Shown piece after piece: positions 1-64,000 of a stretch of 64,000 bases of DNA. How positions within the stretch are numbered: the first letter of the stretch is position 1; each line of letters starts with the position of its first letter. The notes beneath the pieces are model-generated. The model ran no database searches and was not told where the DNA came from. It saw only the letters and a list, made by a program, of their open reading frames with translations. The DNA is from Candidatus Dormiibacterota bacterium (GTDB lineage: Bacteria; Chloroflexota; Dormibacteria; Aeolococcales; Aeolococcaceae), in contig CAVZPR010000002.1 of the NCBI GenBank assembly GCA_963777285.1, positions 338,733 to 402,732 of the forward strand, read 5' to 3'. Position numbers and translations under genes: made by a program.

Positions 1-81
1 CGTGTCCAGCAACTCGCGCTCACCTGAGACGTACGCGACCTCTGGGTCGGTGCGCCGCGGATCGGTGAGATCCTGGACCAT
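1..81 (-). CDS. hypothetical protein, N-terminal 27 codons only (gene continues beyond window start)
   Basis: ATG at 81 on minus strand reads MVQDLTDPRRTDPEVAYVSGERELLDT to window edge; high GC3; no homology assignable. Confidence 0.2.
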   Translation of the reverse strand, partial: MVQDLTDPRRTDPEVAYVSGERELLDT

Positions 82-247
82 CGAGTCGCAAGCATGCCAC
101 CGGCGACCAGCCGGCGAGGCACGGCGCGACGTCAGCCTGCCTCGAGGTTGACAGGCCGGCTGCATCGGTGGTGTGTCCGTCACGGTGCGGATACGACGGC
201 GCCACGTCACGAGGAAGGACGCTTGCCCATCGGTAGGTTCTCACGCG

Positions 248-2524
248 ATGGAAGAGGGTCTTCCCGACGGCACAGCGTCCTCGCCCAACGCCGAGGGAGG
301 ACCAGGCTGGGGCATACGACAGCCACGGCAGCCCGTCGCGGACGAGTGGGACGTGCCCGCACTGGCTTCGACGCCCTCTCTGGCGATACCTACGGCGTCG
401 CAGCCCGACGCGCCCCCTCCGATTGCGCCTCCCAGCACGCCCGAGCTGCCACCGATACGCAGAGACGCGAGTCCTCGGAGGCGGCGTCCGCGCGCCGTTT
501 GGGCGTACGTCGCAGCAGGCGCCGTGGCGGTCGCAGCTTTGTCGGCGGGCACGTTGTACCTGACTCGCCACCAAACGCCTGCCTCTCAGGCGGCCGCGCC
601 CGCGGCCGCTCCCGTCGCGGTGGTGCATTACGGTCCAGCCGTCCTGCAACAGGTCTCGCTGCACGGCGGACCGGCGGGGCCGGCCCTGCAGCTACCGGGC
701 ACGCCCGATGAGATCATCACCACACCTGACAGGTCCAAGGCGTTCCTGCTGGACCCCGAGCACGGCGACGTGGTCCCGGTCGACCTCGCTCACGACCGCC
801 TGGGCCCGTCAATCGCCGTAGGACGGCTCCCTGTGGACGAACACCTCTCAGCCGACGGGTCCACGCTGTACGTCACCGACAACCTGGGCCAGTCCGTGAT
901 ACCGATCGACACTGCCACGCTCGAATCACGGCCGCCTGTGAGCGTGCCGCAAGGTGCCGACCTCTACGTGCCCTCACCGGACGGCAGCCAGGCGCTCGTC
1001 GGCATGTACACCGCCTCTGGCCAACCGGGCCTCGTGTTCCTGACCAGCCCCACGACAGGGCTGGGCGCGCCGCTCGCAGCCGGCCAGAATGCGGTGCAGT
1101 ACGCGTTCTACAGCCGCGACGGGCGCACGGTGTGGGTGGGCGAGCAGGGCCTTGGCAACCAGCCCAGCATCCTCTTCCCGATCGACACATCCACACGGAA
1201 GGAGGGTCGGCCCATCACGCTCGGGCACGCTGCGTCCTCGGCCGCGGTCACGCCCGATGGTCGCCTCGCCGTCGTAACCAACACGCTCGACGGGACGGTG
1301 TCCGTCGTCGATCTGAGCGCCCGTCTGCTTCTTGCGAGCGTCCCTGTCGGCGCCGAGCCGCAGGGCGTCGAGATCACACCCGACGGTCACACCGCGTGGG
1401 TCGCGTGCGTGCTCGATCGCACCCTCGTACCCGTGGACCTCACAGCACTGCATGCCGGCAAGCCTGTGACCCTTGGCAACGCGCCGACGGATCTATCTCT
1501 GTCTTCAGCGGCCGAGGGCTGGGCTCTGTTCCCCAGCTCACCCGGCGATGTGACCTTCCTGCGGGGCGATAGCACGCTGGGCGAAGCGATTCGCGTCGGC
1601 AACGGTCCAAACCTGGTCATTGCGCACGACGGCCGCGACGCCTGGATCGCCAACGGATTGAGCGACACGGTGCAGCGCATCGATCTTGCGAATCAGACGG
1701 CTGGGCCGGCGATCCATGTACCGCAGGACCCGACGCAGGCGTTGCTCACCCCCGACGGTCGCACGCTGCTGGTGCTGAGCTTCGGAAACGGAGCGCAGAC
1801 TGGATCCCTCACCGCGATCAACACAGCCACGTCCAGCGCGTCGCCTCCGCTGGCGGTCGGTGCTGCACCGTCGTCGCTGACGCTCAGCCCAAATGGGACA
1901 ACCGCATTCGTGGCCAACCACCAGGCGAACTCGATCGCAGTGATCGACGTGACGCACATGCGCGTGACGCAGCACCTGGCGTTGCCATGCTCGCCGACCT
2001 CGCTGCAGATCACGCCAGGTGGACGCAAGCTCTACGCTGCCTGTGAGAGCAACGCGCTCGTCGTACCGATCACTCTTGCAAGCCTGACCCCAGGCACCGC
2101 GATTCCAGTGATCAACAACCCGCGGATCATCATGGACAGTCGCGGTACCGCACTCTATGTTCTCGCCGCCCACGCAATCCAGGAGATCGATACCGCGTCA
2201 GACTCCATCACACACAGTGCGCCTGAAACGGGCAATGTGTTCGACGCGGTGCCGGCTCCGAACGACCACACGCTCCTGGCCCTGGACAACGCGGGTGGCA
2301 ACCTTCTGCAGATCGACCCCAGGACACTTGTGACGACGCGTTCGCTCGCGCTCGGCAGCCGTCCCGACAGTCTCGAGCTTTCTCCCGACGGCACGCGCGC
2401 GTACGTCTTGGACAGCACAGAGCAGAAGCTGTACGTCGTCAACGTGCCGGCCTGGTCCGTCGTCGCCACCGTCAGCGTGTCGCCCGACGCCGCTGCCGTC
2501 GTCACACCCGCATCGGTTCCTTGA
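248..2524 (+). CDS. membrane-anchored YVTN-family beta-propeller repeat protein (Pro-rich cytoplasmic N-tail, single TM, multiple ~40-aa YVTD/YVTN-like repeats)
   Basis: Repeated LYVTDxxxxxVxVIDxxT / AWVAxxxxxTLxPVDL units through 783-aa ORF; TM helix AVWAYVAAGAVAVAALSAG; ATG at 248 preferred over ORF-track start 173 (GGTAGG ~10 nt upstream). Confidence 0.7.
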   Translation: MEEGLPDGTASSPNAEGGPGWGIRQPRQPVADEWDVPALASTPSLAIPTASQPDAPPPIAPPSTPELPPIRRDASPRRRRPRAVWAYVAAGAVAVAALSAGTLYLTRHQTPASQAAAPAAAPVAVVHYGPAVLQQVSLHGGPAGPALQLPGTPDEIITTPDRSKAFLLDPEHGDVVPVDLAHDRLGPSIAVGRLPVDEHLSADGSTLYVTDNLGQSVIPIDTATLESRPPVSVPQGADLYVPSPDGSQALVGMYTASGQPGLVFLTSPTTGLGAPLAAGQNAVQYAFYSRDGRTVWVGEQGLGNQPSILFPIDTSTRKEGRPITLGHAASSAAVTPDGRLAVVTNTLDGTVSVVDLSARLLLASVPVGAEPQGVEITPDGHTAWVACVLDRTLVPVDLTALHAGKPVTLGNAPTDLSLSSAAEGWALFPSSPGDVTFLRGDSTLGEAIRVGNGPNLVIAHDGRDAWIANGLSDTVQRIDLANQTAGPAIHVPQDPTQALLTPDGRTLLVLSFGNGAQTGSLTAINTATSSASPPLAVGAAPSSLTLSPNGTTAFVANHQANSIAVIDVTHMRVTQHLALPCSPTSLQITPGGRKLYAACESNALVVPITLASLTPGTAIPVINNPRIIMDSRGTALYVLAAHAIQEIDTASDSITHSAPETGNVFDAVPAPNDHTLLALDNAGGNLLQIDPRTLVTTRSLALGSRPDSLELSPDGTRAYVLDSTEQKLYVVNVPAWSVVATVSVSPDAAAVVTPASVP

Positions 2525-3621
2525 TCGCGCCGCCGCCGGCGCCGCCAGAGCTGCCGGCGCCCGCTGCCGCTTCGCCGCCTCAGCGGCCGCCGAGATTGCA
2601 CCAGCGTCGCGGCCTCATCGTGGCCGCAGTCGTGGTGGGCGTAGGCTGTGTCGCCACCGCCGGCTGGCTGCTCATGTCTCGGGCATCGTCGAGAGGCGGC
2701 GCGGCGCCCTCCGCCGACTCAGCGAACACGGATGACATCGTCAACATCAACGGCGCGGTCGAAGGTGGTTCCGTCTCCGGCACGGGGATCGTCATAAGCG
2801 GTGACGGCCTCGTGCTCACGAACAACCATGTGGTTGCGGGGACCACGTCGTTGACAGCGCAGGTCGCAGGAGGCGGCCCGGTCTTCCCGGCGACGGTCAT
2901 CGGCGTCGATCCTACGCACGACGTCGCCGTGGTACGCCTCGGTGGAGCGTCGGGCATGACCAGTGCGGTCCTGGACACTTCGGGCGCGCTGGCAGTCGGA
3001 GACGCCGTCACCGGGCTGGGAAACGCCCTGGGGCGCAATGGCGCACCCGTCAGAGCCAGCGGCGCCGTGACGTCGCTCGACGAGACCATTCAGGTGAGCG
3101 ATGCAAGCGGTTCCATCACCGAGACGTTGGATGGCGTGATCTGCTTCAGCGCTCGGATAGAGCCGGGTGACTCAGGAGGCCCGCTGGTCAACCGTGCCGG
3201 CCGCGTTGTGGGCATGGACACAGCAGGATTCCGCATCAGCACCGGTTCGACGAGCTCTGGGGGCTGCGCGATTCCCATCACGCGCGCGATCGCCATCGCC
3301 CACGAGATCATCGCGGGTGCCCCGTCGCCATACATCGAGGGGCCACACCGAGCGGCGCTGGGGGTCCGGGTTGCGTTGGTCGCCTCCGGGCCCGGCGTGA
3401 GGGTCCTGTCCGTTGAACCGGGTGGTGCCGCGGCGCTGGCCGGCATCATGCCCGGTGACGCCGTCACTTCGGTCGGCGGGGTCGTGACACATTCGCAGCC
3501 TGATCTCGACGTGGCCCTGAGGCAGCACCGGCCCGGCGATCGCGTGGCCGTCACGTGGTCAGATCCGGCCACGGGACCTCACGCGGCTGCGGTCACGTTG
3601 AGCGCCGGCCCGCCCTTGTGA
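2521..3621 (+). CDS. HtrA/DegP-family trypsin-like serine protease with C-terminal PDZ domain; Pro-rich N-tail + TM
   Basis: Catalytic motifs TNNHVV ... GDSGGPLVN; PDZ-like GVRVLSVEPGGAAALAGIMPGDAVTSVGG; TTG start overlaps upstream stop (TTGA). Confidence 0.8.
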   Translation: MIAPPPAPPELPAPAAASPPQRPPRLHQRRGLIVAAVVVGVGCVATAGWLLMSRASSRGGAAPSADSANTDDIVNINGAVEGGSVSGTGIVISGDGLVLTNNHVVAGTTSLTAQVAGGGPVFPATVIGVDPTHDVAVVRLGGASGMTSAVLDTSGALAVGDAVTGLGNALGRNGAPVRASGAVTSLDETIQVSDASGSITETLDGVICFSARIEPGDSGGPLVNRAGRVVGMDTAGFRISTGSTSSGGCAIPITRAIAIAHEIIAGAPSPYIEGPHRAALGVRVALVASGPGVRVLSVEPGGAAALAGIMPGDAVTSVGGVVTHSQPDLDVALRQHRPGDRVAVTWSDPATGPHAAAVTLSAGPPL

Positions 3622-3670
3622 GCTGAGGGGGAAGCCGCGGCGTCCGCGCGCGTCTCTATCGTGCAGCGCC

Positions 3671-4927
3671 ATGGCGCAGGGCACGAATGCCGCACCGGAG
3701 CACGAGACAGCCGGCGCTGACGCGCCGGTACGCAGCTACGGCGCGCTGCTACGCGTCCCCGGCTTCCGCTCGCTGATGACCAGCGCGCTGCTGTCGCGAA
3801 CCGCCTTGGTGATGTCCACCGTCGTGTTCGTCCTCTTCTCGCTCGCCCGCTTTCATTCCGCGAGCGTGGCGGGGCTCAGCGTCTTTCTCCTGATCTTTCC
3901 GGGGCTGGCCGTGAGCCCGCTCACCGGAGCGCTGCTCGATCGTCTGGGGCGGCGGCGGCTGATGGCCGCCGACTTCGTGGTGGCGGCCGCCGGTGTGTCC
4001 CTGGTCAGCACCCTCGCCCAAACCGGCCGGCTGAGCGTCGCCGGCCTCCTGGTCATCGTCTCCGCCGTCTCGCTCACCAGCACCCTCAGCGCAGCGGGTA
4101 CCCGATCGCTGCTGCCGCTCACAGTCCCCGCTCATCTCTGGGAACGGGCCAACGCCGCCGACACGATCGGCTATGGCGCGGCGAGCGTGGCCGGTCCCGC
4201 TCTCGCGGGAGCGCTCACGCTCGGGGTGGGGCCGTCAGGTGCGCTCCTCTTCGTCGCGGGCGGCTACCTGCTGGCCGCGATCGTCCTCTTCGGCATTCAC
4301 GAGCCCCCCCGCGAGGACCGTCCTCACCACGGCGTCCTGCGCGATGCCTGGCTGGGACTCCGCTACGTGGTGCACAACCGGTCGCTGCGCTGGCTGGCCA
4401 TCTCCACGTTCTTCGCCAACGTCGGCTTCGGCATGGTCATCGTCGCCCTGCCGCTCCTCGTCTTCCGCCTTCACGGCAACGCCGGCGTGGTCGGCGAGCT
4501 CTTCGCATGTGAGGGACTGGTGGGCATCCCCGCGTCACTTCTCGCCGGTCGCCTTCGAATGCAGGGGAGGGAGCGGCGCATCCTCAGCCTCAGCGACGTG
4601 GTGCTGGGCGCGGTCACGCTGCTCCTCCTGCTACCGGCCATTCCACTCCTCGCCGTGGCCATGGCGTTGACCGGCGCCTCCGACGGACCGGCCGGGGTCG
4701 CGCTCTTCTCCTTCAGGCAGCGGCGCACCCAACGCGCCTGGTACGGGCGTGCCTTTGCCGTGTCGATGAGCCTGAACTACGCCGGTGCGCCCATCGGTTC
4801 TGCGCTCGCCGGCCCGCTGATCGCGAGGTCGCTCGATCTCACGGTCACCGGCGCGGCCGTCCTGGCGCTGATCTCGGCGGTGGTCGTCTGGCGCATCCCC
4901 CGCCACGGGGACCCGCCCGCGGCCTGA
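3671..4927 (+). CDS. MFS transporter
   Basis: 418 aa, ~12 predicted TM segments, typical MFS loop motifs (GxLxDRxGRR). Confidence 0.75.
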   Translation: MAQGTNAAPEHETAGADAPVRSYGALLRVPGFRSLMTSALLSRTALVMSTVVFVLFSLARFHSASVAGLSVFLLIFPGLAVSPLTGALLDRLGRRRLMAADFVVAAAGVSLVSTLAQTGRLSVAGLLVIVSAVSLTSTLSAAGTRSLLPLTVPAHLWERANAADTIGYGAASVAGPALAGALTLGVGPSGALLFVAGGYLLAAIVLFGIHEPPREDRPHHGVLRDAWLGLRYVVHNRSLRWLAISTFFANVGFGMVIVALPLLVFRLHGNAGVVGELFACEGLVGIPASLLAGRLRMQGRERRILSLSDVVLGAVTLLLLLPAIPLLAVAMALTGASDGPAGVALFSFRQRRTQRAWYGRAFAVSMSLNYAGAPIGSALAGPLIARSLDLTVTGAAVLALISAVVVWRIPRHGDPPAA

Positions 4928-4962
4928 AACCTCGTCGGCCACAGCCGGAACCCTCACGCTGG

Positions 4963-4991
4963 TTGACAGATAGTGTGATAGCGGCTATGTT
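4963..4991 (+). promoter_or_regulatory. sigma70-like promoter TTGACA-17 nt-TATGTT with embedded palindrome ATAGCgGCTAT
   Basis: TTGACA at 4963-4968, 17-nt spacer, TATGTT at 4986-4991, ~37 nt upstream of GGAGGT SD and ATG 5028. Confidence 0.45.
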
Positions 4992-5027
4992 GGGAAACCG
5001 GCAACCCGCTATGGAGGTTATCTGACC

Positions 5028-5273
5028 ATGGGTCTTGGAGTGGGAATCTTCCTGGTGGCGATCGGTGCGATCCTCGCCTGGGCCGTGAACGTGGACACGT
5101 CATCGGCCGGGGTGAACCTGCACACGATCGGCTACATCCTTCTGGCGGTGGGCGCTCTGGGCATCGTGCTGTCCCTCGTCTTCTGGTCCTCATGGGCGGG
5201 CCCGGGCTACTGGAGCCGTCGTCGCGAGACCACGGTGGGCCCCGGAACGACCACCACGATCGACCAGCCGTAA
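5028..5273 (+). CDS. small membrane protein (two TM helices), unknown function
   Basis: 81 aa; GGAGGT SD 9 nt upstream; followed by strong terminator hairpin. Confidence 0.5.
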   Translation: MGLGVGIFLVAIGAILAWAVNVDTSSAGVNLHTIGYILLAVGALGIVLSLVFWSSWAGPGYWSRRRETTVGPGTTTTIDQP

Positions 5274-5292
5274 GTTCCCCGTCTGCCGTTTG

Positions 5293-5330
5293 GAAGCGGC
5301 CGGCCGCAAGGCCGGCCGCTTCTTCGTGTC
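5293..5330 (+). terminator. intrinsic terminator: 13-bp perfect stem GAAGCGGCCGGCC/GGCCGGCCGCTTC, loop GCAA, then TTCGTGTCT
   Basis: Perfect inverted repeat directly after stop of 5028..5273. Confidence 0.55.
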
Positions 5331-5442
5331 TGGACGTGATGGAGGGCTCGGACCGCGGCGCTGGTCCCTTTCGCTACGGTAGGCCGGACCGGCACACGCC
5401 GAGGGACACGAAGCGGGCGGGGCGGATGCGCAGGAGGACGCC

Positions 5443-7815
5443 ATGGCGGTAGTGGCCACACCCCGGCCGGTGGCCGGCCCCGCGCCCGCAGAGCGGGGAC
5501 GGCGCGCGGCCGACAGCCTCGTCGTCATCGCCTTCGTGGCCTCGGGGGCGGCCGGGCTGATGTACCAGGTGGTGTGGTCGCGGCAGCTGGTGCTGGTGTT
5601 CGGCAACACCACCGAGGCGATCGGCACGATCGTCACCGCGTTCATGGCCGGTTTGGGACTGGGCGGCCTGGCCGGCGGCTTCCTCGGCCCGCGACTGCGG
5701 CACCCGCTGCGCGTCTACGCGGCGATCGAGATCGCTGTGGGATGCGCGGCGCTGCTCGTTCCCGTCGGGTTTCACCTCATCGAGGGCGCCTACCGCTCGG
5801 TGTACGACACGACCTCCGCCGGCCAGCTGACCCTGGTGCGTCTGCTGCTGACGATGGCCGTGGTGACTCCGGTCACCTTCCTCATGGGACTCACGCTGCC
5901 ACTGCTCACGCGCCATCTCGTCACCACGATGCACACGGCGGGCAAGCGCATGGGCCGTCTCTACAGCGCGAACACCTTCGGCGCCATGGCCGGGACGCTG
6001 GTGTCCGGCTTCATCCTCATCGAGATCATCGGCCTGTCCGCGACCACGCATGTGGCAATCGCGCTCAACCTGCTGGCCGGACTGGTCGCCCTCGCGGTGA
6101 GCACGCGTACGGGGGTCGCGAACCGGGAGCAGCCGGACATCGACGGCGTCGCGGTGGCGCGCGCACCGCTCACGACGCGGATGCGACGTCTGGTGTACGC
6201 CGCGACGTTCGTGTCGGGCTTCGTGGCGCTGGCTCTGGAGGTGCTCTGGACGCGCATGCTCGCCGAGGGCACCGGCTCGCGCATCTACAACTTCGTGATC
6301 ATCCTCGCTGTGTACCTGGCCGGCATCGCCGCCGGCGGCTTCGCGTACCGCATCCTCAGCAGCCCGCGGCGCGACACGGTGAGGGTGCTGTCGCTCGCTT
6401 TTCTCATCATCGCGGCAAGCACGCTGCTCACGGTGCCGCTCACCACGTTGTGGCTCTCGACGCTCAACATGGCCCGCGCCTTCATGCTGCTGCCGGCGAC
6501 GCTGTGCATGGGCTATGCGTTTCCGCTGTCGGCCCGGATGCTGGCGCGCGACCCGGCGCACAGCGCACGAAGCATCGGTACGTTGTACGCGTGGAACACG
6601 GTCGGATCGATCCTTGGTTCGCTGGCCGCGGCGTTCGTGCTCGCAGGCACCCTGGGCACCAACAGCTCGGTCCTGGTGCTCAGCGCGGCTGAGGCGGGGG
6701 TGGCGCTGCTGCTCGTCGTCGCCGGCCCCGGAGTGCGCCGCGCGCCCTCAATGCGGCTTTCCCTCGCCGCCGGCGCGTTCGTGCTGGCGCCGGTGATCCT
6801 GGTGGCCACGGGCTCGCCGGTGCTGCTGACCGCGACCGACCACCGGCTGGCCGCCACCGGCCTCCCCTTCCGCCACACCGAGGATCGCCTCTCCACCGTC
6901 GACGCGCTCGGCGGCCCTCCGGCGCGGCGTCGCCTGTTCGTCAGCGGCACGGCAATGACGTCACTGAGCGTCGACACCAAGCTGATGGCGTACATCCCCA
7001 AGGTGATACGGCCCAACGCGCAGAACTTCCTCGACATCTGCTTCGGCATGGGCACGACGTTCCGGTCCGCGCTGATACTCGGCATGCACACCGACGCGGT
7101 GGATCTCTCGCCGTCGGTGCCGTGGCAGATGCCCACGTTCTACCCCGACGCCGAACAGTACCTGCACAGCCCGCTGGCACGCGTGATCACCGCGGACGGT
7201 CGCAACTACCTCCACCTCACATCGCGCACGTACGACGTCATCTCCGTGGACCCGCCGCCGCCGATCAACAGCGCGGGTGCCGTGGTGCTGTACACGCAGG
7301 AGTTCTACGCCGACGCCAAGGCGCGGCTGCGACCCGGCGGCCTTATGCTGGAGTGGCTTCTGTTCGGTGGCGTGCGGCTCGACGAGCTGCGCGAGCACCT
7401 GCACACGTTCCGCTCCGAGTTCTCCTACGTGCTGATCCTCATGAGCCCGGTCGGTGACGGCGTCTACATGATCGGCTCCGATTCTCCGATCAGCTGGAAC
7501 ACCGCGACGGTGAACCGCATCATGGGATCGCCGTCCGCCACCGAAGACATCAGCGACGCGCCCGACTACGCCCGGGTGATCGGAGACACTCCCTGGCCCG
7601 AGATGCTGCAGAGCATGGAATGGATGAACGGAGCCGACGTCGACACCTTCGCGGGCAGCGCCCCGCTCATCACCGACGATCGTCCCCTGAGCGAGTACTT
7701 CTTCCTGCACGACCTCTTCGGCATCAGCAACGACCCCCTCATCTACTCGATCCAGCTGCGACGCCTGTGGCCGGGACTCGGCGGCCCGGCGGTGCAGATC
7801 TCGTCGAGCGGCTGA
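5443..7815 (+). CDS. fused polytopic membrane domain / spermidine-synthase-like polyamine aminopropyltransferase
   Basis: N-terminal ~480 aa multi-TM; C-terminal class-I MTase/spermidine synthase motif DVISVDPPPPINSAGAVVLYTQEFY; AGGAGG SD 5 nt upstream of ATG. Confidence 0.8.
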   Translation: MAVVATPRPVAGPAPAERGRRAADSLVVIAFVASGAAGLMYQVVWSRQLVLVFGNTTEAIGTIVTAFMAGLGLGGLAGGFLGPRLRHPLRVYAAIEIAVGCAALLVPVGFHLIEGAYRSVYDTTSAGQLTLVRLLLTMAVVTPVTFLMGLTLPLLTRHLVTTMHTAGKRMGRLYSANTFGAMAGTLVSGFILIEIIGLSATTHVAIALNLLAGLVALAVSTRTGVANREQPDIDGVAVARAPLTTRMRRLVYAATFVSGFVALALEVLWTRMLAEGTGSRIYNFVIILAVYLAGIAAGGFAYRILSSPRRDTVRVLSLAFLIIAASTLLTVPLTTLWLSTLNMARAFMLLPATLCMGYAFPLSARMLARDPAHSARSIGTLYAWNTVGSILGSLAAAFVLAGTLGTNSSVLVLSAAEAGVALLLVVAGPGVRRAPSMRLSLAAGAFVLAPVILVATGSPVLLTATDHRLAATGLPFRHTEDRLSTVDALGGPPARRRLFVSGTAMTSLSVDTKLMAYIPKVIRPNAQNFLDICFGMGTTFRSALILGMHTDAVDLSPSVPWQMPTFYPDAEQYLHSPLARVITADGRNYLHLTSRTYDVISVDPPPPINSAGAVVLYTQEFYADAKARLRPGGLMLEWLLFGGVRLDELREHLHTFRSEFSYVLILMSPVGDGVYMIGSDSPISWNTATVNRIMGSPSATEDISDAPDYARVIGDTPWPEMLQSMEWMNGADVDTFAGSAPLITDDRPLSEYFFLHDLFGISNDPLIYSIQLRRLWPGLGGPAVQISSSG

Positions 7816-7880
7816 CGTCTCTCCCGAGACCGGCGGCGCGCGTTGCGCCGCGAAGCCGCGCGTGATGCCAAGATTCGTGG

Positions 7881-8261
7881 GTGCCGCGTGACTTCACCGT
7901 CATCCTCGAAGACCAGCCCGGCGAGCTGGCACGCCTGGGCGAGATCGCCGGCGAGACGGGCGTCAACCTCCGGGGCATCGGCGCCTTCACCGGGGAGGGG
8001 CGCGGCGTCATCCACCTCCTGGTCGACGATCGCGACGCGCGCCCGCTGCGCGACGCGCTGAAGAACGCTGCGGTGGGGCTTGCCGACGAACGCGAGGTGC
8101 TCGTCGTCGACCTCGAGGACCGGCCGGGGACGCTCGGCGAGCTGATGCGTCAGCTGGCCGACGCGAACGTCAACGTCGAGCTGGCCTACACGACGTTCGG
8201 GGGTGTGCGCATCGTCATCGCGACGGACGACATGGAGAGCGCCCGCGCAGCGCTTCGCTGA
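7881..8261 (+). CDS. ACT domain-containing protein (two tandem ACT-like halves)
   Basis: 126 aa; GTG start; repeated FTVILEDQPGELARL / VVDLEDRPGTLGEL ACT signatures. Confidence 0.6.
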   Translation: MPRDFTVILEDQPGELARLGEIAGETGVNLRGIGAFTGEGRGVIHLLVDDRDARPLRDALKNAAVGLADEREVLVVDLEDRPGTLGELMRQLADANVNVELAYTTFGGVRIVIATDDMESARAALR

Positions 8262-8268
8262 TCCCGCC

Positions 8269-8955
8269 TCAGCCGAGATCCTCGAGGCCACCCGTCTCGG
8301 CGAAGATCAACTCCTCGGCGATGTTGGTCACGCGGTCGGCGATGCGCTCCAGGTAGTGGGCCACGAACACCAGCCCCGTAGCGCGCAGCGCCAGGCTGCC
8401 GTCCGCGGTCATCTGCTCGACAAGCGTCGCGAACACGCGACGGTACTGCATGTCCACGACGCTGTCTCGGCGCGCCACATCGCGCGCGCTCAGCGTGTCG
8501 CGCGATTCGACGGCCGCGAGCATGTCGCGTACCTGCGCCCCGCACAGCTCGGCCAGCGCGCCTAGCGGCTCGGACGACGGCTTGTCCGCCAGCTCGGTCA
8601 TTGAGCGAGCGATCCGCGCGATGGACACGCAGTGGTCCGCCATGCGCTCCAACTCCGCCGACATGTGTTCAAAGCCGAGGATGTCCCTCAAATCGCGCGC
8701 CACCGGCGCCTGTGTGAGGATCACGTGGAAACACATGTCACGTATCTCGTGGTGCCGCTCGTTGATGGCCGCGTCACCCTCGATGACCGCCGTGCAGATG
8801 TCCGGATTTCGCGTGCGCAGCCCCCAGATCGCCCGCTCGATCGCGATCTCCACCTGCCGTGTCAGATCCATGACGCTGTCGCGGATGTGGTCGAGCTCCG
8901 CTTGCAGGGCCGGCCGGTGGCCGGAAGCGGCCGCGTCCGTCGGCTGCTGATTCAT
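8269..8955 (-). CDS. phoU: phosphate transport system regulatory protein PhoU
   Basis: Two PhoU repeats; ...LERMADHCVSIARIARSM... and C-terminal ERIADRVTNIAEELIFAETG. Confidence 0.85.
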   Translation of the reverse strand: MNQQPTDAAASGHRPALQAELDHIRDSVMDLTRQVEIAIERAIWGLRTRNPDICTAVIEGDAAINERHHEIRDMCFHVILTQAPVARDLRDILGFEHMSAELERMADHCVSIARIARSMTELADKPSSEPLGALAELCGAQVRDMLAAVESRDTLSARDVARRDSVVDMQYRRVFATLVEQMTADGSLALRATGLVFVAHYLERIADRVTNIAEELIFAETGGLEDLG

Positions 8956-8964
8956 CCAGCCACC

Positions 8965-9804
8965 TCAGCCCACCCTGCCACTCACGTACGCCTCCGTCGC
9001 CGCGTTGGCGGGCGCCCCGAAGATCTGGCCGGTGGCGCCGAACTCGATGAGCCGCCCCGGTTCGCCGGCACGCTCGATGGTCATGAACCCCGTGTAGTCG
9101 GACACGCGTGTCGCCTGCTGCATGTTGTGGGTGACGATCACCACGGTGTAATCGGTCGTGATCTCCCGGATCAACTCTTCGATCTTGAAGGTCGCGATCG
9201 GGTCGAGGGCGGAGCAGGGCTCGTCCATGAGGAGGAGCGCCGGGTCCACTGCAATCGCCCGGGCGATGCAGAGGCGCTGCTGCTGGCCACCCGACAGCCT
9301 GACGGCCGGCTTGTGCAGACGGTCCTTGACCTCGTCCCACAGCTGCGCGCGGCGCAGCGCTCGCTCAGCGATGTCGGGGAGATCCCTGGACGGAGCGCTC
9401 CGTGCGATGCGCACTCCTATCACCGCATTCTCGAAGATCGACTTCGTGGGAAATGGGTTGGGGCGCTGGAACACCATGCCGATCTCGGTGCGCACCGAGC
9501 CTGGGTCGACCGCAGGGTCGTAGACGTCCTGACCTGCAAAGGTCACCGTGCCCTGCACGCGCGCCCCTGGGACCAGCTCGTGCATGCGATTGACGCAGCG
9601 CAGCACCGTGCTCTTGCCGCAACCGGAGGGCCCGATGAGGGCGGTCACCTTTCTCGGCGGCGCGGAGACAGAGACCCCTTCGACCACCTTGTTTTTGCCG
9701 AACCACGCGCTCAGGTTCTCCACCGCGAGGCCTTGGCCGGCCGGCTCCGCGCGCTCCCGCTCAGGCGCGACCGGAGCCGCCACTGCAGCCGGATTCGTCG
9801 CCAC
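8965..9804 (-). CDS. pstB: phosphate ABC transporter ATP-binding protein PstB
   Basis: Walker [10 protein letters not shown], signature [17 protein letters not shown], Walker [14 protein letters not shown]; GTG at 9804 placed 1 nt after pstA stop (ORF-track ATG at 9870 would overlap pstA by 65 nt). Confidence 0.8.
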
Positions 9805-9805
9805 C

Positions 9806-10693
9806 TCAGCGGCTCCCGACGGCGACTCGCCGCCCGAAGAAGCGCGCGGCCGCGGTGAGTATGAGCACAATTGCGATGAGCGTCAGAGCGCCCGCCCAGG
9901 CCCGACCCTGCGCCTCCTGGAAGCCGGTGACCGCATTGTCGAAGATCTGCAGAGACAGCGTCGACATTCGCTTCCCAGGGTTCAGCTCGGTGAACAGGTC
10001 GTTGCCGAGCGCGGTGAGGAGGAGTGGCGCCGTCTCGCCCATGGCGCGCGCCACCGCCAGCATGGCACCGGTGATGATGCCGGGAAGCGCCGTCGGAAGG
10101 CAGACTCGCATCACCGTCTGGCTACGCGTCGCGCCCAGCGCCAGGCTGCCCTCGCGCAAGTCATTGGGAACCAGGCGGAGCATCTCTTCCGTCGTCCTGG
10201 TCACGAGTGGCAGCATGACGATCGCCAGCGCCAGCGAGCCGGCAAAACCGGAAAAGCCAAACCGCGTCACCCAGATCGCGTAGACGAACGCGCCGATGAC
10301 GATGGTGGGTATGCCGATCAGCACGTCGTTGAAGAATCGCACCGTGCCCGAGAACCGCCCTCGGCCGTATTCGACCAGGTAGATGGCGGCGCACACTCCC
10401 AGCGGGATCGCGATCGCTGCCGCGATGCCGACGATGATCAGGCTGCCCATGATGCCGTTGAAGAATCCACCGCCGGCCGCCGACGGATCGCCCGGCGGGT
10501 TGTGCGTGAGGAAGTCCGGCCCCAGCGCTCCGGCGCCCTGGATCGCTACGTATACCAGCACCCAGGCAAGGACACCCAGCGCCACGACGACCGCGGTGAT
10601 GAGTGCAGCCTGAAGTACGGCGTTCTTGGTGTGACGCCGGCGCAGCGAGGGGCGCTTCCCGAACAGCGGTGCAGCCGGTGCGAGGCTGCTCAC
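9806..10693 (-). CDS. pstA: phosphate ABC transporter permease PstA
   Basis: 295 aa polytopic permease with ABC TMD signature; position between pstC and pstB. Confidence 0.85.
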
Positions 10694-11757
10694 AGCGCCA
10701 CTCCTCGGCGCACCACGGCGCGAGCGATCACGTTGACGGCCAGTGCCACCACGAGCAGCCAGAAGCCCACTACGAAGAGCGACTCGAGATGGAACGGCTC
10801 CGTCGCCTCGGTGAACTCGTTGGCGATGACGCTCGACATGGTCGCGCCCTGGGAGAAGATGCTGGGGTTGATGTGCAGCACAGCGTTGCCGATCACCATG
10901 GTCACCGCGATCGTCTCGCCGAGCGCACGGCCGAGACCCAGCAGCGACGCGCCGACGATCCCTGACCGCGCTCGTGGCAGCACGGCGATGCGGATCATCT
11001 CCCAGCGTGTCGCGCCCAGGGCGAACGCAGCCTCCTTTTCGTTGCCCGGCGTGCTGCGAAACACCTCGCGACAGACGGCAGCGATGATCGGCAGGATCAT
11101 GATTGCGAGGACGAGGCCTGCGGTGAAATACGAGACGCCGAAGAATGGTCCGCTGAAGGCGATGCCGATCACCGGTACGGTCCCGAGCGTGCTGGTGAGA
11201 AACCCGACCACGGGTTTGATCGCCGGGATCAGCGCGAAGATCCCCCAGAACCCATACACGACGCTGGGAACGGCGGCGAGCAGGTCCACCAGCGACGAGA
11301 GCAGCTTCCCCACCCGTTGCGGCGCGATCTCGGTGATGACGAGCGCGGCGCCGACGGCCAGCGGCACGGCGAGGATCATCCCGATGACGGATGTCAGGAG
11401 GGTGCCGTAGATGAACTGGACGATGCCGTAAGGGTTCGGCGTGCTCGCCGCCGGATCGGCCTCGGAGGGCGCCCAGCGCGCGGACGTCAGGAACGAGAAG
11501 AACCCGTAGTGGCGGGTGGCCGGCAGCCCCTGGACGATGAGGAAGATGAACATCGCGGCGATGACAACGAGCACGATGCCGCCGGCCAGCCGCACCACCA
11601 TCCCGAACACCGTATCCCCCGGCCTGCGACGGTTCCGGCGAAGGGTCACCGACGGCGGTCGTCTCTCAATCACGATGCCGCCGCCAAGTGCTGGCGACGG
11701 CATCACCGGCTCCCCCGTCAAGGCGACTGGCGGCTCACGTCGCCACTGGCGTCCCAT
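10690..11757 (-). CDS. pstC: phosphate ABC transporter permease PstC
   Basis: Polytopic permease, EAA-like loop ALGATRWEMIRIAVLP; overlaps pstA start. Confidence 0.85.
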   Translation of the reverse strand: MGRQWRREPPVALTGEPVMPSPALGGGIVIERRPPSVTLRRNRRRPGDTVFGMVVRLAGGIVLVVIAAMFIFLIVQGLPATRHYGFFSFLTSARWAPSEADPAASTPNPYGIVQFIYGTLLTSVIGMILAVPLAVGAALVITEIAPQRVGKLLSSLVDLLAAVPSVVYGFWGIFALIPAIKPVVGFLTSTLGTVPVIGIAFSGPFFGVSYFTAGLVLAIMILPIIAAVCREVFRSTPGNEKEAAFALGATRWEMIRIAVLPRARSGIVGASLLGLGRALGETIAVTMVIGNAVLHINPSIFSQGATMSSVIANEFTEATEPFHLESLFVVGFWLLVVALAVNVIARAVVRRGVAL

Positions 11758-12937
11758 TCAACGTGATCTTGTGCAGCTGGGCGATGCACAGCTTCTGCAG
11801 CACTGACCCCAGCGGCGTGTAGTTCTTGGCGGTGGCAAGGTCCTGACCCTTGGTGAGCACCCAGGAGAAGAAGTTCACCAGCGCCGCGGCCTTGGTCCGA
11901 TCCGTCTGGTTCTGGTACACCAGCGCCCACGTCAGCCCCGTCACGGGATACGCCTCAGCGTTCTGCGATTGGTCGACGATGTCGACCCGCAGATCACTGG
12001 GGTACGAGGTGATGCCAAGCGTTGCGTTCGCCGCCGTCTGCACGCACGGCTCGATGAATCCTCCAGCCTTGTTCTTCACGTCACCGTAGGTGAGGTGCTG
12101 AGCGATCGCGTAGCCCAGCTCCACATAACCGATGCCACCCTGCGTCTGCCCGATGGCCGCAGAGACACCCTCGTTGCCCTTGCCGCCGATGCCGGTCGGC
12201 CAGGCCACCGTCTTGCCCACGCTCTTGCTGGAGCCGCCCAGCGCGCTCACCCACGCGGGGCTCTCCTTGGTGAGAAAGTCGGTGAAGATGAACGTGGTGC
12301 CGGATCCGTCGGAGCGGTGCGCCACAGCGATCGGAAGGTTGGGGAGCGTGACGCCGGGGTTCAGCGACTGAATGGCGGGGTCGTTCCAGGTCGTGATCTG
12401 ACCAGCGAAGATCTTGCCGAGCGTCTGGCCGTCGAACTTCAGGCCGCTCGCCACTCCCGGAAGGTTGTACGCGACGACCACCGGCGCCTGCACCAGCGGG
12501 ATCTGCACGACCGGGCCCTTCGCCTTGCTGATGTCGGAATCCGTCATGAACGCGTCGGAGTCCCCGAAGTCCACCGTGCCCGCTTGCAGCTGCTTGATGC
12601 CCGCACCCGACCCGACCGACTGGTAGGCGACCTGCACACCCGCGGTCGTCGCATAGGTCGAGGTCCAGACCGACATCATCGGCGCCACGAACGTGGAACC
12701 GGCGCCGCTGAGACTGGTGGCCTGACCCGCCACCGTCGCCACGCCGTTGGTGTATCCCGGAGACGCGGCTGTCCCCTGGCAGACGGGCGTCGGGGTCGCG
12801 CTCGGCGCTGTCGTCGCGGCGTTGCCGGCACCACATGCTGCGAGCAGCACGGAGGTGGTCGCTGCAGCAGCGAGCCTGCTCCGCGTTCCGGCAAGGCGGT
12901 TCCGCGCGGCGACGAGCGAGAAGATCCTGTTCGTCAT
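11735..12937 (-). CDS. pstS: phosphate-binding lipoprotein PstS
   Basis: Lipoprotein signal LLAACGAG; PBP fold motifs; ATG at 12937 (MTNRIFSLVAARN...) chosen over upstream ORF-track start. Confidence 0.85.
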   Translation of the reverse strand: MTNRIFSLVAARNRLAGTRSRLAAAATTSVLLAACGAGNAATTAPSATPTPVCQGTAASPGYTNGVATVAGQATSLSGAGSTFVAPMMSVWTSTYATTAGVQVAYQSVGSGAGIKQLQAGTVDFGDSDAFMTDSDISKAKGPVVQIPLVQAPVVVAYNLPGVASGLKFDGQTLGKIFAGQITTWNDPAIQSLNPGVTLPNLPIAVAHRSDGSGTTFIFTDFLTKESPAWVSALGGSSKSVGKTVAWPTGIGGKGNEGVSAAIGQTQGGIGYVELGYAIAQHLTYGDVKNKAGGFIEPCVQTAANATLGITSYPSDLRVDIVDQSQNAEAYPVTGLTWALVYQNQTDRTKAAALVNFFSWVLTKGQDLATAKNYTPLGSVLQKLCIAQLHKITLNGTPVAT

Positions 12938-13056
12938 CTCATCCCTTTCGAATCGTGAGCGCGCACCGGGCGATTCCTTCGTCGTCCTCGGCGTCGCAGG
13001 GCCTGCCACTTTCCCCAGCCTACGGGCCCACTTTTTGGCGGGGCGTTACGGCATGG

Positions 13057-14714
<1,658 letters not shown>

Positions 14715-14718
<4 letters not shown>

Positions 14719-15861
14719 CCCACCACCTGTGGCACCGCCGCGAAGCGCGCCGGGGTGAAGGGTGCCACCTCCTCCGGCACCGCGGTCTCGGTGAGCAGCG
14801 CCGTGATCGTGTCGGCGGTGATCGGCGCAAGCAGCACCCCGTTGCGATAATGACCCGCGGCGATCAGCAGCCCCCGCAGCTCGGTGCGGCCGACGACAGG
14901 TGCGTTGTCCGGCGTTCCGGGTCGCAGCCCTGCGGTTGCCGACGAAAGCGTCAGCTCGGCGACGTCCGGAACCAGTTCCGTGGCGTCGCGCAGCAGACGG
15001 TGCACTGCGCCGGCCGTCACCGACGTGTCGAAACCGCGCTCCTCCACGGTGGCGCCGACGACGTAGCGCCCATCACCGCGCGGCACGATGTAGACGTCGG
15101 CATCGCGCACGATGCGCGTGATCAGCGACGGCGTTCCCCTGAGACGCAGAACCTGGCCCTTGACCGGTCGTATCGGTGGTGCGACGCCCGCCGGCAATCC
15201 CGGCAGCTGCGACGTCCAAGCGCCCGCGGCCAGCACCGTCGCCGGCGCCCTGAGCACACCGCCCGACGCGAGCCGCACGCCCACGGCGCGGCCTGCCTCG
15301 ACGAGCAGCGCCGCCCGGTCGCAGACGAAGCGCACGCCGCGCCGCGCTCCGGCGCGCATCAGCGACGCGGCGAGCCGGCGCGGATCCACCTGCGCGTCGC
15401 CCTCCGCCAGCACGCCGCCGCGGATCCCCGGTGCCAGCCCGGGCTCGAGCTGCCGGCACTCCCGCGACGTGAGGCGCTGCACGTCCAAGCGGAGCGAGCT
15501 GCGGAAACGATGGTCGCGCTCCAGCGCCACGTTCTCGTCGGCGTCGCGGGCCACGAGCAGCATGCCGCAGCGTGTGTAGCCGGTGGATCCGCCCGCGTCC
15601 GCGTCCAGCGCAGCCACGAACGCGGGATACCGCTTCCACGAACTCGACGCCGAGGCGCAGCAGCGCCTGCTCGCCGTACGTCGCCTCGCCGACAGGCGCC
15701 AGCATGCCGGCCGCGACCCGCGACGCGCCCTTGCCGGGGTCGGGATCGACGAGCGTCACCGCCAGCCCGGCCCGCGCAGCGCGCCAGGCCACCGCCAGCC
15801 CGATGACGCCGCCCCCGACGACGACCACGTCCACAGCGATCCGTCCTCCCTTCGCCGGCAT
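14715..15861 (-). pseudogene. thiO: glycine oxidase ThiO, reading frame interrupted by apparent +1 frameshift near 15,618-15,622 (pseudogene or sequencing error)
   Basis: N-terminal FAD-binding part (MPAKGGRIAVDVVVVGGGVIGLAVAW...AAGMLAPVGEATYGEQALLRLGVEFVEAVSR) is in frame 0 (ATG 15861); rest of ThiO (FVAALDADAGGSTGYTRCGMLLVARD... to AAGHYRNGVLLAPITA...) continues in the -1 frame (ORF 14715..15617); both frames degrade to Arg-rich nonsense past the junction. Confidence 0.6.
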
Positions 15862-15978
15862 GATCCGGATCAGGTGTCGCCCACGACGTCCACACCCGAC
15901 CACTGCGGTCAGGTGCGGCCCGTGGGAGATTTGGCGGTCGACGGCACGCAGCCGTCCTCTCAGCCCGGTGGCCCGGAC
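15846..15978 (-). ncRNA. TPP (THI-box) riboswitch in thiO leader, overlapping the thiO start codon
   Basis: Minus strand reads ...GGGCUGAGAGG...ACC...ACCUGAUCCGGAUCAUGCCGGCGAAGGGA; the conserved THI-box CCUGAUCCGGAUCAUGCCGGCGAAGGGA contains the thiO AUG. Confidence 0.7.
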
Positions 15979-15995
15979 TCCCGCTTGCCTCGAGT

Positions 15996-16732
<737 letters not shown>

Positions 16733-16733
<1 letters not shown>

Positions 16734-17404
16734 CAGCCGAGGTCCTCGATCTCGCCCGACTCCAGGAACACCAGGTCCTCCGCGAGGTTCGTGACGCGGT
16801 CGGCGATGCGTTCGTAGTTCTGGCAGACGGTGATCAGCTTGGTTCCCTGGTACACGATGTCGGGATCCTCGCTCATCATCTGGATGAGCTCGTCGACCAG
16901 CCGGTGGTACAGGCGGTTCACGAGGTCATCACGCGCCGCGATGGCGCGCGCCTCGTCGCCGTCGTGCGAGACCAGCGCGCTGAGAATGTCGCGCACCTGG
17001 GTGGCGACCTGGCGCGACAGCTTGGGGATGTCGACGAAGTCGCCCAGCGGCGGAAGGTCGGCGAGGTCGCGTCCCACGCGCGCTATGTTCACGCAGTGAT
17101 CCGCCATCCGCTCCAGCTCAGCCGCCATGTGCTGAAAGCCGAGAAGCTCGCGCAGCTCGCGTTCGCTTGGCGCCTGCCGCGCGATGGCGGCGAAACAGAG
17201 TTGGCGCGCGTCCGCCTGCATGGCGTTGACCGTCTCGTCGCCGCGGATCACCTCGTTGCTGGCTGCGATGTCGCGCTCCAGGATCGCCTGGGTGGCGCGG
17301 TGGATCGCCTGATCGACCATCTCTCCCATGGCGATCGTGATCGCACGGATGCGCTCGAGGTTCTCCGCGAGCGTTTCGGCCGGCTGCGTGGGGAGGGCGT
17401 CCAT
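16733..17404 (-). CDS. PhoU-family protein (second paralog)
   Basis: ELLGFQHMAAELERMADHCVNIARVGRD ... NYERIADRVTNLAEDLVFLESGEIEDLG mirrors PhoU at 8269..8955; ATG 17404 (MDALPTQ...) preferred over ORF-track 17578. Confidence 0.7.
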
Positions 17405-17643
17405 GGAGGCTGGCGTGACGGCGACCGGCAGCCCGTGGCGGGCGGCCGCGGGCCGGCGCCGACCATCATAGCCGTGACCCAACCTCACCACCCGCGGCCG
17501 CCCGGCACGCTGGTCGGCGGGACCGGCGCTCCCCTCGCCACTGCCCATGCCGTCATCGTGGCAAGCGCGGGTTGTCAAGGAGCGGCGCGGCAGTTATCGA
17601 CGCGTTAAGGAGTGCGCGCGGAACCGCTGCCTATACTCCGGCC

Positions 17644-18687
17644 ATGGCGCGCGCGCCGGTGATGCCGTCGGTCTCCGTGCTCCGTGGTGTCGCCGGAATC
17701 CTGCTGGAGGGACTGATCGCGCTGGACAGCCAGGGCCGCGTGCTGGTCGCGTCGGACCGGGCACGCGAGATCCTCGGTGACGACGCGACGCGCGAGAGCA
17801 TGGTGTTCGCCAGCGCGCATGTCGACTACCGGTTGCTGCGCCTCATCGGCGCGGCCGGCGCCTCCGGCGTGGTGGAGCAGCGCGAGATGACCATCAACGA
17901 CCGCGAGCTGCGCGTCCGCGCCATGGCGCTCAACGACGACGACGTGGCGATGCTCGTCCTGCTTCGCGACGAGACGCGGCTCAAGCACCTCGAGCGGGTG
18001 CGGCGCGACTTCGTCAGCAACGTCTCGCACGAGCTGCGCACGCCGGTGACCGCTGTGCAGCTGATGGCCGAGACGCTGGAGAACGGCGGCCTCGACGACC
18101 CTGCCGCGGCGTCGGACTTCGTGCACCGCATCGCGCTCGAGGCGACGCACATGGCGCAGATCGTCGAGGAGCTGCTCGAGCTCAGCACCATCGAGTACGG
18201 GCTGCGTCCCATCGCGCGCGACCGCGTCGACGTGCGGCAGCTGCTCACCACTGTGGACCGTCTCAGCCCGCTCGCCGAGGCCAAGGGCGTAGCCGTCAAC
18301 TGCGCCGTGGCGCCCGGAACGCCCGACATCCTGGGCGACGAGTCGCGCCTTGGACAGGTGCTCCGCAACCTGGTGCACAACGCCATCAAGTTCACCCCGT
18401 CGGGCGGACACATCGACGTCGTCGCCGAGCCTGGTGGTGCGGGCCGGGTGCTGCTGCGCTGCCGCGACAGCGGCGTGGGCATTTCGCCGGCCGACGTGCA
18501 GCGCATCTTCGAGCGGTTCTGGAAGGCGGACAGCTCGCGACAGCGGGACGGCGAGGGCTCCGGGCTGGGGCTGGCGATCGTGCGCCACGTGGTGGAGGCG
18601 CACGGTGGCACCGTGTCCGTGGAGTCCGAGCCGCGTCACGGCACCGAGTTCACCGTCGACCTCCCCGCCTCGCCCGTCGCGGACTGA
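17644..18687 (+). CDS. sensor histidine kinase (SenX3-like; PAS-like N-domain, HisKA, HATPase_c)
   Basis: H-box SHELRTPVTAV, N/G boxes (VLRNLVHNAIKFT, DSGVGI, GSGLGLAIV); TATACT -10 6 nt upstream of ATG 17644 suggests leaderless mRNA. Confidence 0.8.
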   Translation: MARAPVMPSVSVLRGVAGILLEGLIALDSQGRVLVASDRAREILGDDATRESMVFASAHVDYRLLRLIGAAGASGVVEQREMTINDRELRVRAMALNDDDVAMLVLLRDETRLKHLERVRRDFVSNVSHELRTPVTAVQLMAETLENGGLDDPAAASDFVHRIALEATHMAQIVEELLELSTIEYGLRPIARDRVDVRQLLTTVDRLSPLAEAKGVAVNCAVAPGTPDILGDESRLGQVLRNLVHNAIKFTPSGGHIDVVAEPGGAGRVLLRCRDSGVGISPADVQRIFERFWKADSSRQRDGEGSGLGLAIVRHVVEAHGGTVSVESEPRHGTEFTVDLPASPVAD

Positions 18688-18690
18688 AGC

Positions 18691-19203
18691 TCAGTCGGTG
18701 GAGGCGTCGAACCCGATGAAGCGGCCGCCGCTGAGGTCGACGCCGAGGTAGAGCTTCATCGCGCGGCTGAGCATGTCGGCCACGCCCGGGACCTCGAAGT
18801 CGTGCGCCAGCTCGGCCAGCGCGGCGCGCTGCGAGTGCAGCGCCGCGCGCACCACGGCGCAGCCTTCCTCGGTGATGCCGACACGGACCATGCGCCGGTC
18901 CGGTGCGCCGCGCGTGGTGTCCAGCAGCCCTCGCTCACCCAGCTCGTGAACCAGCAGCGACACGCGCGCTTCCGGGGTCTGCAGCAGCTCCGCGAGCTCA
19001 CCTTGCACCAGCCCCTCCTCACCCGCGGAGCCCGCCTCGAGCAGCAGGTGATACTGCAGCGGCGACAGGTCGTGCTTGGCGAGGGCGCGGTTCATCAGCA
19101 CCAGGGCCTGACGGAAGCCACGCCGGAACGTCGCGGCGAGGCGAATGTCGCCGAAGGAGTCGTCCTGGTAGAAGGCCTGCGAGATGCTCATGACGCTTCC
19201 CAA
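18691..19203 (-). CDS. MarR-family transcriptional regulator
   Basis: 170 aa winged-helix MarR pattern (LSPLQYHLLLEA...GLVQGELAELLQ...VSLLVHELGERGLL). Confidence 0.75.
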   Translation of the reverse strand: MGSVMSISQAFYQDDSFGDIRLAATFRRGFRQALVLMNRALAKHDLSPLQYHLLLEAGSAGEEGLVQGELAELLQTPEARVSLLVHELGERGLLDTTRGAPDRRMVRVGITEEGCAVVRAALHSQRAALAELAHDFEVPGVADMLSRAMKLYLGVDLSGGRFIGFDASTD

Positions 19204-19232
19204 CGCGCGCTGCCCATGTCGCAGTGTACGTG

Positions 19233-19847
19233 CTAGGACAAGCCCTCGCGGCCCAGGGCCTGGAGCGCCTGCACGTATTTCGACGTCGCCGCCGGCTCAC
19301 CTGCCCCGGCGGAGCGGAGCCGCTCGACGACAGCGTCGAGCCTGGCGTCATCCGGCGCGCCAATCACCTCGACCTCGACCTCATGGAAGCGGGCCACAGG
19401 GCGATCGCCGTCGAGCACCGTGACCCGGTCGTCGGCCACCTCGGCCCAGCGGCCGCCGCCGGCCACGAGATCCACGACGCGACGTTCCGTGCGCAGCCGC
19501 GCCGCGGGCGACAGCTCACCCGCGTCGACGTCTGAGGGCAGGCGTGCTCTCAGCTCCTCGGGCAGCGCCTCACCGCCGCCGGCGACCTCGAGCTCCTCAC
19601 GCACCAACGCGGCACCGTCGCGACGGCTTCGCCCCTTCATGGTCCACGTTCCTTCGCGCCCGTCCGTGGTCCGGTGGCGCAGGCCGTGTCCCGAGTGCAG
19701 CAGGCGCAGGTCTGTGGTGTCCCAGTAGGTCGCCTCGAGCAGGTGCACGCCGCGATCCGCCGCATGCACGCCGGGCGCCACTCCTTCCAGGTCGGGGAGG
19801 ACGAAGTCCGTCGCCACCGCGAGCTTAACCTCGCGCTCGTCAGCCAA
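19233..19847 (-). CDS. CYTH-domain protein (triphosphate tunnel metalloenzyme)
   Basis: ExExK motif (LADEREVKLAV), EATYWDT; TTG start at 19847 with GGAG 7 nt upstream, overlaps serS stop by 8 nt; upstream part of ORF-track ORF is out-of-frame serS. Confidence 0.6.
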   Translation of the reverse strand: MADEREVKLAVATDFVLPDLEGVAPGVHAADRGVHLLEATYWDTTDLRLLHSGHGLRHRTTDGREGTWTMKGRSRRDGAALVREELEVAGGGEALPEELRARLPSDVDAGELSPAARLRTERRVVDLVAGGGRWAEVADDRVTVLDGDRPVARFHEVEVEVIGAPDDARLDAVVERLRSAGAGEPAATSKYVQALQALGREGLS

Positions 19848-21096
19848 CGAGGCGCTCCAGCCCACCCATGTAGGGGCGCAGCGCCGCGGGGATCGCCACG
19901 GCGCCATCGCGGTCCTGATACGTCTCGACCAGCGCCGCGAACGTGCGTGGGATCGCCAGCCCGCTGCCGTTGAGCGTGTGCACGAAGCGCGGCCGCTCAT
20001 CCTTCGGCGTGCGAAAGCGGATGTTGGCGCGGCGGGACTGGAAGTCTGCGAACACGGAGCACGAGGAAACCTCGAGGAAGCGCTCGATGCCCGGCGACCA
20101 CGCCTCGAGGTCGTATTTCTTCCACTGCGCGAACCCCAGGTCGCCGCTGCACATGAGCAGCACGCGGTAGGCGACGCCGAGCTTCTGCAGCACCGCCTCG
20201 GCGTGCTGCGTCAGCAGCTCGAGCTCGTCGAGCGAGCGCTCCGGCGTGGTGAACCGCACCATCTCCACCTTGTCGAACTGGTGCAGGCGGATGTAGCCGC
20301 GCGTGTCCTTGCCCGCCGCGCCCGCCTCGCGCCGCCAGCACGGCGTGTGGCTGACCAGCGCGATGGGCAGCTGCGCGCCGTCGAGGATCTCGTCGCGAAA
20401 CAGGTTGGTGAGCGGAACCTCCGCGGTGGGGATGAGGAACATGTCGTCGTCGCTGTGGTACGCGTCGTCCTCGAACTTGGGCAGCTGCGCCGCGCCCACC
20501 ATGGCGTCGCGGCGCACCAGGTACGGCGGCATCACCTCGGTGTAGCCGTGCTCGCGGACCGCGACGTCGAGCATGAACGCGATCAGCGCACGCTGCAGAC
20601 GAGCGCCGCCGCCGCGCAGCAGCGCGAATCGCGAGCCGCTCACCTTGGCCGCGCGCTCGAAGTCGAATATGCCCATCGCCTCCCCGATTTCGTAGTGGGT
20701 CCTCGGCTCGAACTCGAACCGGCGCGGGTCTCCCCAGCTGCGTACCACGACGTTGTCGTCGGCGTCGGCGCCATACGGCACGCTGTCGTGCGGAGGGTTG
20801 GGCACCTCGAGCAGCAGCGTTCCCAGCTTGGCGTCGAGCTGCTGCAGCTCCGCCTCCCCCTCCTGGATGTGCCGCTTCACCGCGGCCAGCTCGGCGCGCT
20901 GCTCCTCTGTCGGAGCGCCGCGGATGTCGGCGCCCGCGGCGCGCTGCCGGGCACGCGACCTCTCGACGTCGGCGCGCAGGCGACGCGCCTCGCCGTCGAC
21001 GGCCAGGATCTCGTCGAGGGGGACAGGCTCACCCTTGCGGCGCGCACCCTCGCGCACCCAGTCGGGCTTCTCCCGGATCTGCTGAAGCGACAGCAT
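19840..21096 (-). CDS. serS: seryl-tRNA synthetase
   Basis: N-terminal coiled-coil arm plus class II core motifs; full-length 418 aa. Confidence 0.9.
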   Translation of the reverse strand: MLSLQQIREKPDWVREGARRKGEPVPLDEILAVDGEARRLRADVERSRARQRAAGADIRGAPTEEQRAELAAVKRHIQEGEAELQQLDAKLGTLLLEVPNPPHDSVPYGADADDNVVVRSWGDPRRFEFEPRTHYEIGEAMGIFDFERAAKVSGSRFALLRGGGARLQRALIAFMLDVAVREHGYTEVMPPYLVRRDAMVGAAQLPKFEDDAYHSDDDMFLIPTAEVPLTNLFRDEILDGAQLPIALVSHTPCWRREAGAAGKDTRGYIRLHQFDKVEMVRFTTPERSLDELELLTQHAEAVLQKLGVAYRVLLMCSGDLGFAQWKKYDLEAWSPGIERFLEVSSCSVFADFQSRRANIRFRTPKDERPRFVHTLNGSGLAIPRTFAALVETYQDRDGAVAIPAALRPYMGGLERLVG

Positions 21097-22700
21097 CAGA
21101 GATCCTCGGCGCGCTCGCTCGGCGACCGGTGTGCCGCATCGTCGTGCACCGCCTCAGCACCGCGATGCTGCGGGCGCATGGTCGGAAACAGGAGCACGTC
21201 GCGAATCGACGCGGCGCCGCTCAGCAGCATGACGAGGCGATCGACACCGATGCCCAGGCCACCTGCGGGAGGCATCCCCACCTCTATCGCCTCGAGGAAG
21301 TCCTCGTCCACCGGCGGCGCCTCGGCGTCACCCGCGGCTCGGCGCTGCGCCTGCTCCTCGAAGCGGCGCCGCTGATCGTCCGGATCGTTCAGCTCGCTGA
21401 ACGCGTTGGCGATCTCGCGTCCCCCGATGATGAGCTCGAAGCGCTCTACGAACCGTGGGTCGTCGCGGCGCCGCCGCGCCAGCGGTGAAACCTCCTCCGG
21501 ATAGTCGAGCACGAACGTCGGATCCCACAGCTCGGGCTCGACCTTCTGCTCGTACACCTCGAGCAGCGTGGCGCCGGGCCCGTGCGTGGCCGGCACGTCG
21601 ACGCCCAGCGCCGCGGCGGCGTCATGCATGTCGTCCCAGCGCTCGAGCGGGTCGAAGCCACAGCGCTCCCGCACCAGGTCGACCATGCGCGCTGTGGTGA
21701 ATGGCGGACGCAGATCGACGCTTCGCTCGCCCACGCGACGCACCAGCGGGTCGTCGCAAGGTGGCGAGCCGCCATCGTCGGCGTCCGGCCGCTGCGGGCC
21801 GACCGCGTACGCCGCTGCGGTCACGAGGTCCTCGGTGAGCCGGCGCATGTCGTTGTAGTCAGCGTATGCCTGATATGCCTCGAGCATCGTGAACTCGGGA
21901 TTGTGCCGCGGCGACAATCCCTCGTTGCGGAACACGCGGCCGATCTCGTACACGCGCTCGTAACCGCCGACGAGCAGGCGCTTGAGGTGCAGCTCGATGG
22001 CGATGCGCAGGAAGACGTCGGTGTGGAGCGCATTCCAGTGCGTGGCGAACGGCACCGCGGCGCCGCCCCCCGCGATCGGCTGCAGGATGGGCGTTTCCAC
22101 CTCGACAAAGCGCTGCGCGTCGAGGGTCGCTCGCAGCGAGCGGATCACCACGGTGCGGGCGATGAAGCGGCGCCGCTGCGACACGCTGCTGAGTAGGTCC
22201 AGGTATCTTTTGCGGTAGCGCATCTCCTGGTCCTGCAAGCCGTGCCACTTCTCGGGAATGGGGCGCAGCGACTTGACCAGCAGTGTCAGCGACTCGGCGG
22301 CCACGGACGGCTCGCCGCGACGTGTGCGCGTGACGCGCCCGCGCACGCCGATGATGTCGCCCAGGTCGAGCAGGCCAACGACGGCGTACTGGTCCTCGCC
22401 GAGCATGTCCGCGCGGAACCACATCTGCATGCGGCCGCTCTGGTCCTCGACATGGGCGAAGGTGGTGCGGCCCTGCGCGCGCAGCTGCATCACGCGCCCG
22501 GCGACGGCGACCTCCGGACCGTCGCTGACCGGCTCGCCCTCCGCGTGCGGGCGGCGCGATTCGTGCTCGTGGAGCAGGGCACGCGCTTGTTCCATGCTCG
22601 CCGTCGGCTTGAAGTCGACACCCGACGCGGGTACGCCGCGAGCGGTCAGCGCCTCAGCTTTGCGGCGCCGCTCGGCAACCAGGTCGTCGCCAGGCACCAC
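21096..22700 (-). CDS. lysS: lysyl-tRNA synthetase (class II)
   Basis: OB-fold anticodon-binding domain plus class II motifs (FVEVETPILQPIAGGGAA..., RVYEIGRVFRNEGLSPRHNPEFTMLEAY); GTG start ~22700 just downstream of greA stop (ORF-track ATG 22778 overlaps greA by 64 nt). Confidence 0.85.
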   Translation of the reverse strand: MVPGDDLVAERRRKAEALTARGVPASGVDFKPTASMEQARALLHEHESRRPHAEGEPVSDGPEVAVAGRVMQLRAQGRTTFAHVEDQSGRMQMWFRADMLGEDQYAVVGLLDLGDIIGVRGRVTRTRRGEPSVAAESLTLLVKSLRPIPEKWHGLQDQEMRYRKRYLDLLSSVSQRRRFIARTVVIRSLRATLDAQRFVEVETPILQPIAGGGAAVPFATHWNALHTDVFLRIAIELHLKRLLVGGYERVYEIGRVFRNEGLSPRHNPEFTMLEAYQAYADYNDMRRLTEDLVTAAAYAVGPQRPDADDGGSPPCDDPLVRRVGERSVDLRPPFTTARMVDLVRERCGFDPLERWDDMHDAAAALGVDVPATHGPGATLLEVYEQKVEPELWDPTFVLDYPEEVSPLARRRRDDPRFVERFELIIGGREIANAFSELNDPDDQRRRFEEQAQRRAAGDAEAPPVDEDFLEAIEVGMPPAGGLGIGVDRLVMLLSGAASIRDVLLFPTMRPQHRGAEAVHDDAAHRSPSERAEDL

Positions 22701-22713
22701 TCGCCCGCGCGCC

Positions 22714-23175
22714 TTAGCCGAGCTTGACGATCTTGACCCGGCGCGTGCCGCCGGGGCTCTGCACCTCCACCTCGTCACCGACCTTGTGGCCGAGGAGCGC
22801 CTTGCCCACCGGAGATTCCATCGAGATGCGTCCTTGCGACACGTCGACCTCGGCGGGCCCGACGATGGTGAAGGTCTGCTTGCCGAACTCGTCCTTGACG
22901 TCGACCACCGAACCCACGCGCACCTCGCCCTCGCCGTCCGTCTCCTCGATGATCACGGCGTTGCGGATCATGTTCTCCAGCACCAGGATCCGGCCCTCGA
23001 GCATTCCCTGCTCGTTCTTGGCGTCCTCGTACTCCGCGTTCTCCGAGATGTCACCGAAGTCCTTGGCATACTTGATGCGTTCAGCGACCTCGGACCTGCG
23101 AACGGTCCGCAGTTCCTCGAGCTCTCGCTCGAGCTTGGTGAGGCCGTCCTTGGTGAGCAGGACCGGCTTGTCCAT
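22714..23175 (-). CDS. greA: transcription elongation factor GreA
   Basis: 153 aa, canonical GreA N-terminal coiled-coil and C-terminal FKBP-like domain. Confidence 0.9.
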   Translation of the reverse strand: MDKPVLLTKDGLTKLERELEELRTVRRSEVAERIKYAKDFGDISENAEYEDAKNEQGMLEGRILVLENMIRNAVIIEETDGEGEVRVGSVVDVKDEFGKQTFTIVGPAEVDVSQGRISMESPVGKALLGHKVGDEVEVQSPGGTRRVKIVKLG

Positions 23176-23289
23176 GGCAATTCAACCTCGAGTCATCCCT
23201 GGGACCGCCCCAAACGCGGCCGCCGCAGGGGATAGCGGAGTATAGGCGACGTCCCGCCTTTTGAGAGGTAACGGAATGTCCGAACCGCG

Positions 23290-23318
23290 TTGACGGGATC
23301 TGATATCTTCTCTATCAT
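23290..23318 (+). promoter_or_regulatory. sigma70-like promoter TTGACG-17 nt-TATCAT upstream of repeat-protein gene
   Basis: TTGACG 23290-23295, 17-nt spacer, TATCAT 23313-23318, in an AT-richer intergenic stretch. Confidence 0.4.
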
Positions 23319-23506
23319 GAGAGAGCCTGCCCAAGGTGGGCCGGCTGCCCTTTGCCCCCCCTCTCGGGGCGTCCTTGGTCTCCAGGGGCGCCCTTTTTTT
23401 TGTCCGTCGAAGGAATGGCGCCCGTCCGCCGGGAAGATCCGGCGCCGTACGTGGTACAAGTGCGCCAGCGGTCTCTGCAGAGCTGCAGCCAGCGGAGGTG
23501 CATCTC

Positions 23507-24910
23507 GTGGGTGCTGGGCGTGCTCGGTTCACGGTAGACCGGGGGCGTCGGCGGGCACGGGTGGCGGTCTTCGGATCGCTCATTGCCCTGCTGGCGTGCG
23601 CGCTTGGCCTCTCAACGGCTGCCGCAGCCACCACCTGGACGATCGTCCCGTCGCCGAACGTCACCACCACGCACGCGAACCGGCTCGACGGCGTGAGCTG
23701 TCTCAGCTCGTCGTTCTGCTTCGCCGTGGGCAACTACGAGACGAACACCCCCGCCGGTGGGCACGGCGACCCCTTCGTCACGCTGAATCTCGTCGAGAAG
23801 TGGAACGGCAGCGCCTGGAGCATCGTTCCTTCGCCCAACCCTGTCAGCAACGGGAACGTCAATCTCGCGGGGGTTAGCTGTACTGGCACCGGTTTCTGCG
23901 TGGCCGTCGGCAACTACGTTTCCAAAGCACCGGAGCGTGAGCATCCCTTGGCCGAGCGTTGGAACGGAACAGCATGGAGCCTCGTGTCGGCACCTGATTC
24001 GCCGAAGCACAGCTCCACCGGTCTATCGGGCGTGAGCTGCGTCGACACCGCGTTTTGCATGGCGGTCGGCTCTTCCGGGCCTGCCCCCGGCACCCTCGGT
24101 CCTGTGTCGACGGTCGCGGAACGCTGGAACGGAAGTGCGTGGGGCCTGCTGACCACGCCTGACCCAAGTCCCATCCAGGCGGAATTGAGCGACGTGAGCT
24201 GCACCAGCAGCGGTTTCTGCTTCGCGGTGGGGAACCAAGCGGCCACCTTCGGTGGCACGTCACAGACGCTCAGCGAGCGGTGGAGTGGCAGTGCATGGAC
24301 CGTGGTCCCAAGCCCCGACCCCACGACCACCCACCCGGACTTCCTCGGCAACGTCAGCTGCACGGGATCCAGCACGTTCTGTATGGCAAGCGGGACATAC
24401 TCCACCGGCAGCGAGGTGCTCCCGCTCATGGCGCGCTGGAACGGCTCGGCGTGGAGCGAGGTCGCTGCCGCCTCCCGGCCCGGGTCTACTCAGAATGCTC
24501 CCGCGGGCATCACCTGCCTGGGACAGACGTTCTGCGCCACCGCCGGTTTCACGAATCCGTCACCTGCCTCGACGCTCGTCGAGCAGTGGCAGGGCTCGAC
24601 CTGGGCGATCTCCCCGTCGCAGAACACCGGCGGCGGCCACCCCGACGCCTTCGCGTCGGTCAGCTGCGCGTCTCTCAGTTTCTGCGCAGCCGTGGGGACG
24701 TCAGGACCGGTACCGCCTGCCAACGGTCCCACGGACACGCTCATCGAGCTCGGACCGGCCGGGACCGTCAGCGGGCCCGGCGGGCCGGGCGTGCCGAACA
24801 CGGGTGCCGCACCGGCTCTCGGGCTCCTTTTGCTGCCCACGGGGGCCGTGCTTGCATGCGCAGCCGTGGTCGGACACCGGCGCGATCCAGCGCGCGGCGG
24901 CTCAACGTGA
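23507..24910 (+). CDS. secreted cell-surface protein with 7 tandem ~50-aa Cys-containing repeats (W[NSQ]G[ST]AW..VPSP...VSC....FC.AVG) and C-terminal LPXTG-like sorting signal
   Basis: Signal peptide RRRARVAVFGSLIALLACALGLSTAAAA; GTG 23507 with GGAGG 9 nt upstream; C-terminus VPNTGAAPALGLLLLPTGAVLACAAVVGHRRD (motif + hydrophobic + basic tail). Confidence 0.6.
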   Translation: MGAGRARFTVDRGRRRARVAVFGSLIALLACALGLSTAAAATTWTIVPSPNVTTTHANRLDGVSCLSSSFCFAVGNYETNTPAGGHGDPFVTLNLVEKWNGSAWSIVPSPNPVSNGNVNLAGVSCTGTGFCVAVGNYVSKAPEREHPLAERWNGTAWSLVSAPDSPKHSSTGLSGVSCVDTAFCMAVGSSGPAPGTLGPVSTVAERWNGSAWGLLTTPDPSPIQAELSDVSCTSSGFCFAVGNQAATFGGTSQTLSERWSGSAWTVVPSPDPTTTHPDFLGNVSCTGSSTFCMASGTYSTGSEVLPLMARWNGSAWSEVAAASRPGSTQNAPAGITCLGQTFCATAGFTNPSPASTLVEQWQGSTWAISPSQNTGGGHPDAFASVSCASLSFCAAVGTSGPVPPANGPTDTLIELGPAGTVSGPGGPGVPNTGAAPALGLLLLPTGAVLACAAVVGHRRDPARGGST

Positions 24911-24930
24911 CAGCGCAACGAGGTGGACAC

Positions 24931-25506
24931 ATGGCGGTGCGTCTGACGCTCAGCCTGGCAATGTGCGCGGTGGTGACTCTTCTCGCCGCATGCGGAGGCG
25001 GCGCGACCTCGCCGCAGGGCAGTCCGTCGCCGGGAGGAGGATCGGGAGGGACCCCCGCCGGCACATCCACCGCCACCGCCGCCCCGGCCATACCCTCGCC
25101 ATGTTCGCTGTTCACGCAAGCGGACGCCGCGACGATCAGCGGCGACCAAGGAGTGTCCACATTCACGAATTCGAAGTACCTGTGCATCTACGGTGCCGGT
25201 GATCCGGCGAACTGCGGCGAGCAGGCGATCTTCTCGATCCTCCCGAGCAGCCACGCGACGCCGGATGTGCTGCAGGGTGCCGCCAAGGCGAACGTGGGCA
25301 AGAGCGCCACGTTTCAACAGGCCTCGGGCATCGGCGACCTCGCCTACAGCTTCACGGCCGACAACGCGGGCTGCAAGGCGGGCGGCGTGGTGTTCGCGAA
25401 GGGAGGCTTCCAAGTCTTGCTGTACGGCATCTCCACGACGAGGGGCGGCGGTACCATGGCAGCGGACGCCGCACCGATCGCAATGAGGATCGCGGGGCAG
25501 ATCTGA
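24931..25506 (+). CDS. lipoprotein, unknown function
   Basis: Lipobox VTLLAAC; AGGTGG SD; 191 aa; starts 21 nt after upstream stop. Confidence 0.55.
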   Translation: MAVRLTLSLAMCAVVTLLAACGGGATSPQGSPSPGGGSGGTPAGTSTATAAPAIPSPCSLFTQADAATISGDQGVSTFTNSKYLCIYGAGDPANCGEQAIFSILPSSHATPDVLQGAAKANVGKSATFQQASGIGDLAYSFTADNAGCKAGGVVFAKGGFQVLLYGISTTRGGGTMAADAAPIAMRIAGQI

Positions 25507-25529
25507 GCCCCGGCCACGCGGCTGCGAGA

Positions 25530-26606
25530 TCAGCCGTCGCCGCTGGTGAAGATCGGCTGGAACCAGCCCTGCGGGCCGAGGCCGGCGCGCAGCGCGCGGT
25601 CCAGGATGTCGTCCAGTCGTTCCCGGCTGTCCATGTCTTGCACCATGGCCCGCAGGCGCGCCGCACCCCTGCAGCCGCGAATCGCCCAGGCAACGTACTT
25701 GCGGCCGATGCGCAGCGCCTTGTGCTCGCCGTGGTACGCGCACAGCAGGTCGAGGTGACGGCGCGTCAATTCCATACGCTCAGCAAAGGAGAGGTCGCGC
25801 ACGAACCCGCCCGTGCGCACGTGCTCCGCCGCCTGGTGCACGAACCACAGATTGCCCAGCATCCCTCGCGCGATCACCACGCCGTCGACCATGCCGGAGC
25901 GGATGCGCGCGCCGATCGTCGCCACGTCGTCCACGTCGCCGCTGCCGAACACCGGGATTTCGACACTCTCCTTCACGCGCGCGATCTCGCTCCAATCCGC
26001 GCTGCCCAGATAGCGCTGGTTGCGCGTGCGGCCGTGCACGGTCACCGCGCTGACGCCGCCGTCCTGCAGCGCACGTGCGAGCTGCGGTGCGTTGATGCTG
26101 GCATGGTCCCACCCGGTGCGCATCTTCACGGTCACCGGTACGGTCACCGCGCGCACCATCGCGGCGAGCACGCGCACCGTGGCCGCGATGTCGCGCGCCA
26201 GGGCGGCACCACCGCCGCGCGTGACCACGCGGGGCACGGGACACCCGAGGTTGACATCCACAACGGCGGCGCCGCGCGCCGCGCATACCTGCGCCGCCTC
26301 CGCCATCACCGAAGGGTCGCATCCCACCAGCTGCGCAGCCACCGGCGAGACACCGGCCGGGAAGTCGAGCAACGCCAGGGCCGCGTCGGCTCCGCGCACG
26401 ACTGCATCCGCCGACACCATCTCCGTCGACACGAGCCCTGCGCCGAAGCGGCGCGTCAACTCGCGGCAGGGCACGTCGGTGATGCCGACCATCGGAGCCA
26501 CCAGCACCGGCGACGTGAGCTCGAGACCGCCGATGCGCACAGCGAGCGCAGGGCTTCGCGTGAGGACCATGCTCGCGATGGTAGCGGGGCCCGCCGCTGC
26601 GCTCAC
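25530..26606 (-). CDS. tRNA-dihydrouridine synthase (Dus family)
   Basis: VLVAPMVGITDVPCRELTRRFGAGLVSTEMVSADAVV..., FMN-binding TIM barrel; GTG start overlaps coaX stop (GTGA). Confidence 0.85.
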   Translation of the reverse strand: MSAAAGPATIASMVLTRSPALAVRIGGLELTSPVLVAPMVGITDVPCRELTRRFGAGLVSTEMVSADAVVRGADAALALLDFPAGVSPVAAQLVGCDPSVMAEAAQVCAARGAAVVDVNLGCPVPRVVTRGGGAALARDIAATVRVLAAMVRAVTVPVTVKMRTGWDHASINAPQLARALQDGGVSAVTVHGRTRNQRYLGSADWSEIARVKESVEIPVFGSGDVDDVATIGARIRSGMVDGVVIARGMLGNLWFVHQAAEHVRTGGFVRDLSFAERMELTRRHLDLLCAYHGEHKALRIGRKYVAWAIRGCRGAARLRAMVQDMDSRERLDDILDRALRAGLGPQGWFQPIFTSGDG

Positions 26607-27367
26607 ACGTTCTGCTGGTGGATGAGCAGTAGCCCGTTCAAGGTAAGGCGCTCGTCGACGACGTCGATGACATCGATCAGCGGTGCCATGTGCGCCGCGA
26701 GCCCGCCCGTCGCGATGACCTTTGCCTTGCCTCCCATCTCCGCCTGGAAGCGCGCCACGAGCCCCTGCACCAGCCCCACGTAGCCGAACACGATTCCCGA
26801 CTGCATGCTGGTGATCGTGCTGCGCCCGATGGCCGCCGGCGGTGCATTCAGCTCGACGCGCGCCAGCCGCGCGGCATGGCTCACCAGCGCATCGTGGCTG
26901 ATCTGGATCCCGGGCGCGATCGCGCCACCGAGGTAGTCGCCCGATGCGTCGATGGCGTCCAGCGTCGTCGCTGTGCCGAAATCGACGAGAATCGCCGGTC
27001 CGCCGTAGTGGTGCTTCGCCGCCAAGGCGTTGGCGATGCGGTCGGCGCCGACCTGGCGCGGATCGTCGTAGTGGATGCGAACGCCGCTGCGGATGCCCGG
27101 CCCCACCAGCATCGGCTCGCGCCGGAAGTATTCGCGTGACAGGTCTTCGAGCGTGCGCGAGAGGGTGGGCACGACGCTGCTCACGATCACCGCGTCCACC
27201 ATCGCAGGCGCGATGTCGCGCCGTTCCAGCAGGTCCACCAGCACCAGGCCAAGCTCCTCACCCGTGGCACGGTCGTCCGTGTGCAGACGGAAGTCCGCCA
27301 CCAGCTCCTCGCCATCGAAGACGCCGACGACGATGTTCGTGTTGCCCACGTCGATGGCGAGCAGCAT
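26603..27367 (-). CDS. coaX: type III pantothenate kinase CoaX
   Basis: MLLAIDVGNTNIVVG..., GTATTLD, ASKHD-fold motifs; 254 aa; the upstream 255 codons of the 509-aa ORF-track ORF are spurious. Confidence 0.85.
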   Translation of the reverse strand: MLLAIDVGNTNIVVGVFDGEELVADFRLHTDDRATGEELGLVLVDLLERRDIAPAMVDAVIVSSVVPTLSRTLEDLSREYFRREPMLVGPGIRSGVRIHYDDPRQVGADRIANALAAKHHYGGPAILVDFGTATTLDAIDASGDYLGGAIAPGIQISHDALVSHAARLARVELNAPPAAIGRSTITSMQSGIVFGYVGLVQGLVARFQAEMGGKAKVIATGGLAAHMAPLIDVIDVVDERLTLNGLLLIHQQNV

Positions 27368-27379
27368 GGCGCCGAGTGT

Positions 27380-28243
27380 ATGCATCATCGCCCCGTGATC
27401 GCGCTGCTCGACATCGGTGGCACGAAGCTCGCCGCCGCCGTTTCGTCCGGCGACCGCGCGCTGGGTCCGGTGCGGCGGGTGCCCACGCGCGAGGAGGATC
27501 CCGCGGGTCAGCTGACGTCGCTGCTCGACGCCGTCCTGGACGGCGACCCCACGGCGCTGGCGATCGCCGTGCCCGGCCCCTTCGACCGTGACGCCGGAGC
27601 ACTGATCGATCCCCCCGGGATGCCGGTGCCCTGGCGCGGCCTGCGGCTGCGTGACGAGCTCGGCGCCCGCTACGCCTGTTCCGTGTTGGTGGAGAACGAC
27701 GCCAACTGCGCGGCTCTGGCCGAGGCGCGGTGGGGCGGCGGGCGCGACGCCGGGACCGTCGTGTACTTCACGGTGTCGACGGGGATCGGCACCGGGGTGG
27801 TGCGCCACGGCGCGATCGCGCTGGGGCGCCACGACACCGAGGGTGGGCACCAGGTGCTGTGGCCGGAGTGGGCCGGGGGTCCCCGCTGCCACTGCGGCGG
27901 AGCGGGGTGCCTCGAGGCGCTGGCCAGCGGGCTCGCGATCGAGCGACGCTTCGGGCGCCGCGGCGAAGCCCTCGACGATCCCACAGCCTGGGAGGACGTG
28001 GGCCGCTGGCTCGGGCTGGGCGCGGTGAATGCCATCGCCCTGCTGGACCCCGACGTGGTGCTGTTCGGCGGCGGCGTCTGCGCCGCCTGGGACCGCTTCG
28101 CACCCGCCCTGCACGCGACGGTCGCGGCGCACCTCCGGCTCCAGCCGGTGCCACTAATCGGCCGCGGAGAGCTGCCCGAAGCGGAGCGCAACCTGCTCGG
28201 GGCGCTCGCCCTGGCATCGCCGCCGCCGTCCGGAAGCGGGTAG
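27380..28243 (+). CDS. ROK-family sugar kinase/regulator
   Basis: ALLDIGGTKLAAAV, zinc motif CHCGGAGCLEALASG; ATG at 27380. Confidence 0.8.
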   Translation: MHHRPVIALLDIGGTKLAAAVSSGDRALGPVRRVPTREEDPAGQLTSLLDAVLDGDPTALAIAVPGPFDRDAGALIDPPGMPVPWRGLRLRDELGARYACSVLVENDANCAALAEARWGGGRDAGTVVYFTVSTGIGTGVVRHGAIALGRHDTEGGHQVLWPEWAGGPRCHCGGAGCLEALASGLAIERRFGRRGEALDDPTAWEDVGRWLGLGAVNAIALLDPDVVLFGGGVCAAWDRFAPALHATVAAHLRLQPVPLIGRGELPEAERNLLGALALASPPPSGSG

Positions 28244-28256
28244 GCTGGCCGCCGGT

Positions 28257-29123
28257 ATGCCGGGCGTCAGGATCGTCTGCGACAGCACCGCCGACCTGGA
28301 ACGCGACTTCCGGGAGGTCCACGGCGTCCGCGTCGTGCCCTTGAAGGTGATCTTCGGCGACGAGGTGTTCGAGGACGGCGAGACCATCCAGGCTGCGGAC
28401 TTCTATGCCCGGATGCGCGCCTCGGCCGTGCACCCGCGTACGTCGCAGCCGACGCCCGCCGAGTTCGAGGAGGTGTTCCGGGACGTGGGGCGGGACGGCT
28501 CGACGATCGTGTGCACCACCATCTCAGCCAATCTCAGCGGCACCTACACCTCGGCGGTGCAGGCGCGCGCTGCGCTTCCGGACCAGGACATCAGGGTGAT
28601 CGACACACGGAGCGTCGCCGTGGGGCACAACGCGGTGGTCCACGAGGCGGCGGCCGCCGCCACGTCCGGCGGCGATGCCGCCGCTGTCGAGGCGGCCGTG
28701 CACCGGGTCATCGACACGCAGCAGCTGCTCTTCACGGTGGAGACGCTGGAGTACCTGCGCCGCGGTGGCAGGATCGGAGGCGCCCGCGCCCTGCTGGGCT
28801 CGATGCTGGACATCAAGCCGATCCTCGAGATCCGCGACGGCGTCATCGAGCCGGTCGACCGCGTTCGCACCTACCAGCGAGCGCTCGACCACATCGCCAA
28901 GGCGGTGCGGACAGCCTCACGCGAGTGGGGCGGCGCCGACGTCGTGGTGGGGCATGGCGATCACGAGGCGGTGGCCTCGGCGCTGGTGGAGAAGATGCGG
29001 CCCTGGGTGACCCCCGGCGACGTCATCCTGGTCGACGTCGGCCCGGTCATCGGCTGCCACTCAGGGCCGGGGGCGATAGGCGTGGGCTATCGGCCCCTTG
29101 CGCCTGGCCGCGCGACCAAGTAA
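28257..29123 (+). CDS. DegV-family fatty-acid-binding protein
   Basis: 288 aa; DegV pattern (RIVCDSTADL..., TSQPTPAEF..., LRRGGRIGGARALLGSMLDIKPIL). Confidence 0.8.
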   Translation: MPGVRIVCDSTADLERDFREVHGVRVVPLKVIFGDEVFEDGETIQAADFYARMRASAVHPRTSQPTPAEFEEVFRDVGRDGSTIVCTTISANLSGTYTSAVQARAALPDQDIRVIDTRSVAVGHNAVVHEAAAAATSGGDAAAVEAAVHRVIDTQQLLFTVETLEYLRRGGRIGGARALLGSMLDIKPILEIRDGVIEPVDRVRTYQRALDHIAKAVRTASREWGGADVVVGHGDHEAVASALVEKMRPWVTPGDVILVDVGPVIGCHSGPGAIGVGYRPLAPGRATK

Positions 29124-29168
29124 AATCCAGGTTGGCCAACCGACCAAGACACAGGGAGCGATCAGGCC

Positions 29169-29657
29169 ATGAGTTTCGCCGACAGTGACCTCCACCTGGA
29201 CGAGGCGGTCCGCCCCCAAGGACATTCCGACGGGATCGTCGATTCGCTGCTCGCCGCCCCGCTCTTCGCCGGCATCCAGCGCGAGGAGATAGTGCAGATC
29301 CTCGAGCGCTTCGATGAGGAGAGCTTCGCCACCGGCCATCGCATCACCATGCAGGGGCTGCGCGGCTCGGACTTCTTCATCCTCGTCGACGGCGGGGCCC
29401 AGGTGCTCGTCGACGCGCACGTGGTGGCGCGCCTGCAGCGCGGCGACTTCTTCGGCGAAGTGGGCGTGATGACCGCGGGCGGGCTGCGCACGGCGACGGT
29501 GGAGGCGGAGACGGCGCTGCGTTGCCTGGTGCTGCCGCACCAGGGACTGGAAGCGCTGCTGGTCGAGCATCCGCAGCTGGGCGTAAACCTGCTGCGCGTC
29601 GTGCTCACACGCTTTCGCAGCGTCACCGCGGCGGCCAGCCGCGAGGCTGGGAGTTGA
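29169..29657 (+). CDS. cyclic nucleotide-binding (cNMP) domain protein
   Basis: Single CAP-family cNMP-binding domain (FFGEVGVM...RTATVEAETALRCLVL), no DNA-binding domain. Confidence 0.6.
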   Translation: MSFADSDLHLDEAVRPQGHSDGIVDSLLAAPLFAGIQREEIVQILERFDEESFATGHRITMQGLRGSDFFILVDGGAQVLVDAHVVARLQRGDFFGEVGVMTAGGLRTATVEAETALRCLVLPHQGLEALLVEHPQLGVNLLRVVLTRFRSVTAAASREAGS

Positions 29658-29700
29658 GGCCCCAGCGCCTGAGCTAGGATTGGCGCCAAGGTAGCCAGAC

Positions 29701-30408
29701 GTGCAAGACCAAGCAATCGCCGGAGCTCCCGCGGGGGCGCCACCACTCGCGGCGCCGGGCGTCAGGGACGAGGTGGGGCGCAGGGGGCAGATCGTCCGGG
29801 CGGCGAGCACGACGCTGGCCCGGCAGGGCTACAACGACACCTCGCTGAAGGACGTCGCCCGGGAGGCCGGGGTCGCCCCGGGCCTGCTCCACTACTACTT
29901 CGAGTCCAAGCAGGAGCTGCTGCTCGAGGTGGTCTCGGCGATGGAGCGGGAGATGACCCAGGACTGGCAGGCGGCCGTCGCCGACATCGAGGACCCGCTG
30001 GAGCGCATCGTGGCCGCCCTGGACCACGCCGCGCTGCGCTGCTCGGAGCGCCCCGAGTTCTTCCGCCTGCTCTTCGACCTTTACAACCTGGGCCTCAGCA
30101 GCCCGGCCATCCGCGTTCGCTGCGCCGAGATGTGGGAGAGCTTCATCGACGACATCGAGGCGGAGGTGCGCCGCGTGCTGGGCCGCCTCCCTGCGTACGC
30201 GGTGGTGCCGCCGCGTGACCTCGCCGGCGCCGTCGCCGGCGCCATCGACGGCATCGCCCTCTCCGGCCTGGTGATGCAGCGCTCGCCGCGCGAGCTGTAC
30301 CACGCGCTGAAGGTGCTGCTGCTGTCGCTCGTGGTGACCGCCTACGTCACCGCCGGCCAGGAGCCGCCGGTCGGGCGCCTCACGGAGCTGCTGGCGCGCC
30401 GTAGCTGA
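29701..30408 (+). CDS. TetR-family transcriptional regulator
   Basis: HTH RQGYNDTSLKDVAREAGVAPGLLHYYFESKQELL. Confidence 0.75.
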   Translation: MQDQAIAGAPAGAPPLAAPGVRDEVGRRGQIVRAASTTLARQGYNDTSLKDVAREAGVAPGLLHYYFESKQELLLEVVSAMEREMTQDWQAAVADIEDPLERIVAALDHAALRCSERPEFFRLLFDLYNLGLSSPAIRVRCAEMWESFIDDIEAEVRRVLGRLPAYAVVPPRDLAGAVAGAIDGIALSGLVMQRSPRELYHALKVLLLSLVVTAYVTAGQEPPVGRLTELLARRS

Positions 30409-30643
30409 CGTGGAGCCGTCAGCGGTTGGATGCGTGCGAGTCTCTCAGGCGCGGCACGACGGCTGGGCACGGCTGCACGTCTGCTCCGCTCAGACAACCG
30501 GATCGCCTCGAACGATCGCGCGGCTGCGCCATTTTCGCGCTCTGTTCTCGGCGACCGGAACTCGCCGCAGACGTGCAGCGCGCGCCCAGCCGCAGTGACC
30601 CACGTCGGGCCATGCTCAACGGTCCAATGGTGCCGGTGACCGC

Positions 30644-31018
30644 GTGATGCAGCTCCGCTGCCCGAACGGCTGCGATGGTCAGCGCTTCGAGGCGCTCAAC
30701 GCGCCGCTGATCGTCGACGCGGCCGGGCGGTACGTCGAGCACCGGTCCCGGGCGGCGACCTACGTGTGCGCCCAGTGTCAGGCGGTGGCCGTGGACATCG
30801 CCGCGGCGGCGCGCGAGATGCACCGCCGCGAGAGCCCGGCGCAGCAGGCACTGGTGTGCCCGGCGTGCGGGCTGGAGATGCTGCCGCCGGAGGACGATCC
30901 CTTCGCTGCGGTTGTCGAGTGCCCCGGCTGCGAGACGCGCTTCGGCGTCGAGGAGGGAACGCGGTACCTGCTCGGCGGACCGGCCCTCGACGACGCAGGC
31001 GGCGATGATGATTTGTGA
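30644..31018 (+). CDS. zinc-ribbon protein (four CxxC pairs), unknown function
   Basis: CPNGC...CAQC...CPAC...CPGC; high GC3. Confidence 0.45.
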   Translation: MMQLRCPNGCDGQRFEALNAPLIVDAAGRYVEHRSRAATYVCAQCQAVAVDIAAAAREMHRRESPAQQALVCPACGLEMLPPEDDPFAAVVECPGCETRFGVEEGTRYLLGGPALDDAGGDDDL

Positions 31019-31213
31019 CGCTCGCCGTGCGGCTTCACAGCGTCGAGACTGAGCATCGCATCCCGCACAGCGCGATCCGATACCGCTTAGGAATCCTTTA
31101 CAGCGTGTGTCGCCGGCGCCATCGGCGCGTCCCCTCAAGGCCCGTATAACCGTGGACGGGTCAGTCAGGGGACTGAGGCGGGACCGCGAAAACGCTCACT
31201 GGGGAGAAAGCTG

Positions 31214-31579
31214 ATGGGGGCCACCGAGAGATCGTGGCTGCGGGGCGCGATCGACAGCGCACGCGGCTCATCGAGGACGTTGCGGGTGCGCGGGAGCCTC
31301 GCACTCATCGCCGCCTGCGCAGGAGTCGCCGCCCTGCCATTCGCCACGGGGGTGCTCGACGCACCGGTGGCCGCATCGGTCGGCGCGACCGCCACGCACA
31401 GCAGCGGGTGCACGTCGACCGCGGACACATCCGGCTCGGCGATGGCCCGCAGGGTCGGGACGCAGGCCGGTGCGCCGACGCCGCGGAAGGTGTCGGCCGA
31501 GGTGAACGGGCCGATGTACCGCAAGGTGGCGCTCAACGTGAGCACCGACGGGTGCACGCAAGCCACGCTGTGGGGCTGA
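31214..31579 (+). CDS. small secreted hypothetical protein
   Basis: GGGGAG SD 7 nt upstream; signal-like SLALIAACAGVAALPFA; high GC3; followed by hairpin terminator. Confidence 0.4.
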   Translation: MGATERSWLRGAIDSARGSSRTLRVRGSLALIAACAGVAALPFATGVLDAPVAASVGATATHSSGCTSTADTSGSAMARRVGTQAGAPTPRKVSAEVNGPMYRKVALNVSTDGCTQATLWG

Positions 31580-31637
31580 ATGAACATCTGAAACTCACCT
31601 GATCGCTCCGGGCGATCGGTCGGGAGCACCTGAAGGA

Positions 31638-31664
31638 CGGGGGCCGGCACAGCGCCGGCCCCCG
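31638..31664. terminator. bidirectional GC-rich hairpin CGGGGGCCGGC-acagc-GCCGGCCCCCG between convergent genes
   Basis: Perfect 11-bp stem; no strong U-tract (usual in high-GC genomes). Confidence 0.45.
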
Positions 31665-31680
31665 TTCTCGCATCCGAGCA

Positions 31681-33885
31681 CTAACGCGAGCGGCGCAGAT
31701 GGCGCAGCGCCGACCGCGCGGCGTGCAGCCCGCACATTCCGTGCACCCCGCCACCCGGTGGCGTCGAGGCCGAGCACAGGAAGAGGCCACGCACCGGCGT
31801 CGCGTACGGGTCGTACCGCGCCGCAGGACGGATCAGCGTCTGACGGAGGTCCTGCAGCCCGCCGCCGACATCACCGCCGACGCAGTTCGGGTTCATCCGC
31901 TCCAGGTCGGCGGGGGCGTGCACGGCGCGCGCCAGGATGCGCTCACGAAAGCCCGGCGCGAATCGTTCCACCTGCGCCTCCATGCGCTCCGTCATGTCGA
32001 CCGTCGATCCGTTGGGCACGTGGCAGTACGCCCACGCGACGTGTTTCCCCGCCGGTGCGCGCGATGGGTCGGCGATCGTAGGCTGCACCAGCAGCAGGAA
32101 CGGTCGCTCCGCGTGGCCCCCGCGCGCGACCGTCCGCTCGGAGTCGGCGATCATCTCGAGCGTGCCGCCGACGTGCACCGTCGGCGCGCTGCCGCACTCC
32201 GCCGCCGCCCAGGGAATCGGCGCGTCCAGCGCCCAGTCGAGCTTGAACGCGCCCGGGGCGTAGCGGAACCGGCTCAGCGCGCGCCGGTATCGCGGTGGCA
32301 GCGAGCCGTCGTCCATGGCCAGCAGCTGCCGCGGCGTGACGTCGAGCACGCGACACCGCGCCGGCGGCAGCTCGCGCAGCGAGGTGACCTCGCAATCGGT
32401 GACGATCTGCACGCCCGCCGACCGCGCTTCGGCGACCAGCGCGTCCGTGAGCCGCTGGGAACCGCCGCGCACCACCGGCCAGCCGGCGGTGTGCGCGATC
32501 GCACCGAGGATGAGCGCGATGGCGGACGACGCGGGCGCGCTGAGCGGCAGCACCGAATGCGCACCGATTCCGGCAACCAGTGCGCGTGCGGCTTGCTCGC
32601 GGAAGCGATGCGCGAGCAGCGTCACCGGCTGCAGGCCGTCGCGGGCGAACAGCGCGGCGGCGACCGGATGGCGCAGGCGCAGTGGCGGTCCGAGAAACTG
32701 ATCCAGGAGTGCGTCGAGACGACCTGTCTGCTCTTTCATGAGCCGCGCGTAGGCGCGGCCGTCGCCACCCATCGTGGCCGCGGTCGCGTCGACGGACCGC
32801 TGCAGCAGCGCGGCGTCGCCTCCGTCCAGCGGATGCGCGAGCGGATGGCGCCCGTGCACGAACGTCGTCCCATGACGTGCAAAGTCGATCTGGCGCAGCG
32901 CCGGCGCCACCAGGGCGAAGAGGTGCACCGCGGGGCCGACGTCGTGGATGAACCCGGGAAGCGTCAGCTCGGCGGAGCGGCAGGCGCCGCCCGGCGCGGA
33001 GGCGCGTTCCAGCAGCAGAGTCGAGACGCCGGCGCGAGCCAGCGTGATGGCCGCGATGAGTCCGTTGGGGCCGGCGCCGACGACGACCGCGTCGTGGCTG
33101 GAGGCGGCAGCGCTCATGGCTGCAGCTCGGGAAGCAGCCCGACCGTGGCGGCGATCGGCCCCGAACTCGTCAGGCAACGGCGACCAGTAGCGTGAGAAAC
33201 GTCCGTCGTAGCCGATGAGGCGTCCGCCATGCGAGGTCTCGGGGGTCTCACTCCAGTGCGGCGTGTGACCGTGCACCACGCGGCGCGCGTCGAAGTGCTG
33301 CAGGTAGCGCTGCAGCCGCTGCGGATCGTCGAACGCGTGCCGCCCGACCGTGTAGCGCAGCGCCGTGAGGACACCGCCGGGCGCGTGCGTCCAGCGATGC
33401 ACCACGTCGTTGACCGCGTCGACCGTGTTCCCGAGCTCCGCGTAGCGGTCGTCGTCGGTGTGCTGCATCAGGGTCCCGTCATCCAGCCGGATCATGAAGG
33501 GAAGGCTTCGCAGCCACGTCTCCAGCTCAGCCTCGGCCGCCACCTCGCGGAGATCAGCCCAGTCGCCGCGGCGGCTGAGCCAGAGCTCCTCCACCGACAG
33601 TCCGTCGCGCGTGCGCCAGTCGCCCACCTCCCGCACGCCGCGCGACCGCTCGAGCACCACCAGCAGGAACAGGTCGTGGTTGCCCAGCACCGCGCGCGAG
33701 TTGCGCCGCGAGCGCGCCACGCGTGCCGCTGCGGCGCCGCCGCCGGCCCCGGGAACGCCACCCTGGAAGAAGTCGCCGAGGAAGACGGTCTGCACCTCGT
33801 CCTCGGGATACGGCGAGAGCGCGTCGCGCAGCCGTTCCACGTCGCCCTGCACGTCGCCCACCACGAGGATCGGCAGCGCAGCCAC
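31681..33885 (-). CDS. fusion protein: N-terminal calcineurin-like metallophosphoesterase + C-terminal FAD/NAD(P)-binding phytoene-desaturase-family oxidoreductase
   Basis: N-domain ILVVGDVQGD, FLGDFFQGG, LGNHDLF, VVHGHTP; one ORF with no stop continues into DAVVVGAGPNGLIAAITLARAGVSTLLLERASAPGGACRS... (CrtI-like); GTG 33885 follows argH stop by 23 nt; upstream part of ORF-track ORF is out-of-frame argH. Confidence 0.55.
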   Translation of the reverse strand: MAALPILVVGDVQGDVERLRDALSPYPEDEVQTVFLGDFFQGGVPGAGGGAAAARVARSRRNSRAVLGNHDLFLLVVLERSRGVREVGDWRTRDGLSVEELWLSRRGDWADLREVAAEAELETWLRSLPFMIRLDDGTLMQHTDDDRYAELGNTVDAVNDVVHRWTHAPGGVLTALRYTVGRHAFDDPQRLQRYLQHFDARRVVHGHTPHWSETPETSHGGRLIGYDGRFSRYWSPLPDEFGADRRHGRAASRAAAMSAAASSHDAVVVGAGPNGLIAAITLARAGVSTLLLERASAPGGACRSAELTLPGFIHDVGPAVHLFALVAPALRQIDFARHGTTFVHGRHPLAHPLDGGDAALLQRSVDATAATMGGDGRAYARLMKEQTGRLDALLDQFLGPPLRLRHPVAAALFARDGLQPVTLLAHRFREQAARALVAGIGAHSVLPLSAPASSAIALILGAIAHTAGWPVVRGGSQRLTDALVAEARSAGVQIVTDCEVTSLRELPPARCRVLDVTPRQLLAMDDGSLPPRYRRALSRFRYAPGAFKLDWALDAPIPWAAAECGSAPTVHVGGTLEMIADSERTVARGGHAERPFLLLVQPTIADPSRAPAGKHVAWAYCHVPNGSTVDMTERMEAQVERFAPGFRERILARAVHAPADLERMNPNCVGGDVGGGLQDLRQTLIRPAARYDPYATPVRGLFLCSASTPPGGGVHGMCGLHAARSALRHLRRSR

Positions 33886-33910
33886 GCACCCAGAATACGG
33901 GCTGGTGCCG

Positions 33911-35326
33911 CTAGCCCAGCTCCGCGATGTGGCGGCGGTTCTCGTCGATGAGGTCCGTGGCGCGCCCCATCTGGTGCGACACCGACCGCGGCCCGGGGCC
34001 GCCCGCGACCTCGCGACGCGCCAGCGCGCCCTCCATGACGAACAGCTCGAGCACGTCCGGCTCGAACGCAGGCGAGGCTTCGCGCCACTCGGCCGCGCTG
34101 AGATCGGCAATGGTGCGTCCGTCATTCAGCGCGCGCCGCACCACGGCGCCGACGATGCCGTGCGCCTCGCGAAACGGGACGCCGCGGTCCACGAGGTACT
34201 CGGCCACGTCCGTCGCCAGCAGCGCCGGGTCCGACGCCGCCTGGCGCATCGCGTCGGTGTCGAAGTGCACCACGGACACGAGCTCGGTGAGCGCGGCCAG
34301 GGTCGTGCGCGTGACGTCGATCGCGTCGAAGAGCGCCCGCTTGTCCTCCTGCAGGTCGCGGTTGTACGAGAGCGGAAGCCCCTTGAGCATCATCAGCAGC
34401 GACATGAGCGCGCCGGCGACCCGGCCGCTGCGTCCGCGGGCGAGCTCGGCGACGTCGGGATTCTTCTTCTGCGGCATCAGCGACGAACCGGTGGCGTGGG
34501 TGTCGGGAAAGGCGACAAAGCCGAACTCGCTGCTCGACCACAGCACGAGCTCGTCGCTGAAGCGGGACAGGTGCACCATCAGCAGCGCGCACGCCGCGGT
34601 CACCTCGACGGCGAAGTCACGGTCAGAGACCGCGTCCAGGCTGTTGGCGCTGAGCGCGGAGAATCCCAGGTCGCGCGCCGCGCGCTGCCGGTCGAGTCGC
34701 AGCGTCGACCCGGCGAGGGCGCCGCTGCCCAGCGGCGACACGTCGCAGCGGGCGCGCGCATCGAGGATTCGCTGCAGGTCACGCTGCAGCATCTCGACGT
34801 ACGCCAGCAGGTGGTGCGCGAGCGACACGGGCTGCGCGCGTTGCATGTGCGTGTAGCCGGGAAGCAGCGCCGCACGATGTTCCTGGGCCCGGTGCAGCAG
34901 CGCGTCCTGCAGCGCCGTGATGTCGAGCGCCAGGTCACGGCAGGCGCGCTTGGTGTACAGACGCAGGTCCGTGGCCACCTGATCGTTGCGGCTCCGGCCC
35001 GTGTGCAGCTTGGCGGCCGCGGCGCCGGCCAGCTCACCCAGGCGCCGCTCGACGGCCATGTGGATGTCCTCGTCCCACGCCTCCAGCGCGAAGCTGCCGT
35101 CCGCCACCTCACCGGCGAGGCGCTCCAGCCCCGCATCGAGTGCGGCGTGCTCCGCATCGTCGAGCAGGCCGATCGCGTGCAGCATGGCGGCCTGCGCTCG
35201 CGACCCGGCGACGTCGTCGGGAAGGAGGCGCAGGTCCACGTCGATGTCGCGGGTGTACGCGGTGACCGTGGGCGACGTCTCGCCGCCGAGACGCGCCGCC
35301 CACACCGCGGCACCGCCGGGCTTCAC
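33911..35326 (-). CDS. argH: argininosuccinate lyase
   Basis: Fumarate-lyase signature GSSLMPQKKNPD; GTG 35326 16 nt after argG stop (VKPGGAAVWAARLGGE...). Confidence 0.85.
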   Translation of the reverse strand: MKPGGAAVWAARLGGETSPTVTAYTRDIDVDLRLLPDDVAGSRAQAAMLHAIGLLDDAEHAALDAGLERLAGEVADGSFALEAWDEDIHMAVERRLGELAGAAAAKLHTGRSRNDQVATDLRLYTKRACRDLALDITALQDALLHRAQEHRAALLPGYTHMQRAQPVSLAHHLLAYVEMLQRDLQRILDARARCDVSPLGSGALAGSTLRLDRQRAARDLGFSALSANSLDAVSDRDFAVEVTAACALLMVHLSRFSDELVLWSSSEFGFVAFPDTHATGSSLMPQKKNPDVAELARGRSGRVAGALMSLLMMLKGLPLSYNRDLQEDKRALFDAIDVTRTTLAALTELVSVVHFDTDAMRQAASDPALLATDVAEYLVDRGVPFREAHGIVGAVVRRALNDGRTIADLSAAEWREASPAFEPDVLELFVMEGALARREVAGGPGPRSVSHQMGRATDLIDENRRHIAELG

Positions 35327-35342
35327 GGCGCGTGCTCGCCGC

Positions 35343-36584
35343 TCAGGCTTCACGGCGCAGGGTGCGGTGCGCGACCTGGAGTGGAGCCGCGTCCTCGAGC
35401 GCGCCCTGGACGCGGGTCTGGATGCGCAGCGGAAGGCCGAAGAGCTCGATGAACCCACGCGCGGACGTGTGGTCGAAGGTATCCACGCTGCGGTCGTACG
35501 TCGCCAGCCCCTGCTCGTACAGCGAATGCTCCGCGCGGCGACCCGTGACCCGCGCGTCGCCGTGCTCGAGATGAACGCGGACCTCGCCGGTGACGTGCTC
35601 CTGCGTCGCCGCCACGAATGCGCTCAGCGCCATGCGCAGGGCGCCGAACCACAGCCCGTCGTACACCAGCCGCGCCCATTCGTCCGCGACGCCGCGCTTG
35701 AACAGCTGCAGGTCACGCGACAGCGTGAGCGCTTCGAGCGCCGCGTGCGCGGTGTGGAGCACCGCGGCCGCCGGCGCCTCGTACACCTCGCGCGACTTGA
35801 TTCCCACGAGCCGGTCCTCCACGTGATCGACGCGGCCGACACCATGGCTTCCCGCCACGCTGTTGAGCTCCCGCACCAGCTCGTGGGATTCGCGTCTGAC
35901 GCCGTGGAGCGACACCGGACGGCCCTGCTCGAAGCCGACGATCACGTCCTCTGGCTGCGATGCGCTCTGCACCGTCCACTGGAACACGTCAGCAGGAGGC
36001 TCCGCCCAGGGGTCCTCGAGCACACCGCACTCCACGCTGCGGCCCCACAGGTTGGCGTCGATCGAGTACGGCGACGCTGCGGTCACGGGCACCGCGATGC
36101 CGTGCCGCGCTGCGTACTCGATCTCCTGCGGCCGGCCCATGTCCCAGTCGCGCACCGGGGCGACGACGCGCAGCTCCGGCGCGAGCGCGCCGACGGCGAC
36201 GTCGAACCGCACCTGGTCGTTGCCCTTGCCGGTGCAGCCGTGGGCGACGGCCACGGCTCCTTCGGTGCGCGCCACGTCCACCAGCAGCTTGGCGATGAGC
36301 GGCCGCGCCAGCGCCGTGGCAAGCGGGTACACGCCCTGGTACAGGGCGCCGGCGGCGAGCGTGGGGAAGCAGAACTGCTCGGCGAACACCGACTGCGCGT
36401 CGACGACGTGCGCGCTCACGGCGCCGGTATCCAGGGCGCGGCGGGCGACCGCGTCGACGTCGCGGGTCTCGCCCAGGTCCGCGGTCAGCGTCACCACCTC
36501 GTAGCCGAGGTGCTCCTGCAGCCAGCGGATGGCGACCGATGTGTCCAGCCCTCCGCTGTACGCGAGCACGCAGCGCTCGGTCAC
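35343..36584 (-). CDS. argG: argininosuccinate synthase
   Basis: AYSGGLDTS P-loop and full-length similarity. Confidence 0.9.
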   Translation of the reverse strand: MTERCVLAYSGGLDTSVAIRWLQEHLGYEVVTLTADLGETRDVDAVARRALDTGAVSAHVVDAQSVFAEQFCFPTLAAGALYQGVYPLATALARPLIAKLLVDVARTEGAVAVAHGCTGKGNDQVRFDVAVGALAPELRVVAPVRDWDMGRPQEIEYAARHGIAVPVTAASPYSIDANLWGRSVECGVLEDPWAEPPADVFQWTVQSASQPEDVIVGFEQGRPVSLHGVRRESHELVRELNSVAGSHGVGRVDHVEDRLVGIKSREVYEAPAAAVLHTAHAALEALTLSRDLQLFKRGVADEWARLVYDGLWFGALRMALSAFVAATQEHVTGEVRVHLEHGDARVTGRRAEHSLYEQGLATYDRSVDTFDHTSARGFIELFGLPLRIQTRVQGALEDAAPLQVAHRTLRREA

Positions 36585-37078
36585 TGCACCTCGCCGCTCA
36601 TGGCGCGCAGGCGCAGCCAGAGTCGCTGCGCGGCGGGACGCGAGCGCGTGATCACCAGCACCGTGTCGTCGCCGGCGACGGTGCCCGCCACCTCGTCGAA
36701 GCGCGCCCCGTCGATGGCGCCGCCGACGAGCGGCGCGGTTCCGGGCGCGGCGTGGACCACACCGAAAAGGTCGATGAACTCGATGCTCACGACGTGCTCG
36801 CGCACCGCGCTGCGCAGACGGTGCTGCGCGCCCTCCACGTCGAGCTCCGCAACCGGCGCGACGTACCGCGTGCCACCCTGGTCGTGGACGCGGAGCAAAC
36901 CCATCTCGCGGATGTCGCGGCTGACCGTCGCCTGCGTGACGTCGAGGCGACGGTGGCGCAGCTGGTCGACGAGCTCTTCCTGGGTCCGGATCACGCGCCG
37001 TCGCACCAGCTCCAGGATGGCGCGCTGCCGCGCGCCCTTGCCGGCGACGCCCAGCGCCCGCGCTGCGGTTGCCATCAC
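36581..37078 (-). CDS. argR: arginine repressor
   Basis: Winged-helix N-domain (IRTQEELVDQLRHRRLDVTQATVSRDIREMGL) + oligomerisation domain (GTVAGDDTVLVI). Confidence 0.85.
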   Translation of the reverse strand: MMATAARALGVAGKGARQRAILELVRRRVIRTQEELVDQLRHRRLDVTQATVSRDIREMGLLRVHDQGGTRYVAPVAELDVEGAQHRLRSAVREHVVSIEFIDLFGVVHAAPGTAPLVGGAIDGARFDEVAGTVAGDDTVLVITRSRPAAQRLWLRLRAMSGEVQ

Positions 37079-38316
37079 ACCGCCACCGCTGCGACGCGGG
37101 TGAAGGCCGCGCGCAGGCGGTGCAGCGACTCGTCGACCTCGGCCCGCGTGATCACCAGGGGCGGCACCAGGCGCAGCGTGCGCGCACCGATCGCGTTCAC
37201 GATCAGGCCCTCGCGCAGCGCGGCCGATGCGAGCTGCGGCGCCACGTCCTCGCTGAGGCCGACGCCGATCATCAGGCCGCGTCCCCGCACCTCGGCGATG
37301 GGAAGCTCATCGGCGAGCGCATGCAGCGACCCGGTGAGGTGGTCGCCCACTGACGCGGCGTTCGCCACCAGGCCCTCGTCGTCAATGGCGCGCATGACCG
37401 CGACTCCGGCCGCGCACGCCAGCGGTCCGCCGCCGAACGTGGAACCGTGGTCGCCGGGCTCGAACACGTCGGCGCGGGGTGCGGCGACGACGGCCCCGAT
37501 CGGCACGCCGCCGCCCAGACCCTTGGCAATGGTCATCACGTCGGGTGCGACGCCATCGTGCTGGTGCGCCCACCACCGCCCCGTGCGCCCCATTCCGGTC
37601 TGCACCTCATCGAGGATCAGCAGCACGTCGCGCGCGTCGCAGAGCTCGCGGATCCGGTGGAGCACTCCTGTGTCGAGCGGGTGCACGCCGCTCTCACCCT
37701 GGATGGGCTCCAGCATCACAGCGCACGCGCGATCGTCGACCGCCGCCGCGAGCGCGTCGACATCGTTGTACGCGACGTGTGTGAAACCGCCAGGCAGCGG
37801 CTGAAACGGCTCCTGGTAGCGGCGGTTCGCAGTCGCCGCCAGTGCCGCTGCGGTGCGTCCGTGAAACGCCCCCTCCATGCACACGATGTTTGCGGCGCCA
37901 CCGCGGGCGCGCTTCCCCCACTTGCGCGCCAGCTTGATTGCAGCTTCGGTTGCTTCCGCCCCGCTGTTGCAGAAGAACACGCGGCCCGGGAACGACGTCC
38001 GGATGAGGGCCTCGGCGAGCTCCAGCTGGGGCTCGCTGTAGTACAGATTGCTCGTGTGAATGAGGCGCTGCGCCTGCGCGGAGAGCGCCTCTCGCAGCGC
38101 CGGATGGCCGTGGCCGAGCACGTTCACCGCAATCCCCGCCACCAGATCGATCAGCTCGCGACCGTCGGAGTCGCGCACCCACACGCCGTGGCCGTCGACC
38201 AGCGTCACGGGGCGCGGCGGATACGCGTCCATCAGCAGGCGCGAGGCGCGCTCGGCGGTCGGCGCGAGGGCAGGGGACGCACCGTCGGGGGTCACGTCGC
38301 CACCATCGATGTGCAC
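37075..38316 (-). CDS. argD: acetylornithine aminotransferase
   Basis: Class-III PLP aminotransferase motifs (LILDEVQTGMGRTG; IAKGLGGGVPIGA). Confidence 0.85.
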   Translation of the reverse strand: MHIDGGDVTPDGASPALAPTAERASRLLMDAYPPRPVTLVDGHGVWVRDSDGRELIDLVAGIAVNVLGHGHPALREALSAQAQRLIHTSNLYYSEPQLELAEALIRTSFPGRVFFCNSGAEATEAAIKLARKWGKRARGGAANIVCMEGAFHGRTAAALAATANRRYQEPFQPLPGGFTHVAYNDVDALAAAVDDRACAVMLEPIQGESGVHPLDTGVLHRIRELCDARDVLLILDEVQTGMGRTGRWWAHQHDGVAPDVMTIAKGLGGGVPIGAVVAAPRADVFEPGDHGSTFGGGPLACAAGVAVMRAIDDEGLVANAASVGDHLTGSLHALADELPIAEVRGRGLMIGVGLSEDVAPQLASAALREGLIVNAIGARTLRLVPPLVITRAEVDESLHRLRAAFTRVAAVAV

Positions 38317-39170
38317 ATCGTGCCCACGCCGCTCTCGGTGAGCAGCTCCAGCAGGAGCGAGTGCGGCACGCGCCCGTCGATGATGTGCGCCGCGACGCCG
38401 CTCTCGGCGGCCCGGATCGCGGCGCGCACCTTGGGAATCATGCCGTCGACGACGACGCCGTCGCTGATCAGTCGCCGCGCCATCATGCTGTCCACCTCGC
38501 TGATCAGCCGGCCGTCTGCGTCGCGCACGCCCTCCACGTCGGTGAGCAGGATCAGCTTGGTCGCCGACAGCGCGACCGCGAGCTCAGCGGCGACCGAATC
38601 GGCGTTGACGTTGTACGCCTGGCCGTCGTACCCGAGTCCTATGGACGCCATCACGGGAATGCGTCCCTGGTTCAGGATGCCGGCGATCGGCTCGCTGTTC
38701 ACCTGGTCGACGTCGCCGACGAAGCCGAGGTGCGCCCCGAACTCGTCGACGCGCGGGCGCACCAGCAGCGTGGGGCCGTCCTCGCCGCTCAGCCCGATGG
38801 CGCTGCCGCCGTGCTGGTTGATGCGCGAGACGATGTCAGGCCCGACCTTGCCGGTCAGCACCATCTTGGCGATCTCCATCGTCGGCGCGTCGGTGACGCG
38901 CAGCCCGTTGACGAAGCGGGGCTCGAGACCCACACGCTGCTGCCACGCGCTGATCTCCGCTCCCCCGCCATGGACCAGCACCGGGCGCATGCCCACGAAG
39001 CGGAGCAGCACGACGTCCTGCAGCACCGCGTCGACGGCGCTGTCGGCGGCATCCAGCGCACCGCCGAGCTTGATCACCATGACGTCGCCGCTGAAGCGCT
39101 TGATGTACGGCAGCGCCTCGATGAGCACGTGTGCTCTGCGGATCCGCTCGTCGATCGTCTCGATCACCAT
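38292..39170 (-). CDS. argB: acetylglutamate kinase
   Basis: MVIKLGGALDAADS..., AAK family; ATG 39170 with AGGAG upstream; the 699-aa ORF-track ORF extends spuriously through argJ. Confidence 0.85.
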   Translation of the reverse strand: MVIETIDERIRRAHVLIEALPYIKRFSGDVMVIKLGGALDAADSAVDAVLQDVVLLRFVGMRPVLVHGGGAEISAWQQRVGLEPRFVNGLRVTDAPTMEIAKMVLTGKVGPDIVSRINQHGGSAIGLSGEDGPTLLVRPRVDEFGAHLGFVGDVDQVNSEPIAGILNQGRIPVMASIGLGYDGQAYNVNADSVAAELAVALSATKLILLTDVEGVRDADGRLISEVDSMMARRLISDGVVVDGMIPKVRAAIRAAESGVAAHIIDGRVPHSLLLELLTESGVGTMCTSMVAT

Positions 39171-39202
39171 CGTGAGAGGTACTCCTGCAGCGTGTTCGGA
39201 TC

Positions 39203-40444
39203 TTATGTCGTGTAGTCCGCGTTGATGCGCACGTAGCCCGCGGTGAGATCGCAGCCCCAGGCGTGCCCCACTCCGTCCCCGGCGCCGAGATCCACGTCGA
39301 TGTCGGCGCGCGGCTGCTGCAGGAGAACGCTCACCTCGTCGAGGTCGCAGGGCGCCGGCGCCCCGCGCGCGAACACCGTGATCCCGCCGATGTCGACGCG
39401 GCAGCGGTCCAGCGTGAACGCGCAGCCGCTGCGCCCCAGCGCCGCGACGATGCGTCCCCAGTTGGGATCCGCGCCGTGCACCGCCGTCTTCACCAGCGGA
39501 CTGGCCGCCACCGTGCGCGCCGCCGTGCGTGCCTCCTCCGTCGATTCGGCGCCGCTGACGCTCACTCTGAAGTACCGCGTGGCGCCCTCGGCGTCGGCGA
39601 CGACCTGCTCGGCCAGCGACCGGCAGACGTTGTGCACGGCACCCTCCAGCGTGTGCAGACGCTCGGTGCCGGCGGCAAACTGCTCGCCGCCGGCGGCGCC
39701 ATTGGCCAGGAGGATGAGGCTGTCGTTGGTCGACGTGTCGCCGTCGACCGTCACGCAGTTGAACGTGTCCGCCGCGACCCGCGACAGGACGTCCTGCAAC
39801 ACCGCCTGGGGCACGACGGCGTCGGTCGTGACGAAGGCGAGCAGCGTCGCCATGTCCGGGTGGATCATTCCCGACCCCTTGGCGATGCCGCCCACGCTGT
39901 ACGTGACGCCGTCGCAGCTGAACAACTCGTCCGCCTGCTTGGGCCGCGTGTCGGTGGTCATGATCGCCCGCGTGATGCCGTCTCCGGTGACGTCGTCCAA
40001 CGCGGCGGCGCGCACGATGCCGTCGATGACACGGTCCATCGGCATGGCGCGGCCGATCACGCCCGTGCTGCAGACGAGCACCTCGCTGGGATCGAGGTCG
40101 AGCGCGTCGCCCGCAGCGGCGCACATGCGCAGCGCGTCGCGAAACCCCTGCGCGCCCGTGCACGCATTGGCGTTGCCCGCGTTCACCACCACCGCGCCGA
40201 CCGGTGTGCGGCGCCGCAACGTCAGCTGCGAGATCACAACCGGCGCCGCCTTCACCGTGTTGCGGGTGAACACACCCGCCGCCGCGGCCGGCGTCTCGGA
40301 ACGGATGACGGCGACGTCCAGCCGCTTGACATCCCCGTCGCCACGGACGTTCGCAGCGGCTGCGCCGGCGCGGAAACCGGCGGGCGCGCACACCCCGGCG
40401 CGGCGCACAGCGCGCACCTCAGCCGTCACGGCCACGATGCCCAC
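39203..40444 (-). CDS. argJ: bifunctional glutamate N-acetyltransferase / ornithine acetyltransferase
   Basis: ArgJ self-cleavage site region ATMLAFVTTDA and full-length similarity. Confidence 0.85.
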   Translation of the reverse strand: MGIVAVTAEVRAVRRAGVCAPAGFRAGAAAANVRGDGDVKRLDVAVIRSETPAAAAGVFTRNTVKAAPVVISQLTLRRRTPVGAVVVNAGNANACTGAQGFRDALRMCAAAGDALDLDPSEVLVCSTGVIGRAMPMDRVIDGIVRAAALDDVTGDGITRAIMTTDTRPKQADELFSCDGVTYSVGGIAKGSGMIHPDMATLLAFVTTDAVVPQAVLQDVLSRVAADTFNCVTVDGDTSTNDSLILLANGAAGGEQFAAGTERLHTLEGAVHNVCRSLAEQVVADAEGATRYFRVSVSGAESTEEARTAARTVAASPLVKTAVHGADPNWGRIVAALGRSGCAFTLDRCRVDIGGITVFARGAPAPCDLDEVSVLLQQPRADIDVDLGAGDGVGHAWGCDLTAGYVRINADYTT

Positions 40445-41451
40445 CGCTGCAGACCCGCGCTCTCCTGCAAGCCGAACCGCAGGTTGAGATCCTGCACGGC
40501 CTGCCCCGCCGCACCCTTGAGCAGGTTGTCGATCGCCACCGTGACCACGACGACACCGTCCTGCTCCCCGGCGTGCAGGGCCGCGACGTTTGTCCCGGCC
40601 ACGCTCTTGGTCGCGGGCGGCGCTGCCTCGAGACGGATGAACTCGTGCTCCGCGCAGAACTCCTGGTAGGCGTGGCGCACGTCGTTCGCCGAGACACCGC
40701 GCCGCGGCCGCAGATAGGCCGTGGCCAGAAGCCCCCGTGTCATCGGCACCAGATGCGGGACGAAGGTCACACGCACCTCCTGGCCGCCCGCCGCGGCGGA
40801 CAGCTGCTCCAGCATCTCGGGCTTGTGCCGGTGCCCGCTGACGCCGTACGCGTGCACGGACTCGTTCACCTCCGCGAACGATGACGCCAGCGCCGGCGAG
40901 CGGCCTGCACCGCTGACCCCGCTCTTGGCGTCGACGACGACGTCGTTCTCCACCATGCCTGCGCGCAGCGCCGGCGCGGTCGCCAGGATCGCAGCGGTGG
41001 GATAGCAGCCGGGCACCGCGATGACGTCGGCGCCGCGCAATGCCTCGCGATGCAACTCCGCGAGGCCGTACACCGCCTCGCCGCAGAGGTTGGGCGCCGG
41101 ATGGGGCTCGCCGTACCAGCGCTCGTACGCCGCGGTGTCGCGCAGGCGGAAGTCGGCGCTCATGTCGATGAGCACGGCGCCGTCACCCAGCCACGCGGCC
41201 GCGTGCTTCGCGGCGATCGTGTGCGGCAGCGCCGAGAGGATCACGTCCACGGCCCCGGCGCGGATCTCGGTTGTGATCGGCAGGTCGACCCCGCTGCCGG
41301 GGACGACGTCGCGATGACGGCGCCCCGCGTTGCTGCGGGCCACGACCTGGGTGAGCCGCACCCCCGGATGCGCCTCCAGCAAGGCGACGCACTGCATGCC
41401 GATGTAGCCGGTGCAGCCCGCCACGGCGGCTCGAACGGCCGGGCTCGTCAC
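40426..41451 (-). CDS. argC: N-acetyl-gamma-glutamyl-phosphate reductase
   Basis: NAD-binding GCTGYIG and catalytic Cys region PGCYPT. Confidence 0.85.
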   Translation of the reverse strand: MTSPAVRAAVAGCTGYIGMQCVALLEAHPGVRLTQVVARSNAGRRHRDVVPGSGVDLPITTEIRAGAVDVILSALPHTIAAKHAAAWLGDGAVLIDMSADFRLRDTAAYERWYGEPHPAPNLCGEAVYGLAELHREALRGADVIAVPGCYPTAAILATAPALRAGMVENDVVVDAKSGVSGAGRSPALASSFAEVNESVHAYGVSGHRHKPEMLEQLSAAAGGQEVRVTFVPHLVPMTRGLLATAYLRPRRGVSANDVRHAYQEFCAEHEFIRLEAAPPATKSVAGTNVAALHAGEQDGVVVVTVAIDNLLKGAAGQAVQDLNLRFGLQESAGLQRWASWP

Positions 41452-41479
41452 CGCACGAGTATACGGTTGATCTGAATAA

Positions 41480-43388
41480 TTATGCAGACCTGGCCGGGGT
41501 CACGGGCTTGGCGCTGCGTGCGGTGAGGCCGCGCACCCCGATCGTCCGGTGCCGGGCCCGCTCGATGTTCACCGCGGCGCCCACCAGCGCCAGGTGGGTG
41601 AACGCCTGCGGAAAGTTGCCCAGCAGCTCCCCGCTCCTCGTGTCCACCTCCTCGGAGAACAGGTGCAGCGGGGAGCCGAACGCCAGCAGGCGTTCGAAGC
41701 GGCGCTGCGCCGCCTCGAGGTCGCCGACGTGCGCCAGCGCGTCCGCCAGCCAGAACGACGTCATGAAGAACGCGCCTTCATCGCCGCCGAGCCCGTCCTC
41801 CAACTCCTCGGTGCGGTAGCGGCGCACCAGGACGCCCTCCCCCAGCCGTCGCTCGATGGCGCGGATCGTGCTCAGGATCCTCGGGTCGCGGTCGGGAAGG
41901 AAGCGGACCTGCGAGATGCGCAACACCGCCGAATCCAGCGCGTCGCTGCCGAAGGACTGCGCAAACGCGCGCCGTCGCGGCGACCAGGCCTCGGCGGTGA
42001 TGCGCCGGTGGATGGCGCGACGCGCGGCCTTCCAGCGAGCCGCGGGGTGCGGATGGCGGAATCGCGTGGCGATGCGCAGGCCGCGATCCACCGCGACCCA
42101 GCACATGAGCTTGCTGTACGTGTAGTGCAGCCGCTGGCTGCGCACCTCCCAGATCGAGGAGTCGGGCTCCTGCCAGCGGTCGATCGCCAGCTCGACGATG
42201 GCGTGCAGCTCCTTCCACAGCTCGCCCGAGATGCTGCCGCCGAACCGCGCGTACACGTACGCGCTGTCGAGCACCTCGCCGTACACGTCGAGCTGCAGCT
42301 GACGCACCGCGCCGTTGCCGACCCGCACCGGACGCGAGTGACGGTACCCGTCGAGGTGGGGCAGCTCGATCTCGTCGACGTGCGCGTGGCCGCTGAGGTC
42401 GAACAGGTTGGGGACGCTGCGGTTGCGCTCCGCCAGGTGACGGTGCGCCAGCCAGTGGAAGAAGGCCTCCGCCTCCTCTTTCAATCCCAGCTGGAAGAAG
42501 GCGAACAGGGTGAACGAGGCGTCGCGGAGCCAGGTGAAGCGGTAGTCCCAGTTGCGGTCGCCGCCGATGAACTCGGGGAGGCTGGTGGTCGGCGCCGCGA
42601 CGATCGCGCCCGTCGGGGCGTAGGTCATCAGCTTCAGGCTCAGCGCGGAGCGATACACGTGCTGCCGGTACGGGCCGTCGTAGGTGCACTGCGCGATCCA
42701 CCGCCACCAGTACTCCTGGCTGGCGCGCAGCAGCGCGCGGGCGCGTTCTACGGACCAGCGCATGGCCCCGCTGCGCCCGGGTTTGCCGGCGCGCAGCGCG
42801 AACGCCACCGTCTGCCCCACGCTCAACTCGAACGTCGCGTCAAAGCTGTCGATGTCGACGCTGGAGGCGAGACGGAGGTGCATCGACGCCGCCTCGCAGT
42901 GGATGTGGCGGCGGTGCACCACGCTCGCGGCCTCCACGCGCGCGTAGTCCGGCGCGGGGTGAAACGCCTGACGCATCGTCACCTTCCCGGCGAGGCACTC
43001 GACGATGCGGATGACGCGCGGCTCGCTGTGCAGACGGGCATGCTGCTTGATGTCGTGCTCGTCCACCGGCATGAAGTCGGTCACCGCGACAACGCCCGAC
43101 TCCGTCGAGTGCACCGTGTCGAGGATGTTGGTCAGGTCGCGATAGCGCTGGTGCGAGCGGTGCGGCGTGGTGGGCGCGATCTGCCAGTAGCCGCCGTTGT
43201 TGGCGTCGAGCAGGCGCCCGAACAGCGACTCGTCGTCGAATCGCGGCAGGCAGAGCCAGTCGATGCTGCCGTCGGCGCCGACCAGGGCCGCGGTGCGGCA
43301 GTCGCCGATGAGCCCGTATGCGGCGATGGGGAGGTAGCCGTCGGCGTCGCGCAGATGGCCGCCGCCGCCGGGCTCATCGAAGCTAATA
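41480..43388 (-). CDS. glycoside hydrolase family 15 (glucoamylase/trehalase-like)
   Basis: N-domain YLPIAAYGLIGDCRTAALVGADGSIDWLCLPRFD, (alpha/alpha)6 catalytic domain with EGAFFMTSFWLADAL; start uncertain, no canonical start codon near conserved N-terminus. Confidence 0.7.
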
Positions 43389-44252
43389 CTCGTCCTCCGG
43401 GCGGCCGCCCTCGTCGTCGTCGCCGGCGGATTCCTCGCCGGCCTCGGCCTGGAAGGTCGACATCCCCATCTCTTCGAGGTCCTCGCCGTCGGACGCCGTG
43501 TCCGGGGTGTACGGCTCGTCGTCCTCCCCGGCCTCCTGATCCTCGTCGATGCCGCGGGCGGCGAGCAGTGAGTCCTTCGCGTAGGGGCGGAACTCATCGC
43601 GCCGGGCCGTCTTGGTGAGCGGGAACGACGCCTTGCCCACGTTCTCCGGTGCCTGGAAGACCTCGCGGATCATGATCTCGATCTGGTCCTCCTCCACCCG
43701 GGCGACGGCCGCGGAGTAGCGGTTGCCGCTCTCCATCAGCGGCAGCAGGCGCCGGGCCAGCTTCGGCTCGACCTCGCCGAGGACGACGCCCCGGGCCGTC
43801 GCCGCGGTCAGCTGGCCGTCCTGGCGGCGGATCTCGACCGCGTCACCCGGCGCAACCTTCACGGTCAGCGCCTCGGCGGGTGGGCTCAGCACCGTGCTGC
43901 CGCTCTTGCCCGGCTCCTCGGTGAAGACATCGACGTCGATCGCCTGCGCGGCGCCGGTCAGCGTCTCCTTGCTCTCCAGCATGGTCGACAGCTTGCGCAT
44001 GTTCTTCTGCGCGATGAGGTTCAGGGGGTTCAGCTGCAGCGTCGCCTTGTACGCCTCCAGCGCCTCTTGGAGCCGCCCCAGCTCGGTGAGCGCCTTGCCC
44101 ATGCGGTTGTTGGTCTCCTCGTCGGTGCCGTGACGCTCGGCGAGCGCCTGGTTGACCGCCAGCGCTTCCTGCCAGCGGCTCTCGAGCGCCGCCTGGATGG
44201 CTTCGTCGACGTAGATGCTGCGCGGCTTGACGCGTTCTTCAGCCAACCTCAT
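43383..44252 (-). CDS. TPR-containing protein with long acidic C-terminal tail, unknown function
   Basis: TPR-like LGRLQEALEAYKATLQLNPLN; ~60-aa D/E-rich tail; ATG 44252 (alt. TTG 44300). Confidence 0.5.
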   Translation of the reverse strand: MRLAEERVKPRSIYVDEAIQAALESRWQEALAVNQALAERHGTDEETNNRMGKALTELGRLQEALEAYKATLQLNPLNLIAQKNMRKLSTMLESKETLTGAAQAIDVDVFTEEPGKSGSTVLSPPAEALTVKVAPGDAVEIRRQDGQLTAATARGVVLGEVEPKLARRLLPLMESGNRYSAAVARVEEDQIEIMIREVFQAPENVGKASFPLTKTARRDEFRPYAKDSLLAARGIDEDQEAGEDDEPYTPDTASDGEDLEEMGMSTFQAEAGEESAGDDDEGGRPEDEY

Positions 44253-44391
44253 ACCTCTCTGGAGCCTCGGGGCGACTGCCGTCGCTGCTGCCGCATGCAA
44301 CGTTTGGGGAGAGCGACAGGGTTCGCTATGATACCGGCTCAGTGCAGCGCGTCTGCCACATCCACTCTCTCATCGAGGCCTCACAACGTTC

Positions 44392-45225
44392 ATGACGCGC
44401 GTAATCTCGATTGCCAATCAGAAAGGCGGCGTCGGCAAGACCACCACAGCAGTCAACCTCGCCGCCGCGCTCGCCGAGGCCGGCAAGAAGGTGCTTGCCG
44501 TCGACCTCGATCCGCAGGGCCACCTCACCATCAACATGGGGTACCGCAGGCCCGACGAGCTGGAGCGCACGGTCTACGACCTGCTCGTCGACCACCGCAT
44601 CCAGGCGCAGGAGATACGGCTCCATTCGGAACACATCAAGCTGGACTTCCTGCCCGCGAACATCGAGCTGAGCGGCGCCGAGTTGCAGCTCGTCACCGAG
44701 TTCGGACGCGAGTCGGTGTTCAAGGAGAAGCTCGAGCCGATCGTCGACGAGTACGAGTTCGTGGTCATCGATTGCCCACCGCAACTGGGGCTCCTCACCA
44801 TCAACGCTCTGGTCGCTTCCACCGAGGTGATCATTCCGCTGCAGTGCGAGTACTTCGGCATGAAGGGCATGCAGCAGCTGCACCGCACCATCGACCGGGT
44901 GCGCGCCAAGCTCAACAACAAGCTGCAGGTGGGGGGCATACTGCCCACCATCTACAAGTCGCGCACGCTGCACAGCCAGGAGGTGCTCGAGCTGGTGAAG
45001 CGCGCATACGGCGACCTCGTCTTCGAGATGCGCGTCGACGCATCGATCCGCTTCGCGGAGACTCCTCTCGCAGGACAGTCGATTCTGCAGTACGCGCCCA
45101 ACTCCGCCGGCGCTCGCTCCTACCGCGAGCTCGCCAAAGCCGTGCTGGCGCAAGAGGAACCGCGCGCCGAGCTGGCCGGGCACGCCGAGCGTACGCGTGA
45201 GAAGGTGCACGCAGCGAAGGCGTGA
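44392..45225 (+). CDS. ParA/Soj-family ATPase (orphan; no ParB in window)
   Basis: Deviant Walker A KGGVGKTT, 277 aa. Confidence 0.85.
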   Translation: MTRVISIANQKGGVGKTTTAVNLAAALAEAGKKVLAVDLDPQGHLTINMGYRRPDELERTVYDLLVDHRIQAQEIRLHSEHIKLDFLPANIELSGAELQLVTEFGRESVFKEKLEPIVDEYEFVVIDCPPQLGLLTINALVASTEVIIPLQCEYFGMKGMQQLHRTIDRVRAKLNNKLQVGGILPTIYKSRTLHSQEVLELVKRAYGDLVFEMRVDASIRFAETPLAGQSILQYAPNSAGARSYRELAKAVLAQEEPRAELAGHAERTREKVHAAKA

Positions 45226-45524
45226 TGCGCGGTTTTCGCCGCGCGCAGCTGCGCGGCTCCGACGAGCTGTTCCGGCCCACCGAGGGCGAGGAGACAGGCA
45301 AGCAGAACTCGACGCCCGTGCTCGACGAGCCTCCTGCCGTCACGGCGGTGCCGTCGATCCCGCCGCACGACGTGCGCTCGCTGCGACTCTCGGAGGACGA
45401 GATCGCCGTGCTCGCTGACGCGCTGCAGCACATGAAGTTCCCGCAAAAATCGTCGAATCGGCCGTCCGTCGACGACTTCGAGAAGCTCGAAACTCTGCGA
45501 CAGAAGCTGCTCGACGCGCTGTAG
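45225..45524 (+). CDS. small hypothetical protein translationally coupled to ParA (TGATG overlap)
   Basis: 99 aa; disordered N-half, helical C-half; high GC3. Confidence 0.45.
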   Translation: MRGFRRAQLRGSDELFRPTEGEETGKQNSTPVLDEPPAVTAVPSIPPHDVRSLRLSEDEIAVLADALQHMKFPQKSSNRPSVDDFEKLETLRQKLLDAL

Positions 45525-45546
45525 CCGGGCTGACTGCGAGGTCATC

Positions 45547-45569
45547 GCAGGGCGGGCCGGCCGCCCTGC
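45547..45569. terminator. hairpin GCAGGGCGG-gccgg-CCGCCCTGC between convergent genes
   Basis: 9-bp perfect stem between stop 45524 (+) and stop 45606 (-). Confidence 0.4.
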
Positions 45570-45605
45570 AATGCAACAGAAGTCAGCTGGTGGCGCGGCG
45601 AGCAG

Positions 45606-47438
45606 CTATCCCCGCGAATAGAGCTTCTCGATGTCGCCGGCGTACTTCTCCGCGACGATCTTGCGCTTCACCTTCAGCGTGGGCGTCAGCTCGTCGCCGA
45701 CCTCGAAGTCGTGCGCCAGGATCGTCCACTTCTTCACCTGTTCGACGTGCGCGAGCTGACGGTTCACCGTCTCGACGTGGTCGCGGATCCGCTGCTGCAC
45801 CGCATCGTTCGTCGCCAGCTGGTCTAGGTCGTGGGGCAAGCCCTGCGCGGCGGCGAAGCCGCGAGCTTCGTCGGGGTCCAGGGTGATGAGCGCGCTCACG
45901 AAGGGACGGCGGTCGCCGATTGCCACGGCGTGCCCCACGAGCTGGTCCTGCTGCAGGAGCTGCTCGATGTTGCTCGGCGAGATGTTCTTGCCGCCCGCGG
46001 TGATGATCAGATCCTTCTTGCGGTCGGTGATGCGCAGGAAGCCGTCGGCGTCGAACTCGCCGACGTCGCCGGTGTGCAGCCAGCCGTCGGCGAGCGCTTC
46101 ACGCGTGGCGTCGTCCTCCTTGTAGTAGCCGGGGAAGACGACGGGCCCGCGCACCAGGATCTCGCCGTCGCCGGCGAGCTTCACCTCGTTGCCGCGGAGC
46201 GCGGGTCCCACCGTGCCCAGGCGCGCCTTGCCGGGGCGGTTCATCGTCGTGCAGCCGGTGTCCTCGGTCTGGCCGTACACCTCGAGTATCTCGAGTCCGA
46301 AGGAGGCGAAGAAGCGCAGCACGTCCGGCGCGATCGGCGCGGCGCCGCTGGCCAGGATCGTCGCCTCGTCGAGCCCCACCTGATGCCGCAGCTTGCTGAG
46401 CACGAGCCGCTGCGCCAACCGCAACGCGCGCCCACCCTCGGGCAGGCTGAGTGCGCCGTCGCGCAGCGATCGCTCGCCGGTGCGCAGCGCCCAGCGCGCC
46501 AGCGCACGCCGTGGCATGGGCAGCGCCGCGACTCCCTTCTGCACCTGCGCCGCCATCTTCTCCCAGATGCGCGGCACGGCGAAGAAGGCTGTGGGCCGCA
46601 CCTCGCGCATCCGCTCGCCGAGGTGCTCGAGCCCGTCCAAGAAGTAGACGGAGTTGCCGTGGAAGTACGAGCGGAACTCCGTGGAGAGGCGCTCCGCGAT
46701 GTGCGCCAAGGGCAGGTAGCTGATGAACCGATCCTCGGGACCGGTGTGCACGAACTCGTCCAGCGCGTCGATGGCGGCTGCGACGTTGGCGTGCGTGAGC
46801 TGCACCGCCTTCGGCGGGCCGGTGGTGCCGCTCGTGTAGATGAGCGTGGCTATGTCGTCAGGCGACACCGCGGCGCGGCGCCTCTTCATCTCTTCGGCGC
46901 GCCCGCGAACAACGGGCTCGCCACGCTGCAGCGCAGCCTGCCACGAGATCACGAAACCGTCGTGCAACTCAGCGGCGGAGGCGTCGACGGCCACGACGCG
47001 CCGCAGCGCGGGAAGGTCATCGCGCACCTGCAGCACGAGGTCCCGCAACCGCTCGTTCTCCACCACGACAACGCGTGCTTCGGAGTGCCCAAGCACGTAC
47101 GCGGCCTGCTCGGCGCTCAGCGTGAGGTACACCGGGACGGGACGGCAGCGCGCGCTGAGCACGCCCGCGTCGGCGATGTGCCACTCCGGGCGGTTGCCGG
47201 ACCAGATCGCGACGTGCTCCTGCTCCGCGACCCCTTCCTGCATCAGGTACCCGATCCAGCGTTCTGCAGCACGGCCGAAGTCGGCCCAGGTCACGGCCGC
47301 GTAGCGATCCCCCACGCGGAAGTGGAGTGCGGGCGCGGCACCCAGCTCGCGCACCTGTCGCTGGAAGGCCGAGACCAGTGTTTCGCGTGCTGCAGAAGCA
47401 GTGGTTGCCGCGTCTGTGCCTGCCGCCTGTGCCGTCAT
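45606..47438 (-). CDS. fadD: long-chain-fatty-acid--CoA ligase (AMP-dependent synthetase)
   Basis: AMP-binding motif YTSGTTGPPKAV; 610 aa. Confidence 0.85.
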   Translation of the reverse strand: MTAQAAGTDAATTASAARETLVSAFQRQVRELGAAPALHFRVGDRYAAVTWADFGRAAERWIGYLMQEGVAEQEHVAIWSGNRPEWHIADAGVLSARCRPVPVYLTLSAEQAAYVLGHSEARVVVVENERLRDLVLQVRDDLPALRRVVAVDASAAELHDGFVISWQAALQRGEPVVRGRAEEMKRRRAAVSPDDIATLIYTSGTTGPPKAVQLTHANVAAAIDALDEFVHTGPEDRFISYLPLAHIAERLSTEFRSYFHGNSVYFLDGLEHLGERMREVRPTAFFAVPRIWEKMAAQVQKGVAALPMPRRALARWALRTGERSLRDGALSLPEGGRALRLAQRLVLSKLRHQVGLDEATILASGAAPIAPDVLRFFASFGLEILEVYGQTEDTGCTTMNRPGKARLGTVGPALRGNEVKLAGDGEILVRGPVVFPGYYKEDDATREALADGWLHTGDVGEFDADGFLRITDRKKDLIITAGGKNISPSNIEQLLQQDQLVGHAVAIGDRRPFVSALITLDPDEARGFAAAQGLPHDLDQLATNDAVQQRIRDHVETVNRQLAHVEQVKKWTILAHDFEVGDELTPTLKVKRKIVAEKYAGDIEKLYSRG

Positions 47439-47514
47439 GGGTCTCGTGAGGATGCCACAAACGCAACCTGGCCGCGGTGATGATGCGGCTTCACTCTGCT
47501 AGCGTTTCGTCGCT

Positions 47515-47802
47515 ATGGTGGTCGGCACGCTCATGGTGACGCTGCAGGTACCCGAGAGCGGGTCTCTCAAGGACAAGCGGCAGGTGGTCAGATCGCTGAC
47601 CGCGCGCATCCGGCAGACTTTCAATGTGGCGGTCGCCGAGGTCGGCGACCAGAACCTCTGGCAGTCGGCGGTCATCGGCATCGCCTGCGTGAGCGGCGAC
47701 GGACGCCACGCCGACGAGATGTGCCAGAAGGTGCTGCGCTTCGTCGACGAGCACGGTGACGCGCTGGTGCTCGGCTCGCGTTTCGAGCTGGTGCATGTCT
47801 GA
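47515..47802 (+). CDS. DUF503-family protein
   Basis: MVVGTLMVTLQVPESGSLKDKRQVVRSL...FNVAVAEVGDQNLWQSAVIGIACVS matches DUF503 consensus. Confidence 0.7.
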   Translation: MVVGTLMVTLQVPESGSLKDKRQVVRSLTARIRQTFNVAVAEVGDQNLWQSAVIGIACVSGDGRHADEMCQKVLRFVDEHGDALVLGSRFELVHV

Positions 47803-47835
47803 TCCCGCCGCGTCACGGCACACCGCTGCGGCGGC

Positions 47836-50247
47836 GTGACCGAGGAGCTGCTCGCCGCCTACGAGGCCACGCTGCCGTTCAGGCTGGACACGTTCCAACG
47901 CGAGGCGATCGCCAAGCTGGAGCGCTCGCGGGGCGTGCTGGTGAGCGCGCCGACCTCGAGCGGCAAGACGATGGTCGCCGAGTACCTGGTGTGGCGCAGG
48001 CTGAGCGCGCCGCGTCCACTGCGGCGTCCGGTGGGTTCACCGGCGGACGTGGTGTACACGACGCCGCTGAAGGCGCTGAGCAACCAGAAGTTCCGCGACC
48101 TCTGCGACCGCTATGGCGAGTCGAATGTCGGCTTGATCACAGGCGAGCACACCATCAACGACGGGGCGCCCGTGGTCGTGATGACCACCGAGATCCTGCG
48201 CAACGTCTTGTACGACGAGCCGGCGCGGGTCGACCGCGTCGGCGACGTGGTGCTCGACGAGATCCACTACATCGACGACCTTCCCCGCGGGACGGTGTGG
48301 GAGGAGGTGATCATCGAGGCGCCGGCGCACATCCGGCTGACGGGACTCAGCGCCACCATCGGCAACGTCGACGAGATTGCGGCGTGGATGGCCTCACTGC
48401 GCGGCCCCATAGAAACGGTGAAGCGCACGGAGCGGCCGGTGGCCCTGGAGATGTGGCTCGCGATCGACAACGCGCTGCATCCGCTTTTCGACGCACACGG
48501 CAGCGCGGCGCGGCGCACGCTCGAGCTGGCCCAGGCTGATCCCATGACGGACGCGCGCTGGCGCTACGCGAGGCGCGCGCCCGAGAACGACCTGCTGCAC
48601 ATCCTCGAGGAGCTGCGCCGCCGCGCCATGATGCCGGCGATCTACTTCATCTTCTCGCGGCGCGGCTGCCGTGAGGCTCTGGCGCGCTGCGACCTGCACG
48701 GCGTCGACCTGACCACCGCGGCAGAGAAGGCGGCGATCGACGCCGCGCTGCAGCAGCGCCTCGCCGCGGTCGGGGATGCGGATGAGCGGCGGGTCGTGGC
48801 CGCCGCGCTCGACGCGCGCCTCACGCGCCGCGGCGTGGCCATGCACCACGCGGGGATGCTCCCCTACGTCAAGGAGACGGTGGAGCGCCTCTTCCAGCAG
48901 GGCATGATCAAGGCCGTCTTCGCCACGGAGACGCTCTCGCTGGGCCTGAACATGCCGGCGCGGTCCTGCGTCATCTCCACGTTCACCAAGTTCGACGGCA
49001 CCTCGTTCGCGCCTCTCACCAGCGGCGAGCTGACGCAGCTGATGGGACGCGCCGGACGGCGCGGCATCGACACCGTCGGCCACGGCGTGATCCTGAAAGA
49101 GAGCGACGTCGACGTCCGCGACATCTACGACGCGGCGATCTCCGGAGAGTTCTCCGTCGACTCGAAGTTCGCACCGACGTACGCCATGGTGCTCAGCCTG
49201 CTGCGCACGCGCAGCGCGGCGGCGGCGGAAGAGCTGCTGCAACGCTCCTTCGGGCAATACCAGACGACGCGTCGCCTCGACCACTGGGAGCATCGCCGAG
49301 GCAACCTCGAGGAGCGGCTCGCCGACCTGCGCCGGCAGACGTACCGCCACCCCCGCGTTCCCTGCACCGAGCGGACGCTGACCCAGTTCCTGCGCGCGGG
49401 CGCCGAGGTCACCGAGCTGCAGGCGGAGATCCGGCGCGCACGGCGCTCGCACTGGCAGGACCGGCGGCGCGGCCGCTACGGACGCGGCGGGGCCGACCCG
49501 GGACAACGCTACGAGGCGCTGCGGCGGAAGCTCAAGACGGCGCAGCGGCGCGTCGCCGAGACGCCATGCCCCCACTGCCCGTTGCTCACCGAGCACCGCG
49601 CTCACCGCCAGCAGACCGCCGACATCGAAGCGACCCTGGCCGGCGGCGAGGCTGAGCTCGAGTCCGCCAGCCACCGCTACATCCGTGAGTTCCGCGCGCT
49701 GCGTGCCGTGCTGCGTGAGACAGGCTTCCTCGAGGGCGATTCGCCCACGGAGCTGGGGCAGCTCGCCGAGTCGCTGTTCGGCGAAAGTGCCCTGCTGATC
49801 GCGCTGGCGATCGGAGACGGGACGTTCGAGGATCTGCAGCCGGCGGATCTGGCGGCGACGCTGGTGATGCTGGTCGCCGAGGACAGAGGCCGTGACCGGC
49901 CGCGTCCGCAGCGGCGCCGCTTCCCCTCGGCGGCGGTGGACCGCAACCAGCGCGTGCTGCGCCGCGAGTTGGCGCGCCTCGCCGAGGTGGAGCACGATCA
50001 TGGCCTGGCCACGCTGCGGCCGCTCTCCTTCGACTTCATCGACGCGACGTACGCGTGGACGTCCGGCGTCGAGCTCTCGGACATCGAGCCACCTGGTGGC
50101 ACGGATCTCGGCGACGTGGTGAAGGCGATCAAGAACGTCTACTCGCTGCTGCGCCAGATGGAGCAGGCGTTGCGCGGCCATCCACTGCTGCCGCTGGTTC
50201 GCGAGACGCGCGAGCGCACGGAGCGCGACCTGATACGCAGGGTGTGA
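47836..50247 (+). CDS. Ski2-like DEAD/DEAH-box helicase (HelY-like)
   Basis: Walker A APTSSGKT, DEIH box VLDEIHYIDD, helicase C motifs; 803 aa. Confidence 0.85.
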   Translation: MTEELLAAYEATLPFRLDTFQREAIAKLERSRGVLVSAPTSSGKTMVAEYLVWRRLSAPRPLRRPVGSPADVVYTTPLKALSNQKFRDLCDRYGESNVGLITGEHTINDGAPVVVMTTEILRNVLYDEPARVDRVGDVVLDEIHYIDDLPRGTVWEEVIIEAPAHIRLTGLSATIGNVDEIAAWMASLRGPIETVKRTERPVALEMWLAIDNALHPLFDAHGSAARRTLELAQADPMTDARWRYARRAPENDLLHILEELRRRAMMPAIYFIFSRRGCREALARCDLHGVDLTTAAEKAAIDAALQQRLAAVGDADERRVVAAALDARLTRRGVAMHHAGMLPYVKETVERLFQQGMIKAVFATETLSLGLNMPARSCVISTFTKFDGTSFAPLTSGELTQLMGRAGRRGIDTVGHGVILKESDVDVRDIYDAAISGEFSVDSKFAPTYAMVLSLLRTRSAAAAEELLQRSFGQYQTTRRLDHWEHRRGNLEERLADLRRQTYRHPRVPCTERTLTQFLRAGAEVTELQAEIRRARRSHWQDRRRGRYGRGGADPGQRYEALRRKLKTAQRRVAETPCPHCPLLTEHRAHRQQTADIEATLAGGEAELESASHRYIREFRALRAVLRETGFLEGDSPTELGQLAESLFGESALLIALAIGDGTFEDLQPADLAATLVMLVAEDRGRDRPRPQRRRFPSAAVDRNQRVLRRELARLAEVEHDHGLATLRPLSFDFIDATYAWTSGVELSDIEPPGGTDLGDVVKAIKNVYSLLRQMEQALRGHPLLPLVRETRERTERDLIRRV

Positions 50248-50289
50248 TTCCCGCGCCGGTCGCCGCCGCCGCCGTGGCATAGTCAGGGC

Positions 50290-51201
50290 ATGTACCACGC
50301 GATCGCCGCGAACCGGCGCAAGAGTGTGCTCGTGATCGTGCTCTTCTTCCTGTTCTGGATCGCCGCGGGCTACGGGATCGGTTACCTGGCCGGCTCCACG
50401 GGCGGCGCGATCAGCGGCGCGATCATCGCCGGCATCCTGGCGCTGCTGGCGGTGCTCTGGGCGCTGACGATGGGGCAGCTCACAGTGCTCGCCGTGTCGG
50501 GAGCGCACCCGATCAGCCAGCAGCAGTATCCGCAGCTGTACGACATCGTTTCGACCCTCACCATCGGCGCCGGGCTGCCGATGCCGAAGATCTACGTTAT
50601 CGACGACCCCTCACCGAACGCGTTCGCCACCGGGCTGCATCCCAAGAACGCAGCCATCACGGTCACCTCTGGGCTACTGCGCATCATGAACCGCGAGGAA
50701 CTCGAGGGCGTGCTCGCGCACGAGATGAGCCACATCCGCAACTACGACGTGCGCCTGGTGCTCATCGTGGGCACGGTGGTGGCGCTGGCCGGCCTTCTCG
50801 CCAGCCTGATGTGGCGCACGCTCTTCTTCACCCGCGTGGGCAACAGCCGCGACGGTGGCTACGCGATCATCATCCTCATCGGCGCGGCGGCGGTGCTTTC
50901 GATCATCGCGGTGCTGGTGGGGCCGATCATGCAGTTCTCGCTGTCACGTTCGCGCGAGTCCCTGGCAGACGCGAGCAGCGTGGAGCTGACGCGCAACCCG
51001 GTGGGGCTCCTGCACGCGCTGCAGAAGATCGCGCAGAACGACAAGCCGTTCGCCAAGATGACGCACGTGACTGCCGCGATGTGCATCGACAATCCGCTGG
51101 AGCATCACTCGGGCTGGTACCACCACCTCTTCGACACACATCCGCCGATCGAGGAGCGCATCGCTGCCCTCGAGCGGATGCTCAACGTCCAGCAGACGTA
51201 A
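50290..51201 (+). CDS. htpX: M48 zinc metalloprotease HtpX
   Basis: HEMSHIRNYD zinc site, 4 TM. Confidence 0.85.
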   Translation: MYHAIAANRRKSVLVIVLFFLFWIAAGYGIGYLAGSTGGAISGAIIAGILALLAVLWALTMGQLTVLAVSGAHPISQQQYPQLYDIVSTLTIGAGLPMPKIYVIDDPSPNAFATGLHPKNAAITVTSGLLRIMNREELEGVLAHEMSHIRNYDVRLVLIVGTVVALAGLLASLMWRTLFFTRVGNSRDGGYAIIILIGAAAVLSIIAVLVGPIMQFSLSRSRESLADASSVELTRNPVGLLHALQKIAQNDKPFAKMTHVTAAMCIDNPLEHHSGWYHHLFDTHPPIEERIAALERMLNVQQT

Positions 51202-51316
51202 CGGGGCCCGCGGGTGGCGCGGAGTGGGCCGGTCTTGGTTTCGAGGGACAGGATGCCCGCGTGGACAGCCGTGCCGTCTCTTGTGCTGCGGCCGCGCAGA
51301 CCGTATTAGATTGGTC

Positions 51317-51799
51317 GGCATGCCAGCTCGGAGCACACGGCGTGAAGAACACGTGATCACCCACCGTACCGGCCTCGATGAGCTGCTGATCAAGGTCCAG
51401 CGACTGCACGGCCGTTCACTTCTTGGCGCGGCAGTAAGCTACGGCGACGAGTTGCATCTCGACCTCTACCGCCGTGGCGTCGGTGGCCGCGAGTACATCC
51501 TGGCTACTAGAGCCTCGCATTGGGAGCTGTGCACGGCTGAGGGCACTCTGATCGTCTCCGCTAACCAACCCAAGTCGACGTGGGTCGCACAGCTTGAGCG
51601 GGCCCTCCAATCGGATTGCATAACCGAGACCCGCATCTTGTTCCCGAGCCTTGGTCTCGAGGTGGCATTTGACGGTCTCCTATTCCGTTTGCTCCCGTCC
51701 TCCGACGACCAACTTGCTCGGTGGGAACTGACTGGACCTGGCGATCAGGAACTCGTGGTGGGGCCCGGAAGCCGGTGGTCTTGGGGTCCGGCAGCGTAG
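51317..51799 (+). CDS. hypothetical protein (island gene; lower GC)
   Basis: ORF in lower-GC DNA; start ambiguous (ATG 51317, alt. GTG upstream). Confidence 0.35.
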   Translation, partial: GMPARSTRREEHVITHRTGLDELLIKVQRLHGRSLLGAAVSYGDELHLDLYRRGVGGREYILATRASHWELCTAEGTLIVSANQPKSTWVAQLERALQSDCITETRILFPSLGLEVAFDGLLFRLLPSSDDQLARWELTGPGDQELVVGPGSRWSWGPAA

Positions 51800-51816
51800 T
51801 CACCACCACGTACTCA

Positions 51817-51842
51817 AGGGTGGTTTGCGGATGCTCGCCTGC
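51817..51842 (+). repeat. island repeat copy A (ggtggtttGCGGATGCTCGCCTGCG)
   Basis: Member of 9-copy direct-repeat family, core GCGGATGCTCGC. Confidence 0.5.
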
Positions 51843-51916
51843 GAGAGGAATCCGTGACCTGACGGGTACTGGAGCGCCACTGTTGAGCCACGAAAGTCTG
51901 CCCAATACTGTCCTCT

Positions 51917-52441
51917 GTGAAGGACGCTAACTCCCACCGGATGCTCCTCAGTTTTCCCGGCGCCGCTTCAGTGCGCCGCCGCGCGGGTGCGCCTCCCCCG
52001 GTGGTGACTGCACGGATTCTCCTCGGATGCCAGGGCGCCCTCCTGCTTTCTACGGCTCTCACCTTGTGGCTCTTCAGTACCACCGCGGCCATGATCGCCC
52101 CGGCGGCGCTTGCGGCGTCGCTCTACAACACGGTCAATCCCGGTGTCATGGCAATCATCGCCGCGTCAATTGTGGTTCCGGTCTTGCTCATAGCGTTTAC
52201 CTTTCGGCGTCGCCCCTGGCCCCCGCTCTCAATCCTCCTTATCGAGTCTTTGTATGTCGCTGTCGACATTGCGTCAGGGTTCGCAGGAGGCGTCGCTCCG
52301 CTAGCGAACGGAGCCGAAGGCGTAGCGCTGTTCCTCATGGCAGGACCGGTTGTACTGGCGGGTATGATCGTCGGCTTCCTGTGGGTGCCAACCGCTTCAC
52401 GGGGTTTCTGCCTCGACAACGCCGCCCGCAACGCCCCCTAA
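51917..52441 (+). CDS. hypothetical membrane protein (4 TM)
   Basis: Hydrophobic segments; island location. Confidence 0.4.
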   Translation: MKDANSHRMLLSFPGAASVRRRAGAPPPVVTARILLGCQGALLLSTALTLWLFSTTAAMIAPAALAASLYNTVNPGVMAIIAASIVVPVLLIAFTFRRRPWPPLSILLIESLYVAVDIASGFAGGVAPLANGAEGVALFLMAGPVVLAGMIVGFLWVPTASRGFCLDNAARNAP

Positions 52442-53409
52442 GACTTGCTAGCAGGAAAGGGACGTCTAACAAGACCGCGGCCTGGATGAGCTTGTTCTTC
52501 CTCCACGGCACCCTCGTTGCTCCTTCCTTACCGCTTCGTTCCACCTAGATCAAACGGCCTTCCTATCCTGGAATGGTGCGAATGCCTCCAGCGAAAAGCT
52601 GCTCTCCGCTCGTCCTGTTTTCGGTGCTCGTCGTGGCGACCGCATGTAGCTCGCCTTCGCGGTCGTCGGTGTCGTCAGGGCCTGCCGGCTTGCCACAGGT
52701 ACCGCTGAGTTCGCACCTTTGCTTGCCTGCCGAGGCCGGAACACGCGGTCCAACCCCTACACCTCAATTGCCGTCGGCTGAAGCTTGCCGCCCCCGGCCC
52801 GCCACGTCTGCGTCAGCCGTCCCTACGCCGCTTCCCTAGCTGCGAGCGGAAGCGTCGGGGGTGGTTTTCGAGTCCGCTGTCGGTTAGCGGCCCGCTCCCG
52901 CGACGGGTACACCCTGAGGAGCTTTCCGTCCGTCCCGTCATCCCCGAGATCGTGTTCATGCCAGAGCAGATAGACGCCCATCCGCTAAAGTTACCCCTCG
53001 GCTGTCCGTCAAGTGGGTATGGCGCACCCTGGCGTGGCCGAGCGGCTGGTCCCGTGCGGCCTTCAGGTCAGCAGCTGGTCGAGGAAATCGCGAAGAGTCG
53101 TCTCCAGTTCGGTCATCTCCTGATTAAGGACCCAACCCTTCCGAAACGTTCGCTTGGCGACTGGGAACTCGTACCAGTCGCAGTCGATCTCGATTCCAAT
53201 GCCGAGCGACCTCGAGGATGCCGTACTCCCGATGACGAAGTCTCAACTCGCAACGTCAAAACGCGATTGATACTCGCCCTGCAGTCGACCCGACAATTCC
53301 GACAACTCCTGCCGAGTGGGAAACCGCGGTCAACGCGTAACGCCCTCACCAGCCAATCCTCTCACGCGCCGATCCTGCTCGCCCCCCGTTCGGGCCACGT
53401 GTGCCGCCC

Positions 53410-53445
53410 GCGACGCTTGGGTCAGGGGTGATTAGCCGATGCCGG
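53410..53445 (+). repeat. island repeat copy B (GCGACGCTTGGGTCAGGGGTGATTAGCCGATGCCGG)
   Basis: Extended ~36-nt match to copies C and H. Confidence 0.6.
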
Positions 53446-53530
53446 CCTGTCCAGGGGTGACTGTGCTGAGCCCGAGGCGCTAAGTGCTGGGGAGGGCCCA
53501 CTGGCGTGCTTAGAGGTCTCTATGACCTGA

Positions 53531-54155
53531 TCAACCGAGTCTGAAGACTGCCGTCGCGGTCTCTACGTCTTGACCCAAACCACGAAATTCGACCGTGGCT
53601 GCGTAGTTGCCTGTGGCAGCACCGGTGGAGTCCCAAGTGCAGTCATACCTCATGGATGCACCTGGCGCCATGCGCTCATCGGAAGGAACAATGCCATCGA
53701 CTGTGCAGGCCTGTATTGGAGAGGCATCGGCGGCGGTAATGAGAAACGTAATCCTCGTAGGGGGCGAGCACCCTGATTCAGAGACGTTCGTAAGAACTCC
53801 GGTCATGCTCACCCGCTGGCCCGATGAGTAGATGCGCTGATCAAAGTTGAGCTCGGCACGAAGGTACGAGGGTGGACAGTTGGCGTAGCCACCCGGCGTC
53901 TCTACTGTCCCGGTGAGCGGAACGGCAGTCGGCGTTGGCGGCGCAGTCGCGGCTGCTGTGGGGGACGGCTCTACAGAGGCCGATATTGCCGGCGACGGGG
54001 GCACCGGAGGGAAGATGCGTCGAGGCGCCCGATCCGGGCGTCGACGAGTTGCAGGCGGCAACCGTGAAGCCAAGCACCGTGGCCACTCCCGTGATCGCCA
54101 CGCCAATCAAGCTCGCAATGAAACGAGAGCGCCACTGCGCGCTCGACGGTTTCAT
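53531..54155 (-). pseudogene. membrane-anchored beta-sandwich-domain protein, paralog of 57627..58226, frame disrupted between TM anchor and linker
   Basis: TM anchor FIASLIGVAITGVATVLGFTVAA in frame of ORF 53841..54155; P/A/T linker + conserved domain (CPPSY...YSSGQRVSMTGVLTN...YDCTWDSTGAATGNYAATVEF) in frame of ORF 53531..54106. Confidence 0.45.
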
Positions 54156-54294
54156 CCTCGAAGCTTACGCTGGCGGCGGTTTCGCGGATCACAACGCCAC
54201 TCGTCTCCGTCCCGCCAAGCTGAAGGCGCCGGGACAAACCACCAGCCGTCAAGTGGAAATTGGCGCATCCTCGCCTGTCCCGCGGTCGCCACCC

Positions 54295-54642
54295 TTACGT
54301 GCTGCCTCCGGAAACCGACCCCAGTGCCGAGAGGATCATCACCAGGTTGCCGGGAACGAGTAGGAACGCGAGAACTGCCACCGCGATAGGCCACCACGAG
54401 CGCATCGAGTGGCGTGCCCGTCTTACACGCCAGACAATCAACGAAGCACATGCAACCTGCGCGCCTCCCCACACGAACCCAACCACGAAAGGCCCCCACA
54501 GCCGTAGCGACATTGGCGCCCAGATCCCTACGACCACAACCACCGTCAGGGCCGAGATCAGCCAGAGCGCAGCAAGAGCGAAGATGGGAGCTTCCATAGC
54601 AAGGACCGACCAACGGGGCGGCCCTTTGACGCGTGGTTGCAT
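54295..54642 (-). CDS. hypothetical membrane protein (paralog of 60156..60636)
   Basis: MQPRVKGPPRW... 3-4 TM; ~70% identical to the 60.3-60.6 kb copy. Confidence 0.45.
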   Translation of the reverse strand: MQPRVKGPPRWSVLAMEAPIFALAALWLISALTVVVVVGIWAPMSLRLWGPFVVGFVWGGAQVACASLIVWRVRRARHSMRSWWPIAVAVLAFLLVPGNLVMILSALGSVSGGST

Positions 54643-54728
54643 TCCCCGAATCTCTGTGCTCTCCCTCGCGTCTGCCCGTGCCGTGCGGGCCTCGTTACCG
54701 GTCACCGGGCTCGCTGTGGGAGAACAAA

Positions 54729-54753
54729 GGTGATGCTTGGATGCTTGCCCGCG
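54729..54753 (+). repeat. island repeat copy I (GGTGATGCTTGGATGCTTGCCCGCG)
   Basis: Degenerate copy. Confidence 0.4.
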
Positions 54754-54952
54754 CCTGAAGGCAGTTCCCGTGCCCGCACGGACATGCGATCTCTTCGCAA
54801 GGTGTGGTCACCCACGGCCGTAGCTGGCGGGTCACCTGGTGCGGGACTTGAGGGGTTGGAGCCAGCCGCGTCGTCCTCGAGCTCGTAGCGAGCAGCGGCG
54901 AGTTGGCGGATTGTCGGCTCCTCGTTCACAGGTACGGGATGACGTCTACTGA

Positions 54953-54994
54953 GCGACCCTTGCTCAGGGGTGATTAGCGGATGCTCGCGTGCGG
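54953..54994 (+). repeat. island repeat copy C (GCGACCCTTGCTCAGGGGTGATTAGCGGATGCTCGCGTGCGG)
   Basis: Best copy; defines consensus. Confidence 0.6.
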
Positions 54995-55037
54995 CGTCTC
55001 GATGTGCGCCGGTGCCGGTTGGTAGGTGGACTTCGCC

Positions 55038-55442
55038 TCAGGACATGCGCCGGCGCCGTCTCCGTTTGCGACGGTGGGGCGGCTGGACTGCCCTGGTAGT
55101 CAGCGGCGATGCGTCTACAAGGCCGGCCGCCTCAAATGCACCCGGCTCCTCCATCCAGCTACGTGCCGGCCGCTCGTCGTTGTGATGGCGGCGCCGCTGG
55201 TCTTGCGCTAGTCGATGGCTGGCTTCGCGCCGCGCTTCCTCGGCTGGACTAACTATGAACTGTGGCAGGTAGGGCGGCTCGTCAGCCCCGGCGCCAATAG
55301 GCCCAACTCCGTCAGGGTATGGCCTGTTCGTCCCAATGGCGGGTTCTTTGTTGGGACGTCCCCTGAACCCATACCAGAACAGGCCGAGCAGGCAAGCCGT
55401 CAAGATCCCAATCGTCACCAGAATCGGTACCACGTCTGACAT
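55038..55442 (-). CDS. hypothetical membrane protein with basic C-terminal tail
   Basis: N-terminal TM VVPILVTIGILTACLLGLFWY; poly-Arg tail. Confidence 0.3.
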   Translation of the reverse strand: MSDVVPILVTIGILTACLLGLFWYGFRGRPNKEPAIGTNRPYPDGVGPIGAGADEPPYLPQFIVSPAEEARREASHRLAQDQRRRHHNDERPARSWMEEPGAFEAAGLVDASPLTTRAVQPPHRRKRRRRRRMS

Positions 55443-55511
55443 CGTTCCACTGACCGCCGGTGCTCGTCAAACGCCGTTTTCGGGGTAGGCCGCCCCTGCA
55501 CGTCGCGTAGA

Positions 55512-55530
55512 CACTGGCGGATGCTGGGGT
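55512..55530 (+). repeat. island repeat copy D (cactgGCGGATGCTGGGGT)
   Basis: Core-only copy, immediately upstream of the doc module. Confidence 0.4.
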
Positions 55531-55632
55531 GGGCGCCCGACGCTACCCCTCACCGACATCGCCCGATGCCTCGACGACTGCTCCCCACCGACCGTCACCG
55601 GGACGCGGGGGAAGCAGTAAAATCATCACGAC

Positions 55633-55806
55633 GTGATTCGCGATCTCCATCGCCAAGCGGCCCCGCGGCGAAGCGATGTCGCCACGGTGACATCCTCACA
55701 GCTCCGGAAGCGCGTAAGCGCCACGATCCGGCGGGTTGCGCGCGAGGACCGGAGCATATTGAAGGCGCTTGCCGCCTTCGACCGTGGCGAGCGCCCAGCC
55801 GACTGA
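55633..55806 (+). CDS. putative Phd/YefM-like antitoxin partner of Doc (tentative)
   Basis: Small ORF directly upstream of and overlapping doc; TVTSSQLRKRVSATIRRVAREDRS resembles antitoxin N-termini. Confidence 0.3.
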   Translation: MIRDLHRQAAPRRSDVATVTSSQLRKRVSATIRRVAREDRSILKALAAFDRGERPAD

Positions 55807-56209
55807 GCCGGTCTATTACCTGACGTCAGCGGACTTGGTGCGCTGCCATGCGGCGGCCCTGGAGATCGCGGAATCGACGGCGCGGCATCACGTGTTGCAC
55901 CGCGACGGGCTTCTTTCCGCCCTCGAGCGACCGCGCTGGCACGCTCATTACCGCAAGTCCGATCTGATCGACCAGGCGGCCGTACTCGCCGAGGGTCTGG
56001 TGGCCAGCCACGCATGGGTGGATGGGAACAAACGCACGACATGGGTGGCGGTGCGAACGTTTCTCGATGTGAACAGGCTTCGCTGGCTCAAGGCGCCGGA
56101 CGTCGTTGACGTTGTCGCGCAGCTGACCGGGCTGACCACGCGACGAATCAAGGGTCCAGAGTTTGCGACCTGGTTGCGCCCGCGGCTGCACTTAGCGGGG
56201 CGACGGTAG
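55784..56209 (+). CDS. Doc (death-on-curing) / Fic-family toxin
   Basis: Fic motif variant HAWVDGNKRTTWVAVRTFL (HxxxDGNKR); size ~140 aa. Confidence 0.65.
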   Translation: MASAQPTEPVYYLTSADLVRCHAAALEIAESTARHHVLHRDGLLSALERPRWHAHYRKSDLIDQAAVLAEGLVASHAWVDGNKRTTWVAVRTFLDVNRLRWLKAPDVVDVVAQLTGLTTRRIKGPEFATWLRPRLHLAGRR

Positions 56210-56674
56210 ATAAGCGTCGGCGTACATTCACGAATACTCGCCTGCCCGACCAGCGACTACGTCGGCGCTGATGCGCACGTTCGATGGCCGTTCGTCCTAT
56301 TCGCGCTGTGATCTGCGCTGGGTGTGAAATTGAAGGTGGCCCGGTAGTCGCCGTTTTCTGTGCGGTAGCCGGAGTTGCACTCGGTAGCCGTCAAACGCCA
56401 GTGTCCGTCACCATCGGCGCACCATGCGCACTAGCAGCCTGTTCGCCCAACATCGAGCAGGTGTCACCGGTGTCACGCTTCACCGCCAAGATCGGCACAT
56501 CCATGCCGCCGGCGCTTCGCGTGGCGCTGGAGTCGCGCTCTGACAACCCGGCGGCGGTGCTGCAACCGGGGCGTGGCCTGGCCCACCCGGCAGTGCAGTG
56601 GGCTGCTCGGCGACGCGTGCCATCTCAGCGCCATGCGCATTGCCCAACCCTGGCTGCGCGATTAGGGCGAGTGC

Positions 56675-57097
56675 GTGCCTCAGCTCGACGACATCGGAGC
56701 GGCCGAGAGGCGTTACCGTAGCTCGGTGGACCAGGAGCGGCGAAACTCGGGCCTTGCGCATGAACATGTCCGTCGGGCGCTGATCGAGAAGCGAGCCGAA
56801 CTGCTCGCGAAGGTGGAGCAGCTAGGTGCCCACGACCCCGCGGAGGCGTCGAATCTCAACTTCGGCAAGCGCATCGGCGACGGGACCAGCTATGCCGTGG
56901 AGCGCATGACCGGCGCGTACCACGCACGCACTCTGTACGAGACGGTCCGAGAGATCGAAAGCTCGCTCGTTCGCTTAGACGAGGGCACGTACGGGCTGTG
57001 CGCCTCATGCGGCAAGCCGATTCCCACGGCGCGCCTCGACTTGGTCCCGTGGGCAGCGCTCTGCGTCCCGTGCAGTGCGCCAGCACGCCGCCGATGA
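56675..57097 (+). CDS. TraR/DksA-family C4 zinc-finger protein
   Basis: C-terminal CASCGKPIPTARLDLVPWAALCVPC. Confidence 0.65.
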   Translation: MPQLDDIGAAERRYRSSVDQERRNSGLAHEHVRRALIEKRAELLAKVEQLGAHDPAEASNLNFGKRIGDGTSYAVERMTGAYHARTLYETVREIESSLVRLDEGTYGLCASCGKPIPTARLDLVPWAALCVPCSAPARRR

Positions 57098-57202
57098 GCC
57101 GCGCCGGCCGCTTCGGACGGCGGCGAAAGCCCGCGTGCTGCGAACTGCGCCCGCGAGGCTCCCGATGGCTCTGCGACGGCCGCGTCCCGGTTCGCTTGCC
57201 CG

Positions 57203-57228
57203 GAGGTGACTTGCGGATGCACGCGTGC
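57203..57228 (+). repeat. island repeat copy E (gaGGTGAcTTGCGGATGCACGCGTGC)
   Basis: Copy upstream of intact beta-sandwich paralog. Confidence 0.45.
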
Positions 57229-57626
57229 TCAGCGCCTCTCTGCTCGCGCGAGAATAACGATCCCGTGACACAGAGGCCCTAGGAGTGACCGCTGCGGAGG
57301 GAAACCCACCCGAGACCGTCGAGCGCACCGAGTCCCTTCGTCGCATCCTTGATCCGCTCCGTGCGCAGCTGGGGCAGATCCCTGGATGCAACAGCAACGG
57401 CATCGGATTGACCGCCGCCGCCTTCGTTCGACTAAGGTCGAGTGGCGGAGAGCCCGAAAGCGTCAGGCCCGACGACACGGTAATCACCGTGGGCTTCGAG
57501 ACCGAGGAGTACCTGGATGCGGGCCGCGCCCGCGTTGACGAGATCCTTGGTGACGTGCCTCACGAATGCAAGGTGAGTGGCCGAATCGTTCTCCTGTGAC
57601 CCCGCAGGTCGTGCTAACGTCGGCCC

Positions 57627-58226
57627 GTGCGCTGGCGCAAATGGGACAGGGCCGCGGTAGGACTCGGCGTGGTCGCGGCCGTGCTGGTAGTGATGTTGGT
57701 CGTCTTCGCGCGCGAGCACGCTCCTGCGACGACCGATGCTCACGCCACGGCAGCGGCGAACGCAGCTGCCGCGATCGCGGGTGCAGCGTCACCATCCGCC
57801 GTCCCTTCAGAGCCAGCCATGCCTTCGTCCACCCCGACGCGCTCGTCGGGTCCCGTTACTGTGAATGGATACGTCCTTTGCCCTGCGTCATACTTCAGCG
57901 CCACCCTCACTATTGGTCGGGCGAGCTACGCCTCTGGTCAAACGATAACCATGACGAGCGCTCTCACCAATTCGTCCACCACTTCTTGTTCCGGGCTGAC
58001 TGAATTCCGATTCCTGATCACGGTTTCCGCCGGCTCCCCACGCACTGCATGTTCAGAAGGGGGTCTGGTACCGCCTCACACGTATGTAGCTCCGGGCGCG
58101 TCGCAATCGTACGACTGCAGCTGGGATTCGACAGGAGCTCCAACCGGTCGATACACTGCCACCGTGCAATTCGTCGATCAGCAAGACGACACTGCGGACG
58201 CCACTGCTACGTTCGCCATCACCTGA
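57627..58226 (+). CDS. membrane-anchored beta-sandwich-domain protein (intact paralog of 53531..54155)
   Basis: TM AAVGLGVVAAVLVVMLVVFA, A/P-rich linker, domain CPASYFSATLTIGRASYASGQTITMTSALTN...YDCSWDSTGAPTGRYTATVQF. Confidence 0.5.
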   Translation: MRWRKWDRAAVGLGVVAAVLVVMLVVFAREHAPATTDAHATAAANAAAAIAGAASPSAVPSEPAMPSSTPTRSSGPVTVNGYVLCPASYFSATLTIGRASYASGQTITMTSALTNSSTTSCSGLTEFRFLITVSAGSPRTACSEGGLVPPHTYVAPGASQSYDCSWDSTGAPTGRYTATVQFVDQQDDTADATATFAIT

Positions 58227-58280
58227 GCCGGCACCGGCGACAGCCTTTCTCGACGGCCGATGACGTCGGCTATCGGTACA

Positions 58281-58300
58281 CTTGGGGATGCTCGCCTCGG
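58281..58300 (+). repeat. island repeat copy F (cttgGGGATGCTCGCCTCGG)
   Basis: Core-only copy, 3' of beta-sandwich paralog. Confidence 0.4.
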
Positions 58301-58409
58301 TGACAGGGCGAAGTCCGCAGGCCCATTCGGCTTTGCTCATCCTTGCTTGCGACGGTCGCTGGGTCGTCGCTGCGAGCAGTCTTGCCGAAGCCTATAAGCT
58401 CTCGCCTCG

Positions 58410-58640
58410 ATGACGAGCCATCCGGACAACCCGCCGGCGCCACCCGGCGGTGCATGCCTGGGATGCGGCGCGCCGGTGGTGAGCCTGGGCGTCGCGAACT
58501 TCCGCATCGGTGGAACGCGGGGTGGTGCAAAGCTTGTGTTCGGCGAACTGGCGGAGCTCGGTGAGGAAATGCTGACGATGGAGGTGCTGGCCTGCCGGGA
58601 GTGCTGGCGCGTCGAACTCCGGATCCCTCGCGACGCTTGA
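58410..58640 (+). CDS. small zinc-ribbon protein
   Basis: CLGCG...CRECW pairs; 76 aa. Confidence 0.35.
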   Translation: MTSHPDNPPAPPGGACLGCGAPVVSLGVANFRIGGTRGGAKLVFGELAELGEEMLTMEVLACRECWRVELRIPRDA

Positions 58641-58833
58641 TCTCTCAGTCGACGCCGTCGGGCGACGATTGCCTAAAGCGATCATTTGCAGCACCCGCCG
58701 ACTGCATTCGGGTCGAAGTCCCCGGGAATCACAGTGGCGCAACACCGCTACCGCAGCCCGCTGGACTCATCCCATCCCGCGGTCTTGGCATGCCCGCCCG
58801 TAACGACGCCACGCTTCCATCGTTCGATCGAAT

Positions 58834-59376
58834 GTGCAGGTACGCGTTGGACTGGCCGCTATTGGGCTCTCGGTCGTTCTTGCCGCCTGCGGAGGCCGTG
58901 GTGCCGCCGCAGGCGACCGGCTCAGCCCGTCTGCGACGCCTGTCCCCGCGACCGACTCGCCCGCGCCGAAGTCGTCAACACCGCCCACGTTCCCGCCATG
59001 CGCGCCCGTGGTAACCGCCACGCCAGGTCTCGATGACGGCAGCGTCCAGGTGGGCCCTGACTCTTGGGACGATTTTCAAACGTCGAATCAGTGGCGCGGG
59101 CCGATGAACGGATCGAACACGCGCTGGTACCACGTCTACGCGGGAATGACCGGCGACGCCGCGAACCCGCCACGTGTGCCGGCGGTTTGGGTCGACGTGA
59201 CAACGGTCACCCCTGATCGTTGCACCATCGACGTCAGGACGGTCGGCGACTTCACGGACCGCGACGCCGGTGGCGCCCTGAGGATCACGGCCGTTGACGG
59301 GTCGGTGGTCCACCTTCAGGCCACCTCAGGTCGCCGCCTCGCATTCGATCTTTCGACCGACCGGTTCACGGGCTGA
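58834..59376 (+). CDS. lipoprotein, unknown function
   Basis: Lipobox VVLAACGG; Pro/Thr-rich linker then folded domain. Confidence 0.5.
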   Translation: MQVRVGLAAIGLSVVLAACGGRGAAAGDRLSPSATPVPATDSPAPKSSTPPTFPPCAPVVTATPGLDDGSVQVGPDSWDDFQTSNQWRGPMNGSNTRWYHVYAGMTGDAANPPRVPAVWVDVTTVTPDRCTIDVRTVGDFTDRDAGGALRITAVDGSVVHLQATSGRRLAFDLSTDRFTG

Positions 59377-59418
59377 CCGACCGCCACGAAAAGGCGTGCG
59401 GATGGTGGTCTGCCGAAG

Positions 59419-59991
59419 TCACCCTTCGCCCGAGCCTCGTTTCGGCGGGTACGCGACTAACCTCAGCGCCTCTTGTGTTCGCTGTAGGTGTAACTCTGAC
59501 GGTTCGCTACCAGCAGCGATCGCCTGTTGGAACCGATCCGCCGAGGCTTCCAGCGACTGCTCCGCCCGGTAGCGGTGAAGCCATCCGAGAAAATGAGCAG
59601 CGGGCCCATACCCCGAGTCGGCAAGCGCCGACAGCGCAGCGTACCCGCTCTTCACGTCACCCGCCCTGATGCTGTCGAGTGCGCCTTGCATGTCGTCTTC
59701 GAGCTTCGGCGCCTCGGATCCGTAGCGATCCAGCCAGGCCATGAGAACGGCAGCCGGGCGCGATCCCCCTCCGGCGAGCGCCTCCAAGTGCGACCGCCCG
59801 CTCGCCAGATCGCCGCGGCGAACCTCAGCGAGGGCCTCACGGATCCCGTGGTCGACGGGCGTTTTCTCGACGTTTCCGGCCGAGCTCCGCAGCCGCTCAG
59901 CGGCTAGCCGCCATTCCTCGTCTACGGTGGTCAACTCTCGCACCTGGTCGCCGCATCCTAGCTGCACCTGATCCACCCGTCGAGTAGACAT
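59419..59991 (-). CDS. Sel1-like repeat protein
   Basis: Tandem repeats GDLASGRSHLEALAGGGSRPAAVLMAWLDRYG / GDVKSGYAALSALADSGYGPAAHFLGWLHRYR; ATG 59991. Confidence 0.5.
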   Translation of the reverse strand: MSTRRVDQVQLGCGDQVRELTTVDEEWRLAAERLRSSAGNVEKTPVDHGIREALAEVRRGDLASGRSHLEALAGGGSRPAAVLMAWLDRYGSEAPKLEDDMQGALDSIRAGDVKSGYAALSALADSGYGPAAHFLGWLHRYRAEQSLEASADRFQQAIAAGSEPSELHLQRTQEALRLVAYPPKRGSGEG

Positions 59992-60058
59992 TCGCGGACG
60001 CTGGCCTGGCCAAGACCCGTCGGCCCTGCGGGCGCAGGACTGAGCGGGGCGCGCTCTT

Positions 60059-60280
60059 TCAATGCAGGACCGCCGCAACGACAAGACCGGCGACAATGCC
60101 AATGACGCAGTAAGCGACTATGACCAGGTTGACGGCGTGGCGTATGCGGGCCCTCTCAGCCACCGACCGAGCTGGGTCCCGCCATGGGGCGTTCGGCCTG
60201 AGCCGCAGATAGAGGTAGCCCACGGTACCAACGACCACCGCCGCGAACGGACCCGAAGCCGCGATTAGGACGAAGCGCAC
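60059..60280 (-). CDS. small membrane protein (2 TM)
   Basis: 73 aa hydrophobic ORF. Confidence 0.3.
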   Translation of the reverse strand: MRFVLIAASGPFAAVVVGTVGYLYLRLRPNAPWRDPARSVAERARIRHAVNLVIVAYCVIGIVAGLVVAAVLH

Positions 60281-60636
60281 GCACGATCCTCGCGTTCGCC
60301 TCGATCGAGCGCCACCCGAGCGTCAAGACGATCATCATCAGATTGCCCGGGATAAGCAGAAACGCGAGAACCGCGACCGCCACTGGCCACCATGAGCGCA
60401 TGGGATGCAGTGCGCGTCGCAGTCGCCAGGCACAAACCCAGCGAACGCGATCTGCACGCCCCCCACACGAACCCAACCAAGAAAGGCCCCCAGACCCGTA
60501 GCACTACCGGCGCCCAGATCCCTTCGACTACAACCACCGTCAGTGCTGTCATCAGCCACAGCGCAGGAAGTGCGAAAACGGCTAATCCGGTAGCAACAGC
60601 CGACCAGGTGCGTGGTCCTTGGGCCCGCGGCTGCAT
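60156..60636 (-). pseudogene. frameshifted paralog of membrane protein 54295..54642
   Basis: N-part MQPRAQGPRTWSAVATGLAVFALPALWLMTALTVVVVEGIWAPVVLRVWGPFLVGFVWG in ORF 60265..60636; C-part HPMRSWWPVAVAVLAFLLIPGNLMMIVLTLG in ORF 60156..60476. Confidence 0.4.
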
Positions 60637-60715
60637 TCCCCAAATCTATGGCCGCTTCGTGCCCTGCCCCCTTTCCGTGCTGGCCTCGTTACCCGCCTGC
60701 GGGGTCGCTGTCGCT

Positions 60716-60738
60716 GGGGGTGATCGCGGATGCTGGCA
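60716..60738 (+). repeat. island repeat copy G (GGGGGTGATCGCGGATGCTGGCA)
   Basis: Copy. Confidence 0.5.
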
Positions 60739-60812
60739 CGGCCCAGAGCTCCGTCACATGGGCGCGACGGGGCCGCATCTTTGGGCGCACTCGCCAGCGT
60801 TAGCCTCGGCAG

Positions 60813-61181
60813 GTGCGCCGACAGACCGGGAGAGCGGCCCGACTGATTGCGCTGTCGGTCGTTACGATCTCAGCCATAGCCTGTGGATCGAGTCCAGAGC
60901 CATCGCGATCGACCGCGCGTTCTCTGCAATCTTTGCTTGACGGTTTAAGCGGGACTTGCGCGCAGGTCGGGACGCCCGTAGCGTCTCCGACACCATGCCC
61001 GCCTGTTGTACCGAGTGCTTCGGCGCAGTCCTCTCCTGGGATGCCGCCCCCGCGACACCCTTACGCTGAGATTGCGCCCTGCCAGGCCGGCCCTTCGGGG
61101 GTGATTGGCGGATGCTGGCCTCATCCACCGACCTCGCCCCGCGATCTACCCGAGCGTGTCGGCCTCCAACCGATCGAGTAA
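60813..61181 (+). CDS. small lipoprotein; C-terminal region encoded by a copy of the island repeat
   Basis: Lipobox ISAIACGSS; Cys/Pro-rich C-half ...APCQAGPSGVIGGCWPHPP. Confidence 0.4.
   Translation: MRRQTGRAARLIALSVVTISAIACGSSPEPSRSTARSLQSLLDGLSGTCAQVGTPVASPTPCPPVVPSASAQSSPGMPPPRHPYAEIAPCQAGPSGVIGGCWPHPPTSPRDLPERVGLQPIE
61052..61120 (+). repeat. island repeat copy H (GCGACACCCTT...CGGGGGTGATTGGCGGATGCTGGCC, with internal insertion)
   Basis: Last copy at island 3' edge; extended left arm GCGACaCCCTT matches B and C. Confidence 0.5.
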
Positions 61182-61412
61182 ACCGCGCGCCATCGTTCGC
61201 ACCTCACTCGACGACTTCTCATCTGCCGCGACGAGGGACGCGAGCTCCTGAGCCTGCTTGAGCAGGTCAGCAATGACGTCCGGGTCCTGATCAGCCCATC
61301 CACCGGAGGCCAGGAACCGCATGGCCGCGCCCGCCTTCGCTTTTCGGTCCGGCATCCCCGCGAGCCTAGCACCCTCTGGAGCCCGCCGCCGAGATGGTTG
61401 CAGACGCATCAC
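61146..61412 (-). CDS. hypothetical small protein
   Basis: 88-aa ORF, GC3 back to high. Confidence 0.3.
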   Translation of the reverse strand: MMRLQPSRRRAPEGARLAGMPDRKAKAGAAMRFLASGGWADQDPDVIADLLKQAQELASLVAADEKSSSEVRTMARGLLDRLEADTLG

Positions 61413-61444
61413 GTGATACCTGGGTCCAGCCCTTCAGGTCCAAT

Positions 61445-61837
61445 TCAACGTTGATACGAGCCAGGAATCCATGCGCGCGTAGCCACGCCCACCATGTTCC
61501 AAGCGTTGATCATGACGAGCAGAGAGACCAGCGCCGCGACTTCATCGGGACTGAACGCCGCAGCGACATCATCGTAAGCCGCGTCGGGCACATGCGTCTG
61601 CGCCACCCGGGTCAGACACTCGGTGAATGCGAGAGCCGCACGCTCGCGCCCTGTGAAGAACGGCGTCTCGCGCCATACGGGCAAAGCATATATGCGCTGC
61701 TCCGTCTCACCAATCGCCCGCGCGTCCTTGGTGTGCATGTCGACACAGTAGGCGCACCCGTTCAGTTGGGAGGCGCGGATGCGCACCAGCTCGCGCAGCT
61801 TGGGATCGAAACCGACGTCGTCGAGCTGCCGCGCCAT
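61445..61837 (-). CDS. carboxymuconolactone decarboxylase-family protein (AhpD-like)
   Basis: CxxC/His motif NGCAYCVDMHTK. Confidence 0.75.
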   Translation of the reverse strand: MARQLDDVGFDPKLRELVRIRASQLNGCAYCVDMHTKDARAIGETEQRIYALPVWRETPFFTGRERAALAFTECLTRVAQTHVPDAAYDDVAAAFSPDEVAALVSLLVMINAWNMVGVATRAWIPGSYQR

Positions 61838-61981
61838 GGCGTGGTCGAGGTGCGCCAGAGCCGGAGAAGGCGGCGGCGTGGCTGTCGAAATCGAGGCGGA
61901 CAGGGATCTCGGCGATCGCCGACGGGTCTTTCATGGTCACAAGGTTACGAGCGTCGCCTTGCCCCGGCTCAGCGGTCTGTC

Positions 61982-62680
61982 TCAGCCGCTGAAGCGGTAG
62001 CCGATGCCCGGCACGGAATGGATGTACGTCGGCTTTTCCGCATCCGGCTCGATCTTCCGCCGCAGCCTGTACACGTGCGCATCCACCGTGCGCGTTTCGA
62101 TCTCCACCTCGTAGCCCCACACGCGACGCAGCAGCTCACCGCGGCTCATCACCTGCCCGGGGCGTGACGCCAGCAGCGCCAGCAGGTTGAACTCGGTGAG
62201 CGTGAGCAGCACCTCCTCGCCGTCGCGAAACACCTGGCGCCGGCCGAGGTCTATCGTGAGTCCAGGAAACTCGAATCGGTCCCGCGGCTGCTCCTGCGAC
62301 GAGATCTCGCTGCGGCGCAGGTGCGCGCCGACACGCGCCATCAGCTCGCGAACCTCGAAGGGCTTGGTCACGTAGTCATCCGCGCCCAGCTCCAACCCGA
62401 CCACGACGTCGATGGTGTCGGACTTTGCGGTGAGCATGATGATGGGCACGCGCGCGCCCTCGGCGCGCAGACGGCGGCACACGTCGAGGCCGCTCATGCC
62501 GGGAAGGTTGACGTCGAGAATGATGAGATCGGGACTCTGCTCGCGCGCCAGGGTGAGTCCGTCGACGCCGGTCGCGGCTTCCAGCAGCGTGTGGTTCTGC
62601 GCGCTGCACGCCAGACGCACCACCTCGCGGCTGGGGGCGTCGTCTTCGACGATGAGTATGGTCTTGCCGGCGCCACTCAT
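61982..62680 (-). CDS. OmpR-family response regulator
   Basis: REC (LIILDVNLPGMSG; TAKSDTIDVV) + winged helix (GIGYRFSG). Confidence 0.85.
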   Translation of the reverse strand: MSGAGKTILIVEDDAPSREVVRLACSAQNHTLLEAATGVDGLTLAREQSPDLIILDVNLPGMSGLDVCRRLRAEGARVPIIMLTAKSDTIDVVVGLELGADDYVTKPFEVRELMARVGAHLRRSEISSQEQPRDRFEFPGLTIDLGRRQVFRDGEEVLLTLTEFNLLALLASRPGQVMSRGELLRRVWGYEVEIETRTVDAHVYRLRRKIEPDAEKPTYIHSVPGIGYRFSG

Positions 62681-64000
62681 TGCGAGGACACGTCCAGGTA
62701 GCGTGATATGCGTTGCACGAAGTTGGCCACCTCGATTGGCTTGCTGATGTACCCGGAGCAGCCGGCCGCGAGAGCCTCCTGCTCGTTGCCCTTCATGGCG
62801 TTGGCGGTGAGCGCGACGATGGGCACCGACGCGGTCTTGGGATCGGAGCGGAGCATGCGCGTCACCGTCAGCCCGTCCTTCCCCGGCAGCTCGATGTCCA
62901 TGAGCACGAGATCGTAGACCCGCGACAGCGCCTTGTGGAGGCCCTCGTCGCCGTCCACCGCGACGTCCACCTCGAACCCCTTGCCGGCGAGCACCATCTT
63001 GGCCAGCTCGCGGTTGCTGGCGTTGTCCTCCACCAGCAGGATGCGGTTGTGCCGGCCGCCGTTGCTCAGGTCGAGACCGCCGAGCGGCAGCCGGAACGTG
63101 AACTCCGAGCCTGTCCCCGGCTCGCTGCGGAGTCCGATGGTGCCGCCGTGGAGCTCGACCAGGCGCCGCGTCAGCGAGAGACCGAGGCCGGTGCCCTCCA
63201 CCTGGCGCGTCGTCGCCGTGTCCAGCTGGTAGAACTCATCGAAGATGCGCGAGTGGTGCTCACGGGGAATGCCCACGCCGGTGTCCCCCACCACCACGGC
63301 GAGCTCGTCACCCTCGACGCGCGCCGACACCCACACGCGTCCGCCCTGTGCGGTGAACTTGATCGCGTTGCTGAGCAGGTTGTAGAGCACCTGCTTGAAC
63401 TTGCTCTTGTCGGCGCGCACCTCGAGCTCTTCGGGCACGACGTCGATGCTCAGGTCGATGTCGCGGCGTTCGCTGAGCGAGCGGATCACGTTGTGCACCT
63501 CGCGCACCGCGGAGAGCACGCCAAAGCGATCGTAGGCCAGTTCCATGCGCCCCGCCTCGATCTTGCTCAGGTCGAGCACGTCGTTGACCAGCTCCAGCAG
63601 GTGCTTGCCCGACGTGTGGATGTTCTCCAGGCATTCCTGCCGCTGCGCCGGCGTCAGCTCCACGAGGTTGTCTTTGAGGATCTCGCTGAAGCCGAGGATC
63701 GCGTTGAGCGGGGTGCGCAGCTCGTGGCTCATGTTGGCCAGGAACTCGCTCTTCAATCGCGAGATCTCGCCGATCTGCGCATTGGCCACTTCCAGCTCGC
63801 GCTTCTGCACCGCGATTTCCGCAAGCTGTCGCTTCTGCGCTGCGTAGAGGCGCGCGTTGTCGATGCTGATGGCAGCCTGGCTGGCGATGATCTGCATCAG
63901 AGCCTGTTCGATATTGGTGAAGGGCTGCACCTCGCGCCGCGCCAGCGTCATCGCGCCGACAAGACGCTGCGGCAACTCCAGCGGCATCACCAGGCTGGAT
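62677..64000 (-). CDS. hybrid sensor histidine kinase (partial; GAF-like/HisKA/HATPase_c/REC), N-terminus beyond window end
   Basis: H-box SHELRTPLNAILGFSEIL, G-boxes (GDTGVGIP, GTGLGLS), C-terminal REC ILLVEDNASNRELA...DIELPGKDG...TANAMKG. Confidence 0.8.
   Translation of the reverse strand, partial: SSLVMPLELPQRLVGAMTLARREVQPFTNIEQALMQIIASQAAISIDNARLYAAQKRQLAEIAVQKRELEVANAQIGEISRLKSEFLANMSHELRTPLNAILGFSEILKDNLVELTPAQRQECLENIHTSGKHLLELVNDVLDLSKIEAGRMELAYDRFGVLSAVREVHNVIRSLSERRDIDLSIDVVPEELEVRADKSKFKQVLYNLLSNAIKFTAQGGRVWVSARVEGDELAVVVGDTGVGIPREHHSRIFDEFYQLDTATTRQVEGTGLGLSLTRRLVELHGGTIGLRSEPGTGSEFTFRLPLGGLDLSNGGRHNRILLVEDNASNRELAKMVLAGKGFEVDVAVDGDEGLHKALSRVYDLVLMDIELPGKDGLTVTRMLRSDPKTASVPIVALTANAMKGNEQEALAAGCSGYISKPIEVANFVQRISRYLDVSSQ

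What the first reader, a model, noticed from the sequence alone, without database searches (positions are those of the whole stretch)
51205..61420. ~10-kb lower-GC island after htpX with duplicated gene modules, a toxin and a private repeat family
GC content and codon usage change abruptly right after the htpX stop. Island genes use many A/T-ending codons (e.g. 51.3-52.0 kb, 53.1-53.5 kb, 56.2-56.4 kb), whereas flanking genes are ~70% GC with strong GC3. The island holds a Doc/Fic toxin, a TraR/DksA zinc finger, a Sel1-repeat protein, lipoproteins and small membrane proteins. It also holds two sets of paralogs, each with one disrupted copy, and nine copies of a ~25-40 bp repeat found nowhere else in the 64 kb. 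Together this looks like horizontally acquired or rapidly turning-over accessory DNA that includes an uncharacterised repeated element. No integrase, transposase, tRNA or CRISPR array is visible, so the mobility mechanism is unknown.
Basis: partly seen in the sequence, partly recalled or inferred. Interest (0 to 1): 0.8.

Follow-up and report, generated by a model that had tools for sequence, protein, structure and literature searches.

The report
Repeat-delimited gene-cassette island after htpX
A 10.7-kb stretch of accessory DNA in an uncultured soil bacterium (Dormibacterota) is divided into about a dozen one-gene modules by a previously undescribed 28-base repeat that always points the same way, which looks like an integron-style gene-capture array built on a different kind of site.

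Summary
GC drops from 0.698 to 0.647, and GC3 from 0.87-0.92 to 0.61-0.79, exactly at the htpX stop. GC3 recovers at about 61.9 kb, not 61.42 kb. Doc/Fic, TraR/DksA, both paralog pairs (each with one frameshifted copy) and the absence of integrase, tRNA and CRISPR are confirmed. Sel1 is not.

The window comes from a Dormibacterota genome. None of 80 related loci carries the island after htpX, and that position is variable in the phylum; one relative has integrases and phage genes there.

The "private repeat" is real and more extensive than reported: 10 clear and about 4-5 degenerate copies, all on the + strand and none elsewhere in the window. Most intergenic gaps hold one, whichever strand the genes are on. 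The core is TCARGGGTGA|TTnGCGGATGCTSGCSTG. The same family forms co-oriented arrays in soil and peat metagenome contigs. There, homology between contigs breaks at the repeat, and one module encodes a WapI-like immunity protein. The repeat has no hairpin, no attC cores and no Rfam match.

Best reading (about 0.5): an integron-like or rAID-like cassette array using a non-attC site, with the recombinase unseen. Rivals are a regulatory site or a selfish intergenic repeat.

The parts
51205..61900 (.). Low-GC3 accessory island, running from the htpX stop to just before the OmpR-type response regulator.
   Evidence: GC 0.647 against 0.698. GC3 0.61-0.79 against 0.87-0.92. Absent after htpX in 80 related loci.
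51238..51268 (+). Degenerate repeat copy 36 nt after the htpX stop (TCGAGGGACA--GGATGCCCGCGTGG).
   Evidence: Read from the sequence. Weak nhmmer hit at 51251-51266.
51814..51841 (+). Repeat copy (TCAAGGGTGGTTTGCGGATGCTCGCCTG).
   Evidence: score 24 of 28.
53422..53449 (+). Repeat copy.
54249..54277 (+). Repeat copy, 5' subtype B-like (TCAAGTGGAAATTGGCGCATCCTCGCCTG), between the two '-' strand genes 53531-54155 and 54295-54705.
   Evidence: score 18.
54725..54749 (+). Repeat copy.
54964..54991 (+). Repeat copy, closest to the consensus.
55515..55525 (+). Partial repeat copy (TGGCGGATGCT) upstream of the Phd-like/Doc module.
   Evidence: A weak call on its own.
56226..56244 (+). Degenerate subtype-B repeat copy (GTACATTCACGAATACTCGCCTG), 17 nt after the doc stop.
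57205..57227 (+). Repeat copy.
58282..58297 (+). Partial repeat copy (right half only).
59990..60008 (+). Degenerate repeat copy next to the start of 59419-59991(-).
60718..60737 (+). Repeat copy with a 1-nt deletion. It is part of the duplicated segment shared with 54725-54749.
61099..61121 (+). Repeat copy.
51320..51799 (+). Module 1: ORFan of 159 aa.
   Evidence: No Pfam, PHROG or PADLOC hit. No word-index homologue, with a caveat on that search. The AF2 model is unusable, pLDDT 37.
51941..52441 (+). ORF for a small multi-pass membrane protein.
   Evidence: Translation. No family hit.
52573..52839 (+). Short lipoprotein-like ORF (lipobox ..ATAC), Pro-rich, possibly a fragment.
   Evidence: Translation.
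52952..53431 (.). Stretch with ambiguous coding. It is either a 159-aa + ORF or a '-' strand pseudogene with one in-frame stop (..EIDCDWYEFPVAKRTFRKGWVLNQEMTELETTLRDFLDQLLT*).
   Evidence: Six-frame translation.
53531..54155 (-). Frameshifted paralog of 57627-58226. The lipoprotein signal is in one frame and the Ig-like domain in another.
54295..54705 (-). Intact small membrane protein (136 aa), paralog of 60156-60636.
55038..55442 (-). ORFan with an N-terminal transmembrane helix (134 aa).
55633..55806 (+). 57-aa ORF overlapping the doc start. It is Phd/YefM-like by eye and probably a truncated antitoxin.
   Evidence: Read from the sequence. No Pfham-level support: no Pfam hit. Its 3' part was also called as a gene in the independent assembly L104.
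55784..56209 (+). Doc/Fic toxin.
   Evidence: Pfam Fic, E = 1e-9. Called as 141 aa in L104.
56382..56671 (+). metF remnant: start region 56382-56447 plus 3' end 56470-56671, with about 620 nt deleted internally.
   Evidence: 83-92% nt identity to the metF of metagenome contig L098.
56675..57097 (+). TraR/DksA zinc-finger protein.
   Evidence: Pfam. Homologues at 60-87% identity are widespread in Dormibacterota, in varied contexts.
57285..57599 (+). ORFan of 104 aa.
57627..58226 (+). Membrane-anchored protein with a rare Ig-like domain (intact paralog).
   Evidence: 17 hits among 1.84 billion representatives. Some are 5-6 thousand aa proteins holding 10-22 copies of the domain. Weak BsuPI and DUF4232 hits.
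58410..58640 (+). 76-aa ORF with two CxxC pairs.
58834..59376 (+). Lipoprotein ORFan of 180 aa.
59419..59991 (-).
   Evidence: No Sel1 or TPR hit at E <= 5.
60059..60280 (-). 73-aa two-helix membrane ORF.
60156..60636 (-). Frameshifted paralog of 54295-54705 (two 1-nt deletions).
60813..61181 (+). Lipoprotein-like, Pro-rich ORF (122 aa).
61146..61412 (-). ORFan of 88 aa.
61445..61837 (-). Carboxymuconolactone decarboxylase (AhpD-like) family gene. It is the last gene with island-type GC3 (0.75).
   Evidence: Pfam CMD, E = 3.5e-22. GC3.

Best explanation
The island is an array of about 12-14 small gene modules, mostly one gene or one gene pair each. I think it accreted next to htpX by recombination at a 28-nt asymmetric site, TCARGGGTGA|TTnGCGGATGCTSGCSTG. 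One copy of the site sits at each module boundary, and all copies point the same way regardless of the strand of the enclosed genes. In architecture it works like an integron cassette array or a Bacteroidales rAID-1 array. Modules drawn from a Dormibacterota-wide pool of lower GC3 are inserted, duplicated, shuffled and left to decay. The site is not an attC, and the enzyme that uses it is not encoded in the 64 kb. It would have to act in trans or lie beyond the window.

Shown: the compositional break; absence from relatives; the repeat family, its co-orientation and its restriction to the island; roughly one repeat per gene; the same family in arrays in other contigs; homology breakpoints at the repeat.

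Inferred: that the repeat is a recombination site, that modules move as units, and that a dedicated recombinase exists.
For: 1. Orientation. All 14 consensus hits in the island are on the + strand and none on the - strand, while 12-13 genes are + and about 10 are - (binomial p about 1e-4). The repeat occurs in same-same, opposite-opposite, divergent and convergent intergenic gaps. This argues for a DNA-level signal set by the array, not a gene-expression signal.

2. Restriction. There is no credible copy in the other 53 kb of the window or in 80 related genome loci.

3. Wider family. A metagenome scan found about 15 contigs of GC 0.62-0.67 that match the full profile. Arrays are co-oriented in 7 of 9 multi-copy sequences: L101 with 6-7 copies all +, L095 with 3 all -, L082 with 3 all +. 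They separate small low-GC3 ORFs on either strand.

4. Breakpoints. L099 and L101 are 98.5% identical over 199 nt up to the 3' end of the repeat and unrelated beyond it. The L101 membrane-protein module (5356-5840) is homologous to a gene in a complete Dormibacterota chromosome (L107). That homology starts 20 nt after one repeat and stops exactly at GGGTGA|T of the next. In L107 the left half (TCAAGGGTGA, which includes the stop codon) is present but the conserved right half is absent.

5. Duplication. Within the window, the duplicated unit 54318-54759 / 60314-60745 is a gene plus its repeat.

6. Content typical of cassette arrays. ORFans with no Pfam, PHROG or PADLOC hit; a Doc toxin module; paralogs; pseudogenes. 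In L095 a WapI-like immunity gene (E = 6.5e-31) is flanked by repeats on both sides.

7. Information content is continuous over about 24 nt rather than bipartite. No sigma-70-like promoter coincides with the repeat.
Against: No recombinase of any kind is in the island or the window. None sits next to the arrays in the metagenome contigs except IS110-family transposases in two of them, 1-4 kb away.

The site has no dyad symmetry, which is unusual for tyrosine or serine recombinase core sites. No excised circle, empty site in a close strain, or identical module in two arrays bounded by repeats on both sides was observed. The metF remnant shares with L098 only the gene plus about 45 nt upstream, not a whole repeat-to-repeat unit.

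Single copies also occur between core-like genes (L092, L098). Some modules hold 2-3 genes. Several repeat copies are degenerate and rest on weak scores. The closest genomes available are only 82-84% identical in HtpX, so presence/absence polymorphism within the species is untested.
Confidence: 0.5

Rival explanations
1. The repeat is a cis-regulatory protein-binding site, such as an operator or 'stoperator', a promoter for an alternative sigma factor or a phage-type RNA polymerase, or an RNA-level signal. On this view it is kept by selection in every module of a co-regulated accessory region, and recombination at it is incidental.
For: When a co-oriented gene follows, it starts a fairly constant 70-130 nt downstream. 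Window examples are 51814 to 51941, 57205 to 57285 and 60718 to 60813. Other examples are L101 5306 to 5414, L101 6350 to 6446, L087 2085 to 2156 and L098 to metF. Single copies lie between co-oriented core-like genes in L092 and L098. The continuous conservation over about 24 nt resembles single-subunit RNA polymerase promoters. An OmpR-type regulator and a kinase flank the island, and the core contains TGGCG-N5-TGGCG in many copies.
Against: About half the copies are followed by the 3' end of an opposite-strand gene, so they would drive antisense transcription. In L095 and L082 all copies are antisense to the genes. Orientation follows the array, not the genes. There is no -35/-10 or -24/-12 pattern and no RNA structure (z from -1.2 to +1.3). 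There is no Rfam hit. No polymerase or sigma gene is in the island. A regulatory site does not explain homology breaking exactly at the repeat.
Confidence: 0.2
2. The repeat is a selfish miniature element, REP- or MITE-like or the end of an IS-type element. It would be mobilised in trans into a preferred target (..TCAAGGGTGA) and accumulate where insertions are tolerated, that is in dispensable DNA.
For: The L107 versus L101 comparison looks like an empty and an occupied target: TCAAGGGTGA followed by native sequence in one, and by TTAGCGGATGC.. in the other. The left half is more variable, with two subtypes, than the right half, as expected for a target plus an element end. IS110-family transposases, which are known (from my background knowledge) to target repeats, occur in 2 of about 16 repeat-bearing contigs. 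Solo copies exist in core-like contexts.
Against: There is no hairpin or palindrome and no inverted-pair (REPIN-like) arrangement, and folding is no better than shuffled or random sequence. No conserved second end is seen. A 19-28-nt unit is shorter than known MITEs. There are zero copies in about 45 core intergenic regions of the window against roughly one per gene in the island. Strict co-orientation over 10 kb is not expected from independent insertions. No Y1/HUH or DDE transposase was seen.
Confidence: 0.2
3. The region is simply a decaying prophage, integrative element or ancestral segment. Low GC3 reflects relaxed selection, and the short repeats have no role.
For: There are at least four pseudogenes or remnants: 53531-54155, 60156-60636, the metF remnant and a truncated Phd-like ORF. 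In relative L015 the same position holds phage and integrase genes.
Against: No PHROG, integrase or phage hit in any island ORF. The repeat enrichment is far beyond chance (p = 2e-8) and the 28-nt core is conserved across unrelated contigs from different samples. Decay alone cannot create or maintain that. Intact ORFs with a coding-type GC1/GC2/GC3 pattern remain.
Confidence: 0.07

Closest known systems
Integron gene-cassette arrays, in particular integrase-less clusters (CALINs) and sedentary chromosomal integrons. The comparison rests on my background knowledge of the integron literature. attC features are as described in PMC2727003 and PMC3053210, which were listed but not read.
   Same: A co-oriented recombination-type repeat sits at each module boundary. 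Modules are small and mostly single-gene. Most genes are ORFans. A toxin-antitoxin module, duplicated cassettes and pseudogenes are present. Composition differs from the host. Gene strand within a module is free while site orientation is fixed. No integrase is adjacent, as in CALINs.
   Different: The repeat is a 28-nt conserved, asymmetric sequence. It has no R''/R' cores (0 candidates). It has no bottom-strand hairpin (MFE -21.1 against -21.5 kcal/mol for random island windows; z about 0). It is far shorter than the 55-141 nt of an attC. No IntI is present. The phylum has no reported integrons (nothing found).
rAID-1, the recombinase-associated acquired interbacterial defence clusters of Bacteroidales (Ross et al., bioRxiv 10.1101/471110).
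   Same: [quoted passage not shown] A related array (L095) carries a WapI-like immunity gene between two repeats. The window holds many small membrane, lipoprotein and helical-repeat ORFs of the sort often used as immunity proteins (my inference).
   Different: No XerD-family recombinase heads the array. No window ORF matches a known immunity family. Genes lie on both strands. The phylum and the repeat sequence are different.
REP/BIME elements and their RAYT transposases (background knowledge).
   Same: Both are short (20-40 nt) intergenic repeats present in many copies without flanking homology.
   Different: This repeat has no palindrome or GTAG-type head, is confined to the island, is strictly co-oriented and has no RAYT nearby.
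Stoperators of cluster A mycobacteriophages, which are asymmetric repressor sites scattered through intergenic regions (background knowledge).
   Same: Both are asymmetric, multi-copy intergenic sites confined to a piece of mobile DNA.
   Different: Stoperator orientation follows transcription, whereas here orientation ignores gene strand. No phage genes or repressor were identified.
Classical genomic island: tRNA- or gene-end-targeted, with an integrase and flanking direct repeats.
   Same: Insertion lies immediately after a conserved gene. Composition is atypical. The island is absent from relatives. The position is a hotspot that holds integrases in L015.
   Different: No integrase, no tRNA and no pair of flanking att repeats. 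Instead there is an internal repeat at every module.

Membership tests
Integron / CALIN | attC sites: an imperfect inverted repeat with RYYYAAC ... GTTRRRY cores, 55-141 nt long. | tested here: not met
   0 R''..R' pairs on either strand of the island; shuffles average 0.7.
Integron / CALIN | attC folds as a single-stranded hairpin. | tested here: not met
   RNA-fold z-scores from -1.2 to +1.3 for 7 copies. Bottom-strand DNA MFE around the repeats equals that of random island windows.
Integron / CALIN | IntI tyrosine recombinase adjacent (complete integron only). | tested here: not met
   No Phage_integrase domain in island or flank ORFs. No Xer-like tblastn hit in the window.
Integron / CALIN | At least 2 co-oriented sites less than 4 kb apart that delimit promoterless single-gene cassettes. 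| tested here: inconclusive
   The architecture is met, with 10-14 co-oriented sites 0.24-1.7 kb apart, but the site is not an attC. Promoter status is unknown.
rAID-1 (Bacteroidales) | A conserved XerD-family recombinase at the head of the array. | tested here: not met
rAID-1 (Bacteroidales) | Repetitive intergenic sequences and skewed GC. | tested here: met
rAID-1 (Bacteroidales) | The array genes are orphan immunity genes. | tested here: inconclusive
   One WapI-like immunity module in the related array L095. No window ORF hits an immunity family.
REP/RAYT elements | A palindromic stem-loop with a conserved head, dispersed genome-wide and often in inverted pairs. | tested here: not met
   No structure. 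No copies outside the island in 53 kb. All copies co-oriented.
Classical integrase-mediated genomic island | An integrase gene, and flanking direct repeats at a tRNA or gene end. | tested here: not met
   No integrase. No tRNA. No long flanking direct repeat.
Classical integrase-mediated genomic island | Atypical composition and absence from related genomes. | tested here: met
   The relatives are at genus level or more distant (HtpX at most 84% identical).
Phd/Doc type II toxin-antitoxin | A Doc toxin with a Fic fold. | tested here: met
   PF02661, E = 1e-9.
Phd/Doc type II toxin-antitoxin | An upstream, overlapping Phd/YefM antitoxin. | tested here: inconclusive
   A 57-aa ORF overlaps the doc start and looks Phd-like by eye but has no Pfam hit. 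It appears truncated.
   No such hit at E <= 5 or E <= 0.01.
Known structured RNA or Rfam family (for the repeat) | A match to a covariance model. | tested here: not met
   No hit at the repeats at E <= 1 in the window or E <= 0.1 in 7 related loci.

The most novel reading that the evidence does not exclude
Dormibacterota, and perhaps other soil lineages, possess a gene-capture system analogous to integrons but mechanistically distinct. It would use a 28-nt asymmetric double-strand site (left half TCARGGGTGA, right half TTnGCGGATGCTSGCSTG) and a still unidentified recombinase encoded in trans. It would assemble single-gene modules into co-oriented arrays beside conserved genes. The modules would include immunity-type and toxin-antitoxin genes, and even captured housekeeping genes such as metF or traR.
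Probability: 0.3. Interest if true: 0.85.

Novelty: new variant of a known kind. Interest (0 to 1): 0.62.

Why it matters
Integrons are the textbook system for capturing and stockpiling single genes. Only a few analogues are known, such as rAID-1 in gut Bacteroidales. If confirmed, this would be a cassette array built on a different, unstructured site, in a phylum known only from metagenomes. It would show that modular gene capture has arisen more than once. It would supply a simple sequence tag for mining the accessory gene pool of Dormibacterota from soil and permafrost metagenomes. It would also point to an unknown recombinase with a 28-nt asymmetric target.

The L101/L107 pair is worth particular attention. 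A native gene ends in the left half-site in one genome, and the same gene is followed by the full site inside an array in another. That could make the unsolved question of how cassettes are born directly testable. Even on the modest reading, the island documents a recurrent insertion hotspot after htpX in this phylum.

Tried and rejected
1. Shine-Dalgarno plus start codon. The left half is complementary to the 16S 3' end and an ATG follows 8 nt later, giving tiny 'MLAC..' ORFs. Rejected: the peptides are not conserved beyond 4 codons, and subtype-B copies (GGTACATT, GCGACATT) lack the SD.

2. C-terminal coding remnant on the minus strand (..ASANHP*). Rejected: no consistent ORF or start.

3. 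Small hairpin after GGATGC (CTSGC-N4-GSSAG). Most TGGC copies have a G-G mismatch and no fold is significant.

4. attC. Rejected.

5. Rfam families. Nothing found.

6. Sigma-54 (-24/-12) and sigma-70 patterns. The spacing does not fit and no site coincides with the repeat.

7. Phage or prophage origin. There were no relevant viral-contig matches: and the one hit, L102, is a 19-mer chance match in 55% GC DNA. There were no PHROG hits.

8. Known defence systems. No PADLOC hit apart from a marginal one for Doc.

It returned nothing, but it probably saturated the 8000-candidate word filter, so I do not treat it as proof of ORFan status. The later exhaustive search for one domain did find 17 distant relatives.

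10. Extending the window. Exact-protein look-ups found only two short Logan contigs of the same strain, L103 and L104. The 1.42-Mb NCBI contig that holds the identical TraR (P0001) could not be fetched.

11. TraR neighbours in relatives (L105, L106, L112, L113). No repeats and no shared context.

12. AlphaFold on 51320-51796 without an alignment. pLDDT was 37, so it is unusable, and I ran no fold search.

13. The four 48-50% GC contigs (L081, L084, L090, L091) that match the 21-mer. They are one conserved purF-pyrG intergenic region of an unrelated organism, treated as a chance match.

14. Literature search for the repeat sequence. No relevant paper found.

Full report
ORGANISM AND CONTEXT

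HtpX (50290-51201; Peptidase_M48) is 72-84% identical to HtpX of Candidatus Dormibacterota MAGs. Identity to Actinomycetota is much lower. The genes upstream are a TPR protein, a ParA-like ATPase, an acyl-CoA synthetase, DUF503 and a DEAD/DSHCT helicase. They are syntenic in 23-29 of the Dormibacterota loci I fetched. So the window is a Dormibacterota chromosome segment with a conserved left flank.

Yes.
- GC is 0.698 for 1-51204 and 0.647 for 51205-61900 (p = 5e-6 on 1-kb windows).
- GC3 is 0.61-0.79 in 17 island ORFs and 0.87-0.92 in 8 flanking genes, with no overlap (p = 2e-6).
- The change is abrupt at the htpX stop.
- On the right, the CMD-family gene 61445-61837 still has island-type GC3 (0.75). 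The OmpR-type regulator (61982-62680) and the hybrid kinase (62677-63990) are host-like.

Doc/Fic and TraR/DksA are confirmed by Pfam. Sel1 is not: there is no hit even at E <= 5.

Both paralog sets are real, and each has one broken copy.
- 54318-54717 and 60314-60711 are 75% identical. The second copy has two 1-nt deletions.
- 53531-54155(-) is a frameshifted copy of 57627-58226(+).

There is no tRNA and no tandem or CRISPR array. No island ORF has an integrase or transposase domain. Nothing in the 64 kb looks Xer-like or IS110-like.

An independent short-read assembly (Logan, ERR11594400) contains 55719-59004 at 99.94% identity and 46538-48078 at 100%. That part of the island is therefore not an artefact of one assembly.

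IS IT ACCESSORY DNA?

- No island ORF occurs within 10 kb downstream of htpX in any of 80 related loci. Neither does the RR/HK pair to its right.
- The relatives show no GC dip after htpX.
- In the relatives, a conserved ~166-aa gene follows htpX after a spacer of 0 to 5.3 kb, depending on the genome. That gene is missing from the window. The position after htpX is thus a variable spot in the phylum.
- In L015 (palsa_851 MAG) the spot holds two tandem tyrosine recombinases, a tape-measure gene and a serine recombinase. It is a recurrent integration hotspot.

One caveat applies. The nearest genomes available are only genus-level relatives, so polymorphism among close strains is untested.

CONTENT OF THE ISLAND

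Apart from Doc, TraR and CMD, the ORFs have no Pfam, PHROG or PADLOC match.

The domain of 57627-58226 has only 17 relatives among 1.84 billion representative proteins. Several of these are 5-6 thousand aa proteins with 10-22 copies of the domain. It is therefore a rare Ig-like adhesin-type repeat.

TraR is not foreign to the phylum. Homologues at 60-87% identity are common in Dormibacterota, each in a different, core-like context.

Between doc and traR lies a metF remnant (56382-56447 plus 56470-56671). It is 83-92% identical in DNA to the metF of metagenome contig L098 and has about 620 nt deleted.

The island therefore mixes ORFans with genes typical of the phylum, and several are decayed.

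THE REPEAT

A profile built from the six clear copies puts its nine best window hits inside the island, all on the + strand. A consensus scan gives 14 hits on the island + strand, 0 on the island - strand and 19 in the remaining 53 kb on both strands. About 1.9 would be expected per island strand (p = 2e-8).

Including degenerate copies read directly from the sequence, a repeat lies:
- 36 nt after the htpX stop (51238-51268);
- in most intergenic gaps after that, among them 54249-54277 between the two '-' strand genes.

The island thus divides into about 12-14 modules, mostly of one gene or one gene pair (Phd-like/Doc; metF remnant/TraR). Gene strand varies (12-13 on +, about 10 on -), but repeat orientation never does.

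The repeat has no significant fold and no attC cores or hairpin. It has no Rfam match, and no sigma-70-like promoter coincides with it.

THE REPEAT FAMILY ELSEWHERE

I scanned the metagenome collection once for an exact 21-mer of the repeat. It returned 21 contigs, and about 15 of them (GC 0.62-0.67, soil and peat) match the whole profile.

From 33 distinct copies the core is TCArGGG[T/A][G/C]ATTnGCGGATGCT[G/C]GC[C/G]TG.
- The right half is almost invariant.
- The left half is more variable and has two subtypes: GGGTGATT, and GGTACATT or GCGACATT.
- There is no homology outside the core.

Copies are co-oriented within 7 of the 9 sequences that carry more than one: L101 (6-7 copies), L095 (3), L082 (3), L087, L094, L086 and the window. 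They separate small low-GC3 ORFs on either strand.

These contigs are Dormibacterota. The L101 membrane protein has a 72% homologue in the complete chromosome OY970307. L098 shares the metF sequence with the window.

One module, L095 720-1250, has a repeat on each side and encodes a WapI-like immunity protein (E = 6.5e-31). Another ORF is DUF6000. Two contigs carry IS110-family transposases.

EVIDENCE THAT THE REPEAT MARKS RECOMBINATION JOINTS

a) L099 and L101 are 98.5% identical over 199 nt that end at the 3' edge of the repeat. Beyond it they are unrelated.

b) L101 5356-5840 (a membrane-protein gene plus 57 nt upstream) is homologous to L107 9944-10427. In L101 this segment begins 20 nt after one repeat and ends exactly at GGGTGA|T of the next. 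In L107 the gene ends ..ATTCAAGGGTGA and is followed by unrelated sequence and a tRNA, with no right half-site. This places the joint between the left and right halves. It also looks like a native gene end that matches the left half-site.

c) In the window, the duplicated unit of the membrane-protein paralogs is a gene plus its repeat.

INTERPRETATION

The explanation that covers the most observations is a cassette array that grows and shuffles by recombination at this site. The observations are co-orientation independent of gene strand, roughly one site per gene, restriction to the island, breakpoints at the site, ORFan/TA/paralog/pseudogene content, and a shared composition lower in GC3 than the host. 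In architecture it matches integron arrays. [quoted passage not shown]

It is not a member of either family.
- attC features were tested and not met.
- No recombinase is adjacent.
- Only one related module, not in the window, is a recognised immunity gene.

The enzyme and the reaction are inferred, not shown. I put this reading at about 0.5.

The rivals are:
- a regulatory site (0.2). It is favoured by the fairly constant 70-130 nt distance to co-oriented downstream genes and by solo copies between core-like genes in L092 and L098. It is disfavoured by the many antisense placements.
- a selfish miniature element that targets TCAAGGGTGA (0.2). It is favoured by the L107/L101 'empty/occupied' picture. 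It is disfavoured by the lack of structure or a second end, the strict co-orientation and the confinement to the island.
- plain decay of an old element (0.07). It cannot explain a 28-nt core conserved across samples.

NOVELTY AND SCORE

I found no description of this repeat in Rfam, or by a full-text search for the sequence. I also found no report of integron-like arrays in Dormibacterota.

I rate it a new variant of a known kind: repeat-delimited gene-cassette arrays. Interest is 0.62. It is a clear, testable lead in an uncultured phylum, but it rests on sequence architecture alone, with no enzyme identified and only distant genomes for comparison.

Noticed in passing
window 56382-56671 (+): Remnant of a methylenetetrahydrofolate reductase gene (metF) between doc and traR. 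The start region and the 3' end are retained, and about 620 nt are deleted internally. It is 83-92% identical in DNA to the metF of metagenome contig L098.
   Followed up: yes
L098 1689-4111: tRNA-Pro(GGG) at 1689-1765, with a 57-nt direct repeat of its 3' part at 4055-4111. Together they bracket a 2.3-kb islet that holds metF, one copy of the repeat and a Pro-rich membrane protein. This is the signature of an integrated element without an integrase.
   Followed up: partly
L015 11324-18689 (Dormibacterota MAG palsa_851, just downstream of htpX): Two tandem tyrosine recombinases, a phage tape-measure gene and a serine recombinase occupy the same post-htpX position as the island. The GC there falls to 0.58-0.65.
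   Followed up: partly
L001-L032, downstream of htpX: The spacer between htpX and a conserved ~166-aa gene (which is also conserved in Actinomycetota loci) varies from 0 to 5.3 kb among Dormibacterota. In L007 the spacer genes have homologues at window 551-3615, at 47-57% aa identity.
   Followed up: partly
L107 10380-10640 versus L101 5800-5860: In a complete Dormibacterota chromosome, a membrane-protein gene ends in ..TTCAAGGGTGA, identical to the left half of the repeat, but the right half does not follow. It could be a natural target or the raw material of a cassette.
   Followed up: partly
L083 1579-2619; L099 4636-5007: IS110-family (DEDD) transposase genes lie 1-4 kb from repeat copies in two of about 16 repeat-bearing contigs. 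It is not known whether they relate to the repeat.
   Followed up: no
window 57849-58223: The Ig-like domain of the paralog pair is very rare: 17 hits among 1.84 billion representatives. It nonetheless occurs as 10-22 tandem copies in giant proteins of 5,000-6,400 aa.
   Followed up: partly
window 62677-63990 (-): The hybrid histidine kinase ORF begins in the middle of a GAF domain (profile positions 86-129 at residues 2-45). Its N-terminus is therefore cut off by an upstream stop or frameshift close to the end of the window.
   Followed up: no
window 44000-45750: A second, milder GC dip (0.63-0.66) lies around the ParA-like gene. GC3 there stays high (0.87-0.88) and the gene is syntenic in relatives, so it is not an island.
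   Followed up: partly
L081, L084, L090, L091 (for example L084 7335-7358): Four contigs of 48-50% GC from one unrelated organism carry a match of 26 nt or more to the repeat (GGGGTGATTAGCGGATGCTGGCACGG). It lies in the purF-pyrG intergenic region. I treated it as a chance match, but the shared ..GCTGGCACGG tail with window copy 60718-60745 is unexplained.
   Followed up: partly
L099 1-103: The contig end is an inverted duplication of its own neighbouring sequence. It gives a spurious mir-191 Rfam hit and is probably an assembly artefact.
   Followed up: no
L107 5100-9900: Upstream of the membrane-protein gene in chromosome OY970307 there is a 5-kb run of small unannotated ORFs, a WYL regulator, a Clp_N protein and a DinB-like gene. 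GC there is 0.63-0.65, against 0.67-0.70 nearby. It contains no copy of the repeat.
   Followed up: no

What the first reader, a model, noticed from the sequence alone, without database searches (positions are those of the whole stretch)
53531..60636. Two paralogous gene modules in the island, each with one intact and one frameshifted copy
(i) Beta-sandwich-domain membrane protein: 57627..58226 (+) is intact with TM anchor, A/P-rich linker and domain. 53531..54155 (-) has the same parts split over two frames (ORFs 53841..54155 and 53531..54106), with a shift around 54,016-54,053. Conserved blocks are CP.SY...Y.SGQ...MT..LTN.S...CS.....F.ITV/A...SP..AC...G.VP......APGAS..YDC.WDSTGA.TG.Y.ATV.F. 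(ii) Multi-TM membrane protein: 54295..54642 (-) is intact. 60156..60636 (-) is split between ORFs 60265..60636 and 60156..60476. This points to module duplication (intra-island or repeated acquisition) followed by decay of one copy, typical of fast-evolving accessory loci. The repeat copies lie next to these modules (B/I/C near module 1; E/F/G/H near module 2).
Basis: seen in the sequence. Interest (0 to 1): 0.55.

Follow-up and report, generated by a model that had tools for sequence, protein, structure and literature searches.

The report
Paralogous orphan genes in cassette-like array
Two tiny orphan gene families each occur twice in a foreign-looking 10-kb island, one copy of each broken by small indels; the copies look like separately acquired single-gene cassettes, bounded by a one-directional ~30-bp motif also seen in arrays from other organisms, not like local duplicates.

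Summary
A 115-aa multi-TM protein gene is intact at 54295..54642(-). Its copy at 60288..60636(-) is broken by two 1-nt deletions and a 3' lesion. An exported beta-sandwich protein gene is intact at 57627..58226(+). Its copy at 53531..54155(-) needs a +1 shift between a lipoprotein signal and the domain.

There is no duplicated two-gene module, and no sign of a recent local duplication. The membrane copies are 74.7% identical to each other and 72.8-76.9% identical to copies on metagenome contigs, giving a star-like tree. The beta-sandwich copies share 49% of residues.

The island (about 51.2-61.4 kb) has GC3 0.61-0.79 against 0.84-0.96 in core genes. It carries at least 10 copies of a ~30-nt motif, all on the + strand and mostly intergenic. 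The same motif, in one orientation, separates single small genes on contigs L001 and L002/L013. Homology among the four membrane-gene loci starts and ends at the motif.

Best reading: the paralogues are separately acquired cassettes in an integron-like array. No recombinase was found and the site is not attC-like. One redundant copy of each family is decaying. Sequencing error cannot be excluded, especially for the single beta-sandwich frameshift.

The parts
57627..58226 (+). Intact beta-sandwich gene (199 aa). It has an N-terminal hydrophobic anchor or signal, an A/P-rich linker, and a 4-Cys Ig-like domain (domain about 57852-58223).
   Evidence: ORF list. AF2 model pLDDT 92.4, all-beta. FnIII/MG2-like fold matches. 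Remote BsuPI-like homology.
53531..54155 (-). Frameshifted beta-sandwich paralogue. The lipoprotein signal (54155 to about 54051, lipobox VAAC) is in one frame. The P/A/T linker and domain (domain 53534-53911) are in the +1 frame.
   Evidence: Repair by removing one base gives a 207-aa lipoprotein. Homologue P0004 is also a lipoprotein.
53985..54052 (-). Interval that must contain the +1 frameshift of the 53-kb copy. The best candidate is the C5 run at 53997-54001.
   Evidence: Three-frame translation and reconstruction. The frame plot was uninformative because the linker is P/A-rich.
54295..54642 (-). Intact small multi-TM membrane protein gene (115 aa), copy 1.
   Evidence: End-to-end match to the 116-aa proteins P0001 and P0002. 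No Pfam, NCBIfam or PADLOC family.
54643..54722 (-). Conserved 5' region of the membrane-gene cassette. A TAGNNT-type -10 box lies about 6 nt before the ATG in copy 2, L001 and L002; copy 1, at these coordinates, reads GAGATT instead (leaderless-type start inferred). An invariant GGTAACGA block is present.
   Evidence: Four-locus alignments. The promoter reading is inference only.
60288..60636 (-). Degraded membrane-gene copy 2. It has a 1-nt deletion in the G6 run 60459-60464 and a 1-nt deletion at CC 60429-60430. A 3' lesion at 60288-60320 removes the usual C-terminus and stop codon.
   Evidence: The repaired translation is still family-like and dN/dS is about 0.3.
60059..60280 (-). 73-aa two-TM ORF in the same inter-motif interval as copy 2, in a third frame, with an AGGA-type ribosome-binding site. 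It may be a separate small gene or part of a rearranged copy 2.
   Evidence: No homologues found. Status uncertain.
57285..57599 (+). 104-aa ORF sharing the inter-motif interval (57233-58279) with the intact beta-sandwich gene, 27 nt upstream on the same strand.
   Evidence: No family hit.
51813..51844 (+). Motif copy (consensus tCAGGGGTGATTnGCGGATGCTCGCCTG).
   Evidence: E 4e-7.
53419..53455 (+). Motif copy, at the 3' side of the frameshifted beta-sandwich gene.
   Evidence: E 2.7e-6.
54246..54283 (+). Motif copy (second subtype) between the frameshifted beta-sandwich gene and membrane copy 1.
   Evidence: E 4e-6.
54723..54756 (+). Motif copy about 80 nt upstream of membrane copy 1.
   Evidence: E 8e-4.
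54961..54995 (+). Motif copy (best match to the consensus).
   Evidence: E 2.6e-8.
56216..56249 (+). Motif copy 7 nt after the stop codon of the Doc toxin gene.
   Evidence: E 2e-4.
57196..57233 (+). Motif copy opening the interval that holds the intact beta-sandwich gene.
   Evidence: E 6e-6.
59978..60012 (+). Motif copy that was not in the training set. It closes the interval holding membrane copy 2.
   Evidence: (E 4.7e-5).
60713..60745 (+). Motif copy about 80 nt upstream of membrane copy 2.
   Evidence: E 1e-3.
61090..61126 (+). Last strong motif copy of the array.
   Evidence: E 5e-7.

Best explanation
The four genes are members of two rare orphan families. One is a 115-aa multi-TM membrane protein. 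The other is an exported protein (lipid- or TM-anchored) with a disulfide-capable Ig-like beta-sandwich domain distantly related to BsuPI/DUF4232. They are cargo of a horizontally acquired island at about 51.2-61.4 kb.

The island is built as an array of short gene cassettes. At least 10 strong copies of a ~30-bp motif, plus several degenerate ones, all in one orientation, separate intervals of 0.2-3 kb. Most intervals hold one or two small genes on either strand. Each of the four paralogue copies sits in its own interval.

The paralogues are old and divergent. They most likely entered as separate cassettes, or were shuffled between arrays, by recombination at the motif (inferred). A local duplication is less likely.

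Because each family is redundant in the island, one copy is being lost. Membrane copy 2 carries two 1-nt deletions at short homopolymers and a 3' lesion, so it is a pseudogene. The 53-kb beta-sandwich copy carries one +1 frameshift in its linker. All lesions look recent, because the repaired reading frames are still conserved.

Shown: paralogy, lesions, motif array, composition, homology breakpoints, star-like divergence. Inferred: site-specific recombination at the motif, the order of events, and that the indels are biological.
For: Paralogy and lesions. The intact length of the membrane family comes from P0001 and P0002.

No extended module: the island self-comparison finds only the two gene pairs.

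Star-like divergence: for the membrane gene, for the beta-sandwich family.

Foreign composition: island GC3 is 0.61-0.79 and core GC3 is 0.84-0.96.

Motif array: the window has 10 hits with E <= 1e-3, all on the + strand and all between 51.8 and 61.1 kb. The other 50 kb has none. The 16 best hits with filters off are also all on the + strand. L001 has 7 hits plus one at 2885-2925 found by eye, and L002/L013 has 3; all are on one strand and in the same orientation relative to the membrane gene. The control loci L003, L004 and L008-L010 have no hit; the viral contigs L011 and L012, picked by a partial pattern match, give one partial hit each and no array.

In L001 six of the seven inter-motif intervals hold exactly one called gene and one is empty.

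Identity among the four membrane-gene loci is about 0.3 outside the two flanking motif copies and 0.6-0.87 between them.

Each array or its edge carries a toxin-antitoxin pair, as is known for chromosomal integrons (own knowledge): a Doc toxin gene (Pfam Fic/DOC) with a small upstream ORF that has no family hit and is only presumed to be its antitoxin in the window, and VapBC in L001.

Purifying selection until recently: dN/dS is 0.24-0.32, and the repaired copy 2 reads as a family member even between its two deletions.

Assembly quality: core genes give full-length Pfam matches with no split genes.
Against: No integrase, transposase or other recombinase was found in the island, on its flanks, or in any scanned ORF of the 64-kb window. 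None lies next to the array in L001 either.

The motif shows no attC-like hairpin. Mean folding z-score is about 0. Only a weak dyad is present.

Only three arrays are known, and two of them were found through the membrane gene itself, which is an ascertainment bias.

Some window intervals hold several genes, and 57233-59978 has only weak internal sites.

All three frame-disrupting indels lie in or next to short homopolymers, and the repaired ORFs look functional. That pattern is also what consensus errors would produce. The window is probably from a metagenome or a close relative of one: L014 from run ERR11594400 is 100% identical over 1541 nt.

No relative of either family was found in 185,579 species-representative genomes. 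Those scans used only one or two short peptide patterns each, so divergent relatives could have been missed. Mobility between known genomes therefore cannot be documented.
Confidence: 0.55

Rival explanations
1. The frameshifts are sequencing or assembly errors at homopolymers. All four genes would then be intact and functional, and there is no decay.
For: The lesions sit at a G6 run (L001 has G7 at the same place), a CC and probably a C5 run. Repaired copy 2 and the repaired beta-sandwich copy read as well-conserved proteins with all four Cys retained, and dN/dS is about 0.3. The window is probably derived from a metagenome, or is a close relative of an organism in one, and islands are prone to mixed-strain consensus.
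Against: About 40 core ORFs over about 50 kb show full-length domain matches and no split genes. Copy 2 needs three independent lesions. One of them is a roughly 20-nt difference at the 3' end that removes the stop codon, which is not a homopolymer miscall.
Confidence: 0.25
2. The paralogues arose by duplication inside the island. They then diverged for a long time, were rearranged, and one copy of each was lost.
For: Both families occur twice within 7 kb. Both are so rare elsewhere that co-occurrence by independent acquisition seems a coincidence.
Against: The window copies are no closer to each other than to copies from other organisms. Similarity stops at the motif copies and no flanks are shared. 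The beta-sandwich copies are on opposite strands and differ in export signal, lipobox against TM anchor. The families are never paired elsewhere.
Confidence: 0.12
3. The ~30-nt motif is a regulatory site, an operator or activator site of an island-specific regulon, and not a recombination site. The paralogues are simply co-regulated accessory genes.
For: The motif lies at a conserved distance, about 80-110 nt upstream of the ATG, in all four membrane-gene loci. It is short and unstructured, like a protein-binding site.
Against: All 21 copies with E <= 1e-3 keep one orientation per array, although genes lie on both strands. Given each array's first copy, the chance of that under random orientation is about 4e-6. 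Many copies lie just after stop codons (for example 56216, 51813, 54246), not upstream of genes. Homology between cassette copies ends at the motif on both sides.
Confidence: 0.15
4. The indels are reversible slipped-strand (phase-variation) switches that turn surface-protein genes on and off.
For: The products are exported or membrane proteins. The indels are in G and C runs.
Against: The runs are only 5-6 nt long. Copy 2 needs two separate events and also has a non-repeat 3' lesion. No population data are available.
Confidence: 0.05

Closest known systems
Sedentary chromosomal integron cassette arrays and CALINs (clusters of attC sites lacking an integrase)
   Same: The array consists of short, mostly single-gene units of unknown function separated by a recurring site in one orientation. 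Toxin-antitoxin units are present. The same cassette occurs in different arrays with different neighbours. Paralogous and degraded cassettes occur within one array. Composition is atypical.
   Different: No IntI or any other recombinase was found. The site is about 30 bp, without the R''/R' boxes (RYYYAAC / GTTRRRY) and without a stable hairpin. Genes lie on both strands and at least the membrane cassette carries its own promoter-like 5' region. The host has Actinomycetota-like gene content, and complete integrons were not found in that phylum in the 2016 survey (PMC4889954).
Tandem accretion of integrative elements at one att site (for example composite SCC islands with repeated direct repeats)
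   Same: Direct repeats in a single orientation bound successive pieces of foreign DNA. The integrase may be absent from remnants.
   Different: The units here are 0.2-3 kb, not tens of kb. The arrays lie at different chromosomal sites (between an M48 peptidase gene and a CMD-family gene (Pfam PF02627) in the window, next to sdh in L001). No target gene or tRNA supplies the repeat.
BsuPI (PF12690) / DUF4232 (PF14016) Ig-like domains of secreted and membrane-anchored proteins
   Same: All-beta Ig/FnIII-like sandwich. Typical architecture of signal or anchor, low-complexity linker and domain. A profile of the window domains reaches proteins whose matched region is a BsuPI domain. hhalign gives probability 96%.
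   Different: The window proteins do not reach the Pfam thresholds: 14.7 bits against 22.9 for one copy, and no hit for the other. They form a very small subfamily with four conserved Cys; only three close relatives were found among 1.84 billion representative proteins.
pdif / Xer-dependent modules on Acinetobacter plasmids
   Same: Small gene modules bounded by ~28-bp recombination sites. The same module occurs in different contexts. Host recombinases act in trans, so no recombinase is adjacent.
   Different: pdif sites flank modules in inverted orientation and resemble dif (own knowledge). Here all sites are direct, are not AT-rich in the centre, and show only weak arm symmetry.

Membership tests
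Integron / CALIN | Integron integrase (IntI tyrosine recombinase) adjacent to the array. It is required for an integron but not for a CALIN. | tested here: not met
   Pfam, NCBIfam and PADLOC scans of island ORFs, flanks and the core ORFs of the window found no recombinase. None was found next to the L001 array.
Integron / CALIN | attC sites: 57-141 nt imperfect palindromes with R''(RYYYAAC)/R'(GTTRRRY) boxes that fold as hairpins. | tested here: not met
   The logo of 20 copies shows a ~28-nt core without these boxes. Folding of +/-40 nt around 19 copies gives mean z of -0.18 (top strand) and +0.32 (bottom strand). The attC covariance model itself was not available.
Integron / CALIN | Several sites on the same strand, less than 4 kb apart, separating short cassettes. 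| tested here: met
   10 strong copies in 9.3 kb, all on the + strand. L001 has 8 copies in 2.9 kb, all on one strand.
Integron / CALIN | Cassettes are mostly promoterless and co-oriented with the array. | tested here: not met
   Genes lie on both strands. The membrane cassette has a conserved promoter-like 5' region.
BsuPI (PF12690) | Score at or above the Pfam gathering threshold. | tested here: not met
   14.7 bits against 22.9 for the 53-kb copy, and no hit for the 57-kb copy.
BsuPI-like / E-set Ig-like beta-sandwich (remote homology and fold) | Profile-level homology to BsuPI-containing proteins, and an Ig/FnIII-like sandwich fold. | tested here: met
   hmmsearch hits to multi-domain BsuPI/DUF4232/MG2 proteins. 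hhalign probability 96%, E 3e-9, to the BsuPI region of P0010. AF2 pLDDT 92.4 with nine strands. Foldseek hits to RbmA FnIII, GH3 FnIII-like and alpha2-macroglobulin MG2 domains.
Bacterial lipoprotein (53-kb beta-sandwich copy) | Positively charged n-region, hydrophobic h-region, and lipobox [LVI][ASTVI][GAS]C. | tested here: met
   MKPSSAQWRSRFIASLIGVAITGVATVLGFTVAAC in ORF 53841..54155. Judged by eye; no predictor was run.
Pseudogene (membrane copy 2) | Frame-disrupting lesions relative to several intact homologues. | tested here: met
   Two 1-nt deletions and loss of the usual stop codon, relative to copy 1, L001 and L002. Whether the lesions are biological could not be tested, because no reads were available.
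Phase-variable contingency locus | Long simple-sequence tract (usually 7-8 nt or more) in the coding region, with length heterogeneity in the population. | tested here: not met
   The tracts are 5-6 nt. Heterogeneity is not testable with these tools.
REP/RAYT-type extragenic repeats | Stable imperfect palindrome, dispersed genome-wide, in both orientations. | tested here: not met
   No stable hairpin. No copies in the 50-kb core of the window. A single orientation throughout.

The most novel reading that the evidence does not exclude
The island, together with the arrays on L001 and L002/L013, represents a previously undescribed gene-cassette system of high-G+C Gram-positive-type bacteria. Single small genes, mostly membrane or exported proteins and toxin-antitoxin pairs, would be captured, shuffled and lost by site-specific recombination at a ~30-bp unstructured, directional double-stranded site. 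The recombinase would be encoded elsewhere. The system would be functionally analogous to integrons but mechanistically unrelated to attC/IntI. On this reading the two 'paralogous modules' are independently captured cassette alleles. The period-3 conservation inside the motif would be a trace of its origin from a coding-gene end.
Probability: 0.3. Interest if true: 0.8.

Novelty: new variant of a known kind. Interest (0 to 1): 0.5.

Why it matters
On its own, 'two orphan families, one copy of each broken' is ordinary island turnover. The context is what matters. The copies are bounded by a directional ~30-bp motif that also bounds single-gene units in arrays from other organisms, and the same cassette appears in three arrays with different neighbours.

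If this is a recombination site, it would be an integron-like route of gene capture in a lineage whose core genes look Actinomycetota-like. Complete integrons were not found in that phylum in the 2016 survey (PMC4889954). It would also explain how tiny orphan envelope-protein genes spread.

The idea is directly testable by a motif survey, by read mapping, and by PCR for circular cassettes.

The work also places a very rare 4-Cys Ig-like domain as a remote relative of BsuPI/DUF4232.

Tried and rejected
1. A word-indexed search of 5.8 billion proteins with the intact beta-sandwich protein found nothing. With a 9-sequence profile it found only three distant proteins, all in core-like contexts without the motif.
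2. Scans of the species-representative genomes with both families found no relatives. Each scan was seeded by only one or two short peptide patterns from the query, so sensitivity is limited.
3. The metagenome scan with the beta-sandwich profile gave one locus, L003. There the homologue P0004 lies next to tRNA-Gly, with no motif.
4. Plasmid searches with island DNA, the membrane protein and the motif gave nothing, or only chance-level hits with E >= 1. A viral-contig pattern scan gave two single chance matches.
5. Rfam found nothing at gathering score, and only two sub-threshold chance hits in the island.
6. The GC3 frame plot could not localise the beta-sandwich frameshift. The island's GC3 signal is weak and the P/A-rich linker confounds it.
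7. I tested whether the motif is an SD+ATG start of a small ORF. Only about half of the copies have an ATG, and the resulting ORFs are 3-49 codons with no common product. Rejected as a coding start.
8. I tested a hairpin or attC-like structure. Rejected.
9. I looked for left-arm or right-arm linkage of motif halves to neighbouring cassettes. No clear signal.
10. I considered the 191-aa ORF next to the first site (51224..51799) as a candidate recombinase. It has no Pfam hit and no convincing PDB hit.
11. Exact-protein look-ups of window proteins to find the source genome or sister strains gave only a 1.5-kb contig, L014, away from the island.

Full report
**Observation.**

The ORF list and pairwise comparisons confirm both paralogue pairs.

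- Beta-sandwich family. The proteins of 57627..58226(+) and 53531..54106(-) align over 121 residues at 49% identity (E 3e-36).
- The 53-kb copy has its export signal in a different frame, in ORF 53841..54155: MKPSSAQWRSRFIASLIGVAITGVATVLGFTVAAC. This is a lipoprotein signal with lipobox VAAC.
- The domain frame upstream of the linker reads as Arg-rich nonsense. The signal frame downstream of about 53985 reads as Cys/Arg-rich nonsense. One extra base must therefore lie between about 54050 and 53985. Removing one C from the C5 run at 53997-54001 restores a 207-aa lipoprotein.
- Membrane family. 54295..54642(-) encodes 115 aa. Two metagenome proteins of 116 aa, P0001 and P0002, match it end to end at 71% and 68% identity, so this copy is intact.
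- Copy 2 matches copy 1 in two frames. A four-way DNA alignment with L001 and L002 shows two 1-nt deletions specific to copy 2: one in a G6 run at 60459-60464, where L001 has G7, and one at CC 60429-60430. It also shows a lesion of roughly 20 nt at the 3' end that removes the family's C-terminus and stop codon.

**What the proteins are.**

Neither family has a Pfam, NCBIfam or PADLOC assignment.

- The beta-sandwich family is very rare. A word-indexed search of 5.8 billion clusters found nothing.
- An exhaustive HMMER search of 1.84 billion representatives found three close relatives, P0003-P0005. P0004 is a lipoprotein, and P0005 is TM-anchored with an S/T/P linker.
- That search also returned a tail of multi-domain proteins whose matched regions are BsuPI, DUF4232 or MG2 domains. 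hhalign links the family profile to the BsuPI region of P0010 with 96% probability.
- AlphaFold2 gives a confident nine-strand sandwich (pLDDT 92.4). Its best PDB matches are FnIII/Ig-like domains: RbmA, the GH3 C-terminal domain and alpha2-macroglobulin MG2.
The family is a remote, 4-Cys offshoot of BsuPI-like extracytoplasmic domains. Its biochemical role is unknown; a binding or protease-inhibitor role at the cell envelope is only a guess from the relatives.
- The membrane protein is a 3-4-TM orphan.

**No two-gene module and no recent duplication.**

- Self-comparison of the island finds only the two gene pairs.
- The families are adjacent only at 53.5-54.6 kb. Homologues elsewhere never pair them.
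- The two membrane copies are 74.7% identical over 324 aligned coding columns. Their identities to L001 and L002 are 72.8-76.9%. Informative sites split 6/7/8 among the three four-taxon topologies.
- The second beta-sandwich copy is as far from the first (48%) as P0003 is (48%).

This is a star-like pattern. It fits independent acquisition of diverged alleles, or a duplication as old as the whole family.

**The context: a cassette-like array.**

- Island genes have GC3 of 0.61-0.79, against 0.84-0.96 for core genes.
- The island lies between an M48 peptidase gene and a CMD-family (Pfam PF02627) / two-component gene block.
- A sequence-only model built from 17 copies finds 10 copies in the window with E <= 1e-3. 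All are on the + strand and all lie between 51.8 and 61.1 kb. The other 50 kb has none, and the control loci L003, L004 and L008-L010 have none; the pattern-selected viral contigs L011 and L012 give only one partial hit each.
- With filters off, the 16 best hits are all on the + strand. The weaker ones (53010, 55503, 58279, 52853) also fall between genes.
- Contig L001 has seven copies in the model search plus one at 2885-2925 found by eye, all within 2.9 kb and all on one strand. Six of the seven intervals between them hold exactly one called gene, on either strand, and one interval is empty.
- L002/L013 has three copies, flanking the membrane gene and its neighbour.
- In all four loci the motif has the same orientation relative to the membrane gene. 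Sliding identity among the loci is about 0.3 outside the two flanking motif copies and 0.6-0.87 between them.
- Each array or its edge carries a toxin-antitoxin pair. The window has a Doc toxin gene (55769..56209, Pfam Fic/DOC) preceded by a small ORF (55633..55806) that has no family hit and is only presumed to be its antitoxin; L001 has VapBC.
- The arrays lie at different chromosomal places. L001's array is next to an sdh operon.

**Reading of the context.**

A site that keeps one orientation per array while genes point both ways does not behave like a promoter or operator. Given the first copy of each array, the chance of that under random orientation is about 4e-6. The site also bounds the unit of homology shared between arrays.

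The closest analogy is an integron or CALIN cassette array, or tandem accretion at an att site. The defining integron features fail, however.

- No recombinase was found in any scanned ORF of the window or next to the L001 array.
- The motif has no R''/R' boxes and no stable hairpin.
- Genes lie on both strands, and the membrane cassette carries its own promoter-like 5' region.
- Complete integrons were not found in Actinobacteria in the 2016 survey (PMC4889954). The core genes of the window (arg, pst-phoU, thi, serS, lysS, greA, helY-type helicase) are consistent with that phylum. The taxon could not be verified.

One unexplained detail concerns conservation inside the motif. Its right half shows period-3 conservation (AT-n-CT-n-GC-n-TG), as in coding DNA. 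The motif may descend from the end of a protein-coding target gene.

**Are the frameshifts real?**

For:
- About 40 core ORFs give full-length domain matches with no split genes.
- Copy 2 has three independent lesions, one of which is not a homopolymer event.

Against:
- All single-base events lie in short G or C runs.
- The repaired ORFs remain well conserved. dN/dS is about 0.3, and even the 31 nt between the two deletions of copy 2 still encode the family consensus.
- The window's organism occurs in a metagenome run: L014 is 100% identical over 1541 nt. A MAG origin with consensus problems in a strain-variable island is therefore possible.

My estimates are about 70% that copy 2 is a true, recent pseudogene, and about 50-55% that the single beta-sandwich frameshift is biological.

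**Verdict.**

The finding itself is ordinary island turnover. The array of directional ~30-bp sites that frames it, and that recurs around the same cassette in other organisms, is the part worth following up. Its mechanism is inferred, not shown.

Noticed in passing
window 51813-61126 (motif copies), L001 1-2925, L013 224-1110: Information inside the ~30-nt motif has a period of 3: ATT, GCG, AT, CT, GC and TG are conserved, and every third base varies. This looks like coding DNA. The + strand reads SD-like GGGGTGAT followed by AT[N] CT[N] GC[N] TG[N]. The - strand reads CA[N] GC[N] AG[N] AT[N] CGC (T)AA. Only about half of the copies have an ATG.
   Followed up: partly
window 55633-56209: A Doc-type toxin gene (55769..56209, Pfam Fic/DOC E 1e-9) preceded by a small ORF (55633..55806) that has no family hit; reading it as the antitoxin is a guess. 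The pair occupies one inter-motif interval (55533-56216). L001 has a VapBC pair at the edge of its array.
   Followed up: partly
window 56675-57097: A DksA/TraR-type C4 zinc-finger protein (PF01258, E 5e-11) is encoded in its own inter-motif interval of the island.
   Followed up: no
window 59419-60102 (-): This ORF contains an internal tandem duplication of about 50 aa (59560-59715 against 59713-59868, tblastx). It has no family assignment. A motif copy (59978-60012) overlaps its annotated 5' end, so the true start is probably further downstream.
   Followed up: no
window 52573-52839, 58834-59376, 60813-61181: Three more small ORFs in the island begin with lipoprotein-type signals (lipoboxes ATAC, LAAC, AIAC). 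Other intervals encode small TM proteins (51917..52441, 55038..55442). The cargo is strongly biased towards envelope proteins, as it also is in L001.
   Followed up: partly
L003 281-358 and 590-1240: P0004, one of the three close homologues of the beta-sandwich protein and a lipoprotein, lies about 230 nt from a tRNA-Gly(CCC) gene on a soil metagenome contig. The contig has no motif copy.
   Followed up: partly
window 46538-48078 = L014: A 1541-nt Logan contig from run ERR11594400 is 100% identical to the window. The source organism, or a near-identical strain, is present in that sample. None of the island genes is in the protein collections.
   Followed up: partly
window 23336-25506: Between greA and dus lie a 524-aa secreted protein with about 45-aa Cys/Trp repeats and a C-terminal LPxTG-like anchor, and an adjacent lipoprotein ORF. 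GC is lower here (0.64 in 23-24 kb). This may be a second small accessory insert.
   Followed up: no
window 54756-54960 and L001 1811-2008: Both arrays contain one inter-motif interval of about 200 nt without a convincing gene. The two intervals are not similar to each other.
   Followed up: partly
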